Of a DNA stretch of 64,000 nucleotides, positions 1 through 64,000 are shown piece after piece. The notes beneath the pieces were generated by a model. It had not been told where the DNA came from and did no database searches. It saw nothing but the letters and a program-made list of their open reading frames with translations. The first letter of the stretch is position 1; the number at the start of each line of letters is the position of its first letter. The DNA is from Deltaproteobacteria bacterium. GTDB taxonomy: Bacteria > Myxococcota > Kuafuiibacteriia > Kuafuiibacteriales > Kuafuiibacteriaceae. The DNA lies in contig JAVJQW010000017.1 in assembly GCA_040218735.1 (NCBI GenBank), positions 96,001-160,000 on the forward strand. The letters are read 5' to 3'. Both the position numbers and the translations under genes were made by a program.

Positions 1-2
1 TC

Positions 3-68
3 GTGAACCTGGGCGCGACCGCGCGCGACGAGGCCCGACGTTTCGTCGAGATCGCCGCGCGCGAATAA
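3..68 (+). CDS. 3' end of a gene entering from the left edge (partial)
   Basis: Open frame with GC-rich third positions, ...VNLGATARDEARRFVEIAARE, ending in TAA at 66-68. Confidence 0.4.
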   Translation: MNLGATARDEARRFVEIAARE

Positions 69-89
69 CCCACGGAGGTCCGCGAAGTC

Positions 90-539
90 CTACTCTTCGC
101 TCGCGCCGCTCTGCCCGCCGGTCGACTCCACGGCCTTGCCGGTGTCGCCGGTCTCGAGGCGGACGGCATCGCCGCTCGCCGCGCCGGTCGTGGTCTGGGT
201 CTGCGCCTTGTTGCCGACCTCGGCCGCGACCTGCGCTTCGACGCGCGCGGCGTCGGTCTTCGGCGGCGCGACGTTCTCGGCGCCGGCGCGGGCCTGCGTG
301 AGGTTCGTCTGGTTGCGGGCGCCGATCCCGTTGAAGGTCCGGACTTCCTTGTGCGCGTCGGCGCGAATCTCGTTCTTCACGGCGACGTTGTTGTCCTGGA
401 GGCGCACGACGCTATCGGAGATGGCGATCGTGTTGTCGGCCTCGCGGGAGCGGGTATCGGTGGTGGCGCTATCGAGCGACTGGGTCGCATCGATGGCGGC
501 GGTGGTGTTGACGACGTTGGCGTTGATCTGAAGGGCCAT
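90..539 (-). CDS. Hypothetical 149-aa Ala/Thr/Asn/Gln-rich protein with flagellin-like N-terminus
   Basis: C-terminal part of ORF 90..1055 from ATG 539 (MALQINANVVNTTAAIDATQSL); the upstream part overlaps the TPR gene and is implausible. Confidence 0.65.
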   Translation of the reverse strand: MALQINANVVNTTAAIDATQSLDSATTDTRSREADNTIAISDSVVRLQDNNVAVKNEIRADAHKEVRTFNGIGARNQTNLTQARAGAENVAPPKTDAARVEAQVAAEVGNKAQTQTTTGAASGDAVRLETGDTGKAVESTGGQSGASEE

Positions 540-551
540 GCCGACGTGTAG

Positions 552-568
552 AGCAAGGTCCGGGCCGA
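552..568 (-). promoter_or_regulatory. Putative sigma54 (-24/-12) promoter
   Basis: Minus strand TCGGCCCG-GACC-TTGCT versus consensus TGGCACG-N4-TTGC; correct GG/GC spacing, 12 nt before ATG 539. Confidence 0.4.
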
Positions 569-639
569 TCCGACATGGCTCGGATCGACCCGGACCCCAC
601 CGCCCGGGGAGGGGCGAGTTGCGGATCCTGCAACGGGGC

Positions 640-1836
640 TCAGAGCGGCCGGGCCTCCAGCGCCTGGAGCGCCTCCAGCGCGTGCGCGGCGTGGGGGCCT
701 TCGGGCGCCAACGCGAGGTACCGGCGGTACTCGGCGGCGGCCTCGGCGGGCCGCTCGCGCTCCGCGAGGGCGACGGCGAGCGCGTGACGCGCCGGGGCGT
801 AGTCCGGGTCGGCCTCCAACGCGCGGCGGAACTGCACTTCGGCGGCGTAGGGTTTGTCGAGCGCCTGGTATGCGCGCCCCATCCCGACGAAGGCGGGCGC
901 GGGGTCCCGCCCCGACTCGGCGACCGCCTCGAACGCGAGCAGCGCATCCCACGGCTGGTCGAGCGCGAGGAGGTCCTCGCCGAGCTGCAGCGCCGGCGGC
1001 GCGTCGTCGTCCACGCGATCGGTGGCGCGCGCCTCCACCGCGGTCGAGGCGCCAAGGTCCTTCAAACGCGTGCCGCGCGGCGCGGCACGCGAGCGGTGGA
1101 CGGCCGGCGCCGAAGCGGATGTCGAATCGGGCGCGAAGTTGGAAGGAGCCGCCTCATCAGCCGCCGCGACGCGCTTCGGCGCAGCACGCGAGCCCGAAGG
1201 AACCATCGAAGACGCCGCGTCCGGCCCGGCCGCCGCGACGCGCTTCGGCGCCGCCCGCGAGCCCGAAGGAGCCGTCACAGACGCCGCCTCCTGATCGGCC
1301 GCCGCGACGCGCTTCGGCGCCGCCCGCTCGCCCGGCCCGGCCTTCACGGGCGCCGCCTGCGGGTCAGGCGCTCCCGTCACCGGCGCTGCCGTCAGTCCGA
1401 CCGGCGCGACGTGTTCGCTCGTACTCGATCGCGAGTCGGGCACAGGTTCCGCGATCTCAGGGGCCTGCTCGGGCGCCTCCACAGCATCTCCGCGCTCGGC
1501 CGGCGCTTCATCCTCCGCGACGCCCACCGGGATCGCAGCGGCGTCCGGCTCGAGCCCGAACCCTTCGCCGTCGAGGAGCGGCGACACGGCGGGGACGTCC
1601 GCGAGCGGCTCACCGACCTGCAGCGCCGCGTCGACCTGCGCGGCGACGTGCGAGCCGCGCTCGGCGATCGCCACGATGCCAAGGGCCACCACGGCGACGG
1701 ACGTCGCGAAGACCAAGCCTCGCGTGAGGCGCCGCTGCCAGACGAACCGCCGGATCATGCGTTCGGCGTCCTCGGCGCGCAGCCTTCGGCGTTCGTGGGT
1801 GTGAAGATCGACGGGGAAGCTCGGGAGCGTGTTCAT
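640..1836 (-). CDS. Membrane-anchored protein with low-complexity linker and C-terminal TPRs
   Basis: One TM segment (GLVFATSVAVVALGIVAIA), Pro/Ala linker, TPR motifs (AFVGMGRAYQALDK, AEYRRYLALAPEG); SD GGAGG upstream. Confidence 0.8.
   Translation of the reverse strand: MNTLPSFPVDLHTHERRRLRAEDAERMIRRFVWQRRLTRGLVFATSVAVVALGIVAIAERGSHVAAQVDAALQVGEPLADVPAVSPLLDGEGFGLEPDAAAIPVGVAEDEAPAERGDAVEAPEQAPEIAEPVPDSRSSTSEHVAPVGLTAAPVTGAPDPQAAPVKAGPGERAAPKRVAAADQEAASVTAPSGSRAAPKRVAAAGPDAASSMVPSGSRAAPKRVAAADEAAPSNFAPDSTSASAPAVHRSRAAPRGTRLKDLGASTAVEARATDRVDDDAPPALQLGEDLLALDQPWDALLAFEAVAESGRDPAPAFVGMGRAYQALDKPYAAEVQFRRALEADPDYAPARHALAVALAERERPAEAAAEYRRYLALAPEGPHAAHALEALQALEARPL
1142..1330. repeat. 69-bp (23-aa) tandem repeat, about 3 copies, inside the TPR gene
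   Basis: GCCGCCGCGACGCGCTTCGGCGC recurs at 1160, 1229 and 1298; encodes RAAPKRVAAA units. Confidence 0.85.
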
Positions 1837-1878
1837 GGCGAGTACCTCCAGCGCGCGTCGCGCTCGCAGGTCTCCAAC

Positions 1879-1895
1879 AGCACACGCCGGGCCAG
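1879..1895 (-). promoter_or_regulatory. Putative sigma54 (-24/-12) promoter
   Basis: Minus strand CTGGCCCG-GCGT-GTGCT, about 40 nt upstream of ATG 1836. Confidence 0.45.
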
Positions 1896-1991
1896 CGCGA
1901 CTTCGGGCTCGAATCGTTCGTGATCTGTCGTGGGACGCACCAGGTGAGGCGATCGGTCACGGGCGCGCTGGGACCGAACGACGCTCTGACC

Positions 1992-3605
1992 TCACCGAAA
2001 CAAGGTCAGCGCCTCCCGCGCGGCTTCCACGAGCGGAGCTTGCGCGACCGCACGCGCATCACGCAGGACGGCACGCATCGTCTTGTTCGCCGCGTCAACG
2101 TCGCCCTCCGCCCAGGCGGCCCACGCGCTCCCGTAGCGCGCGTAGAGGTCCTCGCCGGGGCTCGGTCCCGAACGCGCCGCTTCCACGTACGCCTTTCGGG
2201 CTTCCGCCGCGCGTCCGCGCAAGAAGTGAACGTCGCCCACTTGCAACAACACTCGCCGCCGCGACGCCGCAACTTCGGTTGCGTCATGACCGTCGGGCGG
2301 AGCGTCGTACACCGCGAGGGCGCGTTCGAGCCACGGGAGCGCCCGCTCGTGCGCAGGGTTCCAAAGCGCCGCGATGCGGAGGATCTCCGCCACCGCGATC
2401 GGGTCTCGCGTTGGGGGGCGCGGCGATTCGAGGATCACTTCCGCGTCCAACGCCGCGACGATCCGCCACGTGTCGGCGTTGCTCGCGTCGACCGCGGACA
2501 CACACGGCGTCGCCGCGTCCTCGCCAGCGAGGCGCCAGGCGGCTTCGAGCCGAACGACGCGCGCCCTCCGCTGAAAGTCCTCGACGAAGATGGCCTGCCG
2601 CCGCGCCTCTTCGCTTCGAATGATCGTCGCGAAGTCCCGCCACTGCTCGGCCTCCTGTTGGCCGTAGGTGATCAGCGAAGCGTCCTCGAGACCTTCGAGC
2701 TCCGCCTTTGCGCGCGCCGAACGCGCCTCGAGGCGTGCGAGGCGGACGTGCGTCGGAGGCGGGGCCACTTCGAACGCCGGGTCGAGGATCGCCCCCGCCA
2801 GCTCGACGGCCTCCGAGAGCACGCACTGTCGAAGCCGCACGGCGGCGCGCAGCACCGCCACCTCCGGAGTGCGCCGAGGGTCGAGGCCCTGCATCGCGTC
2901 CCACGCGGCGTCGTCGTTACCGGAACGGTAGTGCGCCCAAGCGCGCTCGATGTGGCGCGGATCGTCGGAAGCGGCGTCCGAGAGGATCGTGGTGTACCGC
3001 GCGACGCTCGCCTCGAAGTCTCCGGCTTCGTAGTCCAGACGAGCGAGCGCGCTCTCGGCTTCGCTCGCGACATCGGCTTGCCCCTTGCGGCGGGCGACCT
3101 CGCCGGCGTTCTCGAAGTGCTTCCGTCCTGCGATCGCATCGCGGCGATGTCCGGCGGCGATCAGGCCCATGCGAAACTGCGCGCGCGGGTAGTGCTCGGA
3201 GCTCGCGGGTACCTCTTCGAGGTGGGCGATGGCCGCCTCGCTGTCGCCCTTCCGCGCGTCGTGCGAACCCAACGCGTAGTGCGCCCACGTCCGCTGTTCG
3301 GCGGACAGCGGCAGCTTCCACAGCCGCGCGCCGATGTTCGCCTCGAGCCAGACGGGCAGGACGAGGCGGTCGTCGATTCGCCGCCCGACCTCGACGAGCA
3401 AGACCTCCGCCCGCGTGCGGGCGGGGCCCGGTTTCGATCGCCCCACCTGAGACATCAACAGCCGCATCGCGACGTGGAGGCGATCGTCGTCCATGAGGTC
3501 CCGCGCACGGGCCTCGAGCGGTTGGATCGCGACGCGACGTTCGTGTCTCGGCGTCGCGCAGCCGACGAGCGCGACCAAAGAGAGTCCGAGCCACAGCTTC
3601 TGCAC
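1992..3605 (-). CDS. TPR-repeat lipoprotein
   Basis: Signal peptide with lipobox LVGC from GTG 3605; multiple TPR-like helical repeats. Confidence 0.7.
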   Translation of the reverse strand: MQKLWLGLSLVALVGCATPRHERRVAIQPLEARARDLMDDDRLHVAMRLLMSQVGRSKPGPARTRAEVLLVEVGRRIDDRLVLPVWLEANIGARLWKLPLSAEQRTWAHYALGSHDARKGDSEAAIAHLEEVPASSEHYPRAQFRMGLIAAGHRRDAIAGRKHFENAGEVARRKGQADVASEAESALARLDYEAGDFEASVARYTTILSDAASDDPRHIERAWAHYRSGNDDAAWDAMQGLDPRRTPEVAVLRAAVRLRQCVLSEAVELAGAILDPAFEVAPPPTHVRLARLEARSARAKAELEGLEDASLITYGQQEAEQWRDFATIIRSEEARRQAIFVEDFQRRARVVRLEAAWRLAGEDAATPCVSAVDASNADTWRIVAALDAEVILESPRPPTRDPIAVAEILRIAALWNPAHERALPWLERALAVYDAPPDGHDATEVAASRRRVLLQVGDVHFLRGRAAEARKAYVEAARSGPSPGEDLYARYGSAWAAWAEGDVDAANKTMRAVLRDARAVAQAPLVEAAREALTLFR

Positions 3606-3673
3606 GGAGCGAACGGTACACACGTCGCGTAGGCCGGCAACGTGCGGTGGCGACGGATGTCGCAGTCGACGCG

Positions 3674-5182
3674 CTACCCGCGTTTATCGGTGGTCTTGCG
3701 CGTCTTCTTCTTCTTGCCGGCCTTGCGCGCACGCTTCACGGCGGTGGCCTGCTTCTTCGGGTTGTACTGCGCCTTCTTCTTCCCGCGCTCGGCCGGCTTC
3801 TTCTTCTCCTTCTCCTTGTGGCTGCGGTAGCCGACGAGGAGCGGGATGCCGTCGAAGCCGTACGCTTTCCGCAGCTCGTTGATGAGGTAGCGGCGGTAGC
3901 TGTAGTGGATGAGCTTCGGGTCGTTGACCGAGATCAAGAACCGCGGCGGGCGCACGTCGATCTGCGTGACGTAGTAGATGCGCCCCTGCTTGCCCTTCTT
4001 CGAGGGCGGCGGGTGCCGGTCCATCAGCTCCTCGACGAACTTGTTGAGCTTCCCGGTCGTGATGCGCCGCCCGTACTCCTTGTGCACCTTCTTCGCGGTG
4101 GGGAGGAGCCGGTCGACGCCCTCCCCCGTGTGCGCGCTGGTGAACACCACCGGCGCGTACGCCAGGTGCGGTAGCTCTTCGCGGAGTTTGTCGCTGATCT
4201 CCTTCTTCGTCTTGCCCGACACCGCGTCCCACTTGGACACGACGAGGATCACCGCCTTGCCCTTCTCGTAGGCAAACGCGGAGACCTTCGCGTCCTGGTT
4301 GGCGACGTCTTCGGTCGCGTCGAGCAAGAGCAGCGCGACGTCGGATCGTTCGAGCCCCTTGAGCGCCGCGATCACCGAGAACTTCTCGACGCGCATCGCG
4401 ATGGAGCGCTTCCGGCGAATGCCGGCGGTGTCGATGAACAGGTACTCCTGGTCCTGGTGCAGGACGAGCGAGTCGACGGAGTCCACCGTCGTCCCTGCGA
4501 CCTCCGAGACGAGGTGGCGGTCCTCGCCGAGCATCCGGTTGATCAGCGACGACTTGCCCGCGTTCGGTCGGCCGATCACCGCGATTCGGATCGGGCCAGT
4601 GGCGTCGCTCGGGTCCTCGCCGGGGGATGGGAGCTCGTCGACCAGCCCCATCTCGTCGATCGGCGTGGGGAGACGATCCGCGATCATCTCTTCGAGCTCA
4701 CCGACGTTGCGCCCGTGCGCGGCGCTGATCGGGAGCATGTCGGGCAGCCCCAAACCGTAGAAGTCGTGCAGCAAGTCTTCTTGCTTCGGGCCGTCGATCT
4801 TGTTGACGCCGACGACCACCGGCTTGCCGCTCTTGCGCAGCATCTTCGCGACGTCGTGGTCCTCCGGCGAGATGCCGACGCGGCCGTCGGTCAGGAAGAT
4901 CATCGCGTCCGCTTCGTCGATCGCGAGCTGCGTCTGCTCGACGACACGACGCATGATCGGATCGTCCGAAGTCGGATCGAACCCGCCGGTGTCGACGAGC
5001 ACCACGTCGACCGAGCCGCGGGTGCCGTCCAGCGTGGCGTCCGCGTAGATGCGGTCGCGCGTCACGCCGGGCATGTCCGCGACGATCGAGCGCTGCGCCT
5101 TGAGGAACCGGTTGAACAGCCGCGACTTCCCGACGTTCGGGCGCCCCACGATCGCGACGATCGGCTTGCCGCCTTCCATCAC
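3674..5182 (-). CDS. der: Ribosome biogenesis GTPase Der (EngA)
   Basis: Two tandem G domains (GRPNVGKS, GRPNAGKS, DTGG/DTAG, NKID) plus KH-like C-terminus. Confidence 0.97.
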   Translation of the reverse strand: MMEGGKPIVAIVGRPNVGKSRLFNRFLKAQRSIVADMPGVTRDRIYADATLDGTRGSVDVVLVDTGGFDPTSDDPIMRRVVEQTQLAIDEADAMIFLTDGRVGISPEDHDVAKMLRKSGKPVVVGVNKIDGPKQEDLLHDFYGLGLPDMLPISAAHGRNVGELEEMIADRLPTPIDEMGLVDELPSPGEDPSDATGPIRIAVIGRPNAGKSSLINRMLGEDRHLVSEVAGTTVDSVDSLVLHQDQEYLFIDTAGIRRKRSIAMRVEKFSVIAALKGLERSDVALLLLDATEDVANQDAKVSAFAYEKGKAVILVVSKWDAVSGKTKKEISDKLREELPHLAYAPVVFTSAHTGEGVDRLLPTAKKVHKEYGRRITTGKLNKFVEELMDRHPPPSKKGKQGRIYYVTQIDVRPPRFLISVNDPKLIHYSYRRYLINELRKAYGFDGIPLLVGYRSHKEKEKKKPAERGKKKAQYNPKKQATAVKRARKAGKKKKTRKTTDKRG

Positions 5183-6174
5183 GCTTCCTCTTCCTCGATC
5201 TGCGCCATCGCCTCGGCCAACAGCTGAGGCGAGATCTCCACCTCGGGCTCGTCACCCGAGGGACCACCGTAACCCAGCTTCGCCATCGCGCCCGCGTCGG
5301 ACGACCAGTCACCCGTGACGCGCACGTGCAGCTCCAGGAACACCTTCGTCCCCACGAGGTACTCGATGTCCTTGCGCGCGCGCGTCCCGATGTCCTTGAT
5401 GCGCTCGCCGCGGCGCCCGATCACGATCGCCTTCTGAGAAGGACGCTCGACGTGGATCGTCGCCGCGATGCGCACGATCTTCGGGCGCTTGTCCTCGAAC
5501 GAGTCCAACGTCACCGCCGCCGAGTACGGCAACTCGTCCTTCGTCGCGAGCATGACCTTCTCGCGGACGAACTCGGCGACGATCGAGCGCTCCGACTCGT
5601 TCGTCACCTCCTCGCCCTCGAAGTACGAAGGCCCCTCCGGCAGCGCTCCGGCGAGCTCCTTCAGCAGGCGGTCGAGCCCCTTCTTCTTCGACGCCGAGAT
5701 CGGCACGACCGCCGCGAGGCGCTCGCCTATCTCCGACTCGAACCGCTGAATCTGAAGGAGCATCCCCTCCTTGTTCTTCACGCGGTCGACCTTGTTCAGC
5801 ACCAGCACCACCGGCTTCGTCGACTGCGACAGCACGCCGAGGATGCGCTCGTTGCCGGGCGTGACGCGGTCGTCCTCGCGCGCTTCGACCACGAGCGCGA
5901 TGACGTCCGCCTCGGCGATCGCCTGCTCGGCCTGCGCGACCATGTAGCGGTTCAGCGGCCCCTTCGCCTGGTGGTGGCCGGGCGTGTCGAGCAAGAGGAG
6001 CTGCGCGCCCGGCGGGTTGAGCACGCCGAGGAGGTTCTTGCGCGTGGTCTGCGGCTTGTGGGTCGTCGCCGCGATCTTCTGACCGAGCAGCGCGTTGAGG
6101 ATGGTGGACTTTCCGACGTTGGGACGCCCCACCAGGGCCACGTAGCCCGACCGATGCGGCGTCTCGTCCGTCAT
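5179..6174 (-). CDS. era: GTPase Era
   Basis: GYVALVGRPNVGKST, KPQTTR, DTPG, NKVD, ELPYS, KH domain with VIGRRG. Confidence 0.97.
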   Translation of the reverse strand: MTDETPHRSGYVALVGRPNVGKSTILNALLGQKIAATTHKPQTTRKNLLGVLNPPGAQLLLLDTPGHHQAKGPLNRYMVAQAEQAIAEADVIALVVEAREDDRVTPGNERILGVLSQSTKPVVLVLNKVDRVKNKEGMLLQIQRFESEIGERLAAVVPISASKKKGLDRLLKELAGALPEGPSYFEGEEVTNESERSIVAEFVREKVMLATKDELPYSAAVTLDSFEDKRPKIVRIAATIHVERPSQKAIVIGRRGERIKDIGTRARKDIEYLVGTKVFLELHVRVTGDWSSDAGAMAKLGYGGPSGDEPEVEISPQLLAEAMAQIEEEEA

Positions 6175-6175
6175 C

Positions 6176-6817
6176 TCACTTGCCGGCGGTGCGGAAGATC
6201 GTGACCTTCTTCATCACGACGTCCTGCACCGGCTTGTCCCCGGGCGCGGTCTTCACACGCGCAATCTTGCGCACCACGTCCATGCCCCCGATGACCTCAC
6301 CGAACACCGAGTGCCGGTTGTCGAGGTGCGGCGTCGGCCGCTCCGTGATGAAGAACTGCGAACCGTTCGTCCCCGGCCCGGCGTTCGCCATCGACAGGAT
6401 CCCCGGCTTGTCGTGTTTGAGCGACGGGTAGAACTCGTCCGCGAACTTGTACCCGGGGCCGCCGCGGCCGGTGCCCGTCGGGTCGCCGGTCTGGACCATG
6501 AAGTTCGGGATGACGCGGTGGAAGATGATGCCGTCGTAGTAGTTCGACTTCTTCACCTTGCGAGTCTTCGAGTCGATGTAGGGCTGCTTGCCGCGCGCGA
6601 GGCCCACGAAGTTCGCGACCGTGCGCGGCGCGAGCTTTTCGTGGAGCTTCACTTCGATCGTACCCAGCGTGGTCTCGATCTTGGCGTGGAGCTCACCCTT
6701 GCCCTTCACGCCCTCGAGCGCCTGCTTGATACCGATCTGCTTCGGAGGCTCCTGCGCCACCGCGGTGGACGCGGCGCCGACGAGCAGTGTGAACGCGAAG
6801 AGGCCAATTCGATGCAT
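6176..6817 (-). CDS. Secreted cyclophilin-type peptidyl-prolyl isomerase
   Basis: [40 protein letters not shown]; N-terminal signal peptide. Confidence 0.95.
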
Positions 6818-6850
6818 CGCGGCCCAATGACACCACACAGACGAGCACGG

Positions 6851-7555
6851 TCAAGTCTGACCGTCGTCACGCATCTTCGCGAGCACCGCGCGGGCCGCCT
6901 GCTGCTCGGCGCCCTTCTTCGTGCGGCCCTCACCGCGCCCGAGCACCGTGTCGTTCACGCACAGCTCCACGACGAACGACCGCTCGTGCTCGGGTCCGTG
7001 CTGATCCACCAGGCGATACACGGGTGTCACGTGATGCTCGGCCTGGATGTGGTGCTGCAGCTCGGTCTTCGGATCGCGCCGCTCCAGCGTGCCGTCCTTC
7101 GGGAGCTCGATGCGGCTCAGGAGCACCCGCTCGGCCTCCGCGTAGCCTGCGTCCATGTAGATCGCCGCCATCACCGCCTCGAAGGCGTCCGAGAGGATCG
7201 ACGCCTTGTCGCGCCCGCCGGACATCGCCTCGCCGCGCCCGAGGCGGAGGGCCTCGCCGAGCTGGAGCTCGCGCGCCATCCGCGCGAGGGCCTTCTCGCT
7301 GACGACGGACGCACGCATCTTCGAAAGCGCCCCCTCCCGCGCGTCCGGGAACCGCTTCATGAGCGCGACGGACACCACGAGATCGATCACCGCGTCCCCG
7401 AGGAACTCGAAGCGCTCGTTGTCGTGCGCGCGGTCGTCGGCGATCTCGTTGACGAAGGAGCGGTGCGTCAGCGCCTGCGTGAGGAGCTTCGCGTCCGAGA
7501 ACTCGTAGTCGAGCAGCTGGCAGAGGCGGACCACCGGGTCCTTCGAAGTGCTCAC
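6851..7555 (-). CDS. rnc: Ribonuclease III
   Basis: ALTHRS, NERFEFLGDAV signature, C-terminal dsRBD; GTG start overlaps the mnmA stop. Confidence 0.96.
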   Translation of the reverse strand: MSTSKDPVVRLCQLLDYEFSDAKLLTQALTHRSFVNEIADDRAHDNERFEFLGDAVIDLVVSVALMKRFPDAREGALSKMRASVVSEKALARMARELQLGEALRLGRGEAMSGGRDKASILSDAFEAVMAAIYMDAGYAEAERVLLSRIELPKDGTLERRDPKTELQHHIQAEHHVTPVYRLVDQHGPEHERSFVVELCVNDTVLGRGEGRTKKGAEQQAARAVLAKMRDDGQT

Positions 7556-8748
7556 GCGAGCCCCTCCTCGATCCACGCGCCGCCGACGACCTCTTCGCCG
7601 CGGTAGAATACCGCCGCCTGCCCGGGCGCGACGGCGCGGACCGGACGATCGAAGTCCACGCGCACGCGGCCGCCGTCGAGCGGGACGACGGTGCCCTCGG
7701 TGCCGTGGTCGCGGTAGCGGATCTTCACGGTTGCGCGGACGGGCGCCTCGGGGCGGCCCGCCGGCCATGACGCACGGGCGGCGACGAGCGCGGTCTTCTC
7801 GAGCGACGCGGCCGGGCCGACGACGATCGTCTGCTGCTCGGCGTCGATGTTCAGCACGTGCAGCGGGTGCTTCGCGGCGATGCCGATGCCCTTGCGCTGC
7901 CCCACGGTGAAGTTCATGACGCCGTCGTGCCGGCCGAGCTCGCGCCCCGCCTCGTCGACAATCGGTCCGCGGTGATCACCCGCCGCCTCCGGCTGCCGAC
8001 GCACGAAGCCTCCCGCGCCAGCGCCGCCGACGAAACACACCTCCTGGCTCTCGAGCTTGTGCGCGACCGGCATGCCGGAGTCGAGCGCGAGCGTCCGGAC
8101 CTCTTCCTTGGTGCGCGCGCCGAGCGGGAACAGGAGCGTGCCGAGGATCTTCTCCGCGACACCGAACAGGAAGTACGACTGGTCCTTGTCGCGGTCGACG
8201 CCGGTGTACAGGCGCGTGACGTCGTCGTGGGTGACACGTGCGTAGTGGCCGGTCGCGAGGCGCGCGCAGCCGAGCGCACGCGCACGCGCGGCGAGGCGCC
8301 CGAGCTTCACGAAGCTGTTGCAACCGACGCACGGGTTCGGCGTGCGCCCCGCGACGTACGCGCGAACGAACGGGCGAACGACGGCGTCGTCGAAGGCGTC
8401 GCGCGCGTCGATCACGTAGAACGGGACGTCGAGCATCTCGCTCACCCGGCGTGCGTCCTGGAGGTCGTCCGGCGGGCAGCAGGCGCGCGGCGCGAGCGGG
8501 TTATCGGGATCGGGATCGTGCAGGCGGAGCGAGAGGCCGACGACGTCGACGCCGGCCTCGCGGAGTAGGTAAGCGACAACCGCGGAGTCGACGCCACCCG
8601 ACATCGCGACGGCGACGCGCTGTCCGCGCAGCGTATCGAGCTCGCGCGCGATGGCGTCCGCCGTCGGCGGCGCGACGACGTGCGTCGGCGCGGCGTCGGT
8701 CGACGCAGCCTTGTCGAAATGTGCGAGGTTGGGCGCGCCGCTGTTCAC
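7552..8748 (-). CDS. mnmA: tRNA 2-thiouridylase MnmA
   Basis: AMSGGVDSAV, TPNPCVGCN, ATGHYAR, KDQSYFL, ESQEVCF, TVGQRKG, APGQAAVFY; start approximate. Confidence 0.95.
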   Translation of the reverse strand: MNSGAPNLAHFDKAASTDAAPTHVVAPPTADAIARELDTLRGQRVAVAMSGGVDSAVVAYLLREAGVDVVGLSLRLHDPDPDNPLAPRACCPPDDLQDARRVSEMLDVPFYVIDARDAFDDAVVRPFVRAYVAGRTPNPCVGCNSFVKLGRLAARARALGCARLATGHYARVTHDDVTRLYTGVDRDKDQSYFLFGVAEKILGTLLFPLGARTKEEVRTLALDSGMPVAHKLESQEVCFVGGAGAGGFVRRQPEAAGDHRGPIVDEAGRELGRHDGVMNFTVGQRKGIGIAAKHPLHVLNIDAEQQTIVVGPAASLEKTALVAARASWPAGRPEAPVRATVKIRYRDHGTEGTVVPLDGGRVRVDFDRPVRAVAPGQAAVFYRGEEVVGGAWIEEGLA

Positions 8749-8767
8749 GGTAGCGCCCGCGTGGGCG

Positions 8768-9154
8768 TCACGCCGTGGCGAGTCCGCCGCCTTCGCCGGC
8801 TTGTCCGTCACCCGAGCCATCGTCGCTGTCCTGGTCGTCCTCACCGATGGGCCGCTCCGGACGCGGCGCCATTCCGGGTGGATAATCCACGCGTTCCTTC
8901 AGCTCTTTGCCAACCTTGAAGAACGGGAGGCGCTTCGCCGGTACGTGGATCGTTTCCCCGGTGCGGGGGTTTCGGCCCGTGTACGCGTCGTAGGACTTGC
9001 TCGTGAAGCTGCCAAACCCGCGAATTTCGATGCGCTCTCCGCGCTTGAGAGCCTGCGTCATCTGGTCGAAGACCAGGTTGACGACCTGCTCGGCGCGCTT
9101 CTTCGTGATCTTGGCCCGTTCGGCCAGCTTCTCGACGAGCTCCGACTTGTTCAT
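8768..9154 (-). CDS. ihfB: Integration host factor beta / HU family DNA-binding protein
   Basis: MNKSEL..., RIEIRGFGSF, GRNPRTGE, PFFKVGKELKERV; acidic C-terminal tail. Confidence 0.85.
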   Translation of the reverse strand: MNKSELVEKLAERAKITKKRAEQVVNLVFDQMTQALKRGERIEIRGFGSFTSKSYDAYTGRNPRTGETIHVPAKRLPFFKVGKELKERVDYPPGMAPRPERPIGEDDQDSDDGSGDGQAGEGGGLATA

Positions 9155-9204
9155 GAACTTCCCCAGCGAGATGTGATTGGCTTTTGCCGCGACTCGCTCA
9201 TCGA

Positions 9205-9278
9205 CACTCCCGACAGGACTCGAACCTGTGGCCTACGGTTTAGGAAACCGTCGCTCTATCCAGCTGAGCTACGGGAGC
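9205..9278 (-). tRNA. tRNA-Arg(CCT)
   Basis: GCTCCCGTAGCTCAGCTGGATAGAGC...ACGGT-TTCCTAA-ACCGT...GGTTCGAGTCC...CGGGAGTG; cloverleaf, CCA not encoded. Confidence 0.96.
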
Positions 9279-9292
9279 AACCCCCACCCGCT

Positions 9293-9321
9293 TTGGTAGC
9301 CTGGCCCGAAAGTCCTGTCAA
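9293..9321 (-). promoter_or_regulatory. Sigma70-type promoter for tRNA-Arg and ihfB
   Basis: TTGACA-17nt-TACCAA just upstream of the tRNA. Confidence 0.65.
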
Positions 9322-9366
9322 TACCGCAACATATCAGCTTCCCGGCCCCGTGCGAAGGGCCGGGCC

Positions 9367-9900
9367 TCAGTACGTCACCAGCGCGAAGCAATCGTGCGCG
9401 GCGAGGCGCTGGCGGCCTTCCAGGAAGCCGAGCTCCACGAGGAAGGCGACCTCGGCGATCTCCGCCTGGGTCTGACGTACGAGGTTGCAAGTGGCCGCCG
9501 CGGTGCCGCCGGTCGCGAGGAGGTCGTCGATGACCACCACGCGCTGGCCCGCCTGCAGAGCGTCCTCGTGCATCTCGAGCGTATCCTCGCCGTACTCCAG
9601 CTGATAGCTCTGCGAGCGCACCTTGCGCGGGAGCTTGCCGGGTTTGCGCACCAGGACGAGCGGCTTCTCCATCTTCGCGGCGATCGGGGCGCCCAGGAGG
9701 AAGCCGCGCGACTCGATGGCGACGATCGCGTCGACGTTCCGCGCCGCGTAACGCTCCGCGAACATGCCCGCGAGCGCGGCGGTGCTGGGACCGTGTGCGA
9801 AGACGGGGGTGAGGTCCTTGAAGACGATCCCGGGCTTCGGGAAATCCGGGACGTCCTTGATCAGGTCACGTATCTGCTCGGAGAGCTGGCGATGATCCAC
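9367..9900 (-). CDS. apt: Adenine phosphoribosyltransferase
   Basis: VPDFPKPGIVFKD, ESRGF, VRKPGKLP, YQLEYG, VVVIDDLLATGGT. Confidence 0.96.
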   Translation of the reverse strand: MDHRQLSEQIRDLIKDVPDFPKPGIVFKDLTPVFAHGPSTAALAGMFAERYAARNVDAIVAIESRGFLLGAPIAAKMEKPLVLVRKPGKLPRKVRSQSYQLEYGEDTLEMHEDALQAGQRVVVIDDLLATGGTAAATCNLVRQTQAEIAEVAFLVELGFLEGRQRLAAHDCFALVTY

Positions 9901-9931
9901 CGGCCGATGATGCGACCGATCCGGCTCGACT

Positions 9932-10561
9932 TCAACGCGTGGCGATGACGTTGCGGAACCAGGACACCTCGGTTTGCGCCGTGATCTGCGCGATCTGGGT
10001 GTTCCCGTTGCCATCCGCGCACTCCTCGACCTGACGCTGCAGCTCGAGGCGCACCAACACCGTGTCCTGTACGTCGACCGGCACCACGCCGACGAGCGGC
10101 GCGGCCACGGAGACGTCGAGCCGACCGACCGCCGGCGCATCGAACACCCCGACGTTCTGGAGCACGAGCGGCACCGGCTCCTGATCGAGGCGAACCCGCA
10201 CGGACACGTAGCACCGCGTGGACCCGTCGCGCTTGGCGACGGTGCCGGTGAAGTTCGTTCGGATCATGAAGTAGCCGGAGCCCGGCGCCACCACGCGGAA
10301 GCTGTCGAACTGCTGAATGGCGGGCCCGTCCGCGAACGTCAGCGTCGCGACCGCCGGCTGCGTGAGCAGGATCGGCGTCCCGCCCTCGGGCCCCGGCTGT
10401 CCAGGCGCTCCGGCCGCGCCCTGCACCCCGGTCGCACCGGTCGGTCCCGTCGGCCCGGGCGCGCCCATCGGCCCCTGCGGCCCGGGCGACCCCGGAGACC
10501 CGTCCGGCCCGGAGCACGCCGCGAGGAGGAAGCAGGAGAGCAGGAGAAGATGCTTCGCCAC
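9932..10561 (-). CDS. Collagen-like lipoprotein
   Basis: Lipobox LAAC followed by about 14 Gly-X-Y triplets and a beta-rich C-terminal domain with two Cys. Confidence 0.85.
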   Translation of the reverse strand: MAKHLLLLSCFLLAACSGPDGSPGSPGPQGPMGAPGPTGPTGATGVQGAAGAPGQPGPEGGTPILLTQPAVATLTFADGPAIQQFDSFRVVAPGSGYFMIRTNFTGTVAKRDGSTRCYVSVRVRLDQEPVPLVLQNVGVFDAPAVGRLDVSVAAPLVGVVPVDVQDTVLVRLELQRQVEECADGNGNTQIAQITAQTEVSWFRNVIATR

Positions 10562-10568
10562 CGCCCCG

Positions 10569-10597
10569 AGAGTCACCGCGCTCCCGTACCGAGTCAA
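10569..10597 (-). promoter_or_regulatory. Sigma70-type promoter, probably leaderless transcript
   Basis: TTGACT-17nt-GACTCT-7nt-GTG(10561); no SD sequence. Confidence 0.55.
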
Positions 10598-10606
10598 CGC
10601 CATCAC

Positions 10607-10781
10607 CCGGTCGGGTCCCGGTCCCGGTCCCGGTCCCGGTCCGGGTCACGGTCCGGGTCACGGTCCCGGTCCGGGTCCGGGTCCGGGTCCCGGTCACGGT
10701 CACGGTCACGCTCACGGGATCGGTCACGGGCCCGGTCAGCTCACGGTCAGCTCACGGTCAGCTCACGGTCACGGTTCACGG
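10607..10781. repeat. Intergenic hexamer microsatellite plus three 11-bp repeats
   Basis: Runs of GGTCCC/GGTCCG/GGTCAC, then CGGTCAGCTCA x3 at 10733-10765. Confidence 0.9.
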
Positions 10782-10833
10782 CCGGAGCGCCCTTCCACGC
10801 CCGCCGTTTCGCGGTCCGCCCGACCTCAGGCCG

Positions 10834-11568
10834 TCACTTCGGCAGGAACCCCGCCGGGTTCACCGGCTTCGCGCCCTCGCGCAGCTCGAAGTACACGCGC
10901 GGCGAGGCCACGCCTCCGCTCGTCCCCACGACGCCGAGCACGTCCCCGAGCGCCACCTCCTGCGCGACCTCGACGCAGTTGGTCGCGTTGTGCGCGTAGA
11001 TCGTCGCGAGCCCGCCCTCGTGGGCGACGATCACGATGTTGCCGTAGCCGGGCTGCTCGCCCGCGAAGAGCACCTTGCCGGCGTTCGCCGCGCGGATCGG
11101 CGTCCCGGCGGGCGCCGCGATGTCGAGGCCTTCGTGCGGGAGGCCCTCGATCGTCCCGTACTTCGCGATGACCACGCCGCCCACCACCGGCCACGCGAAG
11201 CCCTTATCGGAGCGTTCGAGCGTCGGCATCGGCTTCGCGGTGCAGTCGAGCGTCGTCTCGACGACCGGGGCCTTCGGCGCGGGCCCCACGGCCGGCGGCG
11301 GCGGCGGGCCGGCCTCGGCGGCGGCGACCTTTCCGGGGATCAGAAGCTCCTGCCCGATCGACAGCTTGTCGGGACGCTCCAGCTCATTCAGCGCGACGAG
11401 CTCCTCGAGCGCCACGTCGTACTTCTTCGCGATGCCGTACGCGGTGTCACCGGACTCGACTCGGTGAATGCGATGCTCTTTCCGAAGGTCGAGCCGCGAT
11501 GCCGGCGGTCCCTGACGCCCCGCGCACGCCGCGGCGAACAACAGCAGCAGAACGAGCCCGATCCTCAT
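10834..11568 (-). CDS. LysM + M23 peptidase lipoprotein (NlpD-like)
   Basis: Lipobox AAAC, LysM (HRVESGDTAYGIAKKY), M23 motifs HEGLD and YAHN; the second HxH is altered to RVYFE; follows surE. Confidence 0.9.
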   Translation of the reverse strand: MRIGLVLLLLFAAACAGRQGPPASRLDLRKEHRIHRVESGDTAYGIAKKYDVALEELVALNELERPDKLSIGQELLIPGKVAAAEAGPPPPPAVGPAPKAPVVETTLDCTAKPMPTLERSDKGFAWPVVGGVVIAKYGTIEGLPHEGLDIAAPAGTPIRAANAGKVLFAGEQPGYGNIVIVAHEGGLATIYAHNATNCVEVAQEVALGDVLGVVGTSGGVASPRVYFELREGAKPVNPAGFLPK

Positions 11569-12374
11569 CGCACCGGCACCACGTCGATCTCGACCGGAGG
11601 CGCGACGCCGTCCGTGCGCGCGAAGCCATCGAGCTCGAGCGCACCCAGCGGCCCCGCGAGCGCGCGCGGGTTGGTCTGGTCCACGGACAGCGGCGTCACC
11701 GACACGAGGCCGTCCGCGATCGCGTTGCAGTCACTCCCGGGGAAGTCGTGCGGGTCGGCCGGCACGCCACCGATCCAGAAGTACGGCGCACCGCGCGGGT
11801 CCTCGCGACGCGCGACGGAGTGCCGAAAGAGCCGGTGCCCGAGGAACGTCATCTGGTAGCCGGTCGGCTCGCCGCCCGGGACGTTCACGTTGAGCGTCGT
11901 GTTGTTCGGGAGCCCCTCGTTCAACACTTTGGCCGCCAGCGTCGCGGCGAAGCGCGCCGCGATCGTGAAGCTGCCCCGGGCGACGTCGGTGAGAGACACC
12001 GCGATGGACGGGACGCCGAGGAGCGTCCCCTCGATCGCGGCGCCGACGGTGCCGGAGTAGTGCACGTCGAAGCTGAGGTTCGGTCCCGAGTTCACACCGG
12101 AGACGACGAGGTCCGGCGCGCGGTCGAGGAGCTCGTGCACACCGAGGTACACGCAGTCCGCGGGTGAGCCTTCGACGGACCACCGATCCTCGCTGTGCTC
12201 GTGGCAACGCAGGATGCGGTGCAGGCTGATCATGTGCGAGACGCCGGACTGGTTGCGGTCGGGGGCGATCGTCACGACGCGACCGAGCGGGCTCAGCGCG
12301 TCCGCAAGGTACGCAATCCCGGGTGCGTGGATACCGTCGTCGTTGGTGACGAGGATCAGTCGGTCGCCGCTCAT
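11565..12374 (-). CDS. surE: 5'/3'-nucleotidase SurE
   Basis: LVTNDDG, APDRNQSG, GSPADCV, SGVNSGPN, YSGTVGAA, VSVTPL. Confidence 0.96.
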   Translation of the reverse strand: MSGDRLILVTNDDGIHAPGIAYLADALSPLGRVVTIAPDRNQSGVSHMISLHRILRCHEHSEDRWSVEGSPADCVYLGVHELLDRAPDLVVSGVNSGPNLSFDVHYSGTVGAAIEGTLLGVPSIAVSLTDVARGSFTIAARFAATLAAKVLNEGLPNNTTLNVNVPGGEPTGYQMTFLGHRLFRHSVARREDPRGAPYFWIGGVPADPHDFPGSDCNAIADGLVSVTPLSVDQTNPRALAGPLGALELDGFARTDGVAPPVEIDVVPVR

Positions 12375-12417
12375 GATGTTCTCGAAACATCCCCCGCGGC
12401 GCGTGGCAACGGGAGTC

Positions 12418-13170
12418 CTACGATGCGAGGCGCGCGGACTCGGGGAGCGGCACGAAGTCCTCGCGCTCGAACGGAGGCGCCTCGAACGGCCAGGGGCCGG
12501 CCAGGTGGCAGAGCACGCGCTGCTGCACCGGAGCGGGCGGCGCGTTGATCGTGACCGCCTTCGCCTCGAGCTCCACCGGCTCGGCGAGGAGCCGGACGAG
12601 ATCCGGCGCGTAATAACGCGGGACGAACCCGATCCGCACCCCCTCGGCGCGCACCGCGACCGCGTTGGGATCGTCGGCGTTGGCAGCGTCGTGTTCGAGG
12701 GACAGCAACGTCCCCGGCGTGAGCGACGCCGCGAGCGACTGCGCATCGGCGGAGCGGTGCCGAAGGCCGTGCACGAAGAAGTCGATGTCGAAGAGACCGG
12801 TTTTGTCGTCGATCGGGAACGGGAACACTTCGAACGAATCGGTCGTCCGACGCCCGAGGCTGCGCGCGAGGATCGACAGCGGGTCCGCGTCGGCGCCTTC
12901 GAGATCGAGGCGCCGCAGGTACGCCGTGAACTCCTCGCGCGAGCGCGACATGATGCGGTTGTTGAACATCGGGAACAGCGTCGGCGCGCGATACACCCGA
13001 CTCGTGTCCGGGAAGCCGGGGAGCGGTCGCAGCCCGGCGCGCGCGTGGGCGTCCTCGTAGCCGCGCACGTAGAGGTACTCGAAGCCCCCTTCCCCGTGGC
13101 GAAGCCGCCCGATGGGGAACCATTGGCGGGATACGTGATCCTGCCAAGCGAGGAAGAGCGTCGTCACCAC
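12418..13170 (-). CDS. HipS/HipA-N-like domain plus HIRAN domain protein
   Basis: N-half LAWQD...IGRL...FEYLY...LFPMFNNRI; C-half HIRAN (FVHGLRH...LEHDAANADDPNAVAV...IGFVPR); start overlaps the kinase stop. Confidence 0.85.
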   Translation of the reverse strand: MVTTLFLAWQDHVSRQWFPIGRLRHGEGGFEYLYVRGYEDAHARAGLRPLPGFPDTSRVYRAPTLFPMFNNRIMSRSREEFTAYLRRLDLEGADADPLSILARSLGRRTTDSFEVFPFPIDDKTGLFDIDFFVHGLRHRSADAQSLAASLTPGTLLSLEHDAANADDPNAVAVRAEGVRIGFVPRYYAPDLVRLLAEPVELEAKAVTINAPPAPVQQRVLCHLAGPWPFEAPPFEREDFVPLPESARLAS

Positions 13171-14069
13171 GCCGCTACGATCTCGCCGATGCGCCGCTGG
13201 TTCACGAGCACCATCCTAACAGCGAGCTCGCGATGAACGGGCGAAATCCGTTCCTCGGGCAGTCTTTCGAATAGATCGCGGACGTCGGCCTCGGTGACGG
13301 TGGCCAACCGAGCCCACCACGCGCGGGCCGCTTCGGGGCGAGCCGAGACCGCCGCCATGAACGCCTCCAGCGTCGTCAGGGGCTTCGTCGCCGCCCGGGA
13401 CGCGTAGAACGCCGAGCGCGCCCTCTCGACGTAGGACTCCACGGTCACCCGCGGATCGCCCCCCTCCACCCGCAGGCGCGCGCGGCGCTCGGGCTCGTTT
13501 CGGCCGAGGGACGAAGCGTGGTCGTAGGTTGGCGCGAGCGCCGGCGCCGAGGAGCGCATGGTGACCGCCCAGTTCTCGTGGTGGCGATCCGTGTTGCCGA
13601 TCAGCGCGTCGAGCATCACGTACCCCACCATCTGATCGGGCGCGGTCCACGGCTCGATCGGGGGCGTGTCCACCACGGTCGGTCCCGCCTCGAAGTGCAC
13701 GAGCGCCTCCATCACCGCCGGCACCGTGTGCTGCCCCACGTGGTAGCGCTCCTCCTGCGGGTAGTCGTGGTACAGCCCCATCAACAGCTCGTTGCCGTGG
13801 AAGAGGTGCTCACCCGGCGCCAGGAAGGACGGCGACACGATCCCCCACGTGCCCTCCAGCTCCGCGAGCTCGACGTCGGCGGCCGGGATGCCGATGCGGT
13901 GCGCGAGCTCGGCCGCGATCTTCTCGGACCAGTCTTCGTTTGCGCGCCCTCGCTTGAATAGAATCTTCTCGTCGTTCTCGTCGAAGTACCAAAACTTGAA
14001 CTTCGTCCCGAGCGTCTCGTCTTCGCGGCGCGCGTGCGGCGGGACGATCACGACGTCGAACGGCTCCAC
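13164..14069 (-). CDS. HipA-like kinase lacking the N-subdomain
   Basis: LGTKFKFW, LFK, EDWSEKIAAELA, DALIGNTDRHHENW, LAPTYDHASSLG; start GTG 14069 (alternative ATG 14084). Confidence 0.88.
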   Translation of the reverse strand: MEPFDVVIVPPHARREDETLGTKFKFWYFDENDEKILFKRGRANEDWSEKIAAELAHRIGIPAADVELAELEGTWGIVSPSFLAPGEHLFHGNELLMGLYHDYPQEERYHVGQHTVPAVMEALVHFEAGPTVVDTPPIEPWTAPDQMVGYVMLDALIGNTDRHHENWAVTMRSSAPALAPTYDHASSLGRNEPERRARLRVEGGDPRVTVESYVERARSAFYASRAATKPLTTLEAFMAAVSARPEAARAWWARLATVTEADVRDLFERLPEERISPVHRELAVRMVLVNQRRIGEIVAAW

Positions 14070-14092
14070 GACGCCGTGAATCATAGAATGAT

Positions 14093-14881
14093 TCAGCGAG
14101 CGCGCCAGGGCCACAGCAACTCGCGGTGCCAGGGCTCCGGTTCGACGTCCTCGAGACCGTAGGCGTCGGGGCGTCGGTCGGAGATCTTCGCGGTGCCGAA
14201 CAGCACGTCCCACAGGAACAGGAAGTTGCCGTAGTTACCTTTGTAGTGCGTGACGCCGTCGCTCGCGTTGCGCCCGTGGTGCGCCGCGTGGGTCGTCGGC
14301 GTGGAGATCACCCGCTGGAGCAGCCACACCACCGGCTTCGCCCCCGGCACCCGCGCGAGGTGCTCGTCCCAGGCCACGGACGAGTGCGCGCCGATGATCA
14401 CCACCATCTTCACGATGTAGTAGACGTAGTAGACCGGCGCGAACCCGAGGTAGAGCAGCACGCCGGAGAACCACAGGCCCGGGAGCATCGCGTAGTACAG
14501 CAGGCTGTTCCGGAACACGACGCGCACACACAGGTACTGCGCGGAGTGGTGCGCACGGTGGAAACGGAACAGGAGCGGGTGGCTGTGCGCGAGGCGGTGC
14601 CACGTGTACTGCATCAGGTCGTCGGCCACGATCAGCGTGACGAACATGAGCCACGCCGGCCACGCGGCGAGCGCACCTTGGCTGCCCTGCGCGACCCACG
14701 CCGTCGCCACGGCGGTCGCGGTGAGGATCCCCGGGACGATCGCGATCGGGAGGAGCGCCGAGCCGAGCTCCACGAGGACGTCATCGCGGGTCGTCTCCTC
14801 GACGTAGAGCAGCCGCCCCGCCACCAGCTCGACGACGGCGAACCCCACGAAGATCAGCGTGACGACGAGTCGATAGTCCAC
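14093..14881 (-). CDS. Sterol desaturase / fatty acid hydroxylase family membrane protein
   Basis: His boxes WHRLAH, FHRAHH, GAHS, HAAHH, plus NYGNFLFLWDVLFGT; several TM helices. Confidence 0.92.
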   Translation of the reverse strand: MDYRLVVTLIFVGFAVVELVAGRLLYVEETTRDDVLVELGSALLPIAIVPGILTATAVATAWVAQGSQGALAAWPAWLMFVTLIVADDLMQYTWHRLAHSHPLLFRFHRAHHSAQYLCVRVVFRNSLLYYAMLPGLWFSGVLLYLGFAPVYYVYYIVKMVVIIGAHSSVAWDEHLARVPGAKPVVWLLQRVISTPTTHAAHHGRNASDGVTHYKGNYGNFLFLWDVLFGTAKISDRRPDAYGLEDVEPEPWHRELLWPWRAR

Positions 14882-14911
14882 GCGCCCGTTCAGGATAGGG
14901 GACCGGCCTCG

Positions 14912-14952
14912 AAAAGGAGAAGGCCCGCGACAGGAGCTGCCGCGGGCCTTCT
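14912..14952 (-). terminator. Intrinsic terminator downstream of tRNA-Pro
   Basis: AGAAGGCCCGCG...CGCGGGCCTTCT stem followed on the minus strand by CCTTTT. Confidence 0.75.
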
Positions 14953-14975
14953 TTGGACTCTCGGTCTATCGACGA

Positions 14976-15050
14976 TCGGGGCGAAAGGATTCGAACCTTC
15001 GACCCCTTGACCCCCAGTCAAGTGCGCTAACCAGACTGCGCTACGCCCCG
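14976..15050 (-). tRNA. tRNA-Pro(GGG)
   Basis: CGGGGCGTAGCGCAGTCTGGTTAGCGCA-CTTGA-CTGGGGG-TCAAG...GGTTCGAATCC...CGCCCCGA; CCA not encoded. Confidence 0.96.
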
Positions 15051-15067
15051 TCGATTCGAGAACCCGT

Positions 15068-15097
15068 CAGATAGCGAGACGCGCCGACGGGTGTCAA
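15068..15097 (-). promoter_or_regulatory. Sigma70-type promoter for tRNA-Pro
   Basis: TTGACA-18nt-TATCTG. Confidence 0.6.
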
Positions 15098-15112
15098 CCA
15101 TTTGGGGCTTTT

Positions 15113-17185
15113 CTAGACCAACACGGCGCCGGCGTTGAAGGCGGCGGCCTCGCCGAGGAGGGCGTCGTTCAGGGAGGCCCGCTCGTCGGAGACCATGGCG
15201 ACCAGCTCCAGGATCTGGGGGTGCGTCATGATCAGCTCGTCGAACTTCTTCTTCGACAGACGGAGCACAAAACAATCCGAGGTCGCGGTGACGCTGGCGA
15301 CGGTGGGCTGGTTCGTCAGGAGCGACATCTCACCGAACATGTCGCCCGGCCCGAGGCTCGCGAGCACGAGTTTGTCGCCACCGGGCTGCGACTTCGCGAC
15401 CTCCAGCGCGCCGTACAGGAGGATGAACAGCCCGGTGCCGCGCTTGCCCTCTTCGAGGAGGACGTCGCCGGCCACGAAGTTCTTGCTCTTGAAGCGCTCC
15501 ATCAGCGTCCGCCGCTCGTCCGGCGAGAACGGCGCGAACAGCGGGTGCGTCGCCATCGCCGTCGACAGCAGCCGCTGCCGGTAGAAGTTCCGCAGCACCG
15601 CCGCGACGCTCGGGTACGTGTTCACCACGTGGTCCAGGACGTCCTTGTTGATCTCGAAGATCTGCGCCTCTTCGTCGACCACCACCGACGCCGTCCGCGC
15701 CCCGTCCTGCAGCAGCGCCATCTCTCCGAAGAAAGCGCCGTCCGTGAGGATGGCGAGGTCGATCTCGTTGCCGTCCGGCCCGCGCCGCGTGACACGAACA
15801 CGGCCCGACGCCACGACGAAGAACGAGTCACCCGTCTCCCCCTCGCGGATCACGTACTCACCGGGCTCCATCTCGCGCATGTCCATCTGCACGAGCAGCT
15901 CGATGAACGCGTTCTTCGGAAGATCGGAGAACAGCGGGATCTGCGGGCGCCCGACGTCGCCGGTCGAGTCCTCGATGGGCGACGTCAGCTCGATGACCGG
16001 CGCGTCGGGCTCGACGTCCGCCTCGTCGATCGCGATGACTTCGGCCCTGGCCGGCGGCGCATCGACATCCTCGATCTCGATGACCCCGTCCCAAGTCCCC
16101 TCGGGCGCCGCGGGCGGCACCGTCGCGAGTGAAGGCTGCGTTGGCTCCAGGCCGATCGCGATCCCTTCACCGTCGTCCGCCTCGACATCGAGCGGCTCGT
16201 CGCCGTCGGACGGGGTGTCGTCCTCGGACAGCTGCGTGAGCAGCGAAGCGATCTCCGACGACGTGTCGGCGTCCACGTCGACCGCGGACTCGTCGCCGGT
16301 GTCCTCTACGATCTCGATCCCCTCGCGGAGGGTCTCGAGCGCCTCGGGGCTGACGGTGATGTCGAGCTCCGAGTCTTCGAGTCGCTCGCCCACGATCACC
16401 TTCGGCTCCTCGACGACCTCCCCGACCACGATCTCCAGATCGGAGTCTTCGGAGGCCGGCGGCGAGGTCGCGCCCGACGCAGGCCAAGCCGCGGCAGGCG
16501 GCGCCCCCGACGCGGGCCACGCGGCGGCGGCCGGCGCGCCCGTCTGGGGCCAGCCGGGTGCGTTCGTCGGCGGTGCTTCCGGCGACGACGTCGACGTCGG
16601 CCACGCGGGCTGCTGCCCGGAGGCGGCTTCGGGCGTCGACGACGACGAAGGCCAGGCCGGGGTGTCCGTTACAGCGTTCGACTGCGGCCACGCGGTGGGC
16701 GCGTCGGCCGGGGCGTCCGGCGCCTGGAGGCCTCCCCCGCCCGAGAGATCGATCATCCCGTAGTCCATCCCGGGCACGTTCCCGTGGGGCGGCGGCGAGA
16801 TGCCCATCCCCTCCAGCGTCACGGGCGGGCCCGCGGTGGCTGCGACCTGCGGTGCGGGTGTGCCGCGGCGCTTGGCGTACAGGTCCGCGAGCATCGCTTG
16901 AGTGCTGGTGTGGTCGGCGTCGACGCTGAGGATCATCTTACAGACGGCGATCGCCTTGAGGAGCAATCCATCCTCGGCGTACGCGCGCGCGACGGGTTCG
17001 TACTCCGTCACCGCGGCGTCGAAGTTGCCCATCTTCCGGTGGATGTCGCCGATCTTCAGCTGGCACTGGAGCTCGGACGGGTCTTCGAACACGACGCGCT
17101 CGTAGAGCTTGAGGGCGTCCTTCAGATCCCCTTCGGAGTAGGCGCGCGACGCCTTGTCTTTGAGCTTCCTCTGTTTGTCGCCCAT
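15113..17185 (-). CDS. TPR protein with two cyclic-nucleotide-binding domains
   Basis: N-terminal TPRs, long acidic linker with PAWP repeats, two cNMP domains (FFGEMALL...RTASV; FGEMSLL...TVASV). Confidence 0.9.
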   Translation of the reverse strand: MGDKQRKLKDKASRAYSEGDLKDALKLYERVVFEDPSELQCQLKIGDIHRKMGNFDAAVTEYEPVARAYAEDGLLLKAIAVCKMILSVDADHTSTQAMLADLYAKRRGTPAPQVAATAGPPVTLEGMGISPPPHGNVPGMDYGMIDLSGGGGLQAPDAPADAPTAWPQSNAVTDTPAWPSSSSTPEAASGQQPAWPTSTSSPEAPPTNAPGWPQTGAPAAAAWPASGAPPAAAWPASGATSPPASEDSDLEIVVGEVVEEPKVIVGERLEDSELDITVSPEALETLREGIEIVEDTGDESAVDVDADTSSEIASLLTQLSEDDTPSDGDEPLDVEADDGEGIAIGLEPTQPSLATVPPAAPEGTWDGVIEIEDVDAPPARAEVIAIDEADVEPDAPVIELTSPIEDSTGDVGRPQIPLFSDLPKNAFIELLVQMDMREMEPGEYVIREGETGDSFFVVASGRVRVTRRGPDGNEIDLAILTDGAFFGEMALLQDGARTASVVVDEEAQIFEINKDVLDHVVNTYPSVAAVLRNFYRQRLLSTAMATHPLFAPFSPDERRTLMERFKSKNFVAGDVLLEEGKRGTGLFILLYGALEVAKSQPGGDKLVLASLGPGDMFGEMSLLTNQPTVASVTATSDCFVLRLSKKKFDELIMTHPQILELVAMVSDERASLNDALLGEAAAFNAGAVLV

Positions 17186-17188
17186 GCC

Positions 17189-18847
17189 TCAGTCCTGGTT
17201 GCCGCGGGACGGCGTCGGCACCGTCCCCGCGATCGTGCGTGCGAGCTGGATCGCGAGGTCTTCGACGAGCGCCGCCGCCGCCGGTCGAGCCTCCTGGGGC
17301 CCGATCCGTTCGGCTTCGTCGCCATACCGCATCAGGCGGTCCTTCGCCCAGCGACCTTCCGGCGCAGCCGCGTCGGAGAGCGATGCGGTGACCTCGCGCG
17401 CCGCGTCGAGCTGCGCCTGCACGACGAGCGCGAGCGCGCGAATTCGACGGGTCGCCCACCCGGCGTCGCCGGCCTCCTCGATGGCGCTCTCGGTCGGCGC
17501 GCGTCCGTCCGCAGCCGCCACCGCGGCGCGTAGCAGCCCGCGGACGACCGGGAACAGCGCATCGTACGGCCCGTTGTCGAGGTCGCGGCGTGACTCCGCC
17601 ATCACCGAAGCGAGGTCGATGCGCTCCGTGCGCTCCTCTTGCTCCTCGTCGCCCTGCTCGAGCGCCGCCTTGCGGAGGATGCGCTCGTCGGGCGGGATCG
17701 CGACCGTCGCGACGGTCTGCGGCACGACGGCGGGCGTCAGGCCGAGCAACGCGTGGCGGCGGGCTGCGAGCGTGGCCGCGGCTTCGAGCTTCGTACGCCA
17801 GGCCTCCAGGGTGTCGTCGTCCAACGGCGCGTCGGTCGCGCCCCACCGCGCGACGGCGACGGCGGCGCGCGGCGCGGCCTCCTCTTCGACGCCCGCGTCC
17901 GGATCCACGCGCTCTTCGACGATCTCGAGGACGTCGTCCTCGTCGTCGCCGCTCGTGTCGAAGGCTTCGTCGAGGATGTCGGTTTTGTCATTGTCGAGGG
18001 CGGCGTCCGCCTCGTGCGGCTTCGGCGCCTCGTCCTCGAGCGGCGGGACGAGGACAAACGCGTCGTCCTCGAGCTCGGGCGCCTGGGCCCGCGCGAGCGC
18101 TTCGCGGGCGACCGCGATCTCGATGAACGTCGCGAGCGACAACGCTTTCGCGTCCGTGCCGAACAGCGCGAGGACACGATCCGATCGCCCGAGCACGATC
18201 GCCGTGACGGCGGTGCTCACGCGAGGCCCGAGCGTGGTCGGCGGGAGCACGGGGAGGATCGCGCGCGTCGCGGACAACAGGTTCGACGTCGCGGCGAGCC
18301 GCGCGAGGCAGCGCGGGCTGTACGCGACCTGCGAGAGCGCGCGGTTGCGCTCCGCGCGGCTGAGCGTTCGCTCGGCGAGCCCGGCGAGGAGCGACGGTGG
18401 GAGGCCTTTCTTGCTCCCCTTGAAGTCCGCGCTGACGGCCTCGAAATCACCGAGGATGGAGTCCGCCGTCGACGCGTCGATCCCGTGGTCGACGAGCACG
18501 TGATGGATCCCGCTCCGACGCAGCGGCTCGTGCCGCAGCCCGGTGTGCCCGGCCGGAACCATCCCGACCGCGACCTTGGCGACGATGAACGCACCCAAGC
18601 TCGCGTGCAGGCCGTAGCCGTCGACCGGCTCGTCGCCCCACACCGTGGAGAGGATCGAGGCGAAGCGATCGTCGTACTCTTCGATCACGGCTTCGGGATC
18701 GACGACGATCGAGTGCGCGGTCAGCGCGCGCGCGATCTCGCGCGCCTCGTCTTCGGCCGACGTCTCGGCCCCCGGCGCGCGACGCTCCAACGCGGACCAC
18801 GAGAACGGCGCGGGGACGCCGGGTGCGGGCTCGGTCTGGGTCTCCAT
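17189..18847 (-). CDS. Hypothetical helical protein
   Basis: 552-aa ORF, typical codon bias, stop 3 nt before the next gene; degenerate anti-sigma zinc-finger-like segment. Confidence 0.7.
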   Translation of the reverse strand: METQTEPAPGVPAPFSWSALERRAPGAETSAEDEAREIARALTAHSIVVDPEAVIEEYDDRFASILSTVWGDEPVDGYGLHASLGAFIVAKVAVGMVPAGHTGLRHEPLRRSGIHHVLVDHGIDASTADSILGDFEAVSADFKGSKKGLPPSLLAGLAERTLSRAERNRALSQVAYSPRCLARLAATSNLLSATRAILPVLPPTTLGPRVSTAVTAIVLGRSDRVLALFGTDAKALSLATFIEIAVAREALARAQAPELEDDAFVLVPPLEDEAPKPHEADAALDNDKTDILDEAFDTSGDDEDDVLEIVEERVDPDAGVEEEAAPRAAVAVARWGATDAPLDDDTLEAWRTKLEAAATLAARRHALLGLTPAVVPQTVATVAIPPDERILRKAALEQGDEEQEERTERIDLASVMAESRRDLDNGPYDALFPVVRGLLRAAVAAADGRAPTESAIEEAGDAGWATRRIRALALVVQAQLDAAREVTASLSDAAAPEGRWAKDRLMRYGDEAERIGPQEARPAAAALVEDLAIQLARTIAGTVPTPSRGNQD

Positions 18848-18936
18848 GGGGAGGAGGAGGTTAACAGGGGTTGGGTTGGCGCCCTACACCCCGGTCCGGG
18901 TCCCGGTTCCGGTCTGGGCTCCCGATTTGGGCCGAG

Positions 18937-19614
18937 CTACATCGACCGCTTCTTGGGGCGCATGCTCTCGCGGGTGCTCGGATCCGCAGGCTCGCTCGGC
19001 TTGGAAGGATCGGCCTTCTTCGCCGCCGGAGCCTCCTGGTCGGAGTCCCCACTTCGCGTCTCGACCGCCTCGGCCGGGTCCTCCACCTGCTCGTCCTGCT
19101 CCTCGCGGAACCGGTCGAAGGCCTCCTTGCTGAAGACCTTGGAGCCCTCCGCCATCGCGTCCTTGAAGATCTTGCTGAGGTCCTCGCGGGACAGCTCCGG
19201 GCGCTCGAAGTAGGCGATGGTGAGCTGCCCGAAGCCCCACGTGATCGCGAAGGAGGAGGCCGCGCTCGCGGCCGTCAGCACCCACTTCGCCGGCGGGAGG
19301 AGGTTCTTGAGCGCGGAGATCGCGACGTGCCCCGCGAGCGTGAGGCCCCCGATCGCGCCGAGCTCCACCGCGACGCGCTTCGCCTCGGTCGCGGACAGGT
19401 CGCGGCCGAAGATCTTCCCCACGGTCATCACCATGGTGGTGTGGATGGGCAGCAAGAGCGCGAGGTCGACGAGGGGGACGGGCACCGCCTGCGACGCCGC
19501 CGAGGCGTACGCGGCGATCGCAACGACCTCCCCGCCCTTGACGGAGCGCTCTTCGTCGGAGGCCTTGCTCCAGTCGCGCTCACGGATCTCCGCGAAGGTG
19601 TCGAGCCAGGACAT
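18937..19614 (-). CDS. DUF697/YcjF-like protein
   Basis: AVPVPLVDLALLLPIHTTMVMTVGKIFG motif followed by hydrophobic helices. Confidence 0.75.
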   Translation of the reverse strand: MSWLDTFAEIRERDWSKASDEERSVKGGEVVAIAAYASAASQAVPVPLVDLALLLPIHTTMVMTVGKIFGRDLSATEAKRVAVELGAIGGLTLAGHVAISALKNLLPPAKWVLTAASAASSFAITWGFGQLTIAYFERPELSREDLSKIFKDAMAEGSKVFSKEAFDRFREEQDEQVEDPAEAVETRSGDSDQEAPAAKKADPSKPSEPADPSTRESMRPKKRSM

Positions 19615-19651
19615 CGCGAAGAGTTCTACAGCAGGGGGCGGAACCCGGCTA

Positions 19652-20470
19652 TTAGAACGTGTACTTGAAGTTCACGACCTCGATGGCGAGGCCGGGGATG
19701 AAGTCCGCGCCGGCGAAGATGGCCGTGAAGCGCAGGTTCGAGCCGATCGTGAAGCCGTCGAGGAGCGTGTACAGCTCGGTGCCGACGGAGAGGCCGGCGA
19801 TCCCGCCGATGCCGAGGCCGCCGGAGTCGGGCAGCGCGCCGTTGATGCCGGGGCCGGTCGCGGCGGGCGCGAGCGGGTCCGGGTTGAGCAGCGCGAGGCC
19901 GCCGTCGAGGCCGAAGACCAGACCGACACGATCCGCGACGCGGAGGCTGCCCTTGAAGGCGACGCCCGTCTGAATCACCGAGTAGTCGTTCGGGTACGTG
20001 TTCGGATCGACGTTGGGATCGTCGTTCGCCGTCGCCGTGCCGGAGCCGCCGTTGAGCAGCATCGCGAAGCGAAGGCCACCGGAGAGCGCGAAGTCCGGGG
20101 TGTCGACGAGGTCGTAACCCGCGACGATGCCGTAGTACGGCTGGATGTTCGACGTGGGCCGCGTGGGGAGCGGACGCAGCGGGCTGTTCGTGTTCGTCCC
20201 GCCGAAGCGGAAGTAGATGCCGAAGTCACCGCTGACGAACACACCGCGGCGCACTGCGAGCGGCGTCGACGCGTCGTCCTCGACCTTCATCGCGTCGCCG
20301 GTCGCGGCGGCTTCGCCCCCTTCACCTTCTTCGGCGTCTTCGGATTCGGACGCGTCGCCCGCCTCCATCGTCTCTTCGGTCTCGGTGCCTTCCGCCTCGT
20401 CGTCCTGCGCGAAGGAAACGGCAGGAATCAGCATCGAAAGGGCGAAAGCAGCAAGGTAGGGGCTCCGCAT
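19652..20470 (-). CDS. gltH: Outer-membrane beta-barrel, GltH/CglE(NfsH)-like
   Basis: Signal peptide, acidic linker, RRGVFVSGDFG first strand, terminal KYTF; sits directly after gltG. Confidence 0.6.
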   Translation of the reverse strand: MRSPYLAAFALSMLIPAVSFAQDDEAEGTETEETMEAGDASESEDAEEGEGGEAAATGDAMKVEDDASTPLAVRRGVFVSGDFGIYFRFGGTNTNSPLRPLPTRPTSNIQPYYGIVAGYDLVDTPDFALSGGLRFAMLLNGGSGTATANDDPNVDPNTYPNDYSVIQTGVAFKGSLRVADRVGLVFGLDGGLALLNPDPLAPAATGPGINGALPDSGGLGIGGIAGLSVGTELYTLLDGFTIGSNLRFTAIFAGADFIPGLAIEVVNFKYTF

Positions 20471-20568
20471 TTCGGGCGCGACCATTCCAGACGGCACGTA
20501 CGAATTCAAGTGCGAAAACGGCTCACCGCCGATGTCCGTACGTGGGTCTTGTCGAGGGTTTCAGGCAA

Positions 20569-20623
20569 GGCGGCCGCAGGACGCGGCCGCCCGAGCGCGC
20601 GGCCGCAGACAGATGCGGCCGCT
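20569..20623. repeat. Twin hairpins built from four GCGGCCGC palindromes
   Basis: GCGGCCGC at 20570, 20583, 20599 and 20615, just downstream of the gltG stop. Confidence 0.75.
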
Positions 20624-20640
20624 CGAGAGGAAGACCCGAA

Positions 20641-22584
20641 TCAGGTCGCGGCGAAGACGAAGGGGTACGTCACGACCACGATGCCGCCACCACGCGGCTT
20701 CGGGAACTTCAGCGAACGCATGACCTTCACGGTGCACGCCTCGACCGTCTTGTCGTTCATCGACGTCTCGCGGACCTTCGCCGCCGCCACCGATCCGGTC
20801 GGCGCGATGGTGAAGTAGATGGAGATCTTACCCGAGAGGTTCGGGTTCGCGTTGAGCTGCTTCTCGTAGCAGTACTTGAAGCGCGCCAGGTTACGGCGAA
20901 TCACGCGACCGATCTCTTCCTTCGACAGCGAGCCCTTGATGATCGTGCGGCCGGGGACGATGCGGGTCGTGCCCTTACCGCGACCACCGAGGTCGATGTT
21001 GCCGTAGCCGCCGGTGCCGCGGCCGTGGCCGTGCGTGCCGAGGCCGCCGATGCCGAGCGAGTTGCCGCCGCCGCCCGCGCCCGTGCCGCGGGTGCCGAGG
21101 CCGCCGGCGCCGCCGGCGTCGCCCATGGCCGTGCCGCGGAGGCCGCCCATGGCGTTGTTGATGCCGGTGCCGAGGCCGCCGGGCCCGAAGACGTTGGAGA
21201 CCGCGCCGGCCTCGCCCGCACCCTTGAGGATGCCGAGCAGACCCGAGTTCATCGCGATCTTACGGTCCTTCTCACGCTTGTTCGGGTCGACGCGCGGGGC
21301 GCCGGCCTTCGACGCGAGGGCGTCCTTCTTCGGCTTGTCCTTCTTTCCGAACTTGCCTTCCTCGCCCTTGTGCTTGGCGCCGCCCTTCATGCCGGAGAGG
21401 TCGAGCTTCTTGCGCTTCTTCTCCTCCTCCGGAGCCTTGAGGATCATCTGCGCGAACCGGTTCTGGTTCTTGAACAGCTCGTCGACCATCGACGAGTTCG
21501 TGTGGGGCGTGATGAACGCGGCCGCCACGAAGAAGATGTGCAGGAGCGCCGAGATGGCGAACACACGCGGGAAGTACCAGTCCATCACCGCGCCGGCACC
21601 GAACGCCGCGTTGCCGCGAACGTACTGCGCCATGACCGTCAGCGTCCCGCTCTTGTAGACGAGCCGCTCGCCCATCTTGAGCTGGTAGGCCTTCGCCGGG
21701 AACGGCGCGTCGGTCGGGCTCAGCGACACATCGGTCGTCGTCGTCCCGTCCTTCTTGCGCAGCCCGACCTTCGCATCCGCCGGAACGACGATCTGCGCCT
21801 CGGTCCCCTGGTTCACCGCGATCGTGAAGTTGTCCGCGGGGAGCGCGTCGACCTCGAGGTCGTACTTCCGGCCGCCCTGCAGCTGGAAGCCGGAGGGGCG
21901 AATGCCCGCGGTGATGGCGCGCGGCTGCGCGACCTCGGCCGCGTCGAGCACGGTGTCGCCCCAGAGGAACGTCACCTCGAGCGCGTGCTGCTCGTTCGTC
22001 GGCTCGTTCTTCTCGCCGAGCGGCGTCGTCAGCAGATGAGGTTCGAAGTCGTCGTTTTCTTTGACCACGTTTGTGTTCGCTTTCCGTTCCCGAATGCGCT
22101 GGGTCGGCAGGTCCGCCCCAGGCTTTTGAACTGGCTCGGCGGAGGCCTTCACCTCCGGCGTCGCAGCGACCGGAGCCGCCGCTTTCGGTGCTTCGTCTGC
22201 GGCAACCGTCGCGTCTTCGTCGACGAGGTCCGCCACGCGCGGCGCCGCCGGCGTACCCGCCTGATTTGCGGGTACGGCAGCGCCGAGCTGGGTGATGGTC
22301 AGCTTGACGCCGCCCACCGCGATCTCGTCGCCCATCTTCAGCGTCGTCGGCTCGGTCACGGGGTTGCCGTTGACCGTCGTGCCGCCTTCGCTCCCCAGAT
22401 CGATGATCGTGACCTCACCCTCGGGCGTGACCTTGACGACCGCGTGAATGGACGAGACGTCCGGGTCGTCGAGGCGCAGGACCGCAGAGGGCCCACTCCC
22501 GATCAGGATGCTGTCGCTGTCGAAGACGGCGTCCGACGTCTTGCCGTCCGCCGCTGCGATCTGGAGTCCGATGGTGTTCGACAT
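20641..22584 (-). CDS. gltG: Gliding motility protein GltG (FHA, TM, TonB-C/AgmX-PglI domain)
   Basis: N-terminal FHA (VSSIHA, DLGSEGGTTVNG), TM with SALLH, AKHKGEEGKFG, Gly-rich region, C-terminal YCYEKQL...FPKPRGGGIVVVTYPFVF. Confidence 0.88.
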   Translation of the reverse strand: MSNTIGLQIAAADGKTSDAVFDSDSILIGSGPSAVLRLDDPDVSSIHAVVKVTPEGEVTIIDLGSEGGTTVNGNPVTEPTTLKMGDEIAVGGVKLTITQLGAAVPANQAGTPAAPRVADLVDEDATVAADEAPKAAAPVAATPEVKASAEPVQKPGADLPTQRIRERKANTNVVKENDDFEPHLLTTPLGEKNEPTNEQHALEVTFLWGDTVLDAAEVAQPRAITAGIRPSGFQLQGGRKYDLEVDALPADNFTIAVNQGTEAQIVVPADAKVGLRKKDGTTTTDVSLSPTDAPFPAKAYQLKMGERLVYKSGTLTVMAQYVRGNAAFGAGAVMDWYFPRVFAISALLHIFFVAAAFITPHTNSSMVDELFKNQNRFAQMILKAPEEEKKRKKLDLSGMKGGAKHKGEEGKFGKKDKPKKDALASKAGAPRVDPNKREKDRKIAMNSGLLGILKGAGEAGAVSNVFGPGGLGTGINNAMGGLRGTAMGDAGGAGGLGTRGTGAGGGGNSLGIGGLGTHGHGRGTGGYGNIDLGGRGKGTTRIVPGRTIIKGSLSKEEIGRVIRRNLARFKYCYEKQLNANPNLSGKISIYFTIAPTGSVAAAKVRETSMNDKTVEACTVKVMRSLKFPKPRGGGIVVVTYPFVFAAT

Positions 22585-22594
22585 CAGGTCGTCC

Positions 22595-22867
22595 TCAGAG
22601 GTTGTCTGTCGAGTTGAACAACTCCGGGAGGAAGTTGGCGCGGACCTTCAGGAGCGAAGTGAACTTCGTCTTCTTGCGGTTGAGCAGGTACGAGCCCTCG
22701 GGCTTCGTCAGCTCACCCTGAATGGTGACGTCCGAGAAGTCGATCACCGTCTTCTTCTTGAACTCGGTCCGGTCGGCCTCGCGAACCACGCCGCCCTCTT
22801 GGGCGAACGCAGCGCCGGCAAACGCCAACGTCATCGCCACCATCAGAATCTGAATCGAACGCTTCAT
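22595..22867 (-). CDS. gltF: Gliding motility protein GltF/CglF
   Basis: Signal peptide plus KKTVIDFSDVTIQGELTKPEGSY...VRANFLPEL; lies between gltE and gltG. Confidence 0.88.
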   Translation of the reverse strand: MKRSIQILMVAMTLAFAGAAFAQEGGVVREADRTEFKKKTVIDFSDVTIQGELTKPEGSYLLNRKKTKFTSLLKVRANFLPELFNSTDNL

Positions 22868-23034
22868 TCCTTCGATGCTCCTCGCCTCCGGTCCTTCCGT
22901 AGGTCCAGGGTGCTCTTTTCGACACCCGATCCCACTTCAGGGTTCCGGTAATCGCTCATCTGTCCGTCGATTTCGAATCGGTCAGCAGACTGAGCGGTGT
23001 CCTTGTACCGAAAATCACTGGCCTCGGCACGCGA

Positions 23035-24378
<1,344 letters not shown>

Positions 24379-24385
24379 CGTCAAA

Positions 24386-27300
24386 TTACTCCCGCGCACC
24401 CGTGGCCGCCTCGGCCTCTTCGGCCGCAGCATCGCCCTCACCGGCGTCCATGGTGTCGACCTCTTCGGCCGGCTCTTCTTCCATCATCTCGCCGCCGGCG
24501 GGCGCCGCACGGACGTCCGCGACGATGAACCCTTCGGCCCCGCGGAACTTGCGCTTCTGCAGGTCCGGGAACTTGTTCGGGTTCAGCTCCTTGAGGTTGC
24601 CCTGCGAGGTCAGCGTGCACTCGTTGTAGATGTTCAGCTCGTAGGCCTTGTCGAGCGCGCGCTCGAACGCGCCGATCGCCTTCTCCTCCGGACCGAGCGC
24701 GACCGTGTCGAGCTCCGCGCGGTAGATTTCGAGCTGGTCGTCGGTCAGTCGCCGCGGCAGCGGCGCGTTCCGAATCGAGTTCGCCATCTCGCGGTACACC
24801 TGGCCCATGCGGGTCAGCGCGCAGATACCGTAGTCGCCGTTTCCGTACTCGAGGACCGCCAGGTACTTACCGGGCGACTTGCACTTGTTGCCGCCCGAGT
24901 CGACGCAGGCGAGCGCCTCGGCGCCGGCGAGCTTCTTCTGGAGCGTCTTGCGGTTCAGCGTCAGCTTCATGTTCTTGAAGCCGGTCCACTCACCCTCGAG
25001 GAGCTCGAACGCCGCGTGCGCGCCGGCGAGGCGGGCGCCGTCCGCGTCCTGATCCTTCTTCTTGAGCTTCGGGTACTGCTTGACGAGCGCCGTGTACTCC
25101 TTGAGCGCGTCGCGGCGCTTGCCGAGCTTCTCGTGGGCGAGCGCCACGCGGTAACGCGACTCGAACTTCTTCGCGGCCGAGGCCTTCGCGTACTTCTTCG
25201 AGAAGTCGTCGAAGCACTTCAGCGCCTTCTTCCAGTCCTTGCCGGCCTCGTGCAGCTCGCAGATGCGCCAGTAAACGAGCGCGGCGTCGTCCTTCTTCTT
25301 GAACTCCTTGGTGTACTCGGTGAACTGGTCGATCGCCTTGTCGCGGTCGCCGAGGCCCTCGTAGTACAGGCCGGAGTTGTAGAGGGCGTCCGCCGCCTTC
25401 TCGTCCTTGTCGTAGTCCTTGTAGTACTTGCCGTACAGCTGCGCGGAGCGCTCGAAGTCGGCGATGCGCTCGTAGAACTCGGCGAGTAGCCAGTCGTTCT
25501 TGATGGCGAGGTCCGACTTCTCGTACTTGCGCTTCATCAGCTCCGACGCCTCGATCGCGTGGTCGAGCTCGTCCGCCTGGTTGTAGATGAGGACCGCCGA
25601 GTAGATCGCCTTGTCGGCGTACTGCGAATCCGGGAAGTCCTTCTGGAACTGCGAGAACCGCGTCGCGATCGTCGCGAGCGCCTCTTCCTTCGCCACGGGA
25701 TCGCCCAGGTCGCGCGCCTTCTTCTCACCCGTCTGAATCGACAGGTACGTCGCGCCCTCGAGGATCGTCTGGACCTCTTCCTGGAACTTCTTGTCGCCGC
25801 GCGACAGCTTCTTGTTGTCCTTGAACCCGCGCGCGTAGCCGGCGAGCTCGTCCCACTTCTTCTGCACGTTGAGCGAGTCGAGGATCAGGTTCGCGGCCTT
25901 CTTGGAGAGCTTGTCGCCAGGCCACCGCTCGATGATCTCGTTGTACCGCTCGGCGGCCGCCACGAAGTGGTTGTGCTTGTAGTACAGGTACGCCGCCTTG
26001 AACTTGATCGCGGGGAGCTCGTTGTCCTTCGGATCCGCGATCTTGAAGTAGAGGTCGCACGCCTGGGAGAGGCGGAGCTCGTCCTCGGGGATCGGCTCTT
26101 CGTCGTACTTCTTGCCCTCCTGCAGACCCGCCAGCTTGATCTGCGTGGTCCGCGACGCCTCCGACTTACCCTTCGCCTTCTTCTCGACGACCTTCATCGA
26201 GCGGTCGAGCTTGCCTTCCTTACCCTCGGCGATGACCTTCTCGTACGCGAGGATGGCGTTGTACGCGGCGGTCCGCGCGTACTTGCCGGCGGCCTTCTTG
26301 TCGGGCTGCGTGGTCGCGACCTTCGTGTAGATGTCCGCGGCCTTCTTCCACTCCTTCAGCGCCCAGAGCACCTCGCCGTAGAAGAAGCGCAGCTCGTACG
26401 CGGAGTCGGTGTTGCTGAACGCCTCCAGGTACTTCGCGTAGATGTCGCGCGCGAGCTCGTAGGTCGGCACGTCCTTACGCTTCTGCGCGTCGCGGTGGTA
26501 CTCGGTGACGAGGTCGCGGAGCTTGCTCTCGGTCAGGTCGTACGCGTACTCGAGCGACGCCTTGCCGTCGTCGCCGCGGTCCTGCTGGTAGCGGTACCAA
26601 GGCGTGCCGGGGCGGTACAGGTCGACGAGGCGCTCGACCTCCTTGCGGACCTTCTCCTTCTTGTTGAGCTGCGAGTACGCCTCGACGATCGACGCCTGCA
26701 GGTAGGGCGACTTGTCGTGCATCGGGTACTTGTCGATGAGCATGCGGTACGTCTTGATCTCGAGGTTCCACTTACCTTGGTCGTGGAACAGCGCACCGAG
26801 CTTCGTCGTGTAGCGGATCGCGATGTCCTCGCTGCCCTTCTTCTTGAAGTAGGCGAACGCGGTGTCGGTCTCGTCGACGTACGAGAAGAAGCGCGCGAGG
26901 TCGCCGAGCGCCTCCGCCTTCAGCTGGACGGACTTCTTGTCGCCGGCCTTCTCGGAGCGGTCGATGACCTCCTTCAGCTTGGTGATGCCCGCGCCGTACT
27001 CCTGGATGTTGTAGTCGCACCACGCGAGCTTGTAGAGCGCGTAGTTGTAGATGCGGTTGCTCTTCGCAGCGAGCGCACGCTCCAGCGCCTTGCGCGCCTT
27101 CATCACGTTGTTGTCGTTGAAGAAGTGCTCGCCGAGCTGCAGGTACGCGTCCGGCACCAGGCGGCTCTTGGGGAACTGCTTGATGAGCGTCCAGTAGTGG
27201 GAGACGGCCTTCTTCTTGTTGCCCGCTTCGTACTCGTTGTAGCCCAGGTAGAAGAGGACCTCGTCGTTGCGCTCGTACGTCGGGTACTCGGTCATCACCT

Positions 27301-27865
27301 TTTCGTAGAGCTTCAGAGCGTTCTGCTTGATGAGCTCGGACTTACGCAGGAAGTCCTTGATCTTCGGCGGGTCACCGCGCTGCCCCGCGTCCGCCCACTC
27401 GTTGTACGACTTCTCGTACGTGTCCATCTCGAGGCCGTACTTGTACTTGGACTTCTCCCAGTACAGCTCGGCGAGACGGAAGATCATCTCGGCCTTGCGG
27501 CTCGACGGTGCTTTCGGGATGAGCTTCTTCAGCTCTTCGATCGCCTCGTCGCGCTTCTTGTCGGCCTGCTGCGTGCGCGCGACCGCTTTTTGGTCGAGCT
27601 CGGTCTCGACCTTGAACGACGCGGCACCCGCGCGCGCGAAGGGATCGTCCTTCTTCTTGGCGTCAGCGGGCGCTTCCGCCTTCGCCTCCTCGACCTTCTT
27701 CTTCTTCTTCTTCTTCGTGCGACGCTTCTTCTTACGTCGACGCTTCTTCTTGGCGATGGCCTCTGTGGGCCAGGCGCCCTCCGTGACGAAGCCCACGACC
27801 GCCGTGAGGCCGAGGATCAGGAAGAGCTGCCGGAGCAGGGTGAGAAGACGAAAGCGATGCAACAT
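24386..27865 (-). CDS. gltD: Gliding motility TPR protein GltD (AgmU)
   Basis: About 1160-aa secreted TPR protein; FRLAELYWEKSK, YKLAWC, APLPRRLTDDQLEIYRAEL, KAYELNIYNE; start ATG 27865 with SD GAGGT. Confidence 0.85.
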   Translation of the reverse strand: MLHRFRLLTLLRQLFLILGLTAVVGFVTEGAWPTEAIAKKKRRRKKKRRTKKKKKKKVEEAKAEAPADAKKKDDPFARAGAASFKVETELDQKAVARTQQADKKRDEAIEELKKLIPKAPSSRKAEMIFRLAELYWEKSKYKYGLEMDTYEKSYNEWADAGQRGDPPKIKDFLRKSELIKQNALKLYEKVMTEYPTYERNDEVLFYLGYNEYEAGNKKKAVSHYWTLIKQFPKSRLVPDAYLQLGEHFFNDNNVMKARKALERALAAKSNRIYNYALYKLAWCDYNIQEYGAGITKLKEVIDRSEKAGDKKSVQLKAEALGDLARFFSYVDETDTAFAYFKKKGSEDIAIRYTTKLGALFHDQGKWNLEIKTYRMLIDKYPMHDKSPYLQASIVEAYSQLNKKEKVRKEVERLVDLYRPGTPWYRYQQDRGDDGKASLEYAYDLTESKLRDLVTEYHRDAQKRKDVPTYELARDIYAKYLEAFSNTDSAYELRFFYGEVLWALKEWKKAADIYTKVATTQPDKKAAGKYARTAAYNAILAYEKVIAEGKEGKLDRSMKVVEKKAKGKSEASRTTQIKLAGLQEGKKYDEEPIPEDELRLSQACDLYFKIADPKDNELPAIKFKAAYLYYKHNHFVAAAERYNEIIERWPGDKLSKKAANLILDSLNVQKKWDELAGYARGFKDNKKLSRGDKKFQEEVQTILEGATYLSIQTGEKKARDLGDPVAKEEALATIATRFSQFQKDFPDSQYADKAIYSAVLIYNQADELDHAIEASELMKRKYEKSDLAIKNDWLLAEFYERIADFERSAQLYGKYYKDYDKDEKAADALYNSGLYYEGLGDRDKAIDQFTEYTKEFKKKDDAALVYWRICELHEAGKDWKKALKCFDDFSKKYAKASAAKKFESRYRVALAHEKLGKRRDALKEYTALVKQYPKLKKKDQDADGARLAGAHAAFELLEGEWTGFKNMKLTLNRKTLQKKLAGAEALACVDSGGNKCKSPGKYLAVLEYGNGDYGICALTRMGQVYREMANSIRNAPLPRRLTDDQLEIYRAELDTVALGPEEKAIGAFERALDKAYELNIYNECTLTSQGNLKELNPNKFPDLQKRKFRGAEGFIVADVRAAPAGGEMMEEEPAEEVDTMDAGEGDAAAEEAEAATGARE

Positions 27866-28134
27866 ACGCGGGATACCTCGTGCTTCGGGGCTTCGAAGCC
27901 CCAAACGAATGCGGACCATGCCCGACAGATCCTGGGCTCGGGACCCGTCGGACGACCGATGCGCCATTCTTTGAGGGAGGGCGTACCGGACGGTCAAGAC
28001 CGAATCCCGGCTCATGAGCACGAGTCGGCGCCGACTGTCGGAATGAATCACCTGATGTGGGACATTGAGCTGACGCGCTGCGCCAGATGGCGCGGCGGGG
28101 AACTTCGAAACTGGGGACGGGGGAGATGAATGGG

Positions 28135-28157
28135 GACGGGGAACGGCGCTCCCCGTC
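28135..28157. other. GC-rich hairpin after gltC (possible terminator or stabiliser)
   Basis: GACGGGGAA-CGGCG-CTCCCCGTC; no clear U-tract. Confidence 0.45.
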
Positions 28158-28181
28158 GCGCTTCGCGCTCAGGGAGCGCTG

Positions 28182-29693
28182 CTACTGGAACACGGCCTCG
28201 ATGCACTCGTCCTTGATCGAGTGCTCGTAGTACCCGAGCTCGTCGATCCAGTACTCGCCGAGGAACGCCCAGTACTGGAACTTGGCGTTCGGCACGATCG
28301 GGCGCGGACCCTTGGCGCGCGGCCCCTTCGTGATGTCCTTACCGGCCTCGAGCATCTTGCGCTCGGCGTCCGCCGTCTCGAACTTGATGATGCGCGCCTG
28401 GTTCAGGAAGTCGTCGAGGAAGACCGCCTCGCGGCGGAGCTGGTCGCGCACCAGCTTGCCGGTGAGCGCCACGCGCTGCTCGCGCTGGTCCTCGAGCAGA
28501 CCGATCAGCTGAGCCTTGAACCCGCCCTCCGGGAACGACGACTTCGCCTTGCCGAGCTCGGCGTCCACTTCGCGGACCTGCGAGAGGAACTTCTGGAAGC
28601 GACGGTTGTTCGAGAGCTGCAGCCGGATCTCCGACGGGAACTTGTCGTTACCGTCCACCACCAGCTCGACCATCTCGGCGTCCGTCTGGTCGCCGTCGAG
28701 CCAGGGCTTCAGTTTCTCGGACATCGGCTCGTAGAGCGCGAAGAAGTCGTCGAGCGCGCTCCGCACGCGATCGAAGTGGCACATCTGGAAGTACGTCGTC
28801 GCCTTCAGGACGAACGACTCCGCGCGGTACCGGTCGTCGAAGTACGGCGACTGGATCGAGTGCACCATCCCGAGCGCCTTACCGAACTGCGCGTTCTGGT
28901 AGTACGCCCAGCCCGACTCGAACATCGCGTCGTACCAGTCCTCCGAGAAACGCGGCACCTTCTCGTAGTAGTTCACGCTGTCCTGGAAGGAGCCCTGCGA
29001 GAAGTACGCGCGCGCCTTACCGAGGAGCGCGAGGCGGTACAGCTTCTTGTTCGAGTCGTCGGTCGCCGCAGCGAGCGCTTCCTCGATCTCCGAGAAGTGT
29101 TTGATCGCCTCGCCGTAGTCCTCGGCGCCCTGCTCCGTCGCCGTCTTCACGGCCATGATCGCCAGGAGGTAGCGCGCCTTGATGTAATACGGGGACGACG
29201 ACGTCACCGCTTCCAGGAACTGCTTCGCCTCCTGGTAGTCACCACGACGCTGCGAGATCATCCCGATCATGTAGTTGATCGAGTTGAGCTGCTCGGCCTT
29301 GAGCCGCGCGAACGCCTGCGAGTAGCCCTTGTTGACCACCTCGGGGATGAGCGTGTCGTCGCCGATCTCGTCCGCGACGTTCAGCAGCCCCTCGGTCGCC
29401 TTCAGGAAGTACGGGTGGTCCTCACCCTGGTTGAAGACCTCGCCGTAGAACTGGTACGCCGGCAGCAGGTACCCCGCCTTGTAGAGCGAGTGGGCGAGGT
29501 AGTACTCGGCCTTCACCTTCGCGTCCGGGTCGTCCGAGTTCTCCATCACGTCGTAGAACAGGAACGCGGCGTCCTCGTGTTTGTCCGAGTTGTACGCCTG
29601 GATCGCGCCGTCGATGTCCTGCGCGTTCGCGGCGCCGGCGACGTGCATCACGCCACCGAACACCAAGAGCGGAAGTGCTTTCGTTCGAAGCAT
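28182..29693 (-). CDS. gltC: Gliding motility TPR protein GltC
   Basis: Signal peptide, TPRs, C-terminal YWAFLGEYWIDELGYY...C motif; follows two barrel genes. Confidence 0.85.
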   Translation of the reverse strand: MLRTKALPLLVFGGVMHVAGAANAQDIDGAIQAYNSDKHEDAAFLFYDVMENSDDPDAKVKAEYYLAHSLYKAGYLLPAYQFYGEVFNQGEDHPYFLKATEGLLNVADEIGDDTLIPEVVNKGYSQAFARLKAEQLNSINYMIGMISQRRGDYQEAKQFLEAVTSSSPYYIKARYLLAIMAVKTATEQGAEDYGEAIKHFSEIEEALAAATDDSNKKLYRLALLGKARAYFSQGSFQDSVNYYEKVPRFSEDWYDAMFESGWAYYQNAQFGKALGMVHSIQSPYFDDRYRAESFVLKATTYFQMCHFDRVRSALDDFFALYEPMSEKLKPWLDGDQTDAEMVELVVDGNDKFPSEIRLQLSNNRRFQKFLSQVREVDAELGKAKSSFPEGGFKAQLIGLLEDQREQRVALTGKLVRDQLRREAVFLDDFLNQARIIKFETADAERKMLEAGKDITKGPRAKGPRPIVPNAKFQYWAFLGEYWIDELGYYEHSIKDECIEAVFQ

Positions 29694-29695
29694 CG

Positions 29696-30616
29696 TCAGT
29701 TGTCCTCACCACCGAGCAGGAAGCTCACACCGAGCTGCGCGTAGACGTTGCTGCGGATCGCGTCCGTGAACCGCTGCGTCGCCTCCTGCGTCTCGGGGCG
29801 GTAGACCCGCGCCGAGAACAGGTAGTCCTTGATCTCGAACTTCAGGCCGAGCCAGTTCGAGAAGTAGAAGCGAACACCGCCCGAGAGCGAGCCCATCACC
29901 TGCAGCGACGCCGGCTCGTAGACCTCTTCGAACTGGTCGCCCATCAGCGGCGGCGCCGCCGGGCACTCCTCGTTCGGGAACGCGACGGGGTCGAGCGCGG
30001 TGCCCGGCGTGCAGCGCACGCGGGTCTGACCGACGCCGACGCCAGCGCCGACGTAGAAGTTGAAGTTACCGAGCGAGGCGCCGAACAGCTGGACCTTCCC
30101 GTAGATGGGGCTCCACTGCACGCCGAGGCCGGCCGCCCAGAGCATCTGGGTCAGCTTCGCCGTCTCCGGCGTCAGCTTGCCCTTCTGCAGAATCTCGCGC
30201 GTCAGCCCCGACTCGGTCGGGAACATGTAGCCGCCGAACAGCTCGATGCCGAAGTTCTCCGCCACGTGGTACGTCACGCTCCCCGCCGGCGCGAACGTCT
30301 GCACGAACCGGTCGGTGAACGACGCCGCGAGGAGCGGGGTCAGCTCGAACTTGCCGTCGACGAGGAACGCCTTCCGCTGGACGGCGTAGATCGTCTCTTC
30401 CTGGTCCGCGATACGCGCGAAGGGCGCGTCGTCGTCGGCCATCTCTTCCGAGGCGTCCGCCCCGTCGTCCGCGGCCTCTTCCGTCGCCGCGCCGTCGGTG
30501 GGCGCGAGCGGATCGACCTCTTCGGTTTCAGCCTCGTCGTCCTGCGCGAACGCGAAGGTCGGCACCGCGACCGCCGCCGACAGAACGAAGGCCATCGTCT
30601 TGAACGCGCGCATCAT
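29696..30616 (-). CDS. GltA/GltB(NfsA/B)-family outer-membrane beta-barrel
   Basis: Signal peptide, IYAVQRKAFLVDGKFELTP, WSPIYGK, terminal LGVSFL. Confidence 0.85.
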   Translation of the reverse strand: MMRAFKTMAFVLSAAVAVPTFAFAQDDEAETEEVDPLAPTDGAATEEAADDGADASEEMADDDAPFARIADQEETIYAVQRKAFLVDGKFELTPLLAASFTDRFVQTFAPAGSVTYHVAENFGIELFGGYMFPTESGLTREILQKGKLTPETAKLTQMLWAAGLGVQWSPIYGKVQLFGASLGNFNFYVGAGVGVGQTRVRCTPGTALDPVAFPNEECPAAPPLMGDQFEEVYEPASLQVMGSLSGGVRFYFSNWLGLKFEIKDYLFSARVYRPETQEATQRFTDAIRSNVYAQLGVSFLLGGEDN

Positions 30617-31359
30617 TCATCCCCTCCGAACGCGAACTGCACGCCCGCCTGGAAGTGAAGGTTGAACGTGAAGCCGCCGACCTGGTTCGCCGGATCCGCG
30701 TAGTTCGCAGGATCGGGATAGAAGTAGTCGCGGAACTCGAGGCGCAGCGCCACGAGACGGCTGAAGTAGAACCTCAGGCCGAGGCCGAAGTTGAACATGG
30801 GACCGACCGCCGTCTCGTGCGAGACACCGGCGTTCGGGTCGCCCGTGAAGCCGCCGCTCTTGCGACGCGTCCCCGCGACGCCCGCACCCGCCACGAAGAA
30901 CAGGTCGAACGACGGGTCGAGCTCCGACGCGAACGAGATCTTGCCGTAGACCGGGACGAACATGACGTCCGCTCCCGCCATCCACTGCAGCTGGAACTGA
31001 TCGGACAGCTCCGGCTCCGAACCGAAGTTGCGTCGAATCTCGTCCATGATGCTCGTCTCGCTCCCGAAGAAGTAGCCTCCGTGGAACTCGAGGCCGAGGA
31101 GGTCCGAGAAGTTGAACTGATAGGCGCCCATGACGCCGATCGACTCCACGAACTTCGTCACCATCGATGTGGAGAAGAAGAGCGACGCCTGGTGTCGGCC
31201 CGACATACCGAACCGTTTGTCGACGAGGACCGGCAACAGCGCCGGATCCTCACCGCCCTGGAGCGCGAACGCTTCCGCGGCGGGAGCTAAGCACGCCGCG
31301 CCGGCGAGGAAGCCGACGAGGAGTGACCGAGTCGTTTTGCTGGGCCTTCTGGACATCAT
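30613..31359 (-). CDS. GltA/GltB(NfsA/B)-family outer-membrane beta-barrel
   Basis: Paralog of the neighbour: FVPVYGKIS, GLGLRFYFS, LEFRDY, terminal GVQFAF. Confidence 0.85.
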   Translation of the reverse strand: MMSRRPSKTTRSLLVGFLAGAACLAPAAEAFALQGGEDPALLPVLVDKRFGMSGRHQASLFFSTSMVTKFVESIGVMGAYQFNFSDLLGLEFHGGYFFGSETSIMDEIRRNFGSEPELSDQFQLQWMAGADVMFVPVYGKISFASELDPSFDLFFVAGAGVAGTRRKSGGFTGDPNAGVSHETAVGPMFNFGLGLRFYFSRLVALRLEFRDYFYPDPANYADPANQVGGFTFNLHFQAGVQFAFGGDE

Positions 31360-31488
31360 GTTCCTGATATCGCGCGCCAAATGGGCGATTCGGGTGTGCC
31401 GCTACCATGCACCCGGTAGGGTGACAACAGTGGCGTTCTCATTCCGCCGATTAACCGATTGGGGTTCCGCCGAGGCGACCGCTTCGGG

Positions 31489-32880
31489 TCAGTCCAACTG
31501 GACCATGCCGTAGGGTGTTCGGTAGGCGCCGACGTTGTCCGCGCGGAAGTACCCGAGGCTCATCGCCCCGTCGATCGCGATGATGTTCACGCGGTCGTCC
31601 GTGTACGGATCCGAGGCCATCACGCCGGCCGGTCCGTACGCCGTGAGGTGGTCCCAGTCGATGTTCGGGTTCGGCACGGCGTTCACCATGACCCGGACGC
31701 CGTCCATACCGATCCGCGCGATGCTGGAGCCCGAGGCGATGTAGAGGCTCCCGTCCGCGGCCCGCGCGAGGGCCGAGATGTTGGCGACCTCCGTCGCGAA
31801 CTCGTCGATCGGCGCGGACATCTCGGGCACGTACTGGAGGATCTTCCGCGTCGACGTCTCGCCGGCCAGGAAGCTGTTGTCGGGCCCCGGCGCGATCCCG
31901 TCGAACCGAAGCGTCGGATCGGTCGGGACGATCGAGCGGATATACGTCCCGTCCTCGGCGAACACCACGAACCGCACGACCGGCGTCCGGTTGCTCCGCA
32001 CGTCGAGCACCACCACGCGCCCGTCGTCGAGCTGCGCCATACCGTAGGCGGTCGCGGTGTCGAGGAACGCCGTCCCCATGTCGTCCGTCTCGAAGGTACC
32101 GAGCAGGACGTTCTCCCCGGTCAGGCGGAAGCGCCGCAGAGACTGGGGCGTGGTGCCGGTGTCCAGCACGAGCAGCTCGCCGTTCCTCAGGAGGATGACG
32201 TCCCGCGGGCCGCGTACGAACGAGTCACCGTCGAGGAAGCGCCCCTGCGTGAAGTTGACGCTCGTCGCCGGCAGCCCGTCCGAGGCCACCGCGTAGACCG
32301 AGTCACTCGTCCCGAACAGGAGGTTGCCTTCGATCGTCACCGACGCACGCGCCGTGACGTCCGGCCCACCTGCGGCCTCCGCGTGCAACACGATCTCGAA
32401 GGTCGTCGTCGCGTACCAGGTGGGCACGTCCGCCAACACGAAGCTCACGGTGCCCGCCGCGTCGACCGACAGATCGATCGTGACGTCGGTCAGCACGAGC
32501 GCGGGCAGCGCCATGCGGCGCGTCGCCACGATCTCGTCGACCTCCACCGCGAAGCTCAGGACCGCGCCGCCCGCGTTCTCGATCTCGGGCGTGAACGTCA
32601 CCGGAGCGCGCACGACGGTCCGATCCACGGAGGGCGTCAGCGCGACGATACAGTATGGGACGCCCGCGCACGGATCGGCGCCGCCGTCGCGCGGGGTCTC
32701 GCCCCCGTCGCGCGGCACGTCGCCGCCATCGCGATCGGGATCCTCGACCCCACCGTCCCGCGGCGCATCGGCGCCCGCGTCGCGGGGAGGCGTCGTACCG
32801 CTGTCGCGATCGCGCACGATGATCTCTTGCCCGCAGGCCGTCACCGCCATCAACACGATGGGGAGCGCTCGGCAGCCCAT
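31489..32880 (-). CDS. Lipoprotein with RDGG-repeat linker, Ig-like domain and probable beta-propeller
   Basis: Lipobox VTAC from ATG 32880; RDSG/RDAG/RDGG linker repeats; NHL-like blades (GPRDVILLRNGELLVLD, AYGMAQLDDGRVVVLD). Confidence 0.75.
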   Translation of the reverse strand: MGCRALPIVLMAVTACGQEIIVRDRDSGTTPPRDAGADAPRDGGVEDPDRDGGDVPRDGGETPRDGGADPCAGVPYCIVALTPSVDRTVVRAPVTFTPEIENAGGAVLSFAVEVDEIVATRRMALPALVLTDVTIDLSVDAAGTVSFVLADVPTWYATTTFEIVLHAEAAGGPDVTARASVTIEGNLLFGTSDSVYAVASDGLPATSVNFTQGRFLDGDSFVRGPRDVILLRNGELLVLDTGTTPQSLRRFRLTGENVLLGTFETDDMGTAFLDTATAYGMAQLDDGRVVVLDVRSNRTPVVRFVVFAEDGTYIRSIVPTDPTLRFDGIAPGPDNSFLAGETSTRKILQYVPEMSAPIDEFATEVANISALARAADGSLYIASGSSIARIGMDGVRVMVNAVPNPNIDWDHLTAYGPAGVMASDPYTDDRVNIIAIDGAMSLGYFRADNVGAYRTPYGMVQLD

Positions 32881-32924
32881 GTCGGTGATATACGACCAAC
32901 GGGCACGCATCTGTCCATGGTTCG

Positions 32925-34571
32925 ATGAACGGAGATCCGAAGACGTCCGATCGGAAGAAGCCGCGGCGCCGTCGCCGAAAGCGAACCCGTGCGACCGCAC
33001 CGCTGGAAGCGAAGGCGGTCCTCGATCTTTCACGCCCGTCGGACGAACAGCTCAGTAGGGAAGAAGTCGAGGAAGCCGTCGCGCACCTTCGCTTCCTGAA
33101 GCGATTCAAGCGCGCGCTCCGACTCTCGCTCAACGCGACGGAGGACCTCCTCGTCAACGGCGTCAAACCGCCCGCGGAGCGCGGCGTGGTCAAACACCTG
33201 TTCGGCAAAGTCGACCGACAGGTCATCGACCAGGCCCTCGCGCGCGCGCCGCTGTCGACCGACCAAGCGCTCCGCGCCGACTTCCTCGCCGGGATCGTTC
33301 GCCTCCACCCGACACACGCGACGCTCCTCGCGTACCTCGACGCCGTCCGACAGACCGCGGATCGCCGGGACGCGATCCGTGCGTTCGCGCTCACCGTCGA
33401 GCGGATGCGCTTCGACACCGCGTCGAGCGCGGAGCTCGCCCAGACCGTCGCGCTCGTCGCGCGGGCCTTCGACGGCGCGGATCGCATCCGCGCGTACCTC
33501 GGCCTCCTCGCCTCCGACACCTTCCGCGCCGCGTGGGCCAACGCCCGCGCCGAGGTCGACGCGGGGATCGTGAAGGCCTTCGCACCGCTCGAAGCCGCGT
33601 ACGCCGTCGTCGCGCAGGGCGCGGTGGTCCCCGAGGAAGCCGCGAAGCGCCGCCTCGTCGCCGACGGGCTCACGACCTGGCTCGACGCGCCGCCCGCGAC
33701 GCTCGCGAGTTATCCGGCGCCGCTGCGCACGCAGCTCGCGCGCGCAGCGCTCGACCACGCGTCGGACGCGCCGTCCGACAACCTCGTTCGCCTGATCGGC
33801 TCGATCGACGCCGACGATCCCGCGTACAAGGACACGGCGATGCGCTTCGCATCGCGACTCGCACGCACCGGCGACGCCAAGCGCGCCGCGAAGGTGCTGA
33901 AGCCCGTCGCCGAGAAACACCCGAAGGACCGACGCCTCCAGCAGGTCGCCGAAGCGATGACGTGGCCCTTCGTCGGCCCGCTCGCCATCGAGCCGGGCCG
34001 CGGTCGCTTGCGTCGCGCGTACGCCCTGAACAGCGGTCACTTCGGTTGGGCGCGGACCGCTCCGGCGAAGGACGCCGCGCGCCTCGCTGCCGAAACCCGC
34101 CTCAACCTCGACCTGCTGGTGCCCGGCGTGGCGACGGTGCTCGAACACGGGCTCGGCGACGACGGGACCGCGTTTGTGTTCTCGATCGCCGACGGCTACC
34201 CCCTCGCCGAAGAGCGACGCGCCCCGCGTCTGGACCGCGCGCTCGCCCGCGCAGATCTGGCAGTGCGAACCATGCGGACGCTCTCGGCGTTCGGCATCGA
34301 GCTCCCGGACGTCGACCCCCGCCGCTTCTTCGTTTCGCGCGACAGCGTCTTGCTCGTGGATCTGGAAGGTGCGCGAGCGAGCGATCCCACGCGTGCCGCG
34401 CTCGCGAACGCCCCCCACGCGCAGGCGATCGCGGTGGCGCTGTGCTCGGACGGCGACGCGCTGCGATCCGACCTGCCTGCGCCTCTGCTGCGGCGACTCG
34501 AATCGAATACACCGCTGTTCCTGCTCGTGCGCACTCTGGCCGAAGTGAGAACAGCGCGCGACGACGCTTGA
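32925..34571 (+). CDS. Helical-repeat protein with C-terminal degenerate protein-kinase-like domain
   Basis: 548-aa ORF; C-terminal PGVATVLEHG, GIELPDVDPRRFFV, LLVDLEGA echo kinase subdomains IV, VIb and VII. Confidence 0.65.
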   Translation: MNGDPKTSDRKKPRRRRRKRTRATAPLEAKAVLDLSRPSDEQLSREEVEEAVAHLRFLKRFKRALRLSLNATEDLLVNGVKPPAERGVVKHLFGKVDRQVIDQALARAPLSTDQALRADFLAGIVRLHPTHATLLAYLDAVRQTADRRDAIRAFALTVERMRFDTASSAELAQTVALVARAFDGADRIRAYLGLLASDTFRAAWANARAEVDAGIVKAFAPLEAAYAVVAQGAVVPEEAAKRRLVADGLTTWLDAPPATLASYPAPLRTQLARAALDHASDAPSDNLVRLIGSIDADDPAYKDTAMRFASRLARTGDAKRAAKVLKPVAEKHPKDRRLQQVAEAMTWPFVGPLAIEPGRGRLRRAYALNSGHFGWARTAPAKDAARLAAETRLNLDLLVPGVATVLEHGLGDDGTAFVFSIADGYPLAEERRAPRLDRALARADLAVRTMRTLSAFGIELPDVDPRRFFVSRDSVLLVDLEGARASDPTRAALANAPHAQAIAVALCSDGDALRSDLPAPLLRRLESNTPLFLLVRTLAEVRTARDDA

Positions 34572-34608
34572 TCGACCGAGGCTGACGGCCCTTTGATGGG
34601 ACGTCCCC

Positions 34609-37239
34609 GTGCTGTCCCGGCTCCGCCAACGTGCGATCACCACGCTCGACCGATTCGTCGAGCCGGAGGTGCTGCGTCACGAGCCGGAGCTGTCGGTGCG
34701 CAACCGCCTCGTGGCGATGAGCGCCATCGCGCTCGTCCTGTCGTCGGCGCTGTTCGTCGCGTCGCTCGTCGGACTCTCGGGCGAGTTCGGCCGCATCGCC
34801 CAGCTGATCGCGATCGGCGTGCCGCTGTACGCGATGGGGCTGGTGCTGCTGCGCGCGTCGAGTCGTTCGAGCGCACCCGGCGCGTGGCTCTGCGGCGTGA
34901 TGATCTTCATCCTCGGAGGCGTCCAGTACCTCAGCGGCGGCTTTCACGCGGCGGTGTTGCCGTGGCTGCTGATCGTGCTCGTGCTGTCGACGCTCCTCGT
35001 CAACCACGGCTTCGCCGCGATCTGCGCGGTGGTGTTGATCGCCGGCCAGGGTGCGCTCTTCCTGCTGCTGAAGAGTCAATTCACGTTCCCGGTGCACCGC
35101 ACCACGGAGGAGCCGACGGTCGTCTTCCTCTCGACGGTCGTCGCGCTGGGGATCGGCGTCGTCGTCGCGTGGCTCGACGACGCCTCGCGTACGCGCACAC
35201 GGACGCAGCTGTCGCGGACGCTCGCGAAGCTCCGCAACGCCAACGAGAACCTCCGCGTCGCCTCCGAGAACGCGAGCTCCGCGAACGCGGCGAAGATGCA
35301 GTTCGTCGCGAACATCAGCCACGAGCTGCGCACGCCGATGAACGGCGTGATCGGGATGACGGATCTGCTGATCGATTCGCAGCTGTCACCCGAGCAACGC
35401 GACTACGCGGAGACGATCCGCACTTCGGCCGGCTCGCTGCTCACGGTGATCGACGACGTGCTCGACTTCTCCAAGCTCGAGTTCAAGAAGCTCGAGCTCG
35501 AAGTCGGCGAGTTCGATCTGGAAGCGCTCGTCGAAGAGGCGATCGCGATCGTCGGCGCCGCCGCCTACGAGCGCGGCATCGAGCTGTCGCTGAAGATCGC
35601 GACGGACCTCCCGCTCGACGTGATCGGCGACCAGAACCGCCTGCGGCAGGTGCTCTTGAACCTCCTCAACAACGCGATCAAGTTCACCGAGCAAGGTGAG
35701 GTGTCGCTCGTCGTCACGCGCGCCAGCGAAGAGTCCGGCCGGGTGCGCTTCGAGGTCCGCGACACGGGTTGCGGCATCGATCCCGAACGGCTCCCGCTCG
35801 TGTTCGACTCGTTCTACCAGACCGACAGCAGCCGCACGCGAACCCACGGCGGCGTCGGCCTCGGGCTCGCGATCTCGAAGCACCTCGTCACGCTGATGGG
35901 GGGCGAGTTGGACGTCGAGAGCGTCGTCGGTGAGGGGAGCGCGTTCTTCTTCGAGGTGCACCTGATCTACGACGTGCACGACGAAGAGTTCGACGACCGG
36001 TCGCGCACGCTTCAGGGCCTACGCGTCGTCGGGTTGCTCGGACGGGATCGGCCGTGGGCGGCGGACGCGCTCGAAGCGATGTTGGCGCGCGCCGGGATCG
36101 CGCTGGCGCACGTCGAGGAGCGCGAGGAAGTCGCAGAGATGCTCGTGGAGGCGGAGGCTGACAGCTTCCCGTACCGCGTCGTGATGGTCGACGCCGACCG
36201 GGACGCGGCGCTCACGCTCCCGAACGAGATCCTGGCGCTGCGGCTGGAGACGATGCCTTCGATCGTGCTGCTGACGGAGCCCCAGGCTCGACGCGTGCGC
36301 GAGCGTGCGGCGACCACGGCCTACGCCAACTGCGTGACGAAGCCGCTGCGACGCGCGCACGTGATGGCGTGTGTGTCGGCGGCGCTGCGCCGCGGCCCTC
36401 AGGAGTTCGACGAGACCGCGACGCTCGAAGAGGCGCCGCCGAGTCGCGCGCGCGTCCTCGTCGCGGAGGACAACGAGATCAATCGCCGCCTCGCGCTGCT
36501 GATGCTGGAGAAGCTCGGCTACGTCGCCGACGCGGTGGCGGACGGCCAGGCGGTGCTCGAGGCGCTCGCCAAGGAGCGCTACGACGCGATCTTGATGGAC
36601 CTGCAGATGCCGTTGCTCGACGGTTTCGACACGACCGCTGCGATCCGGTCGCTACCGGAGGAGGGGCGGCACACGACGATCATCGCGATGTCGGCGAACG
36701 CGCGCGCGATCGATCGACGGCGGTGCCTCGACGCCGGGATGAACGCGTTCCTCCCGAAGCCGGTCGGCCTCGACCAGCTCGAGTCGACGTTGCAGCAGTG
36801 GATCTTCGGCGCGGTGCCGGTGCCGTGGGCGCAGGGGGACACGCCGATCCCGCTCCCCAACGAGACCCTCGACCGTGGGCTGCTCGACAGCCTGCGCGAG
36901 CTCTCGGGGGATCGCGAGGATCTGTTCCGCGAGCTGATCGACGCGTTCCTCGACGACGCGCCGTCCGCGCTGTCGTCGATGATGGAGTTCATCGAGCGCA
37001 ACGCGTTTGGCGCGCTCGCCGACGGAGCGCATCGCCTGAAGTCGAGCAGCGGCAACCTCGGAGCGCAGCGCATGGCGGCGCTCCTCGTCCGGCTCGAGCA
37101 GGCGGCGGAGTCGAAGGACGTGGAACGCGCGAGTGTGTTGCTCGAACAGGTACGCGCCGAGCAAGAGCGTGCGGCGGGCGCGCTCCACGCCTACGTTCGG
37201 GACCTACGAGCAGCCCAGGTCAGCGACGTTCGCGCCTGA
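34609..37239 (+). CDS. Membrane hybrid sensor histidine kinase (HisKA, HATPase, two REC, Hpt)
   Basis: FVANISHELRTPMNG, NLLNNAIKFT, DTGCGI, GVGLGL, ILMDLQMP, AHRLKSSSGNLGA; several N-terminal TM helices. Confidence 0.96.
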   Translation: MLSRLRQRAITTLDRFVEPEVLRHEPELSVRNRLVAMSAIALVLSSALFVASLVGLSGEFGRIAQLIAIGVPLYAMGLVLLRASSRSSAPGAWLCGVMIFILGGVQYLSGGFHAAVLPWLLIVLVLSTLLVNHGFAAICAVVLIAGQGALFLLLKSQFTFPVHRTTEEPTVVFLSTVVALGIGVVVAWLDDASRTRTRTQLSRTLAKLRNANENLRVASENASSANAAKMQFVANISHELRTPMNGVIGMTDLLIDSQLSPEQRDYAETIRTSAGSLLTVIDDVLDFSKLEFKKLELEVGEFDLEALVEEAIAIVGAAAYERGIELSLKIATDLPLDVIGDQNRLRQVLLNLLNNAIKFTEQGEVSLVVTRASEESGRVRFEVRDTGCGIDPERLPLVFDSFYQTDSSRTRTHGGVGLGLAISKHLVTLMGGELDVESVVGEGSAFFFEVHLIYDVHDEEFDDRSRTLQGLRVVGLLGRDRPWAADALEAMLARAGIALAHVEEREEVAEMLVEAEADSFPYRVVMVDADRDAALTLPNEILALRLETMPSIVLLTEPQARRVRERAATTAYANCVTKPLRRAHVMACVSAALRRGPQEFDETATLEEAPPSRARVLVAEDNEINRRLALLMLEKLGYVADAVADGQAVLEALAKERYDAILMDLQMPLLDGFDTTAAIRSLPEEGRHTTIIAMSANARAIDRRRCLDAGMNAFLPKPVGLDQLESTLQQWIFGAVPVPWAQGDTPIPLPNETLDRGLLDSLRELSGDREDLFRELIDAFLDDAPSALSSMMEFIERNAFGALADGAHRLKSSSGNLGAQRMAALLVRLEQAAESKDVERASVLLEQVRAEQERAAGALHAYVRDLRAAQVSDVRA

Positions 37240-37924
37240 GCGCCTGCGCCTGACCGTTGCTCCGCGGGAGGTTGTCGACCGCGAGGAGGCCCCACCCGTC
37301 GTCGCCCGCGTACGAGAGCGACACGAGGCGCCAGTGCGCCCACTGACCGAATTGCTCGCGGCGGACGAGCGCGCGGATCTGGTCGCCGGCCGAGAACGGC
37401 CCGACGGGTCCGTGCGCGGCGAAGACCCGGAGTGAGCCGTCGCGGAGGCGGAGGCGGACGACGGCGGCGTCGTCGGCGGGGCGGTAGCGAACGGCGTCGA
37501 TGCGGCCGCGGACGATCTGCAGGTCGGCCTCCGGATCCTCCATGCGGCGGACGAGGGAGCGGATCAGCGGCGCGAGGTCGGTGTAGCCGGACCGGCGGGC
37601 TTCGTCGTCGACGAGCATCGCGGCCGCGGTGGCGGCGTCGTCGTCGTAGCCAGCGAGGATGCGCACGAGCCGGAGGCCGGCGCCCTTGGCGTACATCTGA
37701 TCGGCGTAGCTCTTACGGGGGGCGAGGCGGGCGGCGAGGTACAGGCGGACGGCTTCGACGGAGCCGCCGTTTTCTTCGGCGGCGAGGGCGGCGTTGAAGA
37801 GGCGGCGCGGGGACCAGACCGTCGTGCCGGTGGTCGGCGCGGCGCGGACGAGCGTCGGCGACGCTTCGGCGACTTGGGCGAACGCCAGGGTGGCGAACAG
37901 GAGCGCGGGGGCGAACCGGGGCAC
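37220..37924 (-). CDS. Hypothetical secreted protein
   Basis: Signal peptide (MPRFAPALLFATLAFAQVAEA), helical N-half, beta-rich C-half. Confidence 0.65.
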   Translation of the reverse strand: MPRFAPALLFATLAFAQVAEASPTLVRAAPTTGTTVWSPRRLFNAALAAEENGGSVEAVRLYLAARLAPRKSYADQMYAKGAGLRLVRILAGYDDDAATAAAMLVDDEARRSGYTDLAPLIRSLVRRMEDPEADLQIVRGRIDAVRYRPADDAAVVRLRLRDGSLRVFAAHGPVGPFSAGDQIRALVRREQFGQWAHWRLVSLSYAGDDGWGLLAVDNLPRSNGQAQALRRERR

Positions 37925-38203
37925 GTCCTACGCTCTTACAAGACTCGCGCCGAATGGATCAGAGGTGGGATTCGTCCGGGACAGGGGTCCCGCTCCGGAG
38001 ATCCAGATCCGGCCGCCGTCGGGGCTGGAGCCGGATCCAGAAAACCTCGAGTCCTTCTCCACACTTGCCCTCGTCTTAGAAATTCGGAGATTTTTCTCCG
38101 ACATGTGGCCGCCGCTCGCCTCGGTCGATGCGCGGACCAAGGAATCCGTCCGGGGCGAGTAGAAGGGGGTGTTGCCACGCGCGATCGTGAGGACAGGACG
38201 CAC

Positions 38204-39901
38204 ATGACCGACGTTCGTGACGGGCCCCCGAGCTTCGAGGGGCGAGTGCTCCAGGATCGATGGGAGGTCGGTCCGCGGATCGGCGCGGGCGGCATGGCCA
38301 CCGTGTACGCCGGCACCGACCGCCGACTCGGCCGACCGGTGGCGTGCAAGATCCTCCACCCGCACATCGCCGAGATTCCGGAGGCGCGTGAGCGTCTCGC
38401 CCGCGAGGCGCGCGCGATCGCGCAGCTCAAACACGAGAACGTGATCGAGGTGTACGACTACTCGATCGAGGATCCGCACTGCACGTGGCTGGTCACCGAG
38501 CTGATCGAGGGTGGCACACTGCGTCAGTTCCAAGACCGCCACGACCGCCCGATGCCGGAGATCGCGGTGATGATCGCGACGGAGGTCGTGCGCGCGCTGC
38601 GGGCGGCGCACGAGGTCGGCGTCATCCACCGCGACGTCAAACCGGACAACATCCTCATCGGCAAGTCGGGGCGCCCGAAGCTGTCGGACTTCGGCATCGC
38701 GAAGGTGCTCAACGAGTCGAAGATGACGATGACCGGCAACCTCGTCGGCTCGCCGAGTTACATGTCGCCGGAGCAGGCCGACGGCCTGCACACCGACCAC
38801 CGCACGGACCTCTACAGCGTCGGCATCCTCCTGTACCGCCTCGTGACGGGCACCCTCCCCTTCCGCGGCGCGTCGCCGCTCGAGACGATTCGTCTGGTCT
38901 CCCGCGGTGAGTACGTCGACCCCGCGGACCTCGCGCCGCAGAGCGCGGGCGCGGTCGCGGGCATCATCCGGCGCGCGCTCACGGTCGACATCGAAGAGCG
39001 CTACCAGACGGCCGACGAGATGCTCGCGGATCTCGTGCAGGTGCTGCAGGACGCGGGGCTGTCGGCGACGTCCGAGGTGCTGCCGCAGTACTTCGCAGAT
39101 CCGACGGGTTACGAGAGCGCGTTGCGCCCGAAGCTCGCGCGTGAGCTCGAAGTGCGCGGCAAGGCGTTGCTCGAAGCCGGCGAAGAGAGTCGCGCGGTGG
39201 ACTGCTTCAACCGCGCGCTGACGCTCGGGGACGGGAGCCAGCAGACGTTCGATCTCGTCGAGCAGCTCTCGAAGCGACGGAAACGCGGGCGCGTCGGGCG
39301 CATGTTGTGGACGGCGGGGATCGCGATCGGCGCGGCGGCGATGGTCGCGGCCGGCATCGTCGCGATCGATCTGCTGTCGACGGAGCCACACGGCCCGGCG
39401 ATCGCGCAGACCAAGACACCGGACGCCGTGGACGTCGAACCGATCGAGGAGGTGGCCGCCGCTCCCTCGGACACGGCGGAGGAGGTCATCGAGCCCCCCG
39501 TCGAGGCCACGCCGCCGACGCCCGAGCCCGAAGCCGAGACCGAGGTCGCGAGCGAGGCGAAGGCCGAACCGGAGCCGGCGCCGACGCGGCGTCGACGGGT
39601 CACGCGCACGCGACGGACGAAGCCCGTCGAAGCCGAGCCCGCGCCCACGGTGCGCGAGGCGCCGCCCGAGGCCGAAGCCAAGTTCGGGACGCTGCACGTG
39701 GGCACGAAGGTCTGGGCGGATCTGTACATCGACGGGCACAAGGTCGGACGTGCGCCGGAGCAGACGCGGTACCCGCTTCCGCCGGGCACGTATCGGCTGC
39801 GCGCGATCCAACCGAATTCCAGTTGCATCCCGTTCGAGCGCACGTTCACAATCCGCCCGGGTCAGACGGAGCGGATGCGGTTGCAGATCGCCTGCCCCTG
39901 A
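38204..39901 (+). CDS. Membrane Ser/Thr protein kinase with C-terminal PEGA-like domain
   Basis: GAGGMA, VACK, HRDVKPDN, DFG, YMSPE; TM helix; WADLYIDG...LPPGTY. Confidence 0.95.
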   Translation: MTDVRDGPPSFEGRVLQDRWEVGPRIGAGGMATVYAGTDRRLGRPVACKILHPHIAEIPEARERLAREARAIAQLKHENVIEVYDYSIEDPHCTWLVTELIEGGTLRQFQDRHDRPMPEIAVMIATEVVRALRAAHEVGVIHRDVKPDNILIGKSGRPKLSDFGIAKVLNESKMTMTGNLVGSPSYMSPEQADGLHTDHRTDLYSVGILLYRLVTGTLPFRGASPLETIRLVSRGEYVDPADLAPQSAGAVAGIIRRALTVDIEERYQTADEMLADLVQVLQDAGLSATSEVLPQYFADPTGYESALRPKLARELEVRGKALLEAGEESRAVDCFNRALTLGDGSQQTFDLVEQLSKRRKRGRVGRMLWTAGIAIGAAAMVAAGIVAIDLLSTEPHGPAIAQTKTPDAVDVEPIEEVAAAPSDTAEEVIEPPVEATPPTPEPEAETEVASEAKAEPEPAPTRRRRVTRTRRTKPVEAEPAPTVREAPPEAEAKFGTLHVGTKVWADLYIDGHKVGRAPEQTRYPLPPGTYRLRAIQPNSSCIPFERTFTIRPGQTERMRLQIACP

Positions 39902-39913
39902 CGCGCGCTGGGT

Positions 39914-40735
39914 TTGTCTCACCTCCTCCTCATCGCTGGACTGCTCGCCGCACAGAGCGGCTCGCCGGAAGCCGTCTTCAAGGCCGCGATCGAGGACTTC
40001 GAGTTCGGTGAGCACGCGGCCGCGGCCAAGAAGCTCGAAGGCATCCTGAACCCGATCCAGCTGATCAACCGCGAGGACATCATCGTCGCGCGGCAGTACC
40101 TCGGAGCGTGTTACCAGCTCCTCGACGACGCGCCGCGCGCCGAAGAACAGTTTCGGCTGCTGCTCGCGATGGACGACCGGCACCGCCTCGATCCCGAGGT
40201 GTTCTCACCGGCGCTCGTGGAGATGTTCGAGCAGGTGCGTGCGTCGTTCGTGCCGCCTCCGCCGCCGACGACCACGGTGAAGGTGCCACCTCCACCCCCG
40301 CCCCCCGTCGCGGCGGGCCCGCCGCCGCCGATCGTGATCGAGAAGCCGCGCCCCGCGTTCGAGCCACACTCGCGGGCGATGTCGTTCGTGCCGTTCGGCG
40401 TCGGGCAGTTCGCCAATGCGCAGCCGATCAAGGGCGCACTGTTCGCCGGTGGCGAAGCGGCGCTGCTCGGCACGGCGCTGACGACGTTCCTGTTGTTCGA
40501 GAGCCTCAAGGTGAAGACGATCGACGGCGCGACCGGCGAGGTGCTGTCGGTGGAGTTCAAGCCGGAGGACGCCGACCGGGCGCGCACGCTGCAGACGATC
40601 TACCTGGCGACGTTCTGGACTGGGATCGTCGTGGTGGTCGGAGGGATCGTCGAAGCGCTGATCAGCTACCCCGGCGATGACGTGGCGCCCGTCGCCGTGG
40701 AGGCCGGCGCGAACGGCGCGCTGGTGCGGTTCTGA
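39914..40735 (+). CDS. Secreted TPR protein with Pro linker and hydrophobic C-terminus
   Basis: ARQYLGACY...LDPEVFSP, FVPFGVGQFAN; stop overlaps the next start. Confidence 0.75.
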   Translation: MSHLLLIAGLLAAQSGSPEAVFKAAIEDFEFGEHAAAAKKLEGILNPIQLINREDIIVARQYLGACYQLLDDAPRAEEQFRLLLAMDDRHRLDPEVFSPALVEMFEQVRASFVPPPPPTTTVKVPPPPPPPVAAGPPPPIVIEKPRPAFEPHSRAMSFVPFGVGQFANAQPIKGALFAGGEAALLGTALTTFLLFESLKVKTIDGATGEVLSVEFKPEDADRARTLQTIYLATFWTGIVVVVGGIVEALISYPGDDVAPVAVEAGANGALVRF

Positions 40736-42549
40736 TGGCGACGCTCGTCGTGAAGCTCGGCGGCGGGAAGAACCACCTGCTGACGAAGAGCGTGACCTCG
40801 ATCGGGCGGTCGCCGCAGAACGACATTCGGATCGCGCACGAGTCGGTGCGCGACCGGCACGCGCACGTGCTGAAGGACCGGCACGGGTTCCGCATCTTCG
40901 CGACCGATGGCGCGACGATCGTCGTCAACGGGAAGAAGCGCTCGGAGTGGTCGCTGTCGGACGGTGACGCGATCGGGCTCGGCGAGGTCCAGGTCCAGTA
41001 TCGCGTGGTCGACCCGATGGGGGACGACGCGACGGAGCCCTCCGCGGTGCGGCACGAGGTCGTGCGTTCGCGGGATCCGTCGATCTCGGAGTCGGTGCCG
41101 CTCGAGGCGTTCAAGAAGCTGTATCGCTTCAGCGCGAAGATCAACGAGAGCCCGTCCGTGGGGGCAATGAAGAGCAACCTCGTGGACGCGGTCATCGCGC
41201 TCGCGAAGGCCGAGACCGGGTTCTTGCTCGTGGTGCGGGAGAACGGGGTCGCCGAGATCGACGTCGCACGCTCACACGACGGTCAGGACCTCCCGCACGA
41301 GGACGCAAAGCTCTCGGACTCGATCGTGTTGGCGGTGATCGAGCAGCGAAAGCCGCTGCTGTTGTCGGACGCGATGGAGGACTCGATGTTCTCGGACTCG
41401 CGTTCGGTCGTGAACTACCAGCTGCGTTCGGTGATCGCGGTGCCGATCGTCTTGCGCGACGAGATCCTCGGCGTGTTGTACCTCGGGTGTGACCGTCGGA
41501 CCTCGGCGTTCTCGCGCGACTTCCTCGACATCCTCTCGGTGTTCGCGGCGCAAGCGGGCTTGCTCGTGAAGAACGCGATGGTGGTGGACGAGCTGCGCGA
41601 GGACAACCAGGCGCTCAAGCAGGAGCTCGCGGCGCGTGCGTTCGGGGAGATCGTCGGCGAGTCGACGTCGATGCAGGGCATCTTCAAGGCGGTGTCGCGG
41701 TTCGCGCCGACGGACATCTCGGTGCTGATCACGGGTGAGACGGGGACCGGTAAAGAGCTCATCGCGCGCGAGGTCCACCGGCGCTCGGCGCGGGCCGAGG
41801 GGCCGTTCGTCGCGCTCAACATGTCGGCGATCCCGGAGAACCTGCTCGAGGCGGAGCTGTTCGGGCACGTGCGCGGCGCGTTCACGGGTGCGGTCTCGGA
41901 CCGGCGCGGCAAGTTCGCGGAGGCGGACGGCGGGACGCTGTTCCTCGACGAGATCGGCGACATGCCACTTTCGCTTCAGGCGAAGCTGCTGCGCGTGATC
42001 CAGGAGCGCACGGTGGTGCCGGTGGGGAGCAACGAGGGCACGCAGATCGACATCCGGATCCTCTGCGCGACGCACCAGAACCTGGAGACGATGCAGGAGG
42101 AGGGGCGGTTCCGCGCGGACCTCTTCTTCCGACTGAACGAGGTCGAGGTGCACCTTCCGCCGCTGCGTGAGCGCGGCGAGGACGTGGTGCTGCTCGGGAC
42201 GTACTTCCTGTCGAAGTACGCGGAGCAGATGAACGCGCGGGTCCGGCGGTTCACGCCGCGCGCGACGGCGGCGATGAAACGCTACGGCTGGCGCGGCAAC
42301 GTGCGCGAGCTGGAGGCGAAGGTGAAGAAGGCCGTCGTCATGGCGGAGGGGACGGACGTGGACGTCACCGACCTCGCGCTCGACGAGGGCGGGATGTCGA
42401 ACATCATGAGCCTCCGCGACGCGAAGGAAGCGTACGCGAACCGGTACATCCGCGAAGTGCTGGAGCTGAACGACGGCAACCGGAGCAAGACCGCGCGTGA
42501 CCTCGGCGTGGATCCGCGGACGATCTACAAGTACCTCGAAGGGAAGTAG
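40735..42549 (+). CDS. Sigma54-dependent enhancer-binding protein (FHA, GAF, AAA+, Fis-HTH)
   Basis: IGRSPQND FHA, GAF, GETGTGKE, GAFTGA, LFLDEIG, WRGNVREL, terminal HTH. Confidence 0.96.
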   Translation: MATLVVKLGGGKNHLLTKSVTSIGRSPQNDIRIAHESVRDRHAHVLKDRHGFRIFATDGATIVVNGKKRSEWSLSDGDAIGLGEVQVQYRVVDPMGDDATEPSAVRHEVVRSRDPSISESVPLEAFKKLYRFSAKINESPSVGAMKSNLVDAVIALAKAETGFLLVVRENGVAEIDVARSHDGQDLPHEDAKLSDSIVLAVIEQRKPLLLSDAMEDSMFSDSRSVVNYQLRSVIAVPIVLRDEILGVLYLGCDRRTSAFSRDFLDILSVFAAQAGLLVKNAMVVDELREDNQALKQELAARAFGEIVGESTSMQGIFKAVSRFAPTDISVLITGETGTGKELIAREVHRRSARAEGPFVALNMSAIPENLLEAELFGHVRGAFTGAVSDRRGKFAEADGGTLFLDEIGDMPLSLQAKLLRVIQERTVVPVGSNEGTQIDIRILCATHQNLETMQEEGRFRADLFFRLNEVEVHLPPLRERGEDVVLLGTYFLSKYAEQMNARVRRFTPRATAAMKRYGWRGNVRELEAKVKKAVVMAEGTDVDVTDLALDEGGMSNIMSLRDAKEAYANRYIREVLELNDGNRSKTARDLGVDPRTIYKYLEGK

Positions 42550-42903
42550 TCAGTCGTCGAAGAGCGCGTCGGCGCGCTCGACGGAGAGCGACGCAGCGAG
42601 GAGGCGGTCGAGCTCGGCGTCGTCCTCCACCGCGAGGACACGCGCGCGCGTGGCCTCGTCGACTTCGACGGCACGGTGACTGAGGACCTGGAGGATCGCG
42701 GTAGCGCGCCCGGCGCGGTGGCCTTGGTGACGGCCTTCTTCGCGGCCTTCTTCGCGGCCTTCTTCGCGCCCTTCTTCGCGCCCTTCTTCCTGCCCGAGCT
42801 TCAGCCCCAAGGCGCGCCCCTCGGCGATCGCCTGTTCGCGCAGCTTCTTGTCGCGCGGCCCGAAGGTGCGGTCGTACTCCTCCATCAACTCGAACAAACC
42901 CAT
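42550..42903 (-). CDS. Putative internal in-frame small protein (RpnS-like, 117 aa)
   Basis: Strong SD GAGGTG 6 nt before in-frame ATG 42903, upstream of the EEGR repeats. Confidence 0.55.
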   Translation of the reverse strand: MGLFELMEEYDRTFGPRDKKLREQAIAEGRALGLKLGQEEGREEGREEGREEGREEGRHQGHRAGRATAILQVLSHRAVEVDEATRARVLAVEDDAELDRLLAASLSVERADALFDD

Positions 42904-43527
42904 GTCACTCACCTCGCGGCGGCGCTTCTTCGACAGCGCCTGATCGATCAACGCCAAGTATAGCCCCTTTTCGGTCCGTTCGAGGCCGGCGATCCCCGAG
43001 AAGGCCGCTGCGACGGCCTTCAAGCCATCGGGCTCGTTCCCGTGCGCGACTGCCGACAAGACCGCGAGCTCCGGGTGACTCAGCGCCTCTCGGCCCGCCT
43101 GTACGGCCGGGACCGCGTGCGGCGACAGCACCTCGGTCTGGAACACCGAACGACCGCCCAACGCGATCGACCGCGCCGCCCACGCCGCGACCCGCGCGTT
43201 CGGCGCGACGACCAACACCAACACCGGGCACCGCCAACGCGCCCGCGCGTTCACGCCGTACACCGGCCACGTCCACCGCTTCTGAGCGTCGACGCGGAGC
43301 TGCACCTCGAGCACGATCACCAGCACCGCATCGCCGCCGCGCTCCAACACCAACACGAGGTCTGCGGCATATTCGGCCGGCGCGAGCTCGTTCATCGCCG
43401 CCTCCGCGACGCGCACGACGTCGAACTTCGGCACCGCAGCGCCGAGCGAGCGACGACACAGGTCCACCGCCAACGAGGTGTCGGCGCGGAACAGCTCGAT
43501 CAACGCTTCGTGCAGGAACGAGGGCAC
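42550..43527 (-). CDS. Rpn/YhgA-like PD-(D/E)XK nuclease family protein
   Basis: [22 protein letters not shown]...KRWTWPVY, C-terminal EEGR repeats and helical tail. Confidence 0.8.
42731..42790. repeat. 12-bp tandem repeat x5 encoding EEGR
   Basis: CGGCCTTCTTCG x3, CGCCCTTCTTCG, CGCCCTTCTTCC. Confidence 0.92.
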
Positions 43528-43614
43528 GGTGCGGGGACACTGAGGGGCGCGCAGGGCGCGTGGCACGAAGAATCGGTTTGGAAATCATTGGGCTTTCGTC
43601 GTACGACGCGACGC

Positions 43615-44367
43615 ATGCGTCCGAGGTTGGGAGTCAACGTCGATCACATCGCCACGATCCGGCAGGCGCGTCGCACGGCCTATCCGGACCCGGTGGAAGC
43701 GGCGCTCGTCGCGGAGCGCGCCGGCGCGGATCAGATCACGGTGCACCTGCGGGAGGACCGTCGTCACATCCAGGAGCGCGACGTCGACATCCTTCGTCGC
43801 GTCGTGAAGACCGAGCTCAACCTGGAGATGGCGGCGTCGCAGGAGATGGTCGCCATCGCGCTGAAGTACAGCCCCGACACGGTCACGCTGGTCCCCGAGC
43901 GTCGCGAAGAGCTCACCACCGAAGGCGGCCTCGACGTCATTCAGAACCGCGAGAACCTCCAGCGCGCGATCCGCCTGCTGCAGGACGGCAACATCCGCGT
44001 CTCGATGTTCATCGACCCGGACCTCGATCAAGTCCGCGCGTCACACAAACTCGACGCCCACGCGGTCGAGATCCACACCGGACGTTACGCCGAGGCGCGC
44101 AGCTTCAAGGAGCGCAGCGAAGAGCTCGGACGCATCCGCGACGCCGCGAAGGCCGCCGCGAAGCTCGGGCTCGGCGTCGCCGCCGGCCACGGCCTGCACT
44201 ACGACAACACTATCCCCGTCGCGCGCATCCTCGAGATCGTCGAGCTCAACATCGGCCACGCGATCGTCGCGCGCGCGATGCTCAGCGGAATGGAGGTCGC
44301 CGTGCGCGACATGATCGCGCAGATGCGCGAAGCCCGCGCCGACCTCGTCCGCACACCCGGGCGCTAA
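43615..44367 (+). CDS. pdxJ: Pyridoxine 5'-phosphate synthase
   Basis: [48 protein letters not shown]. Confidence 0.97.
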
Positions 44368-45029
44368 CCCACCTCGAGGGTCTCTTCGATCCACGCGACG
44401 ATCGCCGCGAGGCGATGTCCGCTCGCCAAGTAATCTGCGTAGAGGTCACGCGCCCGGGCCGGATCCGCCGTCGGGATCGCGCGGGCCGTCTCGAAGTCGA
44501 ACACGATCGACGGCGCCGCGCGCGCGGCCTGCATCGACAGACAAGGCGGCGCCCCGTCGGCGCTTCGGTGCAGCAGCCAGTACCCAAGCGCGACCTCACG
44601 CGTCTGTGCCCGGTTGCCGAAGGGGTCGTCCTTCACCGTCGCCCAAACGTCGGGAAGGACCTCGAGCCAATCCGCCACCTCACACTCCACCGCGGCGTTG
44701 TCGAGCCACCCCGAAGTCGTCCGAAAGCCGCGCGGCGCGAGCATGTAGCGTTCGAGGAATCGCGACGTCGCGCGCGCGACCAACACCGGTCGACTCGTTG
44801 GCGCCTTCGTCTCCGGCCGCCACCCGGCGGCGACCGCGATGCGATCCACGAGCTCGCGACTCGGAACACCTTCGATCAACTCGAGCACCGTTCCGATCCT
44901 CCGGCCATTCACCGAGATCGAGCCGTTCTCACCGCCGCCCAGCCCCAAGTCGATCTCGAGCTTCGCGCCGTGTTTCCTGTGAATCCGGAGGACTCCGTGC
45001 GGCGAGGCGCCCGGATAGAACTGACGCAC
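44364..45029 (-). CDS. Hypothetical protein (possible TY-Chap2/YbjN-like peptide chaperone)
   Basis: ORF directly after the phosphatase; start uncertain; family resemblance from memory only. Confidence 0.45.
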
Positions 45030-45036
45030 GCCGAGC

Positions 45037-46005
45037 TCACCGACACACCCACACCACCTCGCTCTCGGGATACCGGTACGCCCCGACACACGCGCGCTCG
45101 CCGACGCGCGTCACACCATTGAAGTCCACACACACCGCCATCGCGCCGTCCGCAACGCGACGCCGCCCCGCGCCCGTCACCGACGCGTGCGAGCCCTCCA
45201 ACCACGCACGAAGCCTCGGGTGTCCGCTCGGGTGCGGCGGCACGAAGGCGTCGTGCACGCGGGGCACCGGCGGCATGTTCCAGTAGTGCCCGAACACGAT
45301 GCGCACGTCGCGGGGCACCTCGTCGCGCTCCGGCAACCACCACTGCGCTCGGACATGGTCGCGCACGACGCCATCGTTGTCGGTGAACGGCTCCGCGGCA
45401 CGGTGCTCGTAACCCTTCACGAAGACCTCGAGCGCCTTCTCCCACTGCCCCGAGAAACGCTCGGTCGGCATGCCCTCGCGAAACGCACCCGCCGCGTACG
45501 CGGCGTGCAGTCGAACGTAGGGCGCCCAGTCCGCGTGCACGGGGATCGGGCCCGGCGAACCGAGCGCCGGGGCGAGCGCGTCGAAACAGCCTTGGTGCCA
45601 CACGGCGTGGGTCACGCGGAGCCCGGGGAGCTCGACGGCGAGCGGCAACGTCTCGAAGAACGCGAGGAGCGGGTCCCACCGCTCGGGTCGACTTTCGATC
45701 TGTTCGATCGTCGCGCGGTTCGACGCCTTCGGTTTCGTTCGGCCCGCGCGCCACTCCACGAGGTTGAGCTCGTGATTGCCGAGGAGACACAGCGCTCGCC
45801 CTTCGGCGCATCGGTCGGCGACCCAGCGGCTGACCTCGTAGCTCGCCGGACCCCGGTCGACGAGGTCACCTACGAACAAGAGTCGGCGGTCCTCGGGATG
45901 AGATCCGTCGGCGTCGTAGCCGAGCTCCTCGACGAGCGACTCGAGCGCGGCGAGCTGCCCGTGGATGTCGCCGATGACATCGACGCCGAACGAAGGGCGC
46001 TCCAC
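45037..46005 (-). CDS. Metallophosphoesterase (PPP/ApaH-like)
   Basis: GDIHG, GDLVDRG, GNHE, FGHYW motifs. Confidence 0.92.
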   Translation of the reverse strand: MERPSFGVDVIGDIHGQLAALESLVEELGYDADGSHPEDRRLLFVGDLVDRGPASYEVSRWVADRCAEGRALCLLGNHELNLVEWRAGRTKPKASNRATIEQIESRPERWDPLLAFFETLPLAVELPGLRVTHAVWHQGCFDALAPALGSPGPIPVHADWAPYVRLHAAYAAGAFREGMPTERFSGQWEKALEVFVKGYEHRAAEPFTDNDGVVRDHVRAQWWLPERDEVPRDVRIVFGHYWNMPPVPRVHDAFVPPHPSGHPRLRAWLEGSHASVTGAGRRRVADGAMAVCVDFNGVTRVGERACVGAYRYPESEVVWVCR

Positions 46006-46006
46006 C

Positions 46007-47362
46007 TCAGCGGATCGCCTTCTCCAGCGCCGACGCGATCTCCTCCGCGTACCGGCGCGTCACATCCATGTCCGGCCCCTCGACCATCACGCGGGCCTTG
46101 TTCTCGGTGCCGCTGTAGCGGACGAGCACCCGGCCTTCGCCGTCGAGCTCCTTTTCGATCTTGGCGATCGTCGAGGTCACGCCCTCGAGCGTCTCGAGCG
46201 GCGGCTTCGCCTTCACCGGGACGTTGATCAGGTGCTGCGGTACGCGGTCGAAGACCTTCGCGAGGTCCGAGATCGAACGCCCCGTCGCGACCGCGACCTC
46301 CAAGAGCCGCAGCCCCGCGATGCACCCGTCGCCGGTCGACGAGTGCTCCAGGAAGATGAGGTGCCCCGACTGCTCGCCGCCGAACGTGTAGCCGTGCTGC
46401 CGCATGCACTCGACCACGTACCGATCGCCGACCCCCGTGCGCACGACCTTGCCCCCGACCTGGTCGAGCGAACGCTCCAACCCGATGTTCGACATCACCG
46501 TGCTCACCACCGTGTTGTCGTGCAGTTTGCCGCGCTCGATCAGATCGCGACCGCAGATCGCCATCACCGCGTCGCCATCGACGACCTGCCCGAGCTCGTC
46601 CACCAGGATCACGCGGTCCGCGTCGCCGTCGAGCGCGATGCCCGCGTCGGCGCCGTGTTCGATCACCGCTTGGCGCAAGCGCTTCGGGTGCACCGCACCG
46701 CAGTTCTCGTTGATGTTCCGCCCGTTGGGGTTGTCGTACATCGTGATGACGTTCGCCCCGAGCTCCTCGAACACCTGCGGCGCGACCTTGTACGCCGCGC
46801 CGTTTGCGCAATCGACGACGAGCTTCAACCCGTCGAGCGAACGCCCGCCGTCGAAGGTCGTCTTCACGAACTGCACGTAGCGCCCGCGCGCGTCCTCCAT
46901 CTTGAGCGTCTTGCCGATCTCCGTGGCCGTCGGACGAATCGAATCGATTTCACCCGAGTCCAGCAGCGACTCGATCTCCGCCTCGATCTCGTCCGCGAGC
47001 TTGAACCCGTCCGGACCGAAGAACTTGATCCCGTTGTCCTGGAAAGGGTTGTGTGACGCCGAAAGCATGATCCCCGCGTCGCACCGCATCGTCTTCGTCA
47101 GAAAGGCGATCGCCGGCGTCGGCAGCGGCCCGGTCAACCGCACGTCCACCCCGAACGAACACACGCCCGAGGCGATCGCGAACTCCAACATGTACCCGGA
47201 GATCCGCGTGTCCTTGCCGATGATGATCTTGTGCCGGTGCGCACCGCGTTTGCTGATGTGCGCGATGGCGCGCCCCAGCTTCAGCGCGACCTCCGCCGTC
47301 ATCGGGTGCTCGTTCGCGACCCCGCGAACCCCGTCGGTACCGAACAGCTTGCGTGCGACCAT
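46007..47362 (-). CDS. glmM: Phosphoglucosamine mutase
   Basis: FGTDGVRG, SASHNP, DGDADR, GGEQSGH, RYSGTE. Confidence 0.97.
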   Translation of the reverse strand: MVARKLFGTDGVRGVANEHPMTAEVALKLGRAIAHISKRGAHRHKIIIGKDTRISGYMLEFAIASGVCSFGVDVRLTGPLPTPAIAFLTKTMRCDAGIMLSASHNPFQDNGIKFFGPDGFKLADEIEAEIESLLDSGEIDSIRPTATEIGKTLKMEDARGRYVQFVKTTFDGGRSLDGLKLVVDCANGAAYKVAPQVFEELGANVITMYDNPNGRNINENCGAVHPKRLRQAVIEHGADAGIALDGDADRVILVDELGQVVDGDAVMAICGRDLIERGKLHDNTVVSTVMSNIGLERSLDQVGGKVVRTGVGDRYVVECMRQHGYTFGGEQSGHLIFLEHSSTGDGCIAGLRLLEVAVATGRSISDLAKVFDRVPQHLINVPVKAKPPLETLEGVTSTIAKIEKELDGEGRVLVRYSGTENKARVMVEGPDMDVTRRYAEEIASALEKAIR

Positions 47363-47374
47363 CTTGTCGTCGCG

Positions 47375-48241
47375 TTATCGCAACGAAATCGGACCCGGAG
47401 CAAGAATCGAGGAGCCGCGACACCACGCATCCGCGACGCGCACCACGTCGACCATCGCCGCCACGTCGTGCACCCGCACCATCGCCGCCCCTCGCGCGAT
47501 CGACAGCGCGACCGTCGCCGCCGTCCCCATCTCGCGATCCTCGACGCCCTTGTTCGTGATCGCCCCGATGAAGCTCTTGCGCGAAGTCCCCACCAACACC
47601 GGCCCGAGCTCGGCCAGCACCTCCAGGTTCCGCAACAGCTCCAGGTTGTCCTCGACCGTCTTCCCGAACCCGATGCCCGGGTCGAGCAACATCGCATCCT
47701 CGCCGACCCCCGCCGCGCGGCCCACCGCCACCGCGTTCGCGAGCGCGGACTTCACGGCGGCCACGACGCCGCCCTCGTATTCGAGCGGCCCCTCCTGCAT
47801 CACCTCGGGCCGCGCGCGGGTGTGCATCAAGGCGACCGCGACCCGCGCGTCGGCGACGACCCGAGGCATGTCCGCGTCGAACCGGAACGCAGAGATGTCG
47901 TTCACCAGGCAGGCGCCCGCCTCGATCGCCCGCTGCGCCACCGAAGCCTTCGTCGTATCGATCGAGATCCGCGCCACCCCACCGCGCACCAGCCCCTCGA
48001 TTACCGGCACCACCCGCGCCGTCTCCTCCTCCGCCGACACGATCGGCGCGCCGGGCCGCGTCGACTCCCCGCCCACGTCGATGACGTCCGCCCCCGCCTC
48101 CGCCAGCGCGAGGCCCCGCGCCACACGGGCCTCGACGGACGCCTCCCGGCCGTCCGAGAACGAATCCGGCGTCGCGTTGAGGATCCCCATCACGAGGGTT
48201 CGGTGACCCAAGGCCGGCCACAGCGCTGAAATTGCCGCCAC
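47375..48241 (-). CDS. folP: Dihydropteroate synthase
   Basis: MGILNATPDSFSDG, DVGGESTRPG, DPGIGFGK, SRKSF, VRVHDV. Confidence 0.97.
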   Translation of the reverse strand: MAAISALWPALGHRTLVMGILNATPDSFSDGREASVEARVARGLALAEAGADVIDVGGESTRPGAPIVSAEEETARVVPVIEGLVRGGVARISIDTTKASVAQRAIEAGACLVNDISAFRFDADMPRVVADARVAVALMHTRARPEVMQEGPLEYEGGVVAAVKSALANAVAVGRAAGVGEDAMLLDPGIGFGKTVEDNLELLRNLEVLAELGPVLVGTSRKSFIGAITNKGVEDREMGTAATVALSIARGAAMVRVHDVAAMVDVVRVADAWCRGSSILAPGPISLR

Positions 48242-48330
48242 GTCGCGAATACGAAGCCCTGTGGCCTCGCCTAGACATCGGACGATCGAGTGAAGACAAA
48301 CACGATCCCTCTCCCGGAGAATGTAGGAGC

Positions 48331-49197
48331 GTGTCGGGCGTGAAGCTGAGTCGGGTCACCGAACCCGTCCTTCGACAAACTGCGTTCTCAGTGGAGCAAA
48401 TGGCTCCCGGCGGCGTGGAACGCCCCGAGTGCGGGGCCGTGCGCCCCGCCGATCTCGAACGCGGGGTCGCGCGCCTCACCGAGCTCCTCTCCCGACCGGG
48501 GCAGCGCGACGACGGCAAACGCAACGCGCTGGGTCTCGTCCTCGAGCGCACGCGCTCGTTGCAGGACCTGATCGACCAGGAGCGCAGCGAGGGCGTCGTC
48601 TACCTCAACGAGGCCGAGTTCGCGCTGCAACCCCGCTTGCGCTCCGCCGCCATCGAGATCGACTTCTCCTTCGGCGACAAGGACGGCAAGGTCTCCACCG
48701 AGGACATCGCCGAAGCGCGCCGCCACTACGGCCAGGTCCGCGGCCCCGTAGGCTGGAACCGACTCCTCCTCACGGACGAGATCGAGCGCCGCCTCTACCC
48801 GGAGCGCACGCTCCGAACGACGGAAGGCCTCCGCCTCCTCCCCGAGGACTGGCTCACCGGCCCGCCCGACTCCCTCGCGCGCCTGCGGAAGGTCTGCCGC
48901 TACCTCGACGACTCCGCCCTCGCCCGGACCTACGCCGACATCGCGGCGCGGCTCGCGACGGTGGCCAATCGCGCGCCCGACTCGGACCTGTCCCAGGTCT
49001 TCGAGGAGGCCCTGGTCCTCCTCGGCAAGGAGATCCGCTCGCGGAACAGCGTCCGCCCCACGATCACGGACATCGCGCGCATCGGCTGCGAGGATCCCCA
49101 GGTCAAAGAGTGGCTCAAGACCCCGATCGAGATGTCCCGGCGCCTCCAGCCCAGCTCCCTCATCGACCGCTATCTGACGAACACCGACCCGAACTGA
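48331..49197 (+). CDS. Hypothetical protein with EF-hand-like loop
   Basis: Good codon bias; DKDGKVSTED segment; start uncertain (GTG 48331 or 48340). Confidence 0.65.
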   Translation: MSGVKLSRVTEPVLRQTAFSVEQMAPGGVERPECGAVRPADLERGVARLTELLSRPGQRDDGKRNALGLVLERTRSLQDLIDQERSEGVVYLNEAEFALQPRLRSAAIEIDFSFGDKDGKVSTEDIAEARRHYGQVRGPVGWNRLLLTDEIERRLYPERTLRTTEGLRLLPEDWLTGPPDSLARLRKVCRYLDDSALARTYADIAARLATVANRAPDSDLSQVFEEALVLLGKEIRSRNSVRPTITDIARIGCEDPQVKEWLKTPIEMSRRLQPSSLIDRYLTNTDPN

Positions 49198-49288
49198 GGC
49201 GCCCCGACGCTTCCCGACAGGGGTGCTACCCTTCCGTACATCGGCGGGTTGGCTTCAGGTCCAGGCACGCCCATCCTTGACGTCGGGT

Positions 49289-51052
49289 ATGCCTAGGATG
49301 AGGACTGCGACGTTTGTCTCCGTACTCTGTGGCGTCGCCGCCACAGCGGCGTTCACCGGATGCGAAGATCCGACCACGCCCGATCTCTTCATCGCGCGGT
49401 GCGCCGCCGACTCGGAGTGCGGACCGGGATCGATCTGCATCGACGGCGAGTGTGTTCCGCGCGACGCGGTGTCATGCCTGTCCGTCGACGGCGGCCAAGC
49501 GATCCTTCAGCCCGGACCGCCGCTCATCGACTTCGGTCACACGGGCAGCGGCACGAGCATGGCCGACCTCGACCTGCGGAACATCGGCGACTGCACGCTC
49601 ACGATCTTCGAAGCGTACTTCGAGAAAGAAGAGGAGTCCGCGTTCGAGTGCCCGTTCTGCGCGCCCGAAGAGTTCCCGATCGAGCTGTTCCCCTTCCGCG
49701 ACCACGCCGTCGCGGTGTTCTTCACGCCGGACGAAGTCGGCGTCTACGAAGACAACCTCATCCTCCTCTCCGACGACGCCGAGTTCTCCGAGATCAAGGT
49801 CCCGGTCCGCGCGCAGTTCAACGGCCTCCCCGAGGCGTCCGTCGCGCCGGCGTCGCTCGACTTCGACTACGCGCCGGTGGGCCGCACGATCACGCGCACC
49901 ATTCAGATCACCAACCGCGGCACCGGCACCGCGCCGCTCGTGATCAACCGCGTCGAGATCCAGACGTCGACCGACACCTCGTTCTCCTACGAGCCCGAGC
50001 TCGAAGATCCGATCGAGCTGCTCCCGCCGATCGACGACGACCCGGGTGACAGCTACATCCTCAACGTTCGTTACCACCCCAAGGAGATCGACACCCACGT
50101 CGGCGACCTCGTGCTCTACACGAACCAGCCGTCGAACAGCGTGGTGCGCGTGCCGCTCACGGGTTCGTCGAAGACCCCCGCGAAGATCGCCGTCTCCCCC
50201 GAGCAGATCGTGTTCGGCCCGGTGCCGATCGGCGGCACCACCGCCCTCCCGCTCACCATCGTGAACGAAGGCGGCACCCCGCTGCGCATCAGCTACCGCT
50301 GGGGCGGCACGGGCCTGTCCACGGACCTCTCCGCGCTCCCGCTCGTCGTCCCGCCGATTCCGCCGGGCGCGTACACCGAGCTGCAGGTGCTCGTGACGGC
50401 CACGGCCCCCGCGCCGATCACCGGACTGCTGATCCTCGAGACCAACGATCCCTCGCGCCCGTCCGTCACCATACCGGTGTCCGCCGACGGCCAGGACGTC
50501 GTCGGCGCGCAGGTCGTGAAGATCGACATGAATTTCGAGAACGGATCCGACAGCGCCTTCGACGACGACTTCAGAAACGTCGACATGTCGCTCGAGAACC
50601 CGTTCGGTCTGGTCTGCAACAAACAGTACCCGCAGCCCACGAACTGGGGCGCGTTCGGCAACCCGAGCTGGATCAGCTTCGGCGTGAAGGAAGAGCCGGA
50701 GCGCGTCGTCCTCCCGGACGCGATGCAGGACGGCACGTACCGCGTCCTCCTCACCTACGTCGAGGACTGCTCGACGGTCCCGTCGGGGTTGGTCGCCGCG
50801 ATCCTCGGCATCTCGATCGAAGCGCTGATCGCTTACTTCACCGGCGGCATCACGACCGGGATCACGGGCGGCCAGGTCGCGGACGCGATCGACGACCTCT
50901 GTCTCAGTCGAAGCTCCTCGGCCGTCACCGTGACGGTCTATTTGAACGGCGCCATCGTCGCGGAGGTCCCGGTCACGCTGGGCCGGCGCGGTGACTACGT
51001 CTACGCGGTCGACCTCGTGCGGTCCGGCGGCCAGTACACGGTGCGGCGGTGA
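49289..51052 (+). CDS. Lipoprotein with Cys-rich module, three ASH (choice-of-anchor D) Ig-like domains and C-terminal beta domain
   Basis: Lipobox FTGC; CAADSECGPGSICIDGEC; repeated PxxxDF/VFG...xNxG...L motifs. Confidence 0.85.
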   Translation: MPRMRTATFVSVLCGVAATAAFTGCEDPTTPDLFIARCAADSECGPGSICIDGECVPRDAVSCLSVDGGQAILQPGPPLIDFGHTGSGTSMADLDLRNIGDCTLTIFEAYFEKEEESAFECPFCAPEEFPIELFPFRDHAVAVFFTPDEVGVYEDNLILLSDDAEFSEIKVPVRAQFNGLPEASVAPASLDFDYAPVGRTITRTIQITNRGTGTAPLVINRVEIQTSTDTSFSYEPELEDPIELLPPIDDDPGDSYILNVRYHPKEIDTHVGDLVLYTNQPSNSVVRVPLTGSSKTPAKIAVSPEQIVFGPVPIGGTTALPLTIVNEGGTPLRISYRWGGTGLSTDLSALPLVVPPIPPGAYTELQVLVTATAPAPITGLLILETNDPSRPSVTIPVSADGQDVVGAQVVKIDMNFENGSDSAFDDDFRNVDMSLENPFGLVCNKQYPQPTNWGAFGNPSWISFGVKEEPERVVLPDAMQDGTYRVLLTYVEDCSTVPSGLVAAILGISIEALIAYFTGGITTGITGGQVADAIDDLCLSRSSSAVTVTVYLNGAIVAEVPVTLGRRGDYVYAVDLVRSGGQYTVRR

Positions 51053-53031
51053 ACGCGATGAACAAGCGGATCGTCCTCGCCTTCCTCGCCCTCGCGGCGT
51101 GTGACCGTACGAACGCGGGCAGCGGGCCCGTCGAGATGCTGGAGCCGAAGCCCTCCGGTATCGAAGCGGAGCCGCGGTGGCTCACGTTCACGTGTGTCGA
51201 GCCGGGCTGCAACGAGACCCTCGAAGCGCAGATCTCGGTCATCGGCCGGCGCGACGTCGCGATCAAACGCATCGTCCTGTCGGAGCGCGACCGTAACGAC
51301 TTCCTCGTCACGTCGTCGGAGGAGCCCCCCTTCGTGCTCACGGCCGGCGAGGCGCTCGACGTCAGCGTGCAGTACCTCCCGACCGGCGACGTTCGCCTCG
51401 GCGACGTCGAGCTCGAGGTCATCTACACCGACGCGTCCGCCTCCGAAGAGGAGGATCGCATCGAGCCCGGCGAGCTGAAGGTGCCGCTGGTGCGTCGCCT
51501 GATCGGCGAGCCGCGCCTCGCGGTCGACCCGGGCCAGCTCGTGTTCGGCGCCGTCCTCCCCACCGCGGAGAAGCGCCTCCCCCTCACGATCTCCAACGAC
51601 GGCTTCGGCAACGTTGGGCTGATCATCGACTCGATCGAAGCGGAGCCCGCGGGCGTCGTCCGCGTCGAGCGCCTCCCCGAGCGCGCCCTCGTCCCCGGCG
51701 ACAGCTGGGACCTCGAGGTCGTCTTCGCGCCCAACAACGAACGCTTCCTCGAAGGCTGGCTCAACATCGAGCCCGTCGGCTCCACGGTCGAAGGCGCGCG
51801 CGTCCCGCTGCTCGGCACGAGCATCGAGAACCCGACCGTCTACACCGAGCCCGCGGATCGCGTGGACTTCGGCGAAGTGCCGGTCGGCTTCCCCGACATG
51901 GCGACGGTGACGATCCAGAACCGCGGCGCCGCGGACCTCTTCGTCAGCGACGTGCGGCTCGCAGGCCAGGTTGCGGGCGCCGACATGATGGTGATCCTGG
52001 AGGACGGCGTACAGACCGCGACCATCCCGCCGCTCGGAACGCTCGACGCGATCATCACCGTCGAAGGCACCGCGCCCGGCGAGATCGACACCGCGCTGCT
52101 GATCACGTCGACCGACCGCGAGACGCCGGTGCTCGACGTCCCCGTCACGGGCCTGATCACCAAGCCGATCATCCAGGTCACGCCGGGCACGGTCGACTTC
52201 GGCGCGGTGCCGCGCGGGTGGACGACGGTCCAGACCGTCGAGATCGAGAACGTCGGCTACGGCGACCTCGTGCTGTCGAACGTCGCGATGATCCTCGGCT
52301 CCAGCGAGCTGTTCACGATGCGCACCGTCCCGACGCTCCCGATCACCCTGCGCCACGACCAGCGCATCGCGGTGGAGATCGAGTTCCGCTCCGAAGCCGA
52401 AGCGAGCTTCTCGGGCACCCTCGCGATCGACTCGAACGACGCCGAGAACCAATTCATGGAGATCCAGCTCGCCGCGCAGGGCGCCTCCTGCGACGCCGGC
52501 TGCCCGATCGCCAACGGCACCCCGACCTGCACGCGCGGCCTGTGTGAGGTCGCGAGCTGCGACCCCAACTGGTACGACTCCGACGTCGACCCCGTGAACG
52601 GCTGTGAGTGCCGCGAGGTCTCGAACAACGGCGACCCGTCCGCGTTCTGCAGCGAAGGGCGCTACCTCGGCACCGTCGACGACGACGGCGACCGCACGTC
52701 ATTCACCGGCCTCATCCACGCCGAGGACGACATCGACATGATTCGCTTCTTCGGCGAGGACAAGACCAACTTCTTCTCCGACGACTTCGACGTCCGCGTC
52801 ACGCTCGACAGCGCCGACCCGAACATCAAGTTCTGCGTCTACCGCCACGACACCGGTAACCACCTCACGGAGTGTTTCCTCGAGAACGAGTCGTGCCCCG
52901 GCAACCGGAGTTACCGCCGCGACGGCGACCTCGGCCCGGACGACAGCGCGGACTTCGTCGTGAAGATCTTCCGTGAACCGGGGACCGCCGCGTCCTGCAC
53001 GCCGTACACGGTCTTCATCCGCAACGGCTGA
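51049..53031 (+). CDS. Lipoprotein with four ASH Ig-like domains, Cys-rich region and C-terminal beta-sandwich
   Basis: Lipobox LAAC; VFGAV, VDFGEV, VDFGAV domain starts; CDPNWYDSDVDPVNGCEC; GTGA overlap with the previous gene. Confidence 0.85.
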   Translation: MNAMNKRIVLAFLALAACDRTNAGSGPVEMLEPKPSGIEAEPRWLTFTCVEPGCNETLEAQISVIGRRDVAIKRIVLSERDRNDFLVTSSEEPPFVLTAGEALDVSVQYLPTGDVRLGDVELEVIYTDASASEEEDRIEPGELKVPLVRRLIGEPRLAVDPGQLVFGAVLPTAEKRLPLTISNDGFGNVGLIIDSIEAEPAGVVRVERLPERALVPGDSWDLEVVFAPNNERFLEGWLNIEPVGSTVEGARVPLLGTSIENPTVYTEPADRVDFGEVPVGFPDMATVTIQNRGAADLFVSDVRLAGQVAGADMMVILEDGVQTATIPPLGTLDAIITVEGTAPGEIDTALLITSTDRETPVLDVPVTGLITKPIIQVTPGTVDFGAVPRGWTTVQTVEIENVGYGDLVLSNVAMILGSSELFTMRTVPTLPITLRHDQRIAVEIEFRSEAEASFSGTLAIDSNDAENQFMEIQLAAQGASCDAGCPIANGTPTCTRGLCEVASCDPNWYDSDVDPVNGCECREVSNNGDPSAFCSEGRYLGTVDDDGDRTSFTGLIHAEDDIDMIRFFGEDKTNFFSDDFDVRVTLDSADPNIKFCVYRHDTGNHLTECFLENESCPGNRSYRRDGDLGPDDSADFVVKIFREPGTAASCTPYTVFIRNG

Positions 53032-53107
53032 TCCGCTGTTCCTCCCCGGCCCGCGTCGCGAACGGTCCGCTGCCCCCCGCGCCGCGGGGGTGTTAGCGTC
53101 CCGCGCG

Positions 53108-53659
53108 ATGCGCAAGACGCTCCTCTTCGCCACCTTCCTCGCGTTTGCGAGCACGCCCGCCTGGGCCCAGGACGACGGCTACAACGACCCGCCGGCCTCG
53201 CGGTCCACGTCGCGCTCCGGCGCTCGTTTCGGCGTCGGGATGTTCGCGACGCTCACGCCCTTCACGCAGGTCGGCAGCCCGTTCCCGCTGGGCGGCGCGG
53301 CGGCGGTCTTCGACACGGGGAGCCTCCGCTTCGCGGGCCGCTTGAACATGTTCGTGAACGACTCGGGTGACGACGGGATCGGCGCCGGCGTTCGGCTGCT
53401 CGTCCCCGTCCACGAGATGAAGAGCTCCGACTTCTCGCTCGGAGGCGGCATCGGCTTCGGCCACGTCTTCGACCCCGACCCGGGCGACGACACCACCTTC
53501 GTCCTCGTCGAGGGCATCGGCCAGATCCGCGTCTTCCTCGTCGAGAACGTCGCGCTCCACGGTGACCTCGGCGTCGCGTTCGCCGCTGGCGAGTCGGTGC
53601 TGCTCTTCGGCCTCGGTGCGCAGTTCATCGGCGGCTTCGGAATGACCTACTTCTTCTGA
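53108..53659 (+). CDS. Small outer-membrane beta-barrel protein
   Basis: Signal peptide ending AWA, alternating beta strands, terminal GMTYFF. Confidence 0.8.
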   Translation: MRKTLLFATFLAFASTPAWAQDDGYNDPPASRSTSRSGARFGVGMFATLTPFTQVGSPFPLGGAAAVFDTGSLRFAGRLNMFVNDSGDDGIGAGVRLLVPVHEMKSSDFSLGGGIGFGHVFDPDPGDDTTFVLVEGIGQIRVFLVENVALHGDLGVAFAAGESVLLFGLGAQFIGGFGMTYFF

Positions 53660-53669
53660 GCCTTCGCCG

Positions 53670-54752
53670 GTGCGGGTCGCGATCCTCATCCGCCGCTTCT
53701 CCACGCGCGGCGGGAACGAACGTCAGGCCTTCGAGCTCGCGCGCCACCTCTGCGGCGCCGGCCACGACGTCCACGTGCATTGCCACAAGGCGGACGAGAC
53801 CGCGGCGCTCCCGGGCGCCCACGTGCACGTCCTCCCCGGCATCCGCTTCGACCCGACGGCCGCGATGCTCAGCTACGCGTGGTCCACCCGCCGACTCGTG
53901 CGTCGCCTCCGAAGCGAAGACCGCATCGACCGCGTCATCGGATTCGGCCAGAGCGTCGAGCAGGACGTCTATCGCCTCGGCGGCGGCACCCACGCCGAGT
54001 TCCTCGTCGCCACGAAGGACCACCCGGGCGCTCGCGGCGGTCCCGTGCTCGACCGCGTCGCGCTCCGCCTCGAACGCATCCGCCTGAGGCCGGAGCGCTC
54101 GCCGCACCTCGTCGCGCCGAGCCACCGCGTCGCGGACGAGCTCGTCCGGCACTACGGTGTCGCGACCGATCGCATCCACGTGGTGTGGAACGGCACCGAC
54201 CTCGAGCGCTTCCAAACCGGCCCCGCCGAAGACCTCGGCTGGCGCGACGAACGCCCGCTCGCCCTCTTCGTCGGACAGGATCCCCACCGCAAGGGCTTCG
54301 ACATCGCCGCCGAGGCGACGCGCCGCCTCGGCGCACGCCTTGTTTACGTCGGCCGCGGCGACCGCCCCGCGCGCCTCCCCGACCACGTGCTGTGGGCCGG
54401 CGAGCGCCGCGACATGGAGCGTGTCTACCGCGCCGCCGACGTGCTGATCGCCCCGAGCCGCTACGACCCGTTCGGCGGCGTCGTCCTGGAGGCGGCGGCG
54501 TGCGGACGGGCATCGGTCGCCACGCGGCGCATCGGCGCGACCGAGCGATTCGCCGAGACCCCGCTCGATGCACTGCTCGTCGAGGACCCGGAGGACGTCG
54601 ACGGGGTCACGCGGGCCCTCGAATCAGCGCTGGCCGACCACGACGCGCTCGGCGCCGCCGCGCGTGCGGCCGTGGCCGACGCCTCGATCCAAGCGTGGGG
54701 TGAACGGATGGTCGAGGTTCTATCCCTTCCGATCCCCGAACGTGTGCGCTAA
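53670..54752 (+). CDS. Glycosyltransferase family 4
   Basis: RGGNER, RKGFD, PSRYDPFGGVVLEAAACG. Confidence 0.92.
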   Translation: MRVAILIRRFSTRGGNERQAFELARHLCGAGHDVHVHCHKADETAALPGAHVHVLPGIRFDPTAAMLSYAWSTRRLVRRLRSEDRIDRVIGFGQSVEQDVYRLGGGTHAEFLVATKDHPGARGGPVLDRVALRLERIRLRPERSPHLVAPSHRVADELVRHYGVATDRIHVVWNGTDLERFQTGPAEDLGWRDERPLALFVGQDPHRKGFDIAAEATRRLGARLVYVGRGDRPARLPDHVLWAGERRDMERVYRAADVLIAPSRYDPFGGVVLEAAACGRASVATRRIGATERFAETPLDALLVEDPEDVDGVTRALESALADHDALGAAARAAVADASIQAWGERMVEVLSLPIPERVR

Positions 54753-54761
54753 CGAGGAGCC

Positions 54762-55556
54762 GTGCGGATCAGCGGGCTGGTGGTCTGTAAGAACGAGGCC
54801 GACCGAATCGACGCCTGCCTACGGTCGTTGTCGTTCTGCGACGAGATCGTCGTCGTCGACTCCGGCTCCACGGACGACACCGTCGCGATCGCCCAGCGCC
54901 ACGGCGCGCGGGTGATCGAGCGCCCCTGGAAAAACGCGAACGACCAGAAGGAGTTCGGCCGCCAACAGGCGCAGGGCACGTGGCTCGTGAACCTCGACGC
55001 CGACGAGGTGGTCTCCGACGCGCTCCGCGACGAGATCCTCGCGCTGGTGGAGCGCGGCGGCGACGACGGCGTCGACGCGTACCTCGCGCCGTTCAAGAAC
55101 TACTTCCGCACCGCGTGGGTGCGGCGCTGCGGCTACTACCCGGACCCGCACGTGCGTTTCATCCGTCGGGCCGGCGCCCGCTGGGATCTCGAAACCCCGG
55201 TCCACGACAACGTCCTCGCCGACGGCGCGACCCGGATGCTGAAGGGGCACGTCGAACACCACTCGTTCCACTCGATGGAGCACTACGTCGACAAGTCGAA
55301 GGCCTACGCCGAGGGGTTCGCGCGGCACGCCCACGCCCAGGGGCGCCGGGCGAGCGCCCCGACGATCCTGCTGCATACCGGATGGCGCTTCTTCCGCATC
55401 TACGTCCTGAAGGGCGGATTCCTGGAGGGCGCACTGGGCCTCACGATCGCGGGGCTGCAGGCGTTCGACGTGTTCCGGAAGTACACCCGGCTCTGGGAGC
55501 TCGGTCGATTCCCGCCCGAGGAGGACGTGGGTGAAGGAGCGCCTCCTTCCGCTTGA
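54762..55556 (+). CDS. Glycosyltransferase family 2 (WaaE/KdtX-like)
   Basis: KNEADRI, VVDSGSTDDT, LDADE, YPDPHVR, VHD, GGFLEG. Confidence 0.92.
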   Translation: MRISGLVVCKNEADRIDACLRSLSFCDEIVVVDSGSTDDTVAIAQRHGARVIERPWKNANDQKEFGRQQAQGTWLVNLDADEVVSDALRDEILALVERGGDDGVDAYLAPFKNYFRTAWVRRCGYYPDPHVRFIRRAGARWDLETPVHDNVLADGATRMLKGHVEHHSFHSMEHYVDKSKAYAEGFARHAHAQGRRASAPTILLHTGWRFFRIYVLKGGFLEGALGLTIAGLQAFDVFRKYTRLWELGRFPPEEDVGEGAPPSA

Positions 55557-55590
55557 TCGTCGCGTTCCGGGGTGCTGATCATCCGCGCCC

Positions 55591-55800
55591 ATGAAGGCGC
55601 TGCTCGTTTGCACCGGACTCTGTTTCGCGCTCCTCGCGCTCCCCGCCTGCGGCGGCTACGACGCGTGCGGCGACAAGAACTGCGGCGACCCGTGCACCGT
55701 GTGTGACCCCGACGACAGCGACTGCGTGGAGTCGCAAGAGGCCAAGAGCTGCAACGTCCGCGGCGTGTGCGCGACGGCCGCCAACAACAGCTGCGGCTGA
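55591..55800 (+). CDS. Small Cys-rich lipoprotein (69 aa)
   Basis: Lipobox LPAC plus 8 further Cys in the mature part. Confidence 0.75.
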   Translation: MKALLVCTGLCFALLALPACGGYDACGDKNCGDPCTVCDPDDSDCVESQEAKSCNVRGVCATAANNSCG

Positions 55801-55801
55801 G

Positions 55802-56701
55802 ATGGATCCCAGCGAGCTCGACGAGCTGTACGCGGGTCCGCTCGCCGAGTTCGTCAGCCGCCGAAACGATCTCGCCAAGGCGCTCAAACGCGCCGGCCGC
55901 AAAGACGACGCGGCCACGGTCAAGGCGCTGAGGAAGCCGAGCCTCGGCGCGTGGGCGATCAACCAGATCGTCCGCCGAGAGCCCGACGTCCTCCGCGCCG
56001 TCTTCGACGCGCTCGATCGCGTGAAGGCGGCCCAGCTCGGCGGCGCCCCGGAGTCCGAGCGCCCCGCGCTCGCGGACGCCATGGCGGAGGAGCGCGCCGC
56101 GCTCGCCGCGGTCGAGTCCACCGCCGAATCGATCCTCACGCAGGCCGAACAGACCGCGACGAAGGCGACGCTGGATCGTGTCGTTCGCTCCGTGCGCGCG
56201 TCGGCGGTCGAACCCACCCGTCGAGAACAGCTCATGCTCGGCCAGGTCACGGAGGACGTCGCGGACGCCGGCTTCTCGGATCTCGCCGCGCAGCTCATGG
56301 GCGGCCTCGTGCCGGCGGCGCCGAAGGCCGCGCCGAGCCCGAAACCATTGCCGACGCCGGCCGCGCCGCGTGCACCTCGTCCCGCGCCCGGCAAGGCGCC
56401 GCCCGATACGATCGACCTCGCGGCGGAGCGCGAACGTCGGGAGAAGATCGAAGCCGAAGCCCGCGCGAAGGCGCGGCGCGAGCGCATCGACAACTACCGG
56501 CGCGAGCTGAAGGCGCTCCGGCTGAGCGAAGAGAAGCTCGACAAGGACCTCGCGCAGGCGGCGCTGGAGGTACAACGCGCAGAGGAGCGGCTCGATCGCG
56601 CAAGGAACCATCACACCCGGGCCAAGGAGCGTGTCACGAGCGCGCGCGCGCAGCGCCAGGAGTTGGAGGAAGCCCTCGCTGCGCTCGAACGCGCGGACTG
56701 A
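55802..56701 (+). CDS. Hypothetical protein with C-terminal coiled coil
   Basis: LDELY...EFVSRRNDLAK...LRKPSLGAWAINQ N-terminal motif, Pro linker, heptad-rich tail. Confidence 0.8.
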   Translation: MDPSELDELYAGPLAEFVSRRNDLAKALKRAGRKDDAATVKALRKPSLGAWAINQIVRREPDVLRAVFDALDRVKAAQLGGAPESERPALADAMAEERAALAAVESTAESILTQAEQTATKATLDRVVRSVRASAVEPTRREQLMLGQVTEDVADAGFSDLAAQLMGGLVPAAPKAAPSPKPLPTPAAPRAPRPAPGKAPPDTIDLAAERERREKIEAEARAKARRERIDNYRRELKALRLSEEKLDKDLAQAALEVQRAEERLDRARNHHTRAKERVTSARAQRQELEEALAALERAD

Positions 56702-56745
56702 AGTCGGTTCAAGCGATATCGCCGGTGTGCTACGGCACGAAGCGT

Positions 56746-57912
56746 ATGGGCGTACGAATCGGCGCCGCCGCGATCGGGCTCGCCGCCCTCGTGGGCGTGA
56801 GTTGCTACCCGAAGAACTTCCCGCCGCCGACCGCCAAAGCGAGCTTCGCCAAGGACTTCCCGTTCGACATCGGTCCCTACCTCGTCTACGTCGAGGGCGG
56901 TCGCCTGGACGTCGTCGTCGGGCACGATGCCCTGAAGACACCCCCCGTCGTCGCCTGGCAGACCGGTACCAGCACCAACGCCGAGAGCACCAAGGTCACG
57001 AGCACCTCGATCGACGGTCTCTGGGTTGCCCAGCTCACCGAGCTCCCGCTGGACGTACCGCTGACGTACACCGTCGAGAGTGAGCTGGGGACCGTCGGCC
57101 CGCTCCCCTTCCGTGGGGGCCGCTCGCCCGGACGACGCTTCCGCTTCGCGGCGTTCGGCGACACCCGGACCGGCCACAAGGTCCACCGCGCGCTGATCGA
57201 GAACATGGCGAAGGAGAACGTCGACCTCGTCGTCCACAGCGGTGACCTGGTCGAATCGGGCGGCGTGCTCGACCAGTGGGTGGAGTTCTTCTCGATCGAG
57301 GCGCCGGTGATCGCGTCGGCACCGCTGATCGCCGCGCTCGGCAACCACGACCTCTCCCAACGCAACCACTACAAACGTTTCATCCTCGCGAAGCGCTACG
57401 CCGACGACCAACGTTACTTCTATCGCGACTGGGGCGACGTCCGCGTGATCATCATGGACTCCGAGGAGGAGTCGCGCGCCGGCTCCGCACAGTACGAGTT
57501 CCTGGAGTCCGCGATGCGCGACGGCGCCGAGAAGGACATGTTCATGATCGTCGCGCTCCACCGCCCGCCCTACTCCGCGGGCGCGCACGGCTCCGACCTC
57601 GAGATGCGCGAGATCCTCGGCGAGCTGTGCCCGCGCTTCGGCGTCGAGGTCGTGCTCGCCGGACACGATCACAACTACGAGCGCACCAAACGCATCGACG
57701 GCGTAACCTACTTCGTCGCGGCGTCCGGCGGCGCGCCGATCCGACGCATGAACCCGAGCTGGTTCTCGGAGGTCGTCCGCACCGAGCCGCACTACGTCAT
57801 CTTCGACCTGGAGCGCCGGAGCCTCGTGGGCCGCGCCATCAACCTCGACGGGGACACGTTCGACACCTTCGTGATCCCGCCCCTCGACCCACAACCGCCG
57901 AAGAAGCCATGA
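56746..57912 (+). CDS. Secreted metallophosphoesterase (purple-acid-phosphatase fold), probable lipoprotein
   Basis: Signal with GVSC; FGDTR, SGDLV, GNHD, LHRPPY, AGHDHNYER. Confidence 0.9.
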   Translation: MGVRIGAAAIGLAALVGVSCYPKNFPPPTAKASFAKDFPFDIGPYLVYVEGGRLDVVVGHDALKTPPVVAWQTGTSTNAESTKVTSTSIDGLWVAQLTELPLDVPLTYTVESELGTVGPLPFRGGRSPGRRFRFAAFGDTRTGHKVHRALIENMAKENVDLVVHSGDLVESGGVLDQWVEFFSIEAPVIASAPLIAALGNHDLSQRNHYKRFILAKRYADDQRYFYRDWGDVRVIIMDSEEESRAGSAQYEFLESAMRDGAEKDMFMIVALHRPPYSAGAHGSDLEMREILGELCPRFGVEVVLAGHDHNYERTKRIDGVTYFVAASGGAPIRRMNPSWFSEVVRTEPHYVIFDLERRSLVGRAINLDGDTFDTFVIPPLDPQPPKKP

Positions 57913-59213
57913 AGGGGACACTCGCGGTCATCGCGTTGGCGACGGCCATCGCTTCGCCCGCGCGTGCGCAGACGTCGTCCTCGACGACGGCGGAACCACT
58001 CACGACCGAAGTGCGTCCCGAGACCGCCCCCGGCCTCGACCTCCCGACCCTGGTCCTCCGGCTCCCGCAGGCCTTCCTCGAGCTGGCGTTCGTACCGCTC
58101 ATGCCGGTCGCGGTGCTCTTCGAGCGGTACCACGTGATCGATCGTCTCTTCGATCTGTTCACGAACGACGCCAAGACACTCGCCGTGGTCCCGATCGTCG
58201 TCCCGTTCAACGCCTCCGGCATCGGCGTCGGCGCGACCCTCGTCTACAACGAGCCGCTCGGGAGCGCGGACCGTCTGATCGCCGTGGTGCTCGTTCGCGA
58301 GAACCGCGACCGCAACATCTCCGTCAGCTTCGGACGACGCCTCGCGACCCTCAACGGACGCGCGTTCTCACTCGGCGCTTCGTACTCGTCCGACCACGAC
58401 CAACGCATCTACGGCTTCGGCGCCGGCACGCAGGAGTCCGACGAGCGCTTGATCCGCGTCGACGGCGTCGACGCCACGGCGTCCTTCCAGCTGATCGCAC
58501 CGGCCCGCGTGCCGGAGTACTCGGCGGGGGTCGGCGCGGCGTTCCGTCGGCGGCGCATCGGCGTCGGCAGCGGCGATCGCGCCCCCGGCCTCGCACCCAA
58601 CGACTCCGTCGCGGTGCCGCCCGGCTTCGGACGTACGCTCGACTATCCGGAGTTCTCGCTCGAGAGCGCGTACGACTCACGCGACAGCGTCGGGCGCACG
58701 ACCAAGGGCATCATCGCGAGCCTCCAGTCGTCGGTCACACACGACATGAACGGCGGCTCCACCGGCGGCGTGCGCATCGAAGGTGGCTTCTCTGCGTTCC
58801 TCCCGCTGCTCCCGTTGTACCGCGTGCTCTACCTCTCGGTCGGCGCGGCGGGCACCGTGCCGATCGGCGAAGAGAACGAGGTCCCGCTCCACCAGATGGT
58901 GAGCCTCGGCGGCAGCGGCTCACTCCGTGGTTATCCGTCGGACCGCTTCTTGGGGCGGATGGGTTGGTGGGCGACCGCCGAGTGGCGCTACCGCTTCTAC
59001 GAGTACGAGGACAGCACGATCGGTCTGTCCGCGGTGTGGTTCGGTGACCTCGGTCAGGTCTCGAACGACGTCGACGGCTTCGGCGATGGCCTCCCCTGGT
59101 CGGTGGGTTTTGCGCTGCGCGCCGAGCAGAACCTGATCAACCTCGGTCGCGCGCAAATCGCGTACGGGCCCGAAGGGTTCCGCTTCAGCGTCGGCGTCGG
59201 GGAGGTGTTCTGA
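57909..59213 (+). CDS. Omp85 (BamA/TamA) family barrel without evident POTRA domains
   Basis: Signal peptide ending ARA; YDSRD, LGGSGSLRGY loop-6 motif, AEWRY, terminal F; 434 aa; ATGA overlap. Confidence 0.88.
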   Translation: MKGTLAVIALATAIASPARAQTSSSTTAEPLTTEVRPETAPGLDLPTLVLRLPQAFLELAFVPLMPVAVLFERYHVIDRLFDLFTNDAKTLAVVPIVVPFNASGIGVGATLVYNEPLGSADRLIAVVLVRENRDRNISVSFGRRLATLNGRAFSLGASYSSDHDQRIYGFGAGTQESDERLIRVDGVDATASFQLIAPARVPEYSAGVGAAFRRRRIGVGSGDRAPGLAPNDSVAVPPGFGRTLDYPEFSLESAYDSRDSVGRTTKGIIASLQSSVTHDMNGGSTGGVRIEGGFSAFLPLLPLYRVLYLSVGAAGTVPIGEENEVPLHQMVSLGGSGSLRGYPSDRFLGRMGWWATAEWRYRFYEYEDSTIGLSAVWFGDLGQVSNDVDGFGDGLPWSVGFALRAEQNLINLGRAQIAYGPEGFRFSVGVGEVF

Positions 59214-60874
59214 TGCGCCGGCTCCTCCCGCTGCTGCTCCTCACCGCGTGCGGCGCGCCCGCCTGGAAACAAACGCCGCACGACGTCCGGTTCCAACGTA
59301 CGCCGCCGCCCACCCCGCACGCCGCGCCGAAGCCGAACGAACCGTCGGACTCTTGGTACGCGATCGAGCAGACCACCGCCCGCCCCATCGCGACGGCGCT
59401 GAACCCGGGGCACTACATCGACCTGTTGCGCGGCGGTCCTCCGCCCCTCGACGTCAACGCGTTCGGCGAAGTGGTCGACTCGATGTGGTTCGAGAATCGT
59501 CTCGGCCGGCGCGCGCTGAGCGTCGAAGAGATCCGCCGTGGCCCGAACGAACACGACGGCCCCGACGAACGCCGCCTCGAAGTGCTCGGCGGCAAGATCG
59601 AAGGCGCCACCCCCGGCCTCGTGTTGCGCGACGCACGCGGCGACCGCTACGTCGCGAAGTTCGATCCGCCGGCGTACCCGGGCCTCGCGAGCGGCGCGGA
59701 GATCATCGCGACGAAGATCCTGTGGGCCGCCGGTTATCACGTGCCGGAGAACTACGTCGGCACGCTCGACATGGGTGCGCTCGAGCTGAAGGACGACGCG
59801 ACGACCGGAGGCCACTACGGCGAACGCATCCCGCTCGACCGAGGGCGCCTCGACGATCTGCTCGCCCACGTGAACCCGTTCCCCGACGGCACGGTGCGAA
59901 CGCTCTACTCCCGCTTCCTCCCGGGGCGCCTGATCGGCCCATTCCACTACCGCGGCCAGCGCGCGGACGATCCGAACGACGTCATCCCGCACGAGCGGCG
60001 ACGCTCCCTGCGCGGCCTCGGTTTGTTCTCGGCGTGGCTCAACAACGTCGACGCCCGCGCGTCGAACACCCTCGACGTATTCATCCCCGGCGACGACGGG
60101 CGCGGGTACGTGAAGCACTACCAAATCGACTTTGGTGACGCGCTCGGCTCCGCCGGTCTGGGCCCGAAGTACCTCGGCGAAGGTTACGAAGGTGTCCTCG
60201 ACTGGCCGAAGGTGCTCCGCAGCCTGACCGCGTTCGGCGTGTGGTACCGCCCCTGGCTCGGTCTGCGCCGCTCGCCGTACCGCGCCGTGGGGGTGTTCGA
60301 GGCCGACGTCTTCACCCCCGAGGCCTGGCGCTCCAAGCTGCCCAATCCGGCCTTCGACGAGGCCACCTGGCTCGACCGCTACTGGGCGGCGGCGATCATC
60401 GCGCGCTTCACCCCGTCGCACCTGGCGGCGATCGTGGAGGAAGCGGGCTACATCGAGCCGGGTGCGGACGCCTGGGTGCTGCGTGTGCTCCAGGAGCGTC
60501 AGTTCAAGATCTTGGAGTGGGTCTTCGGGCGGGTGTTGCCGCTCGATGATGTGCGCGCGGAGGGCGCGACGCTGTCGATGACGGACCTCGAGCGCACCTG
60601 CGGCCTCCTCACCGGCGTCCCGGCCGCGTACACGTGGTCGGCCCGCTGGGACGACCAATTCGTCGGGGAGGGGAATGGCCCCACCCCCACCGCCGATCTC
60701 GCGGCGCTGATCGCGGACGCCCGCGACCGCCACGGCGCGGCGTTCGACGACGATCCGTTTCTCACCGTGACCTTCGCGCGGACCGAACCGGCTCACGGTG
60801 CGACGGTCGACGTGCACGTTCGGGTCGTCGAGGGTGCGCTCCTCCCGGTTGGTCTCGATCGAACCGTCGACTAG
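59213..60874 (+). CDS. Lipoprotein with atypical kinase fold (HipA/PI3K-PI4K/CotH-like)
   Basis: Lipobox LTAC; GGKIEGATPG, YVAKFD, SGAEIIATK, WLNNVDARASN, IDFGDALG; TGATG overlap. Confidence 0.75.
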   Translation: MRRLLPLLLLTACGAPAWKQTPHDVRFQRTPPPTPHAAPKPNEPSDSWYAIEQTTARPIATALNPGHYIDLLRGGPPPLDVNAFGEVVDSMWFENRLGRRALSVEEIRRGPNEHDGPDERRLEVLGGKIEGATPGLVLRDARGDRYVAKFDPPAYPGLASGAEIIATKILWAAGYHVPENYVGTLDMGALELKDDATTGGHYGERIPLDRGRLDDLLAHVNPFPDGTVRTLYSRFLPGRLIGPFHYRGQRADDPNDVIPHERRRSLRGLGLFSAWLNNVDARASNTLDVFIPGDDGRGYVKHYQIDFGDALGSAGLGPKYLGEGYEGVLDWPKVLRSLTAFGVWYRPWLGLRRSPYRAVGVFEADVFTPEAWRSKLPNPAFDEATWLDRYWAAAIIARFTPSHLAAIVEEAGYIEPGADAWVLRVLQERQFKILEWVFGRVLPLDDVRAEGATLSMTDLERTCGLLTGVPAAYTWSARWDDQFVGEGNGPTPTADLAALIADARDRHGAAFDDDPFLTVTFARTEPAHGATVDVHVRVVEGALLPVGLDRTVD

Positions 60875-63800
60875 TGCCAGCATCGCAGTCGGTGGCGGCT
60901 CCGGAACGCATCCCCGACGCCATCGGGCCGTACCAGATCCTCGAACCGCTCGGACGTGGCGGCATGGGCGTCGTCTACCGGGCCGCCCACGAACGCACCG
61001 GTGCGCTCGCCGCGCTGAAGACCGTGCTCGTCCCTTCGGGCCGTCACCTCGGCGCCATCCGTCGCGAGATCCAGGCGCTCGCACGCGTGCAGCACCCCGG
61101 CATCGTGCGCATCATGGACGAGGGCGTCGATGATCGCGGCCTGCCCTGGTACGCGATGGAGCTGTTGCACGGGATGTCGCTGCGCGACTACCGCTTCACG
61201 CCGTCCTCGATGACCCCCGACCGCGACGTCGTCACGCGTTCGGCGAGCGACGCCCCCGCCACCGAACCCGTCGTCGCACCGACCGCTCCGTTGCCGCGGC
61301 ACATGTGGAAGCCGGTGCTCAGCATCTTCCGGAAGCTGTGCGCTCCGCTCGCGTACGTACACGGCGAGGGGCTCGTGCACTGCGACCTCAAACCCGAGAA
61401 CGTCTTCCTCCGCTTCGACCTGCACCCCGTGCTCGTGGACTTCGGTCTGATGTCGCGCTTCGGGAGTGATCTGCACCGGGAGATCCTGAACGTCGATCTG
61501 TTCATGGGCACCGCCGAGTACATGGCGCCCGAGCAGTGGGAGGGGAAGCCGGTCGACGCGCGCACGGATCTGTACGCGCTCGGCTGCATCCTGTTCGAAG
61601 CGATCGCCGGCGAGCCGCCGTTCGTCGGCAAACGCAGCGAGCTCTACCGCGCGCACCTTTCGAAACCCGCACCCCGCCGGAGCGCGCCGACGGCATCCCC
61701 GAGGATCTCGACGACCTCGTGCTGAGGCTCCTCGCGAAGCGCCCGCGCGATCGCATCGGACACGCCGACGAAGTCGCGCGCCTCCTCGCGATCCTCGGGG
61801 CGGAGGGCCCGCGCGAGGTCGGCCCCACCGCGCGGCCCTACCTGTTCCGCCCCTCGTTCTCCGGGCGCGGACAGGCCACCCACGAGGTCATCGAGCTCGT
61901 GGCCGGCGGCTCCGAAGACGGGCGCGTCGTCGTGCTCGAGGGTGAGAGCGGCGTGGGCAAGACACGCCTCGCGATGGAAGCCGCACGGATGTCGAAGCGC
62001 GGCGGCGTACGGGTGCTGACCGGCGAGTGCTCGCCGATCCTCCACGACCAGCCGCACGCGCGCGGGTCGGTCCTGCACCCGTTCAAGTCGATCCTCCTGC
62101 ACATCACGGATCTCGTCCGTGAGCGTGGTGATGCGGCGTTCGATCGTCTGGTCGACGGGCGCGCGCGGATCCTCGCGCGCGTCGAGCCGCAGATCGCGAC
62201 GCTCCCCCAGATCGAGCGCGTGCCGGAGCTCATCTCGCTGTCCGTCGACGCGGAGCGCGCGCGCATGCTGAGCGCGCTGGTCGCGACGTTGTCGGTGCTC
62301 GGCGAGGACCAGCGAACCTTCATCGTCATCGACGACATCCAGTGGGCCGACGAGCTCACGTTGGAGCTGCTGCACCTGCTCGTGCGTCGGCGCAGCGCGT
62401 GGCGCAACGTCGTGGTCCTGGCGACGTGTCGCACGGAGGAGATGCCCGAGAGCGTGCGCCGCCTGACGGAGATCGATGAGGTCGGCCACGTCCGCCTCGC
62501 GCGCCTCGGTCCGCGCGCGGTGGAGACGGTCGTGTCGGAGATGCTCGGCTTCCCGCCGCCCGACACGTTCGCGACGTTCATGGCGGAGCAGACGGGCGGC
62601 AATCCGTTCTTCGTGGCGGAGTACCTGCGCGCGGCGATGACCCGCGGCCTGTTGATGCGCGACGGCCAGGGCAAGTGGTCCGTGACGCTGCAGGAAGGCA
62701 ACTACGACGCGCTCGGGTTGCCAAACACGCTCGTCGACGTCCTCGCGCTGCGGCTCGACACGCTCGGCGAAGACGCGCGTGCGTTCGTCGACGCGGCGGC
62801 GGTGCTCGGTCGCGAGGCGGCGCCGCACATCACGCAGCACGTCGCCAAGCGCGCCGACCGGACGACGCGCGTCGGCATCGAGGAGCTCCTCCGCAAGCAG
62901 ATCCTCACGGAGGCCGGCGACGGGCGGCTCCGTTTCTCACACGACAAACTCCGCGAGGTCACCTACGACAACATCGACGAGGCGCACCGCCCCGCGCTCC
63001 ACCGGCGCGCCGCCGAGGCGATCGAAGCGCTCGCGAAGACCCCATCCCCCGCCGCCCTCGCGTACCACTGGGAAGAAGGCGGCCACCCGGAGCGTGCGGT
63101 CGACTACCTCGAGCAGGCCGCGGAGCTCGCGATCGACGCCGGCGCGCATCGGGACGGTGCGACGCACCTCGCGCGCCTCCTCACGCTCGCGGAGAAGCCG
63201 ACCGGCGACGTCGAAGAGCGGCACCGCACCGCACGCTGGCATCGGCAGCTCGGCGCCGCGCACCTCGCGTCGGGGGATCTCGAGACGTCGCGCGTACACT
63301 CCAGCCGCGCGTTGTCGCTGCTCGCGCTCGACCCGCCGCAGTCGACGGGCGAGTGGGCGATGAAGCTCGCCACGGAGCTGCTCCGGCAGGTCGCGCACCG
63401 GCTGCTCCCGCCGCGTTTTTACCAAGAGCCGACGTCGAAGGCGCTCCTCGCGGAGGCGACGCAGGCGAGCGGCACGATCGCGCGCGTCGCGTTCTTCGAG
63501 AACGACGCGCTGCAGATCGTCGCGAGCGCGTTGTGGTCGATCAACCTCGCGGAGCGCGCGAGTCACCTCCTGGAGGCGGCGCGAAACTACAGCGGCCTCG
63601 GCTGGGTCTTCGGGCTCTCGGGGCTCCATCAGATCGCGGACGGGTACTTCGACCGCGCGCGTGCGACGGGCATCGAGCAGCGCGACTACAACGGCCTCGT
63701 CTTCAGCCTCACCTCGGAGGCGGTGTACCGGATCGGGCGGGGCCAGTGGGATCGTGCGACGCGGGTGTTGTCGGAGTGTGACGCTCCGCTGGAGGAGCTC

Positions 63801-64000
63801 AAGGATCCGCAAGCCCGAGAGCTCGTCGAGACGCTGCGTGGACACCCGGAGTACTTCGCCGGTCGCTACGACGACGCCATCGCGCGGCACCGGTTCGTCC
63901 TCGACTCCGCACGTCAGCGCGAGAACCGACAACACGAAGCGTGGAGCCTCTACTGCGCCGCGCGGTCCGCGCTCGAGCTGGAGCGCTACGCGGAGGCGAT
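60874..64000 (+). pseudogene. Ser/Thr kinase + AAA-type ATPase + TPR protein, frameshifted near 61672 (or sequencing error); runs off the window
   Basis: GRGGMG, HCDLKPEN, DFG, YMAPE, then stop at 61725; the shifted frame continues GIPEDLDDLVLRLLAKRPRDR, GESGVGKT, IDDIQWAD, GGNPFF to the window end. Confidence 0.85.

Follow-up and report, generated by a model that had tools for sequence, protein, structure and literature searches.

A POTRA-less Omp85 barrel and a kinase-fold lipoprotein encoded side by side in a deltaproteobacterium: a candidate periplasmic phosphotransfer system

The described proteins closest to the barrel considered here are the 'noNterm' Omp85 proteins, whose function is given as unknown in the available text of PMC4104836 and of a study of Leptospira (PMC11358297). 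Like gene 2 of the locus analysed below, they have 16 strands, a loop-6 (L/M)RG(W/Y) motif, an FxDxG-type motif and a short periplasmic N-terminus without POTRA domains. The Leptospira noNterm genes have an exported-lipoprotein gene adjacent to them, as is the case here, but the partners described in the available part of PMC11358297 are DUF1566 or Big/integrin-type lipoproteins, whereas ours belongs to a kinase-fold family without a Pfam model. Two further features distinguish our pair from the Leptospira genes: the barrel extension is a predicted docking arm, and nucleotide-exchanger and phosphoesterase genes accompany the pair. Fusions of a Metallophos domain to an Omp85 barrel (the 'Metallo' subfamily, PF00149 plus barrel) were reported by Heinz and Lithgow 2014 (PMC4104836), where the subfamily is termed metalloprotease even though the domain is PF00149, and where noNterm and Metallo barrels are found to be alike in sequence. 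The same two families occur together in the window (the whole 64,000-nucleotide stretch that was analysed), but as separate genes joined by an ATGA overlap and not as one polypeptide.

Other systems that combine a barrel with dedicated partners are less similar. The BAM complex (BamA with the lipoproteins BamB-E) differs in that our barrel lacks POTRA domains, the partner is enzyme-folded and each paralogous barrel in the same genome has a partner of its own. TpsB/TpsA and Slam systems share with our locus a barrel gene that lies beside one specific exported partner, the pair being duplicated as a unit. Our barrel is, however, not of the TpsB type and is without POTRA, its partner is globular and predicted to be periplasmic, and the Slam barrels form another family.

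Three overlapping genes for exported proteins

The locus comprises three open reading frames joined by stop/start overlaps (Table 1). The coordinates and both overlaps proposed in the initial annotation were verified in the sequence, its export signals are seen at the N-termini of all three translations, and its product types were borne out by Pfam matches above cut-off (genes 1 and 2) and by conserved, ordered kinase motifs (gene 3).

Table 1. Positions of the genes and motifs of the locus, counted from the first nucleotide of the window.
Feature	Position	Strand	Description
Gene 1	56746..57912	+	metallophosphoesterase, exported, 388 aa
Gene 2	57909..59213	+	Omp85 barrel without POTRA, 434 aa
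Gene 3 (P0003)	59213..60874	+	lipoprotein with atypical kinase fold, 553 aa
ATGA stop/start overlap, genes 1/2	57909..57912	+	read directly from sequence
TGATG stop/start overlap, genes 2/3	59211..59215	+	read directly from sequence
N-terminal periplasmic extension, barrel residues 29-84	57993..58160	+	predicted to dock the kinase-fold protein; co-folding interface 29-41 and 44-79
LRGY, loop 6, residues 339-342	58923..58934	+	motif located in sequence; loop between strands 11 and 12 in model
FGDLG (FxDxG-type), strand 13, residues 378-382	59040..59054	+	motif located in sequence
Lys149, strand-3 lysine (strand 145-150)	59657..59659	+	kept in 114/115 relatives
Asp280...Asn285, catalytic-loop D-x4-N	60050..60067	+	115/115 and 113/115 relatives; after helix 269-276
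Asp306-Phe-Gly, DFG-type motif	60128..60136	+	Asp 115/115, Phe 91/115, Gly 96/115; after strand 298-304

The gene 1 product scores 67 bits on Metallophos (PF00149, the calcineurin-like phosphoesterase family; cut-off 21.5). A hydrophobic N-terminus ending in a lipobox-like LVGVSC (Cys20 of the translation) is followed by a beta-rich region (~30-125) and then the Metallophos domain (132-311), and the five metal-ligand motifs that mark calcineurin-like metallophosphoesterases are present in order (GDTR, GDLV, GNHD, LHRP and GHDH). The closest solved relatives are diphosphonucleotide phosphatase 1 (PPD1, E 4.7e-14) and purple acid phosphatases (range to 1e-5). Assignment as a purple acid phosphatase was nevertheless rejected because the second motif reads GDLVE and is without the Tyr ligand of GDxxY, the residue which gives those enzymes their purple colour.

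Gene 2 encodes a signal peptide (residues 1-20, ending ASPARA and followed by QTSS in the translation) and an Omp85 match (PF01103, 59.8 bits against a cut-off of 24) covering residues 127-431. The structure model places a disordered segment at 21-44, helices at 45-73 and 76-84, and 16 strands between residues 91 and 430, forming a C-terminal beta-barrel which carries both the loop-6 motif, defined as (V/L/M)RG(Y/F/W), and the strand-13 FxDxG motif, its lid-lock partner (definitions from the available text of PMC11358297). No Pfam match to POTRA was found, and residues 21-90 are modelled as disorder plus two helices with no POTRA fold, which places gene 2 in the noNterm class. The initial view that the protein has no room for POTRA domains was thus roughly right, yet about 70 residues do separate the signal peptide from strand 1, and across 33 barrels two positions of the N-terminal extension (about 65 residues), Glu58 and Pro63, are each conserved to 90% or more. 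Identification as BamA was rejected (TIGR03303 score 25.3 against the curated equivalog cut-off of 297.15), as was identification as a TpsB/FhaC protein (ShlB-type PF03865, 14.7 bits against a cut-off of 22.7, and without POTRA).

The gene 3 product (P0003) has a lipobox, LLLTAC, whose Cys13 is at least 90% conserved among 42 relatives. This signal is not family-wide: in Gemmatimonadota, Latescibacterota, Eisenbacteria and Acidobacteriota the signal peptides of the relatives lack the Cys, and a heuristic count finds a lipobox-like signal in 77 of 108 relatives. The model (pLDDT 90.4, pTM 0.91) divides the protein into an N-terminal docking segment (~21-90), a kinase fold (~114-441) and a C-terminal Ig/fn3-like sandwich (442-553). 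A Foldseek search returned 23 matches at E<=0.001 and, among the matches listed, all are kinases, so the initial expectation of a kinase fold in the third protein was upheld at the level of the model. The fold is bilobal and of the CtkA/HipA/Fam20/PI4KII/CotH branch; the secreted kinases Fam20C, CtkA and CotH are among the closest folds and Fam20A was also matched, all of them distantly (rmsd near 4 Å, Foldseek TM 0.23-0.53). In sequence, gene 3 stands apart from these atypical kinases. Neither Pfam nor NCBIfam yielded a match at E<=1, and this includes the HipA, Fam20C, CotH and PI3/PI4-kinase Pfam families; a PDB profile search reached CtkA only at E 0.23, and the Atlas leads to Fam20C (0.80) and HipA (0.79) fell under the level that counts. 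It also differs from them in its own Sec or lipoprotein signal, its N-terminal barrel-docking segment and its C-terminal Ig-like domain. The family comprises about 3600 sequence clusters.

A strand-3 Lys, a catalytic-loop Asp and Asn, and a DFG-type Asp occur in the kinase order in gene 3 (Table 1). A profile alignment matches Lys149 to the CtkA lysine within VKF and, judging from motif order and modelled secondary structure, Asp280, Asn285 and Asp306 are probably equivalent to the catalytic residues of known kinases. Lys128, Gly131 and Gly135 of the glycine-rich loop are conserved at 99% among the 115 distinct relatives, while the acidic position of helix C is variable (Glu in 56, Asp in 38 and Gly in 13 of the 115).

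The barrel and the kinase-fold protein as a conserved pair

Neighbourhoods were surveyed around 115 distinct kinase-like genes carrying six phylum labels. A barrel of the same subfamily adjoins the kinase-like gene in 108 of these loci, as the initial annotation had anticipated, and the arrangement is therefore not a product of chance. In 106 loci an Omp85 ORF of the noNterm-type subfamily lies within 400 bp on the same strand (99 upstream, 7 downstream); two further kinase-like genes have a barrel ORF at about 690 bp, and three others are truncated by contig ends. All four kinase paralogues in the genome under study have an adjacent barrel. The two proteins also co-diverge, with a Mantel r of 0.91 over 99 pairs that none of 2000 within-genome partner shuffles equalled (maximum 0.86), although related genomes are not independent, so that this figure and the Fisher figures overstate the case. 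Cognate matches were concordant in 34 of 38 cases, against 17 expected by chance. The barrel-kinase pair is the conserved core of these loci. The 'writer/eraser pair' of kinase and phosphatase proposed in the initial annotation is not that core, since a phosphoesterase gene is found in 40/115 loci, whereas the barrel-kinase pair is near-universal.

Co-folding of the barrel with P0003 gave ipSAE values of 0.76, 0.77 and 0.77 (best control 0.00), with a partner pLDDT of at least 88 and at least 97% of contacts agreeing between runs. Among solved complexes 58 of 80 reach the tool's mark, as do 2 of 110 mismatched pairs; these counts are only a rough guide here because the alignments were self-made. 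The predicted interface involves barrel residues 29-79 and the turns 301-305, 359-367 and 375-377, together with P0003 residues 21-90, 255-262 and 320-349; the catalytic residues themselves are excluded. The prediction thus seats the kinase-fold protein on the periplasmic face of the barrel, gripped by the N-terminal extension. Of the initial proposal that the enzymes are exported by, or docked on, the barrel, the docking part is supported. Export to the surface or to prey is less favoured, because the predicted contacts (the extension and periplasmic turns) are periplasmic and the relatives from four phyla lack the lipid-anchor Cys.

Phosphoesterase and transporter genes at related loci

The 40 phosphoesterase genes counted above lie within 2.5 kb of the kinase-like gene, in three different arrangements, and the phosphoesterases from other phyla carry N-terminal export signals in 8 of 8 readable cases. 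A paralogous locus in the same genome has a PhoD-like gene with a TAT signal and a divergent TLC-HEAT gene. The existence of Metallophos-Omp85 fusions, as asserted initially, is borne out both by PMC4104836, in its available text, and by 16 fused ORFs (1216-1291 aa) found in another phylum; four were scanned, with an N-terminal Metallophos domain in 4/4 and a C-terminal Omp85 in 2/4. A kinase-like segment in such fusions, as also proposed initially, receives some support. Their unannotated middle of ~700 residues shows a weak collinear likeness to our kinase family (375 columns, hhalign E 8.5e-4), but at a probability of 24% and with Arg in the strand-3 Lys column, and hmmsearch and whole-length hhalign returned nothing. 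In the fusion phylum the kinase family itself occurs in only 6/301 genomes, always unfused.

The initial annotation missed a recurrent partner of the TLC/NTT transporter type. Of the 115 kinase loci, 43 have a TLC-like ORF no further than 6 kb away, and at 18 the distance is at most 300 bp. All nine tested exceed the Pfam PF03219 cut-off (21), a match that indicates superfamily membership only. Membership of the curated NTP/NDP exchange family (TIGR00769) was rejected for these neighbours, which belong to related loci and not to the window: four of five score 28-72 bits against a cut-off of 387, the fifth has no match, and they are remote from characterised exchangers. Across the sampled genomes, TLC is present in 33/34 with the kinase and 158/568 without it; the corresponding counts are 28/28 and 144/273 in the phylum of the window, and 5/6 and 14/295 in a second phylum, where kinase and TLC genes are no more than about 3 kb apart in all five. 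Five genomes from five other phyla, chosen for having a TLC gene at the locus, place 10/10 genome-wide TLC matches inside the kinase locus. We found no TLC gene on the contig of the window, for which a nucleotide supply in trans is consequently assumed.

The long TLC form has HEAT repeats and a cNMP-binding gene after it, and in this it exactly matches the NTT-HEAT (+cNBD) genes that Major et al. 2017 (PMC5381601) described from free-living bacteria. In its available text, that account treats all characterised NTTs as nucleotide importers, assigns no function to the free-living forms, contains 0 occurrences of 'periplasm' or 'export', and makes no mention of linkage to an Omp85-kinase pair. 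That the pair lies beside ATP/ADP-type transporter genes in other bacteria is a hint that phosphate transfer may take place outside the cytoplasm.

A proposed periplasmic role and its alternatives

The reading that we prefer, with a probability of roughly 45%, is a periplasmic phosphotransfer enzyme seated on its own barrel, with nucleotide arriving through an inner-membrane exchanger and a phosphoesterase as counterpart. The N-terminal extension of the BamA-like, POTRA-less barrel would hold the exported kinase-fold protein (a lipoprotein in this organism) at the periplasmic face, where it would be an active nucleotide-dependent phosphotransferase; a protein, lipid or glycan of the envelope could be its substrate, perhaps one that the barrel handles. 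Exchangers of the TLC/NTT type, whose genes adjoin the pair in numerous lineages and, in the present genome, are found at other sites, would pass nucleotide across the inner membrane, and the exported metallophosphoesterase of the window, together with the PhoD-like enzyme of the paralogous locus, would remove or recycle phosphate. Gene structure, folds, conserved residues, linkage, co-divergence and co-occurrence across genomes were established by the analysis, and the complex with its periplasmic position is predicted; that the enzyme is catalytic, that ATP is its phosphate donor, which way the exchangers transport and what the phosphatase does are parts of this picture that we infer. Against the nucleotide supply it can be said that a minority of loci (43 of 115) have TLC within 6 kb, that TLC is also common in kinase-free genomes (144/273, 14/295), and that the periplasm is not known to offer ATP. 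In known structures, barrels of the BamA type are shut towards the exterior, leaving no obvious way out for a product.

A different role for the barrel, and the picture preferred in the initial annotation, is two-partner export, in which the kinase-fold lipoprotein, perhaps along with the phosphoesterase, would be carried by a dedicated translocator to the surface or the medium, as in TpsB/TpsA or Slam systems, and would there target molecules of the surface, the matrix or prey. One barrel per cargo gene and co-divergence are the two-partner pattern, the closest folds include secreted kinases, the predicted docking could represent a pre-export state, and the Leptospira noNterm genes precede lipoprotein genes, one of whose products is reported to be surface-exposed (PMC11358297, in the part available). 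With the predicted contacts on the periplasmic side, we regard this as unlikely.

Markedly less probable is scavenging, whereby the module would take up external nucleotides or phospho-compounds: the phosphoesterases would trim them, the kinase-fold protein would bind or re-phosphorylate them and TLC would import them to the cytoplasm, as do the NTTs of intracellular parasites. The linked enzymes are indeed of phosphate-scavenging types (purple-acid-phosphatase-like, and PhoD-like with a TAT signal), and import is the direction of all characterised NTTs (PMC5381601, available text). However, scavenging provides no phosphate donor, and one is required by a kinase whose catalytic-type Asp and Mg-binding residues are near-invariant; tight one-to-one co-divergence of barrel and kinase is unexpected for a general uptake pore. 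We also know of no Omp85 barrel that serves as a solute channel. Slightly more improbable still is a non-catalytic accessory role, with a pseudokinase scaffold replacing POTRA domains or BamD-like lipoproteins in a specialised OMP-assembly barrel, the transporter and phosphatase neighbours being unrelated. The fold matches include a pseudokinase, Fam20A, the predicted position of P0003 matches the POTRA and BamD site on BamA, and an assembly role for noNterm barrels was proposed by Heinz and Lithgow (PMC4104836, available text). Near-invariance of Lys149, Asp280, Asn285 and Asp306 across six phylum labels would nonetheless be unexpected for a scaffold, and the genome-wide specific TLC linkage in five genomes and the strong co-occurrence of kinase and TLC also argue against it.

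The phosphotransfer reading has a broader form, which is tentative and rather doubtful: that some free-living diderms use NTT/TLC proteins to bring ATP or another nucleotide into the periplasm on purpose, thereby powering a barrel-clamped kinase-fold enzyme. If true, this would place a nucleotide-driven machine at the outer membrane, in a compartment thought to be without such an energy source, and would provide a function for three orphan groups, namely the noNterm and Metallo barrels, the free-living NTT and NTT-HEAT transporters, and the kinase-fold family.

Three overlapping genes and a kinase-fold family without a name

The locus is formed by three genes that overlap at their stop and start codons (see table). 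The reading frames and the two junctions, ATGA and TGATG, that had been proposed in the initial annotation were confirmed directly from the sequence, and the translations contain the export signals claimed for all three proteins: a lipobox-like ...VGVSC in the metallophosphoesterase P0001, a signal peptide with an ARA end followed by QTSS in the barrel protein P0002, and a canonical lipobox (LLLTAC) in P0003, the product of gene 3. Among proteins of solved structure, P0001 is closest to plant diphosphonucleotide phosphatase 1 (E 4.7e-14) and to purple acid phosphatases. All five metal-ligand motifs are found in P0001, the second of which reads GDLVE and is without the tyrosine that marks purple acid phosphatases at this point. 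P0002 proved to be an Omp85 barrel without a POTRA domain; its loop 6 contains LRGY and its strand 13 FGDLG. It falls under the cut-offs of the BamA equivalog and ShlB/FhaC models, FhaC/TpsB-type structures are absent among the 50 matches listed for its model, and it belongs to the class that Heinz and Lithgow call 'noNterm' (PMC4104836).

Features of the locus and its flanks (window positions)
Feature	Position	Strand	Length	Observation
Gene 1 (P0001, metallophosphoesterase)	56746-57912	+	388 aa	Pfam Metallophos, 67 bits (cut-off 21.5)
Gene 2 (P0002, Omp85 barrel)	57909-59213	+	434 aa	Omp85, 59.8 bits (cut-off 24)
Gene 3 (P0003, kinase-fold lipoprotein)	59213-60874	+	553 aa	no Pfam or NCBIfam family at E ≤ 1
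Hanks-type kinase ORF	60874-61725	+		Pkinase, E 3.4e-37; GTG start overlaps gene 3 stop (TAGTG)
AAA_16/TPR STAND-type ORF	61536-63998	+		other frame; ~190-base overlap with Hanks kinase ORF
ORF directly upstream of gene 1	55703-56698	+	332 aa	no Pfam family
GT4 and GT2 glycosyltransferase genes	53670-55553	+		just upstream of the locus
HYDIN/VesB-like ORF	51049-53028	+	660 aa	Ig and DUF1573 domains

P0003 matches nothing among PDB sequences at E ≤ 10 either and, because all of these sequence searches gave no match, its classification needed the fold. The ordered atypical-kinase motifs noticed at the outset are borne out by the predicted structure, which is matched by CtkA (15.2; 231 aligned, rmsd 4.0, model residues 114-447), Fam20C (14.4; 260 aligned, residues 26-441), PI4KII-beta (13.0), CotH (12.2), HipT (11.5), HipA (9-11) and MavQ (10.6), and in its C-terminal part (442-540) by Ig/fn3-like domains (7.9). 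They are also borne out by the near fixation of kinase-type residues across 115 distinct members of the family, drawn from several phyla: Lys149 (114/115), Asp280 (115/115), Asn285 (113/115) and Asp306 (115/115), together with Lys128, Gly131 and Gly135 of the glycine-rich loop (99%). The acidic position of helix C is variable (Glu in 56, Asp in 38 and Gly in 13). His260, Arg263, Arg264, Arg267 and His302 are kept in 114 or 115 of the 115; the fixed His and Arg residues that cluster ahead of the catalytic loop may point to an anionic substrate.

By sequence comparison, P0003 is a member of a large family without a name. A word-indexed search returned 281 relatives, and all 120 of those listed are named 'hypothetical' only and are without a Pfam domain. 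Exhaustive profile searching gave 3614 cluster representatives at E ≤ 0.001, of which 1185 pass E ≤ 1e-30, with lengths of 440-610 aa in nearly all of the best 150 matches. Searching the Atlas with P0003 yielded the protein's own clusters and, below the threshold, leads to Fam20C and HipA, and a search for longer, fused relatives, weak by its own rating, found none.

Linkage of barrel, kinase and phosphoesterase genes

The window's own genome (11.6 Mb, 70 contigs) encodes four kinase-fold paralogues, with an Omp85 gene of the subfamily directly upstream of each. Neighbourhoods were surveyed in the window's phylum at 40 of 63 listed places, which were chosen before the neighbours were seen (left aside were the 4 in the window's own genome and a further 19 that were for the most part partial matches or on short contigs), and in named public genomes at 79 loci from the best 80 of 236 confirmed. 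After removal of identical sequences, 115 distinct kinase-like genes were retained from 128. The loci are labelled Myxococcota, Gemmatimonadota, Latescibacterota, Acidobacteriota, Eisenbacteria and Salinibacteraceae, and include MAGs labelled Alpha- or Proteobacteria. Related genomes in this survey are not independent, and distant branches of the family are under-sampled because the public loci were picked by similarity to the query.

The linkage seen in the window recurs: a barrel gene lies on the same strand within 400 bp of the kinase gene at 106 of the 115 loci (99 upstream, 7 downstream). It is found ~690 bp upstream at two more, 1.3 kb off on the opposite strand at one and 5 kb downstream at another; three loci end at a contig edge, and two, both labelled Latescibacterota, have no barrel within 7 kb. 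At one locus (L087) the ORF that precedes the kinase-like gene is broken by a masked run at ~3454-6579, which appears as X in translation, and the barrel there is therefore only partly readable. Barrel and kinase distances are strongly correlated (Mantel r 0.91, 99 pairs), a value reached by 0 of 2000 within-genome partner shuffles (maximum 0.86). In 34 of 38 cases (17 expected), the barrel closest to the cognate one is that of the nearest foreign kinase. On this basis, we can conclude that the barrel-kinase pair is old and that its two genes have been duplicated together.

A third gene, for the phosphoesterase, is common without being universal. It occurs within 2.5 kb at 40/115 loci and, among the 40 public loci with full-length matches, is present at 28, missing at 7 and cut off by a contig end at 5. 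Its position varies: it may be upstream and co-oriented, downstream (L016/L078) or, as in Gemmatimonadota, Eisenbacteria and Acidobacteriota, upstream and divergent; N-terminal export signals are present in all eight readable copies from other phyla.

Other neighbours were considered as candidate members. The Hanks kinase and AAA_16/TPR parts downstream of gene 3 form a single ORF of 1200-1248 aa in two close relatives (L005, L006), and the window's copy therefore looks frameshifted or mis-assembled. The upstream glycosyltransferase genes have no counterpart in any related locus and are therefore probably outside the module, while homologues of the 332-aa ORF hold the same position in two related genomes only (L008/L047 and L009/L048). 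Next to the module, eight Gemmatimonadota-labelled loci (L090, L096-L098, L100, L110, L114 and L118) carry genes for a convergent Hanks kinase, for a DegP-like protease (Trypsin_2 and PDZ) and for NhaA, which may be plain synteny since this flank is confined to one phylum. Module membership was rejected for the Hanks kinase-AAA_16-TPR protein, the convergent Hanks kinase, the DegP-like protease, NhaA, histidine kinases and a PilZ protein; these recurrent neighbours are read as kinship synteny because they belong to one lineage or to abundant families.

The predicted barrel-kinase complex and the fused Omp85 proteins

Barrel residues 21-434 were co-folded with P0003 residues 14-553 using alignments made for this analysis. 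The pair scored 0.76, 0.77 and 0.77, whereas none of the three controls scored above 0.00, with a partner pLDDT of at least 88 for the pair and contacts agreeing to at least 97% between its runs; the score mark was reached in 58 of 80 cases for solved complexes and in 2 of 110 for mismatched pairs, and is a rough guide here given the custom alignments. The predicted complex supports binding of P0003 to the barrel, in line with the barrel-enzyme association first suggested for this locus. In the model, the barrel makes contact through residues 29-79, which stand where POTRA domains would be, and through 301-305, 359-367 and 375-377, which strand parity places on the periplasmic side of the barrel, in turns 5 and 6 and at the ends of strands 12 and 13. 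The contacting residues of P0003 are 21-90, 201-203, 255-262, 320-349, 539 and 544. The tightest modelled pairs, between barrel 32-38 and P0003 23-31, suggest strand pairing, which fits a motif kept just past the signal peptide in the P0003 family (C..PxW[KR]..PHD among close relatives and P[VI]xW...D among distant ones). This motif is also kept in members from Gemmatimonadota, Latescibacterota, Eisenbacteria and Acidobacteriota that have a signal peptide and no lipid-anchor Cys, and these would need the barrel to remain at the outer membrane.

PMC4104836 describes Omp85 proteins fused to PF00149, there called a metalloprotease domain, and states that noNterm barrels resemble them. Searching 151 genomes of the phylum of the Salinibacteraceae genome with the barrel profile listed 16 ORFs of 1216-1291 aa. 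Four were scanned: an N-terminal Metallophos domain was found in all four and a C-terminal Omp85 domain in two at E ≤ 0.01, with ~700 residues without annotation between them. The initial annotation had placed a kinase-like segment there. In its favour, the larger kinase profile, built from 115 sequences, gives a collinear alignment over 375 columns with the middle parts cut out of the 16 fusions (E 8.5e-4, probability 24%), taking in the glycine-rich loop, the catalytic-loop Asp and one C-lobe helix. This is the only comparison to give a signal: with the kinase alignment compared to four fusion proteins over their whole length, hhalign reached a probability of 0.5%, hmmsearch with two kinase profiles gave nothing under E 0.08 in five fusions, and an Atlas search with the fusion middle returned clusters without names only. 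A kinase-like middle in the fused proteins is plausible but unproven.

Nucleotide exchangers and the proposed role of the module

A search for longer relatives of P0002, again weak by its own rating, gave a single protein, P0273 (813 aa; source name 'ATP:ADP antiporter'), with Pfam TLC, MFS_1 and Omp85 domains. Because its Omp85 part opens with a signal-peptide-like stretch of its own, it probably represents two neighbouring genes called as a single one. In the window's own genome, a paralogous module on another contig (L124; C42, 247000-263000) has a fuller gene set than the window, with a TLC-HEAT gene divergent from the barrel, followed by a cNMP-binding gene, and with a TAT-signal PhoD-like phosphatase after the kinase-fold lipoprotein gene. 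TLC-like ORFs lie within 6 kb at 43/115 loci (22/36 outside Myxococcota labels versus 21/79 inside) and within 300 bp at 18, and all nine neighbours sampled exceed the Pfam TLC cut-off. The TLC neighbours are only distantly related to the exchangers that have been characterised, with 28-72 bits on TIGR00769 against a cut-off of 387. The window's own contig has no TLC gene.

Chance proximity is low, with seven PF03219 matches in 11.6 Mb giving ~1% per 14-kb window in the own genome. In five genomes of five other phyla, chosen for having TLC at the locus, all ten whole-genome TLC matches fall inside it, and 14 control genomes had none. Across 301 genomes of the window's phylum, TLC is present in 28/28 with the kinase versus 144/273 without (one of the 144, G195, is unpublished; Fisher p 6e-8, not corrected for kinship). 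Across 301 genomes of the Salinibacteraceae genome's phylum it is present in 5/6 versus 14/295 (p 3e-6), and lies within ~3 kb of the kinase gene in all five co-occurring genomes.

The TLC/NTT-like set of the window's genome is unusually large for a free-living bacterium (contigs C8, C17, C21, C39, C58, C70, C9 and C42; the PF03219 matches, or ~9 tblastn loci), and only one of them adjoins a barrel-kinase pair. Within the same phylum, a family of small genomes (f8; 0.3-3.4 Mb) has canonical TLC proteins at 500-640 bits and the kinase-fold gene in 0 of 21; here the transporter is put to its classical, parasite-type use.

All evidence on the module is computational. We favour, with a probability of roughly 0.45, a reading in which the kinase-fold protein would be a periplasmic phosphotransferase docked on its cognate barrel, TLC exchangers would supply it with nucleotide, and exported phosphoesterases would oppose or complement it. 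An antiporter facing an ADP-producing kinase compartment would, we infer, run ATP out and ADP in. A dedicated barrel that has co-diverged with its partner would also suit an unlikely alternative, in which the barrel carries the enzyme to the cell surface; the periplasmic contacts of the modelled complex speak against it. Less probable again is the scavenging of nucleotide or phosphate with TLC as an importer, which would suit the exported phosphoesterases and against which the near-fixed kinase-type residues speak. Those residues speak likewise against the least probable of the three, a BamD-like accessory without catalysis, to which the predicted docking in place of POTRA domains would be congenial.

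The literature met on Omp85, periplasmic kinases and ATP, Fam20C/CotH/HipA and NTT-HEAT contains no description of a barrel-kinase-transporter module. PMC11358297 reports that lipoprotein genes come after those of Leptospira noNterm barrels, whose function is left open, and PMC5381601 reports NTT and NTT-HEAT(+cNBD) genes of unknown function in free-living bacteria, without the words 'export' or 'periplasm'. Each part of the module falls in a known superfamily; the novelty lies in how the parts are combined and in where the proposed chemistry would take place.

The proposal bears on the role of POTRA-less and phosphoesterase-fused Omp85 proteins, a question raised in 2014 and still open in 2024, and on why NTT transporters persist in free-living bacteria, a question raised in 2017. 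The periplasm and outer membrane are textbook ATP-free compartments and, to our knowledge, every known outer-membrane machine draws its energy from the inner membrane or from folding. If the proposal is true, a large bacterial family would join the small set of kinases acting outside the cytosol, and an Omp85 barrel combined with an exported kinase-type enzyme and an inner-membrane nucleotide exchanger would challenge, in a testable way, the picture of an ATP-free envelope.

What the first reader, a model, noticed from the sequence alone, without database searches (positions are those of the whole stretch)
59213..60874. Exported atypical kinase with apparently intact catalytic residues
Seen: Gly-rich loop (GGKIEGATPG), Lys (VAKFD), helix-C Glu (SGAE), catalytic D-x4-N (DARASN) and DFG, in the right order, behind a clean LTAC lipobox. 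Established: HipA, PI3/PI4K, CotH and FAM20 kinases share this layout, and the periplasm lacks an ATP pool. Inference: it uses extracellular or prey-derived ATP or another phosphoryl donor, and may phosphorylate lipid, glycan or protein.
Basis: partly seen in the sequence, partly recalled or inferred. Interest (0 to 1): 0.75.

Follow-up and report, generated by a model that had tools for sequence, protein, structure and literature searches.

The report
Periplasmic kinase docked on Omp85 barrel
This gene encodes an unclassified, exported kinase that almost always sits next to an outer-membrane barrel gene, often with a phosphatase and sometimes with a nucleotide-transporter gene, which suggests that some bacteria run phosphorylation in the periplasm, a compartment thought to be poor in ATP.

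Summary
The 553-aa ORF matches no Pfam, NCBIfam or PDB sequence family. It folds like the FAM20/CtkA/PI4KII/CotH/HipA atypical kinases (Z 14.3-10.9), and K-E-D-N-D is intact in 115 of 120 close homologs.

The kinase ends an overlapping run of genes: exported metallophosphoesterase, POTRA-less Omp85 barrel, kinase. The barrel lies directly upstream in 74 of 80 loci from several phyla, and the phosphatase is nearby in 43. A complex model supports kinase-barrel binding (0.76, best control 0.00; mark reached by 116 of 157 solved and 2 of 215 mismatched pairs), with contacts on periplasmic turns. An NTT/TLC-family transporter gene lies at 14 of 80 loci, a candidate ATP supply. It is absent from this window and lacks key ATP/ADP-antiport residues.

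Bacteroidota 'Metallo-Omp85' fusions carry the same three domain types, with a different kinase family.

Best reading: a periplasmic kinase/phosphatase pair on the outer-membrane inner face. Activity, donor and substrate are untested.

The parts
59213..60874 (+). Exported atypical kinase, 553 aa (P0001): signal peptide and lipobox, N-terminal docking arm (about res 21-90), kinase domain (about 110-441), C-terminal FN3/Ig-like domain (about 442-545)
   Evidence: ORF; no Pfam, NCBIfam or PDB sequence hit; model pLDDT 95.6; fold matches
59213..59251 (+). Signal peptide ending in the LTAC lipobox (Cys13)
   Evidence: Sequence; Cys in 117 of 120 close homologs, 90 of 143 divergent ones
59588..59701 (+). 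Gly-rich loop (res 126-135), beta3 Lys149 (59657-59659) and helix-C Glu163 (59699-59701)
   Evidence: K149 and E163 120 of 120 in A1; DSSP placement
60050..60136 (+). Catalytic loop D280-x-R282-x-x-N285 (60050-60067) and DFG (60128-60136)
   Evidence: D+2 is R or K in 121 of 143 divergent homologs
60197..60259 (+). Hydrophobic helix after the DFG (res 329-349), predicted to pack on the barrel's periplasmic turns
   Evidence: Top-ranked hydrophobic 11-mer of the mature protein in both A1 and A2, narrowly ahead of helix C; interface list
60536..60847 (+). C-terminal FN3/Ig-like beta-sandwich (res 442-545)
   Evidence: VIA-align Z 7-8 to fibronectin type III domains, rmsd 2.5-2.9 over about 80-85 residues. 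This is a middling Z for a common fold.
57909..59213 (+). POTRA-less (noNterm) Omp85 barrel, 434 aa (P0002): signal peptide, N-terminal LTT strand and three helices, 16-strand barrel, L6 LRGY..RF motif. Its stop overlaps the kinase start (TGATG).
   Evidence: PF01103 E 1.8e-15; model with helices 45-84 and 16 barrel strands; Foldseek BamA/TamA; overlap
56746..57912 (+). Exported calcineurin-like metallophosphoesterase, probably a lipoprotein, 388 aa (P0003 from Met2), with D, GD, GNH and GHxH motifs. Its stop overlaps the barrel start (ATGA).
   Evidence: PF00149 E 1.3e-17; sequence; GNH and GHxH both kept in 40 of 43 homologs

Best explanation
The protein is the catalytic subunit of an envelope phosphorylation module. 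(1) It is exported: as a lipoprotein in Myxococcota, and with an ordinary signal peptide in many Acidobacteriota (shown by sequence). (2) It docks on the periplasmic face of the co-encoded POTRA-less Omp85 barrel, in the place where POTRA domains would be, through its N-terminal arm and its post-DFG helix (predicted). (3) It transfers a phosphate from a nucleotide, most likely ATP (inferred from the conserved K/E/D/N/D and G-loop). The acceptor is a membrane-proximal envelope molecule. I commit to a lipid or glycolipid head group at the outer-membrane inner leaflet as the single likeliest substrate, at about 0.35. (4) The co-encoded exported metallophosphoesterase removes the phosphate or recycles the nucleotide product (inferred). 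(5) Where an NTT/TLC transporter is in the operon, it may pass the nucleotide across the inner membrane (inferred, about 0.3). In this window's lineage the supply would have to be encoded elsewhere or come from the low periplasmic pool. The confidence given is for steps 1-3 without the substrate class.
For: Fold: FAM20C Z 14.3 (rmsd 3.9, 255 aligned), CtkA 14.2 (3.7, 225), PI4KIIalpha 12.8 (4.4, 239), CotH 12.5 (4.1, 232), HipA 10.9 (4.1, 217). Residue conservation. The barrel is directly upstream in 73 of 80 loci by script, plus L011 by inspection; 3 of the other 6 end under 300 bp upstream. The phosphatase is present in 43 of 80: upstream in most Myxococcota loci, downstream in Acidobacteriota. 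Complex model: 0.76 against a best control of 0.00. The mark was reached by 116 of 157 solved and 2 of 215 mismatched pairs (rough here, own alignments); the runs agree in at least 89% of contacts; partner pLDDT is at least 88. The barrel contacts are residues 30-79 and the beta10-11 and beta12-13 turns. These are periplasmic by strand count, with the LRGY L6 loop on the opposite side. The best contacts use the barrel's LTT strand, where the other alignment rows had no residues; yet a TT-like motif is there in 35 of 40 barrels paired with a PHD..FQ-type kinase against 4 of 24 others (confounded by clade). A TLC-family gene lies at 14 of 80 loci, in five separate places on the kinase tree (by inspection). 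Precedent: the enzyme domain of the Omp85 protein PlpD is periplasmic, and its loss alters lipid levels (PMC11116518).
Against: No activity, donor or substrate was tested. The top fold matches, FAM20C and CtkA, are protein kinases, and they are tied within about 1.5 Z of the lipid kinase PI4KII, so the fold does not favour lipid. There is no NTT gene in this 64-kb window or at the loci of its 11 nearest tree neighbours. NTT is absent from 66 of 80 loci. The NTT-like proteins lack AtNTT1 K155 and E245 (0 of 13 each) and keep K527 in 2 of 13 (hand mapping; residue roles from PMC3306366). Characterised NTTs act in uptake (PMC5381601). The helix-C Glu is not E in 45 of 143 divergent homologs. L049 and L069 have no barrel nearby, and in L057 it is convergent. 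No lipid-synthesis genes recur near the module.
Confidence: 0.6

Rival explanations
1. Same periplasmic, barrel-docked module, but it is a protein kinase/phosphatase pair acting on periplasmic or outer-membrane proteins, like FAM20C or CotH in other extracytoplasmic compartments. This competes with the lipid substrate, not with the location.
For: The best fold matches are FAM20C, CtkA and CotH. D+2 is R or K in 121 of 143, as in canonical protein kinases (recalled). Omp85 barrels normally handle proteins. The C-terminal FN3-like domain could bind a protein substrate.
Against: No candidate substrate gene recurs at the 80 loci. The post-DFG segment is hydrophobic and is predicted at the membrane boundary.
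Confidence: 0.3
2. The barrel carries the kinase to the cell surface, where it uses extracellular or prey-derived ATP.
For: Barrel gene followed by an exported partner gene resembles two-partner secretion. The nearest named relatives are Myxococcota, many of which are predators (my knowledge).
Against: The barrel has no POTRA domain. The predicted contacts are periplasmic turns and the N-terminus, not extracellular loops. The module occurs in Acidobacteriota. The same surface assumption was overturned for PlpD (PMC11116518, abstract).
Confidence: 0.13
3. The module scavenges nucleotides inward. The barrel admits phosphorylated metabolites, the kinase-fold protein and the phosphatase convert or sense them, and the NTT imports them.
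For: Characterised NTTs serve uptake, and non-canonical ones carry NAD or other nucleotides (PMC5381601). Periplasmic phosphatases hydrolyse ATP (PMC7432876). The neighbouring NTT-like proteins lack canonical antiport residues.
Against: It does not explain why the kinase-barrel pair is the constant core (74 of 80) while the phosphatase (43) and NTT (14) are optional. A phosphatase would destroy what an NTT imports.
Confidence: 0.12
4. The fold does other chemistry (nucleotidyl transfer, or a polyphosphate or lipid-pyrophosphate donor), or it is mainly a structural accessory of the barrel.
For: Kinase folds that AMPylate are known (recalled: SelO). The kinase-like domain of the Metallo-Omp85 fusions has R, Q and DRD where this family has K, N and DFG. 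An invariant basic patch (R263, R264, R267, H260) is unexplained.
Against: The full canonical residue set is kept in canonical positions. No polyphosphate gene family came up among the recurrent neighbours examined.
Confidence: 0.1

Closest known systems
Metallo-Omp85 subfamily (Heinz and Lithgow 2014, PMC4104836)
   Same: The same three domain types: PF00149 phosphoesterase, CtkA-like kinase fold and POTRA-less Omp85 barrel. In their Table S3, 62 of 62 Metallo rows have a CtkA (3akj) hit and 17 lack the phosphatase (counted by eye), so kinase plus barrel is the constant core there too. The main text has 0 occurrences of 'kinase' and calls PF00149 a metalloprotease.
   Different: Single chains, against three genes here. 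The kinase domain is a different sequence family (YVLRS, DWDRHDDQW, RDRD; hhalign probability 0.85%, E 0.065). Our barrel profile scores an unrelated noNterm barrel (1.5e-32) at least as well as three fusion barrels (8e-19 to 9e-28; a fourth 0.093).
FAM20C, CtkA, PI4KIIalpha, CotH, actin-fragmin kinase, HipA (atypical kinase folds)
   Same: Fold (Z 14.3 to 10.9) and the K/E/D-x4-N/D layout. FAM20C and CotH also work outside the cytoplasm (my knowledge).
   Different: 8-17% identity; no HMM match. The catalytic loop is D-x-[RK]-x-x-N rather than D-R-H-x-x-N (recalled for FAM20C, PI4K and CtkA). It has an N-terminal docking arm and an FN3-like tail, and is coupled to a barrel.
PlpD (patatin-Omp85) of Pseudomonas aeruginosa
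   Same: An Omp85 barrel that holds an enzyme in the periplasm; its loss changes lipid levels (PMC11116518, abstract and section 9).
   Different: A fused phospholipase that needs no nucleotide. Here the enzyme is a separate kinase with a phosphatase.
NTT/TLC nucleotide transporters of free-living bacteria (Major et al. 2017, PMC5381601)
   Same: The neighbours hit PF03219 and TIGR00769 (below that model's cut-off) and the two solved NTT1 sequences (E 7e-36, 6e-28). They include NTT-HEAT with a cNMP-binding gene.
   Different: Those authors give the function in free-living bacteria as unknown and mention no barrel or kinase neighbour in the three of four text parts read. Canonical residues are mostly not kept.

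Membership tests
Atypical protein-kinase-like fold (FAM20/CtkA/PI4K/CotH/HipA group) | Two-lobed kinase fold | tested here: met
   VIA-align: the top 14 rows are all atypical kinases, Z 14.3-9.5, above the unrelated rows at 8.0 or less; Foldseek agrees
Atypical protein-kinase-like fold (FAM20/CtkA/PI4K/CotH/HipA group) | Conserved beta3 Lys, helix-C Glu, catalytic Asp, Asn and DFG Asp | tested here: met
   115 of 120 close homologs; K 141, D 137, N 136, D 141 of 143 divergent ones; helix-C E or D in 130 of 143
Atypical protein-kinase-like fold (FAM20/CtkA/PI4K/CotH/HipA group) | These residues converge on one active site | tested here: inconclusive
   Canonical secondary-structure positions; distances not measured, no coordinates on hand
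Atypical protein-kinase-like fold (FAM20/CtkA/PI4K/CotH/HipA group) | ATP-dependent phosphotransfer | not testable with these tools
   Needs an assay
FAM20C (PF06702), CotH (PF08757), HipA (PF07804/PF20613), PI3/PI4-kinase (PF00454) | Match to the family HMM | tested here: not met
   0 Pfam and 0 NCBIfam families at E up to 1; Atlas neighbours with these families score only 0.78-0.80, lead level
HipA toxin-antitoxin kinases | Cytoplasmic kinase with an adjacent antitoxin gene | tested here: not met
   Export signal in 139 of 143; the upstream gene is a barrel
Bacterial lipoprotein | Signal peptide with lipobox Cys | tested here: met
   LTAC; Cys in 117 of 120 close homologs. Regex and hydrophobicity test only; no dedicated predictor was available.
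noNterm Omp85 (partner gene) | 16-strand Omp85 barrel with L6 motif and no POTRA | tested here: met
   PF01103, no POTRA hit; 16 strands preceded by three helices; BamA/TamA matches
Metallo-Omp85 | Phosphoesterase, kinase-like domain and barrel in one chain | tested here: not met
   Three separate genes. No fusion of this kinase family among the 8000 scored candidates of 1214-3465 aa (weak, and 969-1213 aa was not searched).
Metallo-Omp85 | Kinase domain homologous at sequence level | tested here: inconclusive
   hhalign probability 0.85%, E 0.065; G-loop to catalytic loop in register, but against a shallow 6-row profile; motif residues differ
Two-partner secretion (TpsA/TpsB) | TpsB barrel with two POTRA domains and a TPS-domain passenger | tested here: not met
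   No POTRA; ShlB only E 0.042, below cut-off; no Pfam domain on the partner
Canonical ATP/ADP antiporter NTT (neighbours at related loci) | TLC family membership | tested here: met
   PF03219 above cut-off at 14 of 80 loci; PDB NTT1 hits; none in the window
Canonical ATP/ADP antiporter NTT (neighbours at related loci) | AtNTT1 K155, E245, K527 conserved | tested here: not met
   K155 0 of 13, E245 0 of 13, K527 2 of 13; hand mapping; roles from PMC3306366

The most novel reading that the evidence does not exclude
Free-living diderm bacteria have a dedicated trans-envelope phosphorylation system. An NTT-family carrier exports ATP into the periplasm in exchange for ADP; a kinase docked on a POTRA-less Omp85 barrel uses it to phosphorylate an outer-membrane lipid or protein; a paired phosphatase reverses this. 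The Bacteroidota 'Metallo-Omp85' proteins would be a fused counterpart. This would give functions to three orphan groups at once (free-living NTTs, noNterm/Metallo Omp85s, this kinase family) and a first route for ATP into the periplasm.
Probability: 0.27. Interest if true: 0.94.

Novelty: new variant of a known kind. Interest (0 to 1): 0.8.

Why it matters
How ATP reaches the periplasm is stated as unresolved, on the ground that E. coli has no inner-membrane ATP/ADP translocase (PMC7432876). The roles of NTTs in free-living bacteria (PMC5381601) and of noNterm and Metallo Omp85 proteins (PMC4104836, PMC11358297) are also open. This module puts a kinase, a phosphatase, an Omp85 barrel and, in some lineages, an NTT in one operon. 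Cultured strains carry it: Edaphobacter modestus DSM 18101 (L073) has NTT-NTT-barrel-kinase-phosphatase in one run, so all of these questions can be tested together. The family is large: 2467 clusters at 50% identity score E up to 1e-10, with no Pfam or NCBIfam model. It also corrects the reading of Metallo-Omp85: kinase plus barrel is its constant part, and the 'metalloprotease' is a phosphoesterase.

Tried and rejected
Sequence searches of Pfam, NCBIfam and the PDB with the kinase gave nothing. The A2 profile gave only armadillo-repeat noise. A Pfam scan of all A1 members was not obtained. The kinase has no match in the plasmid collection.

The search for fused forms found none. It is weak evidence, and 969-1213 aa was not covered.

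I rejected the idea that the locus is simply a split Metallo-Omp85. The kinase profiles do not match significantly, and the barrel is no closer to the fusions than to an unrelated noNterm barrel. The second exported kinase at L051 and L056 also does not match A2 or the fusion kinase significantly.

A polyphosphate donor was considered; no such gene family came up among the recurrent neighbours I annotated. These were 32 representatives from the top 45 clusters plus 44 picked neighbours, out of 3051 ORFs. The upstream glycosyltransferases (53670-55556) did not come up as recurrent neighbours, so I did not take them as substrate hints. The downstream Ser/Thr kinase-AAA-TPR gene belongs to a large paralog family and is not treated as part of the module.

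Promoter and terminator scans were at chance level. The tree's change counts compare only the two labelled groups and were not used.

The metagenome and viral contig collections stayed unchecked. Whether this window's genome encodes an NTT elsewhere stayed unchecked.
Full report
Observation. It has no Pfam or NCBIfam match at E up to 1 and no PDB sequence match at E up to 10. A word-indexed search gave 281 homologs among 7999 scored candidates, and the named ones are Myxococcota or Deltaproteobacteria 'hypothetical proteins'. In an alignment of the query with 119 of the 120 listed hits (the 96% identical one left out), K149, E163, D306 and F307 are invariant, D280 is kept in 117 of 120 and N285 in 118 of 120. 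All five catalytic residues are intact together in 115 of 120. A profile search of 50% representatives found 3661 proteins at E up to 1e-3 and 2467 at 1e-10, of which 150 were listed. In a 143-row alignment built mostly from these (short fragments left out), K, D, N and D stay at 136-141 of 143, while helix-C Glu is E in 98 and D in 32. An export signal is seen in 139 of 143, but a lipobox in only 83; the acidobacterial members mostly lack the Cys.

Fold. AlphaFold gave pLDDT 95.6 and pTM 0.94. VIA-align ranks only atypical kinases in its top 14: FAM20C Z 14.3, CtkA 14.2, Hydra Fam20 13.3, PI4KIIalpha 12.8, CotH 12.5, actin-fragmin kinase 11.7, HipA 10.9. The rmsd values are 3.7-4.4 over 217-257 residues at 8-17% identity, and Foldseek agrees. 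Residues 442-545 resemble FN3 domains at a middling Z of 7-8. Protein, lipid and sugar kinases are close in rank, so the fold does not name the substrate. I could not measure active-site distances.

Context in the window. Two genes overlap head to tail upstream. One is an exported calcineurin-like phosphoesterase (56746-57912; PF00149). The other is an Omp85 barrel (57909-59213; PF01103), whose stop overlaps the kinase start. The barrel model has 16 strands, three N-terminal helices and no POTRA domain, and it matches BamA and TamA.

Context elsewhere. One scan of species-representative genomes confirmed 116 relatives and returned the best 80 loci, from Myxococcota, Acidobacteriota and a few records labelled Fibrobacteraceae, Krumholzibacteriia and Bdellovibrionales. 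The barrel is directly upstream in 73 by script and in L011 by inspection. Three of the other six end under 300 bp upstream; L049, L057 and L069 are real exceptions. The phosphatase is present at 43 loci, upstream in most Myxococcota and downstream in Acidobacteriota, and 40 of 43 keep both GNH and GHxH. Clustering 3051 neighbour ORFs gave three families at 10 or more loci: two-component proteins (18), Ser/Thr kinases (10) and one transporter cluster (16). Everything else was at 6 or fewer, mostly from one close clade. The transporter is of the TLC/NTT family: PF03219 passes its cut-off at 14 loci, and the profile hits only the two solved NTT1 sequences in the PDB. In 10 loci it is directly upstream of the barrel on the same strand, as a tandem pair in seven acidobacterial loci. 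L035 reads NTT-HEAT, cNMP protein, barrel, kinase, phosphatase; L031 has it directly after a second kinase. These cases lie at five separate places on an 86-row kinase tree (by inspection; rows under 350 aa were left out). Against this: there is no NTT in the window or at its 11 nearest neighbours, 66 of 80 loci lack it, I have no genome-wide background rate, and the residues that AtNTT1 needs are mostly not kept (K155 0 of 13, E245 0 of 13, K527 2 of 13; hand mapping; PMC3306366 passages).

Binding and side of the membrane. The barrel (30-434) with the kinase (14-553) scored 0.76 against a best control of 0.00. The mark was reached by 116 of 157 solved complexes and 2 of 215 mismatched pairs (rough here, since my own alignments were used). 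The runs agree in at least 89% of contacts and the partner pLDDT is at least 88. This supports binding but does not show it. The kinase has no sequence relative in the PDB, so recall of a solved complex is unlikely. The barrel contacts are the N-terminal segment and the turns beta10-11 and beta12-13. By strand count these are periplasmic, and the LRGY loop between beta11 and beta12 is the extracellular L6 (Omp85 topology from my knowledge). The kinase contributes residues 21-90 and the post-DFG helix, which holds the top-ranked hydrophobic 11-mer of the mature protein in both alignments, only narrowly ahead of helix C. The tightest contacts use the barrel's LTT strand, where the other alignment rows were blank. 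A TT-like motif is present there in 35 of 40 barrels paired with a PHD..FQ-type kinase and in 4 of 24 others. Two of those four are misassigned rows of the first clade, and the pattern follows clade, so it is weak support.

Relation to Metallo-Omp85. In Heinz and Lithgow 2014 (PMC4104836; passages, section 10, a supplement search and parts 1-2 of 3 of file 3 read), Table S3 lists a CtkA hit between the phosphoesterase and the barrel in 62 of 62 Metallo rows, 17 of which lack the phosphoesterase (counted by eye). The main text never uses the word kinase. A search with the barrel profile among longer proteins returned such a kinase-barrel fusion as the best of 8 hits (P0273, E 1.4e-26 against 1e-9 for the next), and plasmid records gave further ones. 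Their kinase has different motif residues and does not match this family significantly, and the barrels are not specifically close. The locus therefore works like a three-gene Metallo-Omp85 but is not a member.

Mechanism. Shown by sequence or computation: export signal, kinase fold and residues, gene linkage. Predicted: docking on the periplasmic face of the barrel. Inferred: phosphotransfer from ATP, a membrane-proximal substrate (lipid about 0.35, protein about 0.3), reversal by the phosphatase, and nucleotide supply by NTT in some lineages (about 0.3). PlpD is the precedent for an Omp85 holding a lipid-modifying enzyme in the periplasm (PMC11116518; abstract and section 9). Periplasmic ATP is low but measurable, and its route is unknown (PMC7432876, passages). 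ATP exchange with a host by a bacterial NTT has been proposed, not shown, for an endosymbiont (PMC7969357, passages). NTT function in free-living bacteria is unknown (PMC5381601, text parts 1-3 of 4, supplements not read). The noNterm paper has no occurrence of 'kinase' (PMC11358297, passages). PMC13595192 (passages) was not relevant.

Novelty. Ten full-text searches showed no paper on this kinase family or on a kinase-Omp85-NTT operon. I saw only the listings (at most 20 rows each) for most hits. The library lacks most subscription journals, and bioRxiv supplements were closed, so a prior mention cannot be excluded. The fold and the three-domain combination have precedent, so I rate it a new variant of a known kind. 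The NTT-fed periplasmic kinase would be categorically new if shown. Interest 0.8.

Noticed in passing
window 60892-61722 and 61536-63998 (+): A Ser/Thr kinase and an AAA_16-TPR ORF are one roughly 1200-aa protein in L001 (85% identical) but lie in different frames here, with the switch near 61668-61683. This is a frameshift or a sequencing error.
   Followed up: partly
L056:5720-6589 and L051:4185-5114: A second, unrelated exported kinase-like protein (D-R-N-x-x-N, IDH motif; weak HipA_2 and PI3/PI4K hits for L056) sits directly upstream of the barrel, so these loci stack two or three exported kinases.
   Followed up: partly
L020, L024, L026, L031, L042, L051, L065: Two kinase paralogs lie in one locus: in L020, L024, L026, L031 and L042 from both main clades with two barrels, in L051 and L065 in tandem behind one barrel.
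   Followed up: partly
L068:9399-10664 and L075:9513-10778: The kinase carries an extra C-terminal region of about 420 aa with no Pfam or NCBIfam match.
   Followed up: partly
L044:1487-3409; L059:5260-6595; L018:5546-6772: The L044 kinase has an internal stop, the L059 NTT gene is in two frames, and the L018 phosphoesterase has lost its GNH and GHxH motifs while its NTT is the closest to canonical.
   Followed up: no
L083:778-1686, L085:915-1787, L084:804-1592: Neighbours of the Metallo-Omp85 fusions: a beta-propeller (weak SdiA-regulated match) directly upstream in L083 and a similar-sized unscanned gene in L085, a Pycsar-effector-family gene in L083, and an undecaprenyl-diphosphate phosphatase directly upstream in L084.
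   Followed up: no
L069:9441-10193: A barrel-less kinase locus has a convergent PAP2 phosphatase and an upstream DUF1329/LolA-like gene.
   Followed up: no
window 49223-53031 (+): Two tandem exported proteins with choice-of-anchor D / HYDIN-like Ig repeats and Cys-rich segments. A similar pair lies directly upstream of the phosphatase in L010.
   Followed up: no
window 53670-55556 (+): GT4 and GT2 glycosyltransferase genes lie just upstream of the module but did not recur at related loci.
   Followed up: partly
kinase residues 253-267 (window 59969-60013): A near-invariant DDPND.I.HE.RR.LR segment ahead of the catalytic loop, with R264 and R267 in 143 of 143, is unexplained; it could be an anion-binding site.
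   Followed up: no
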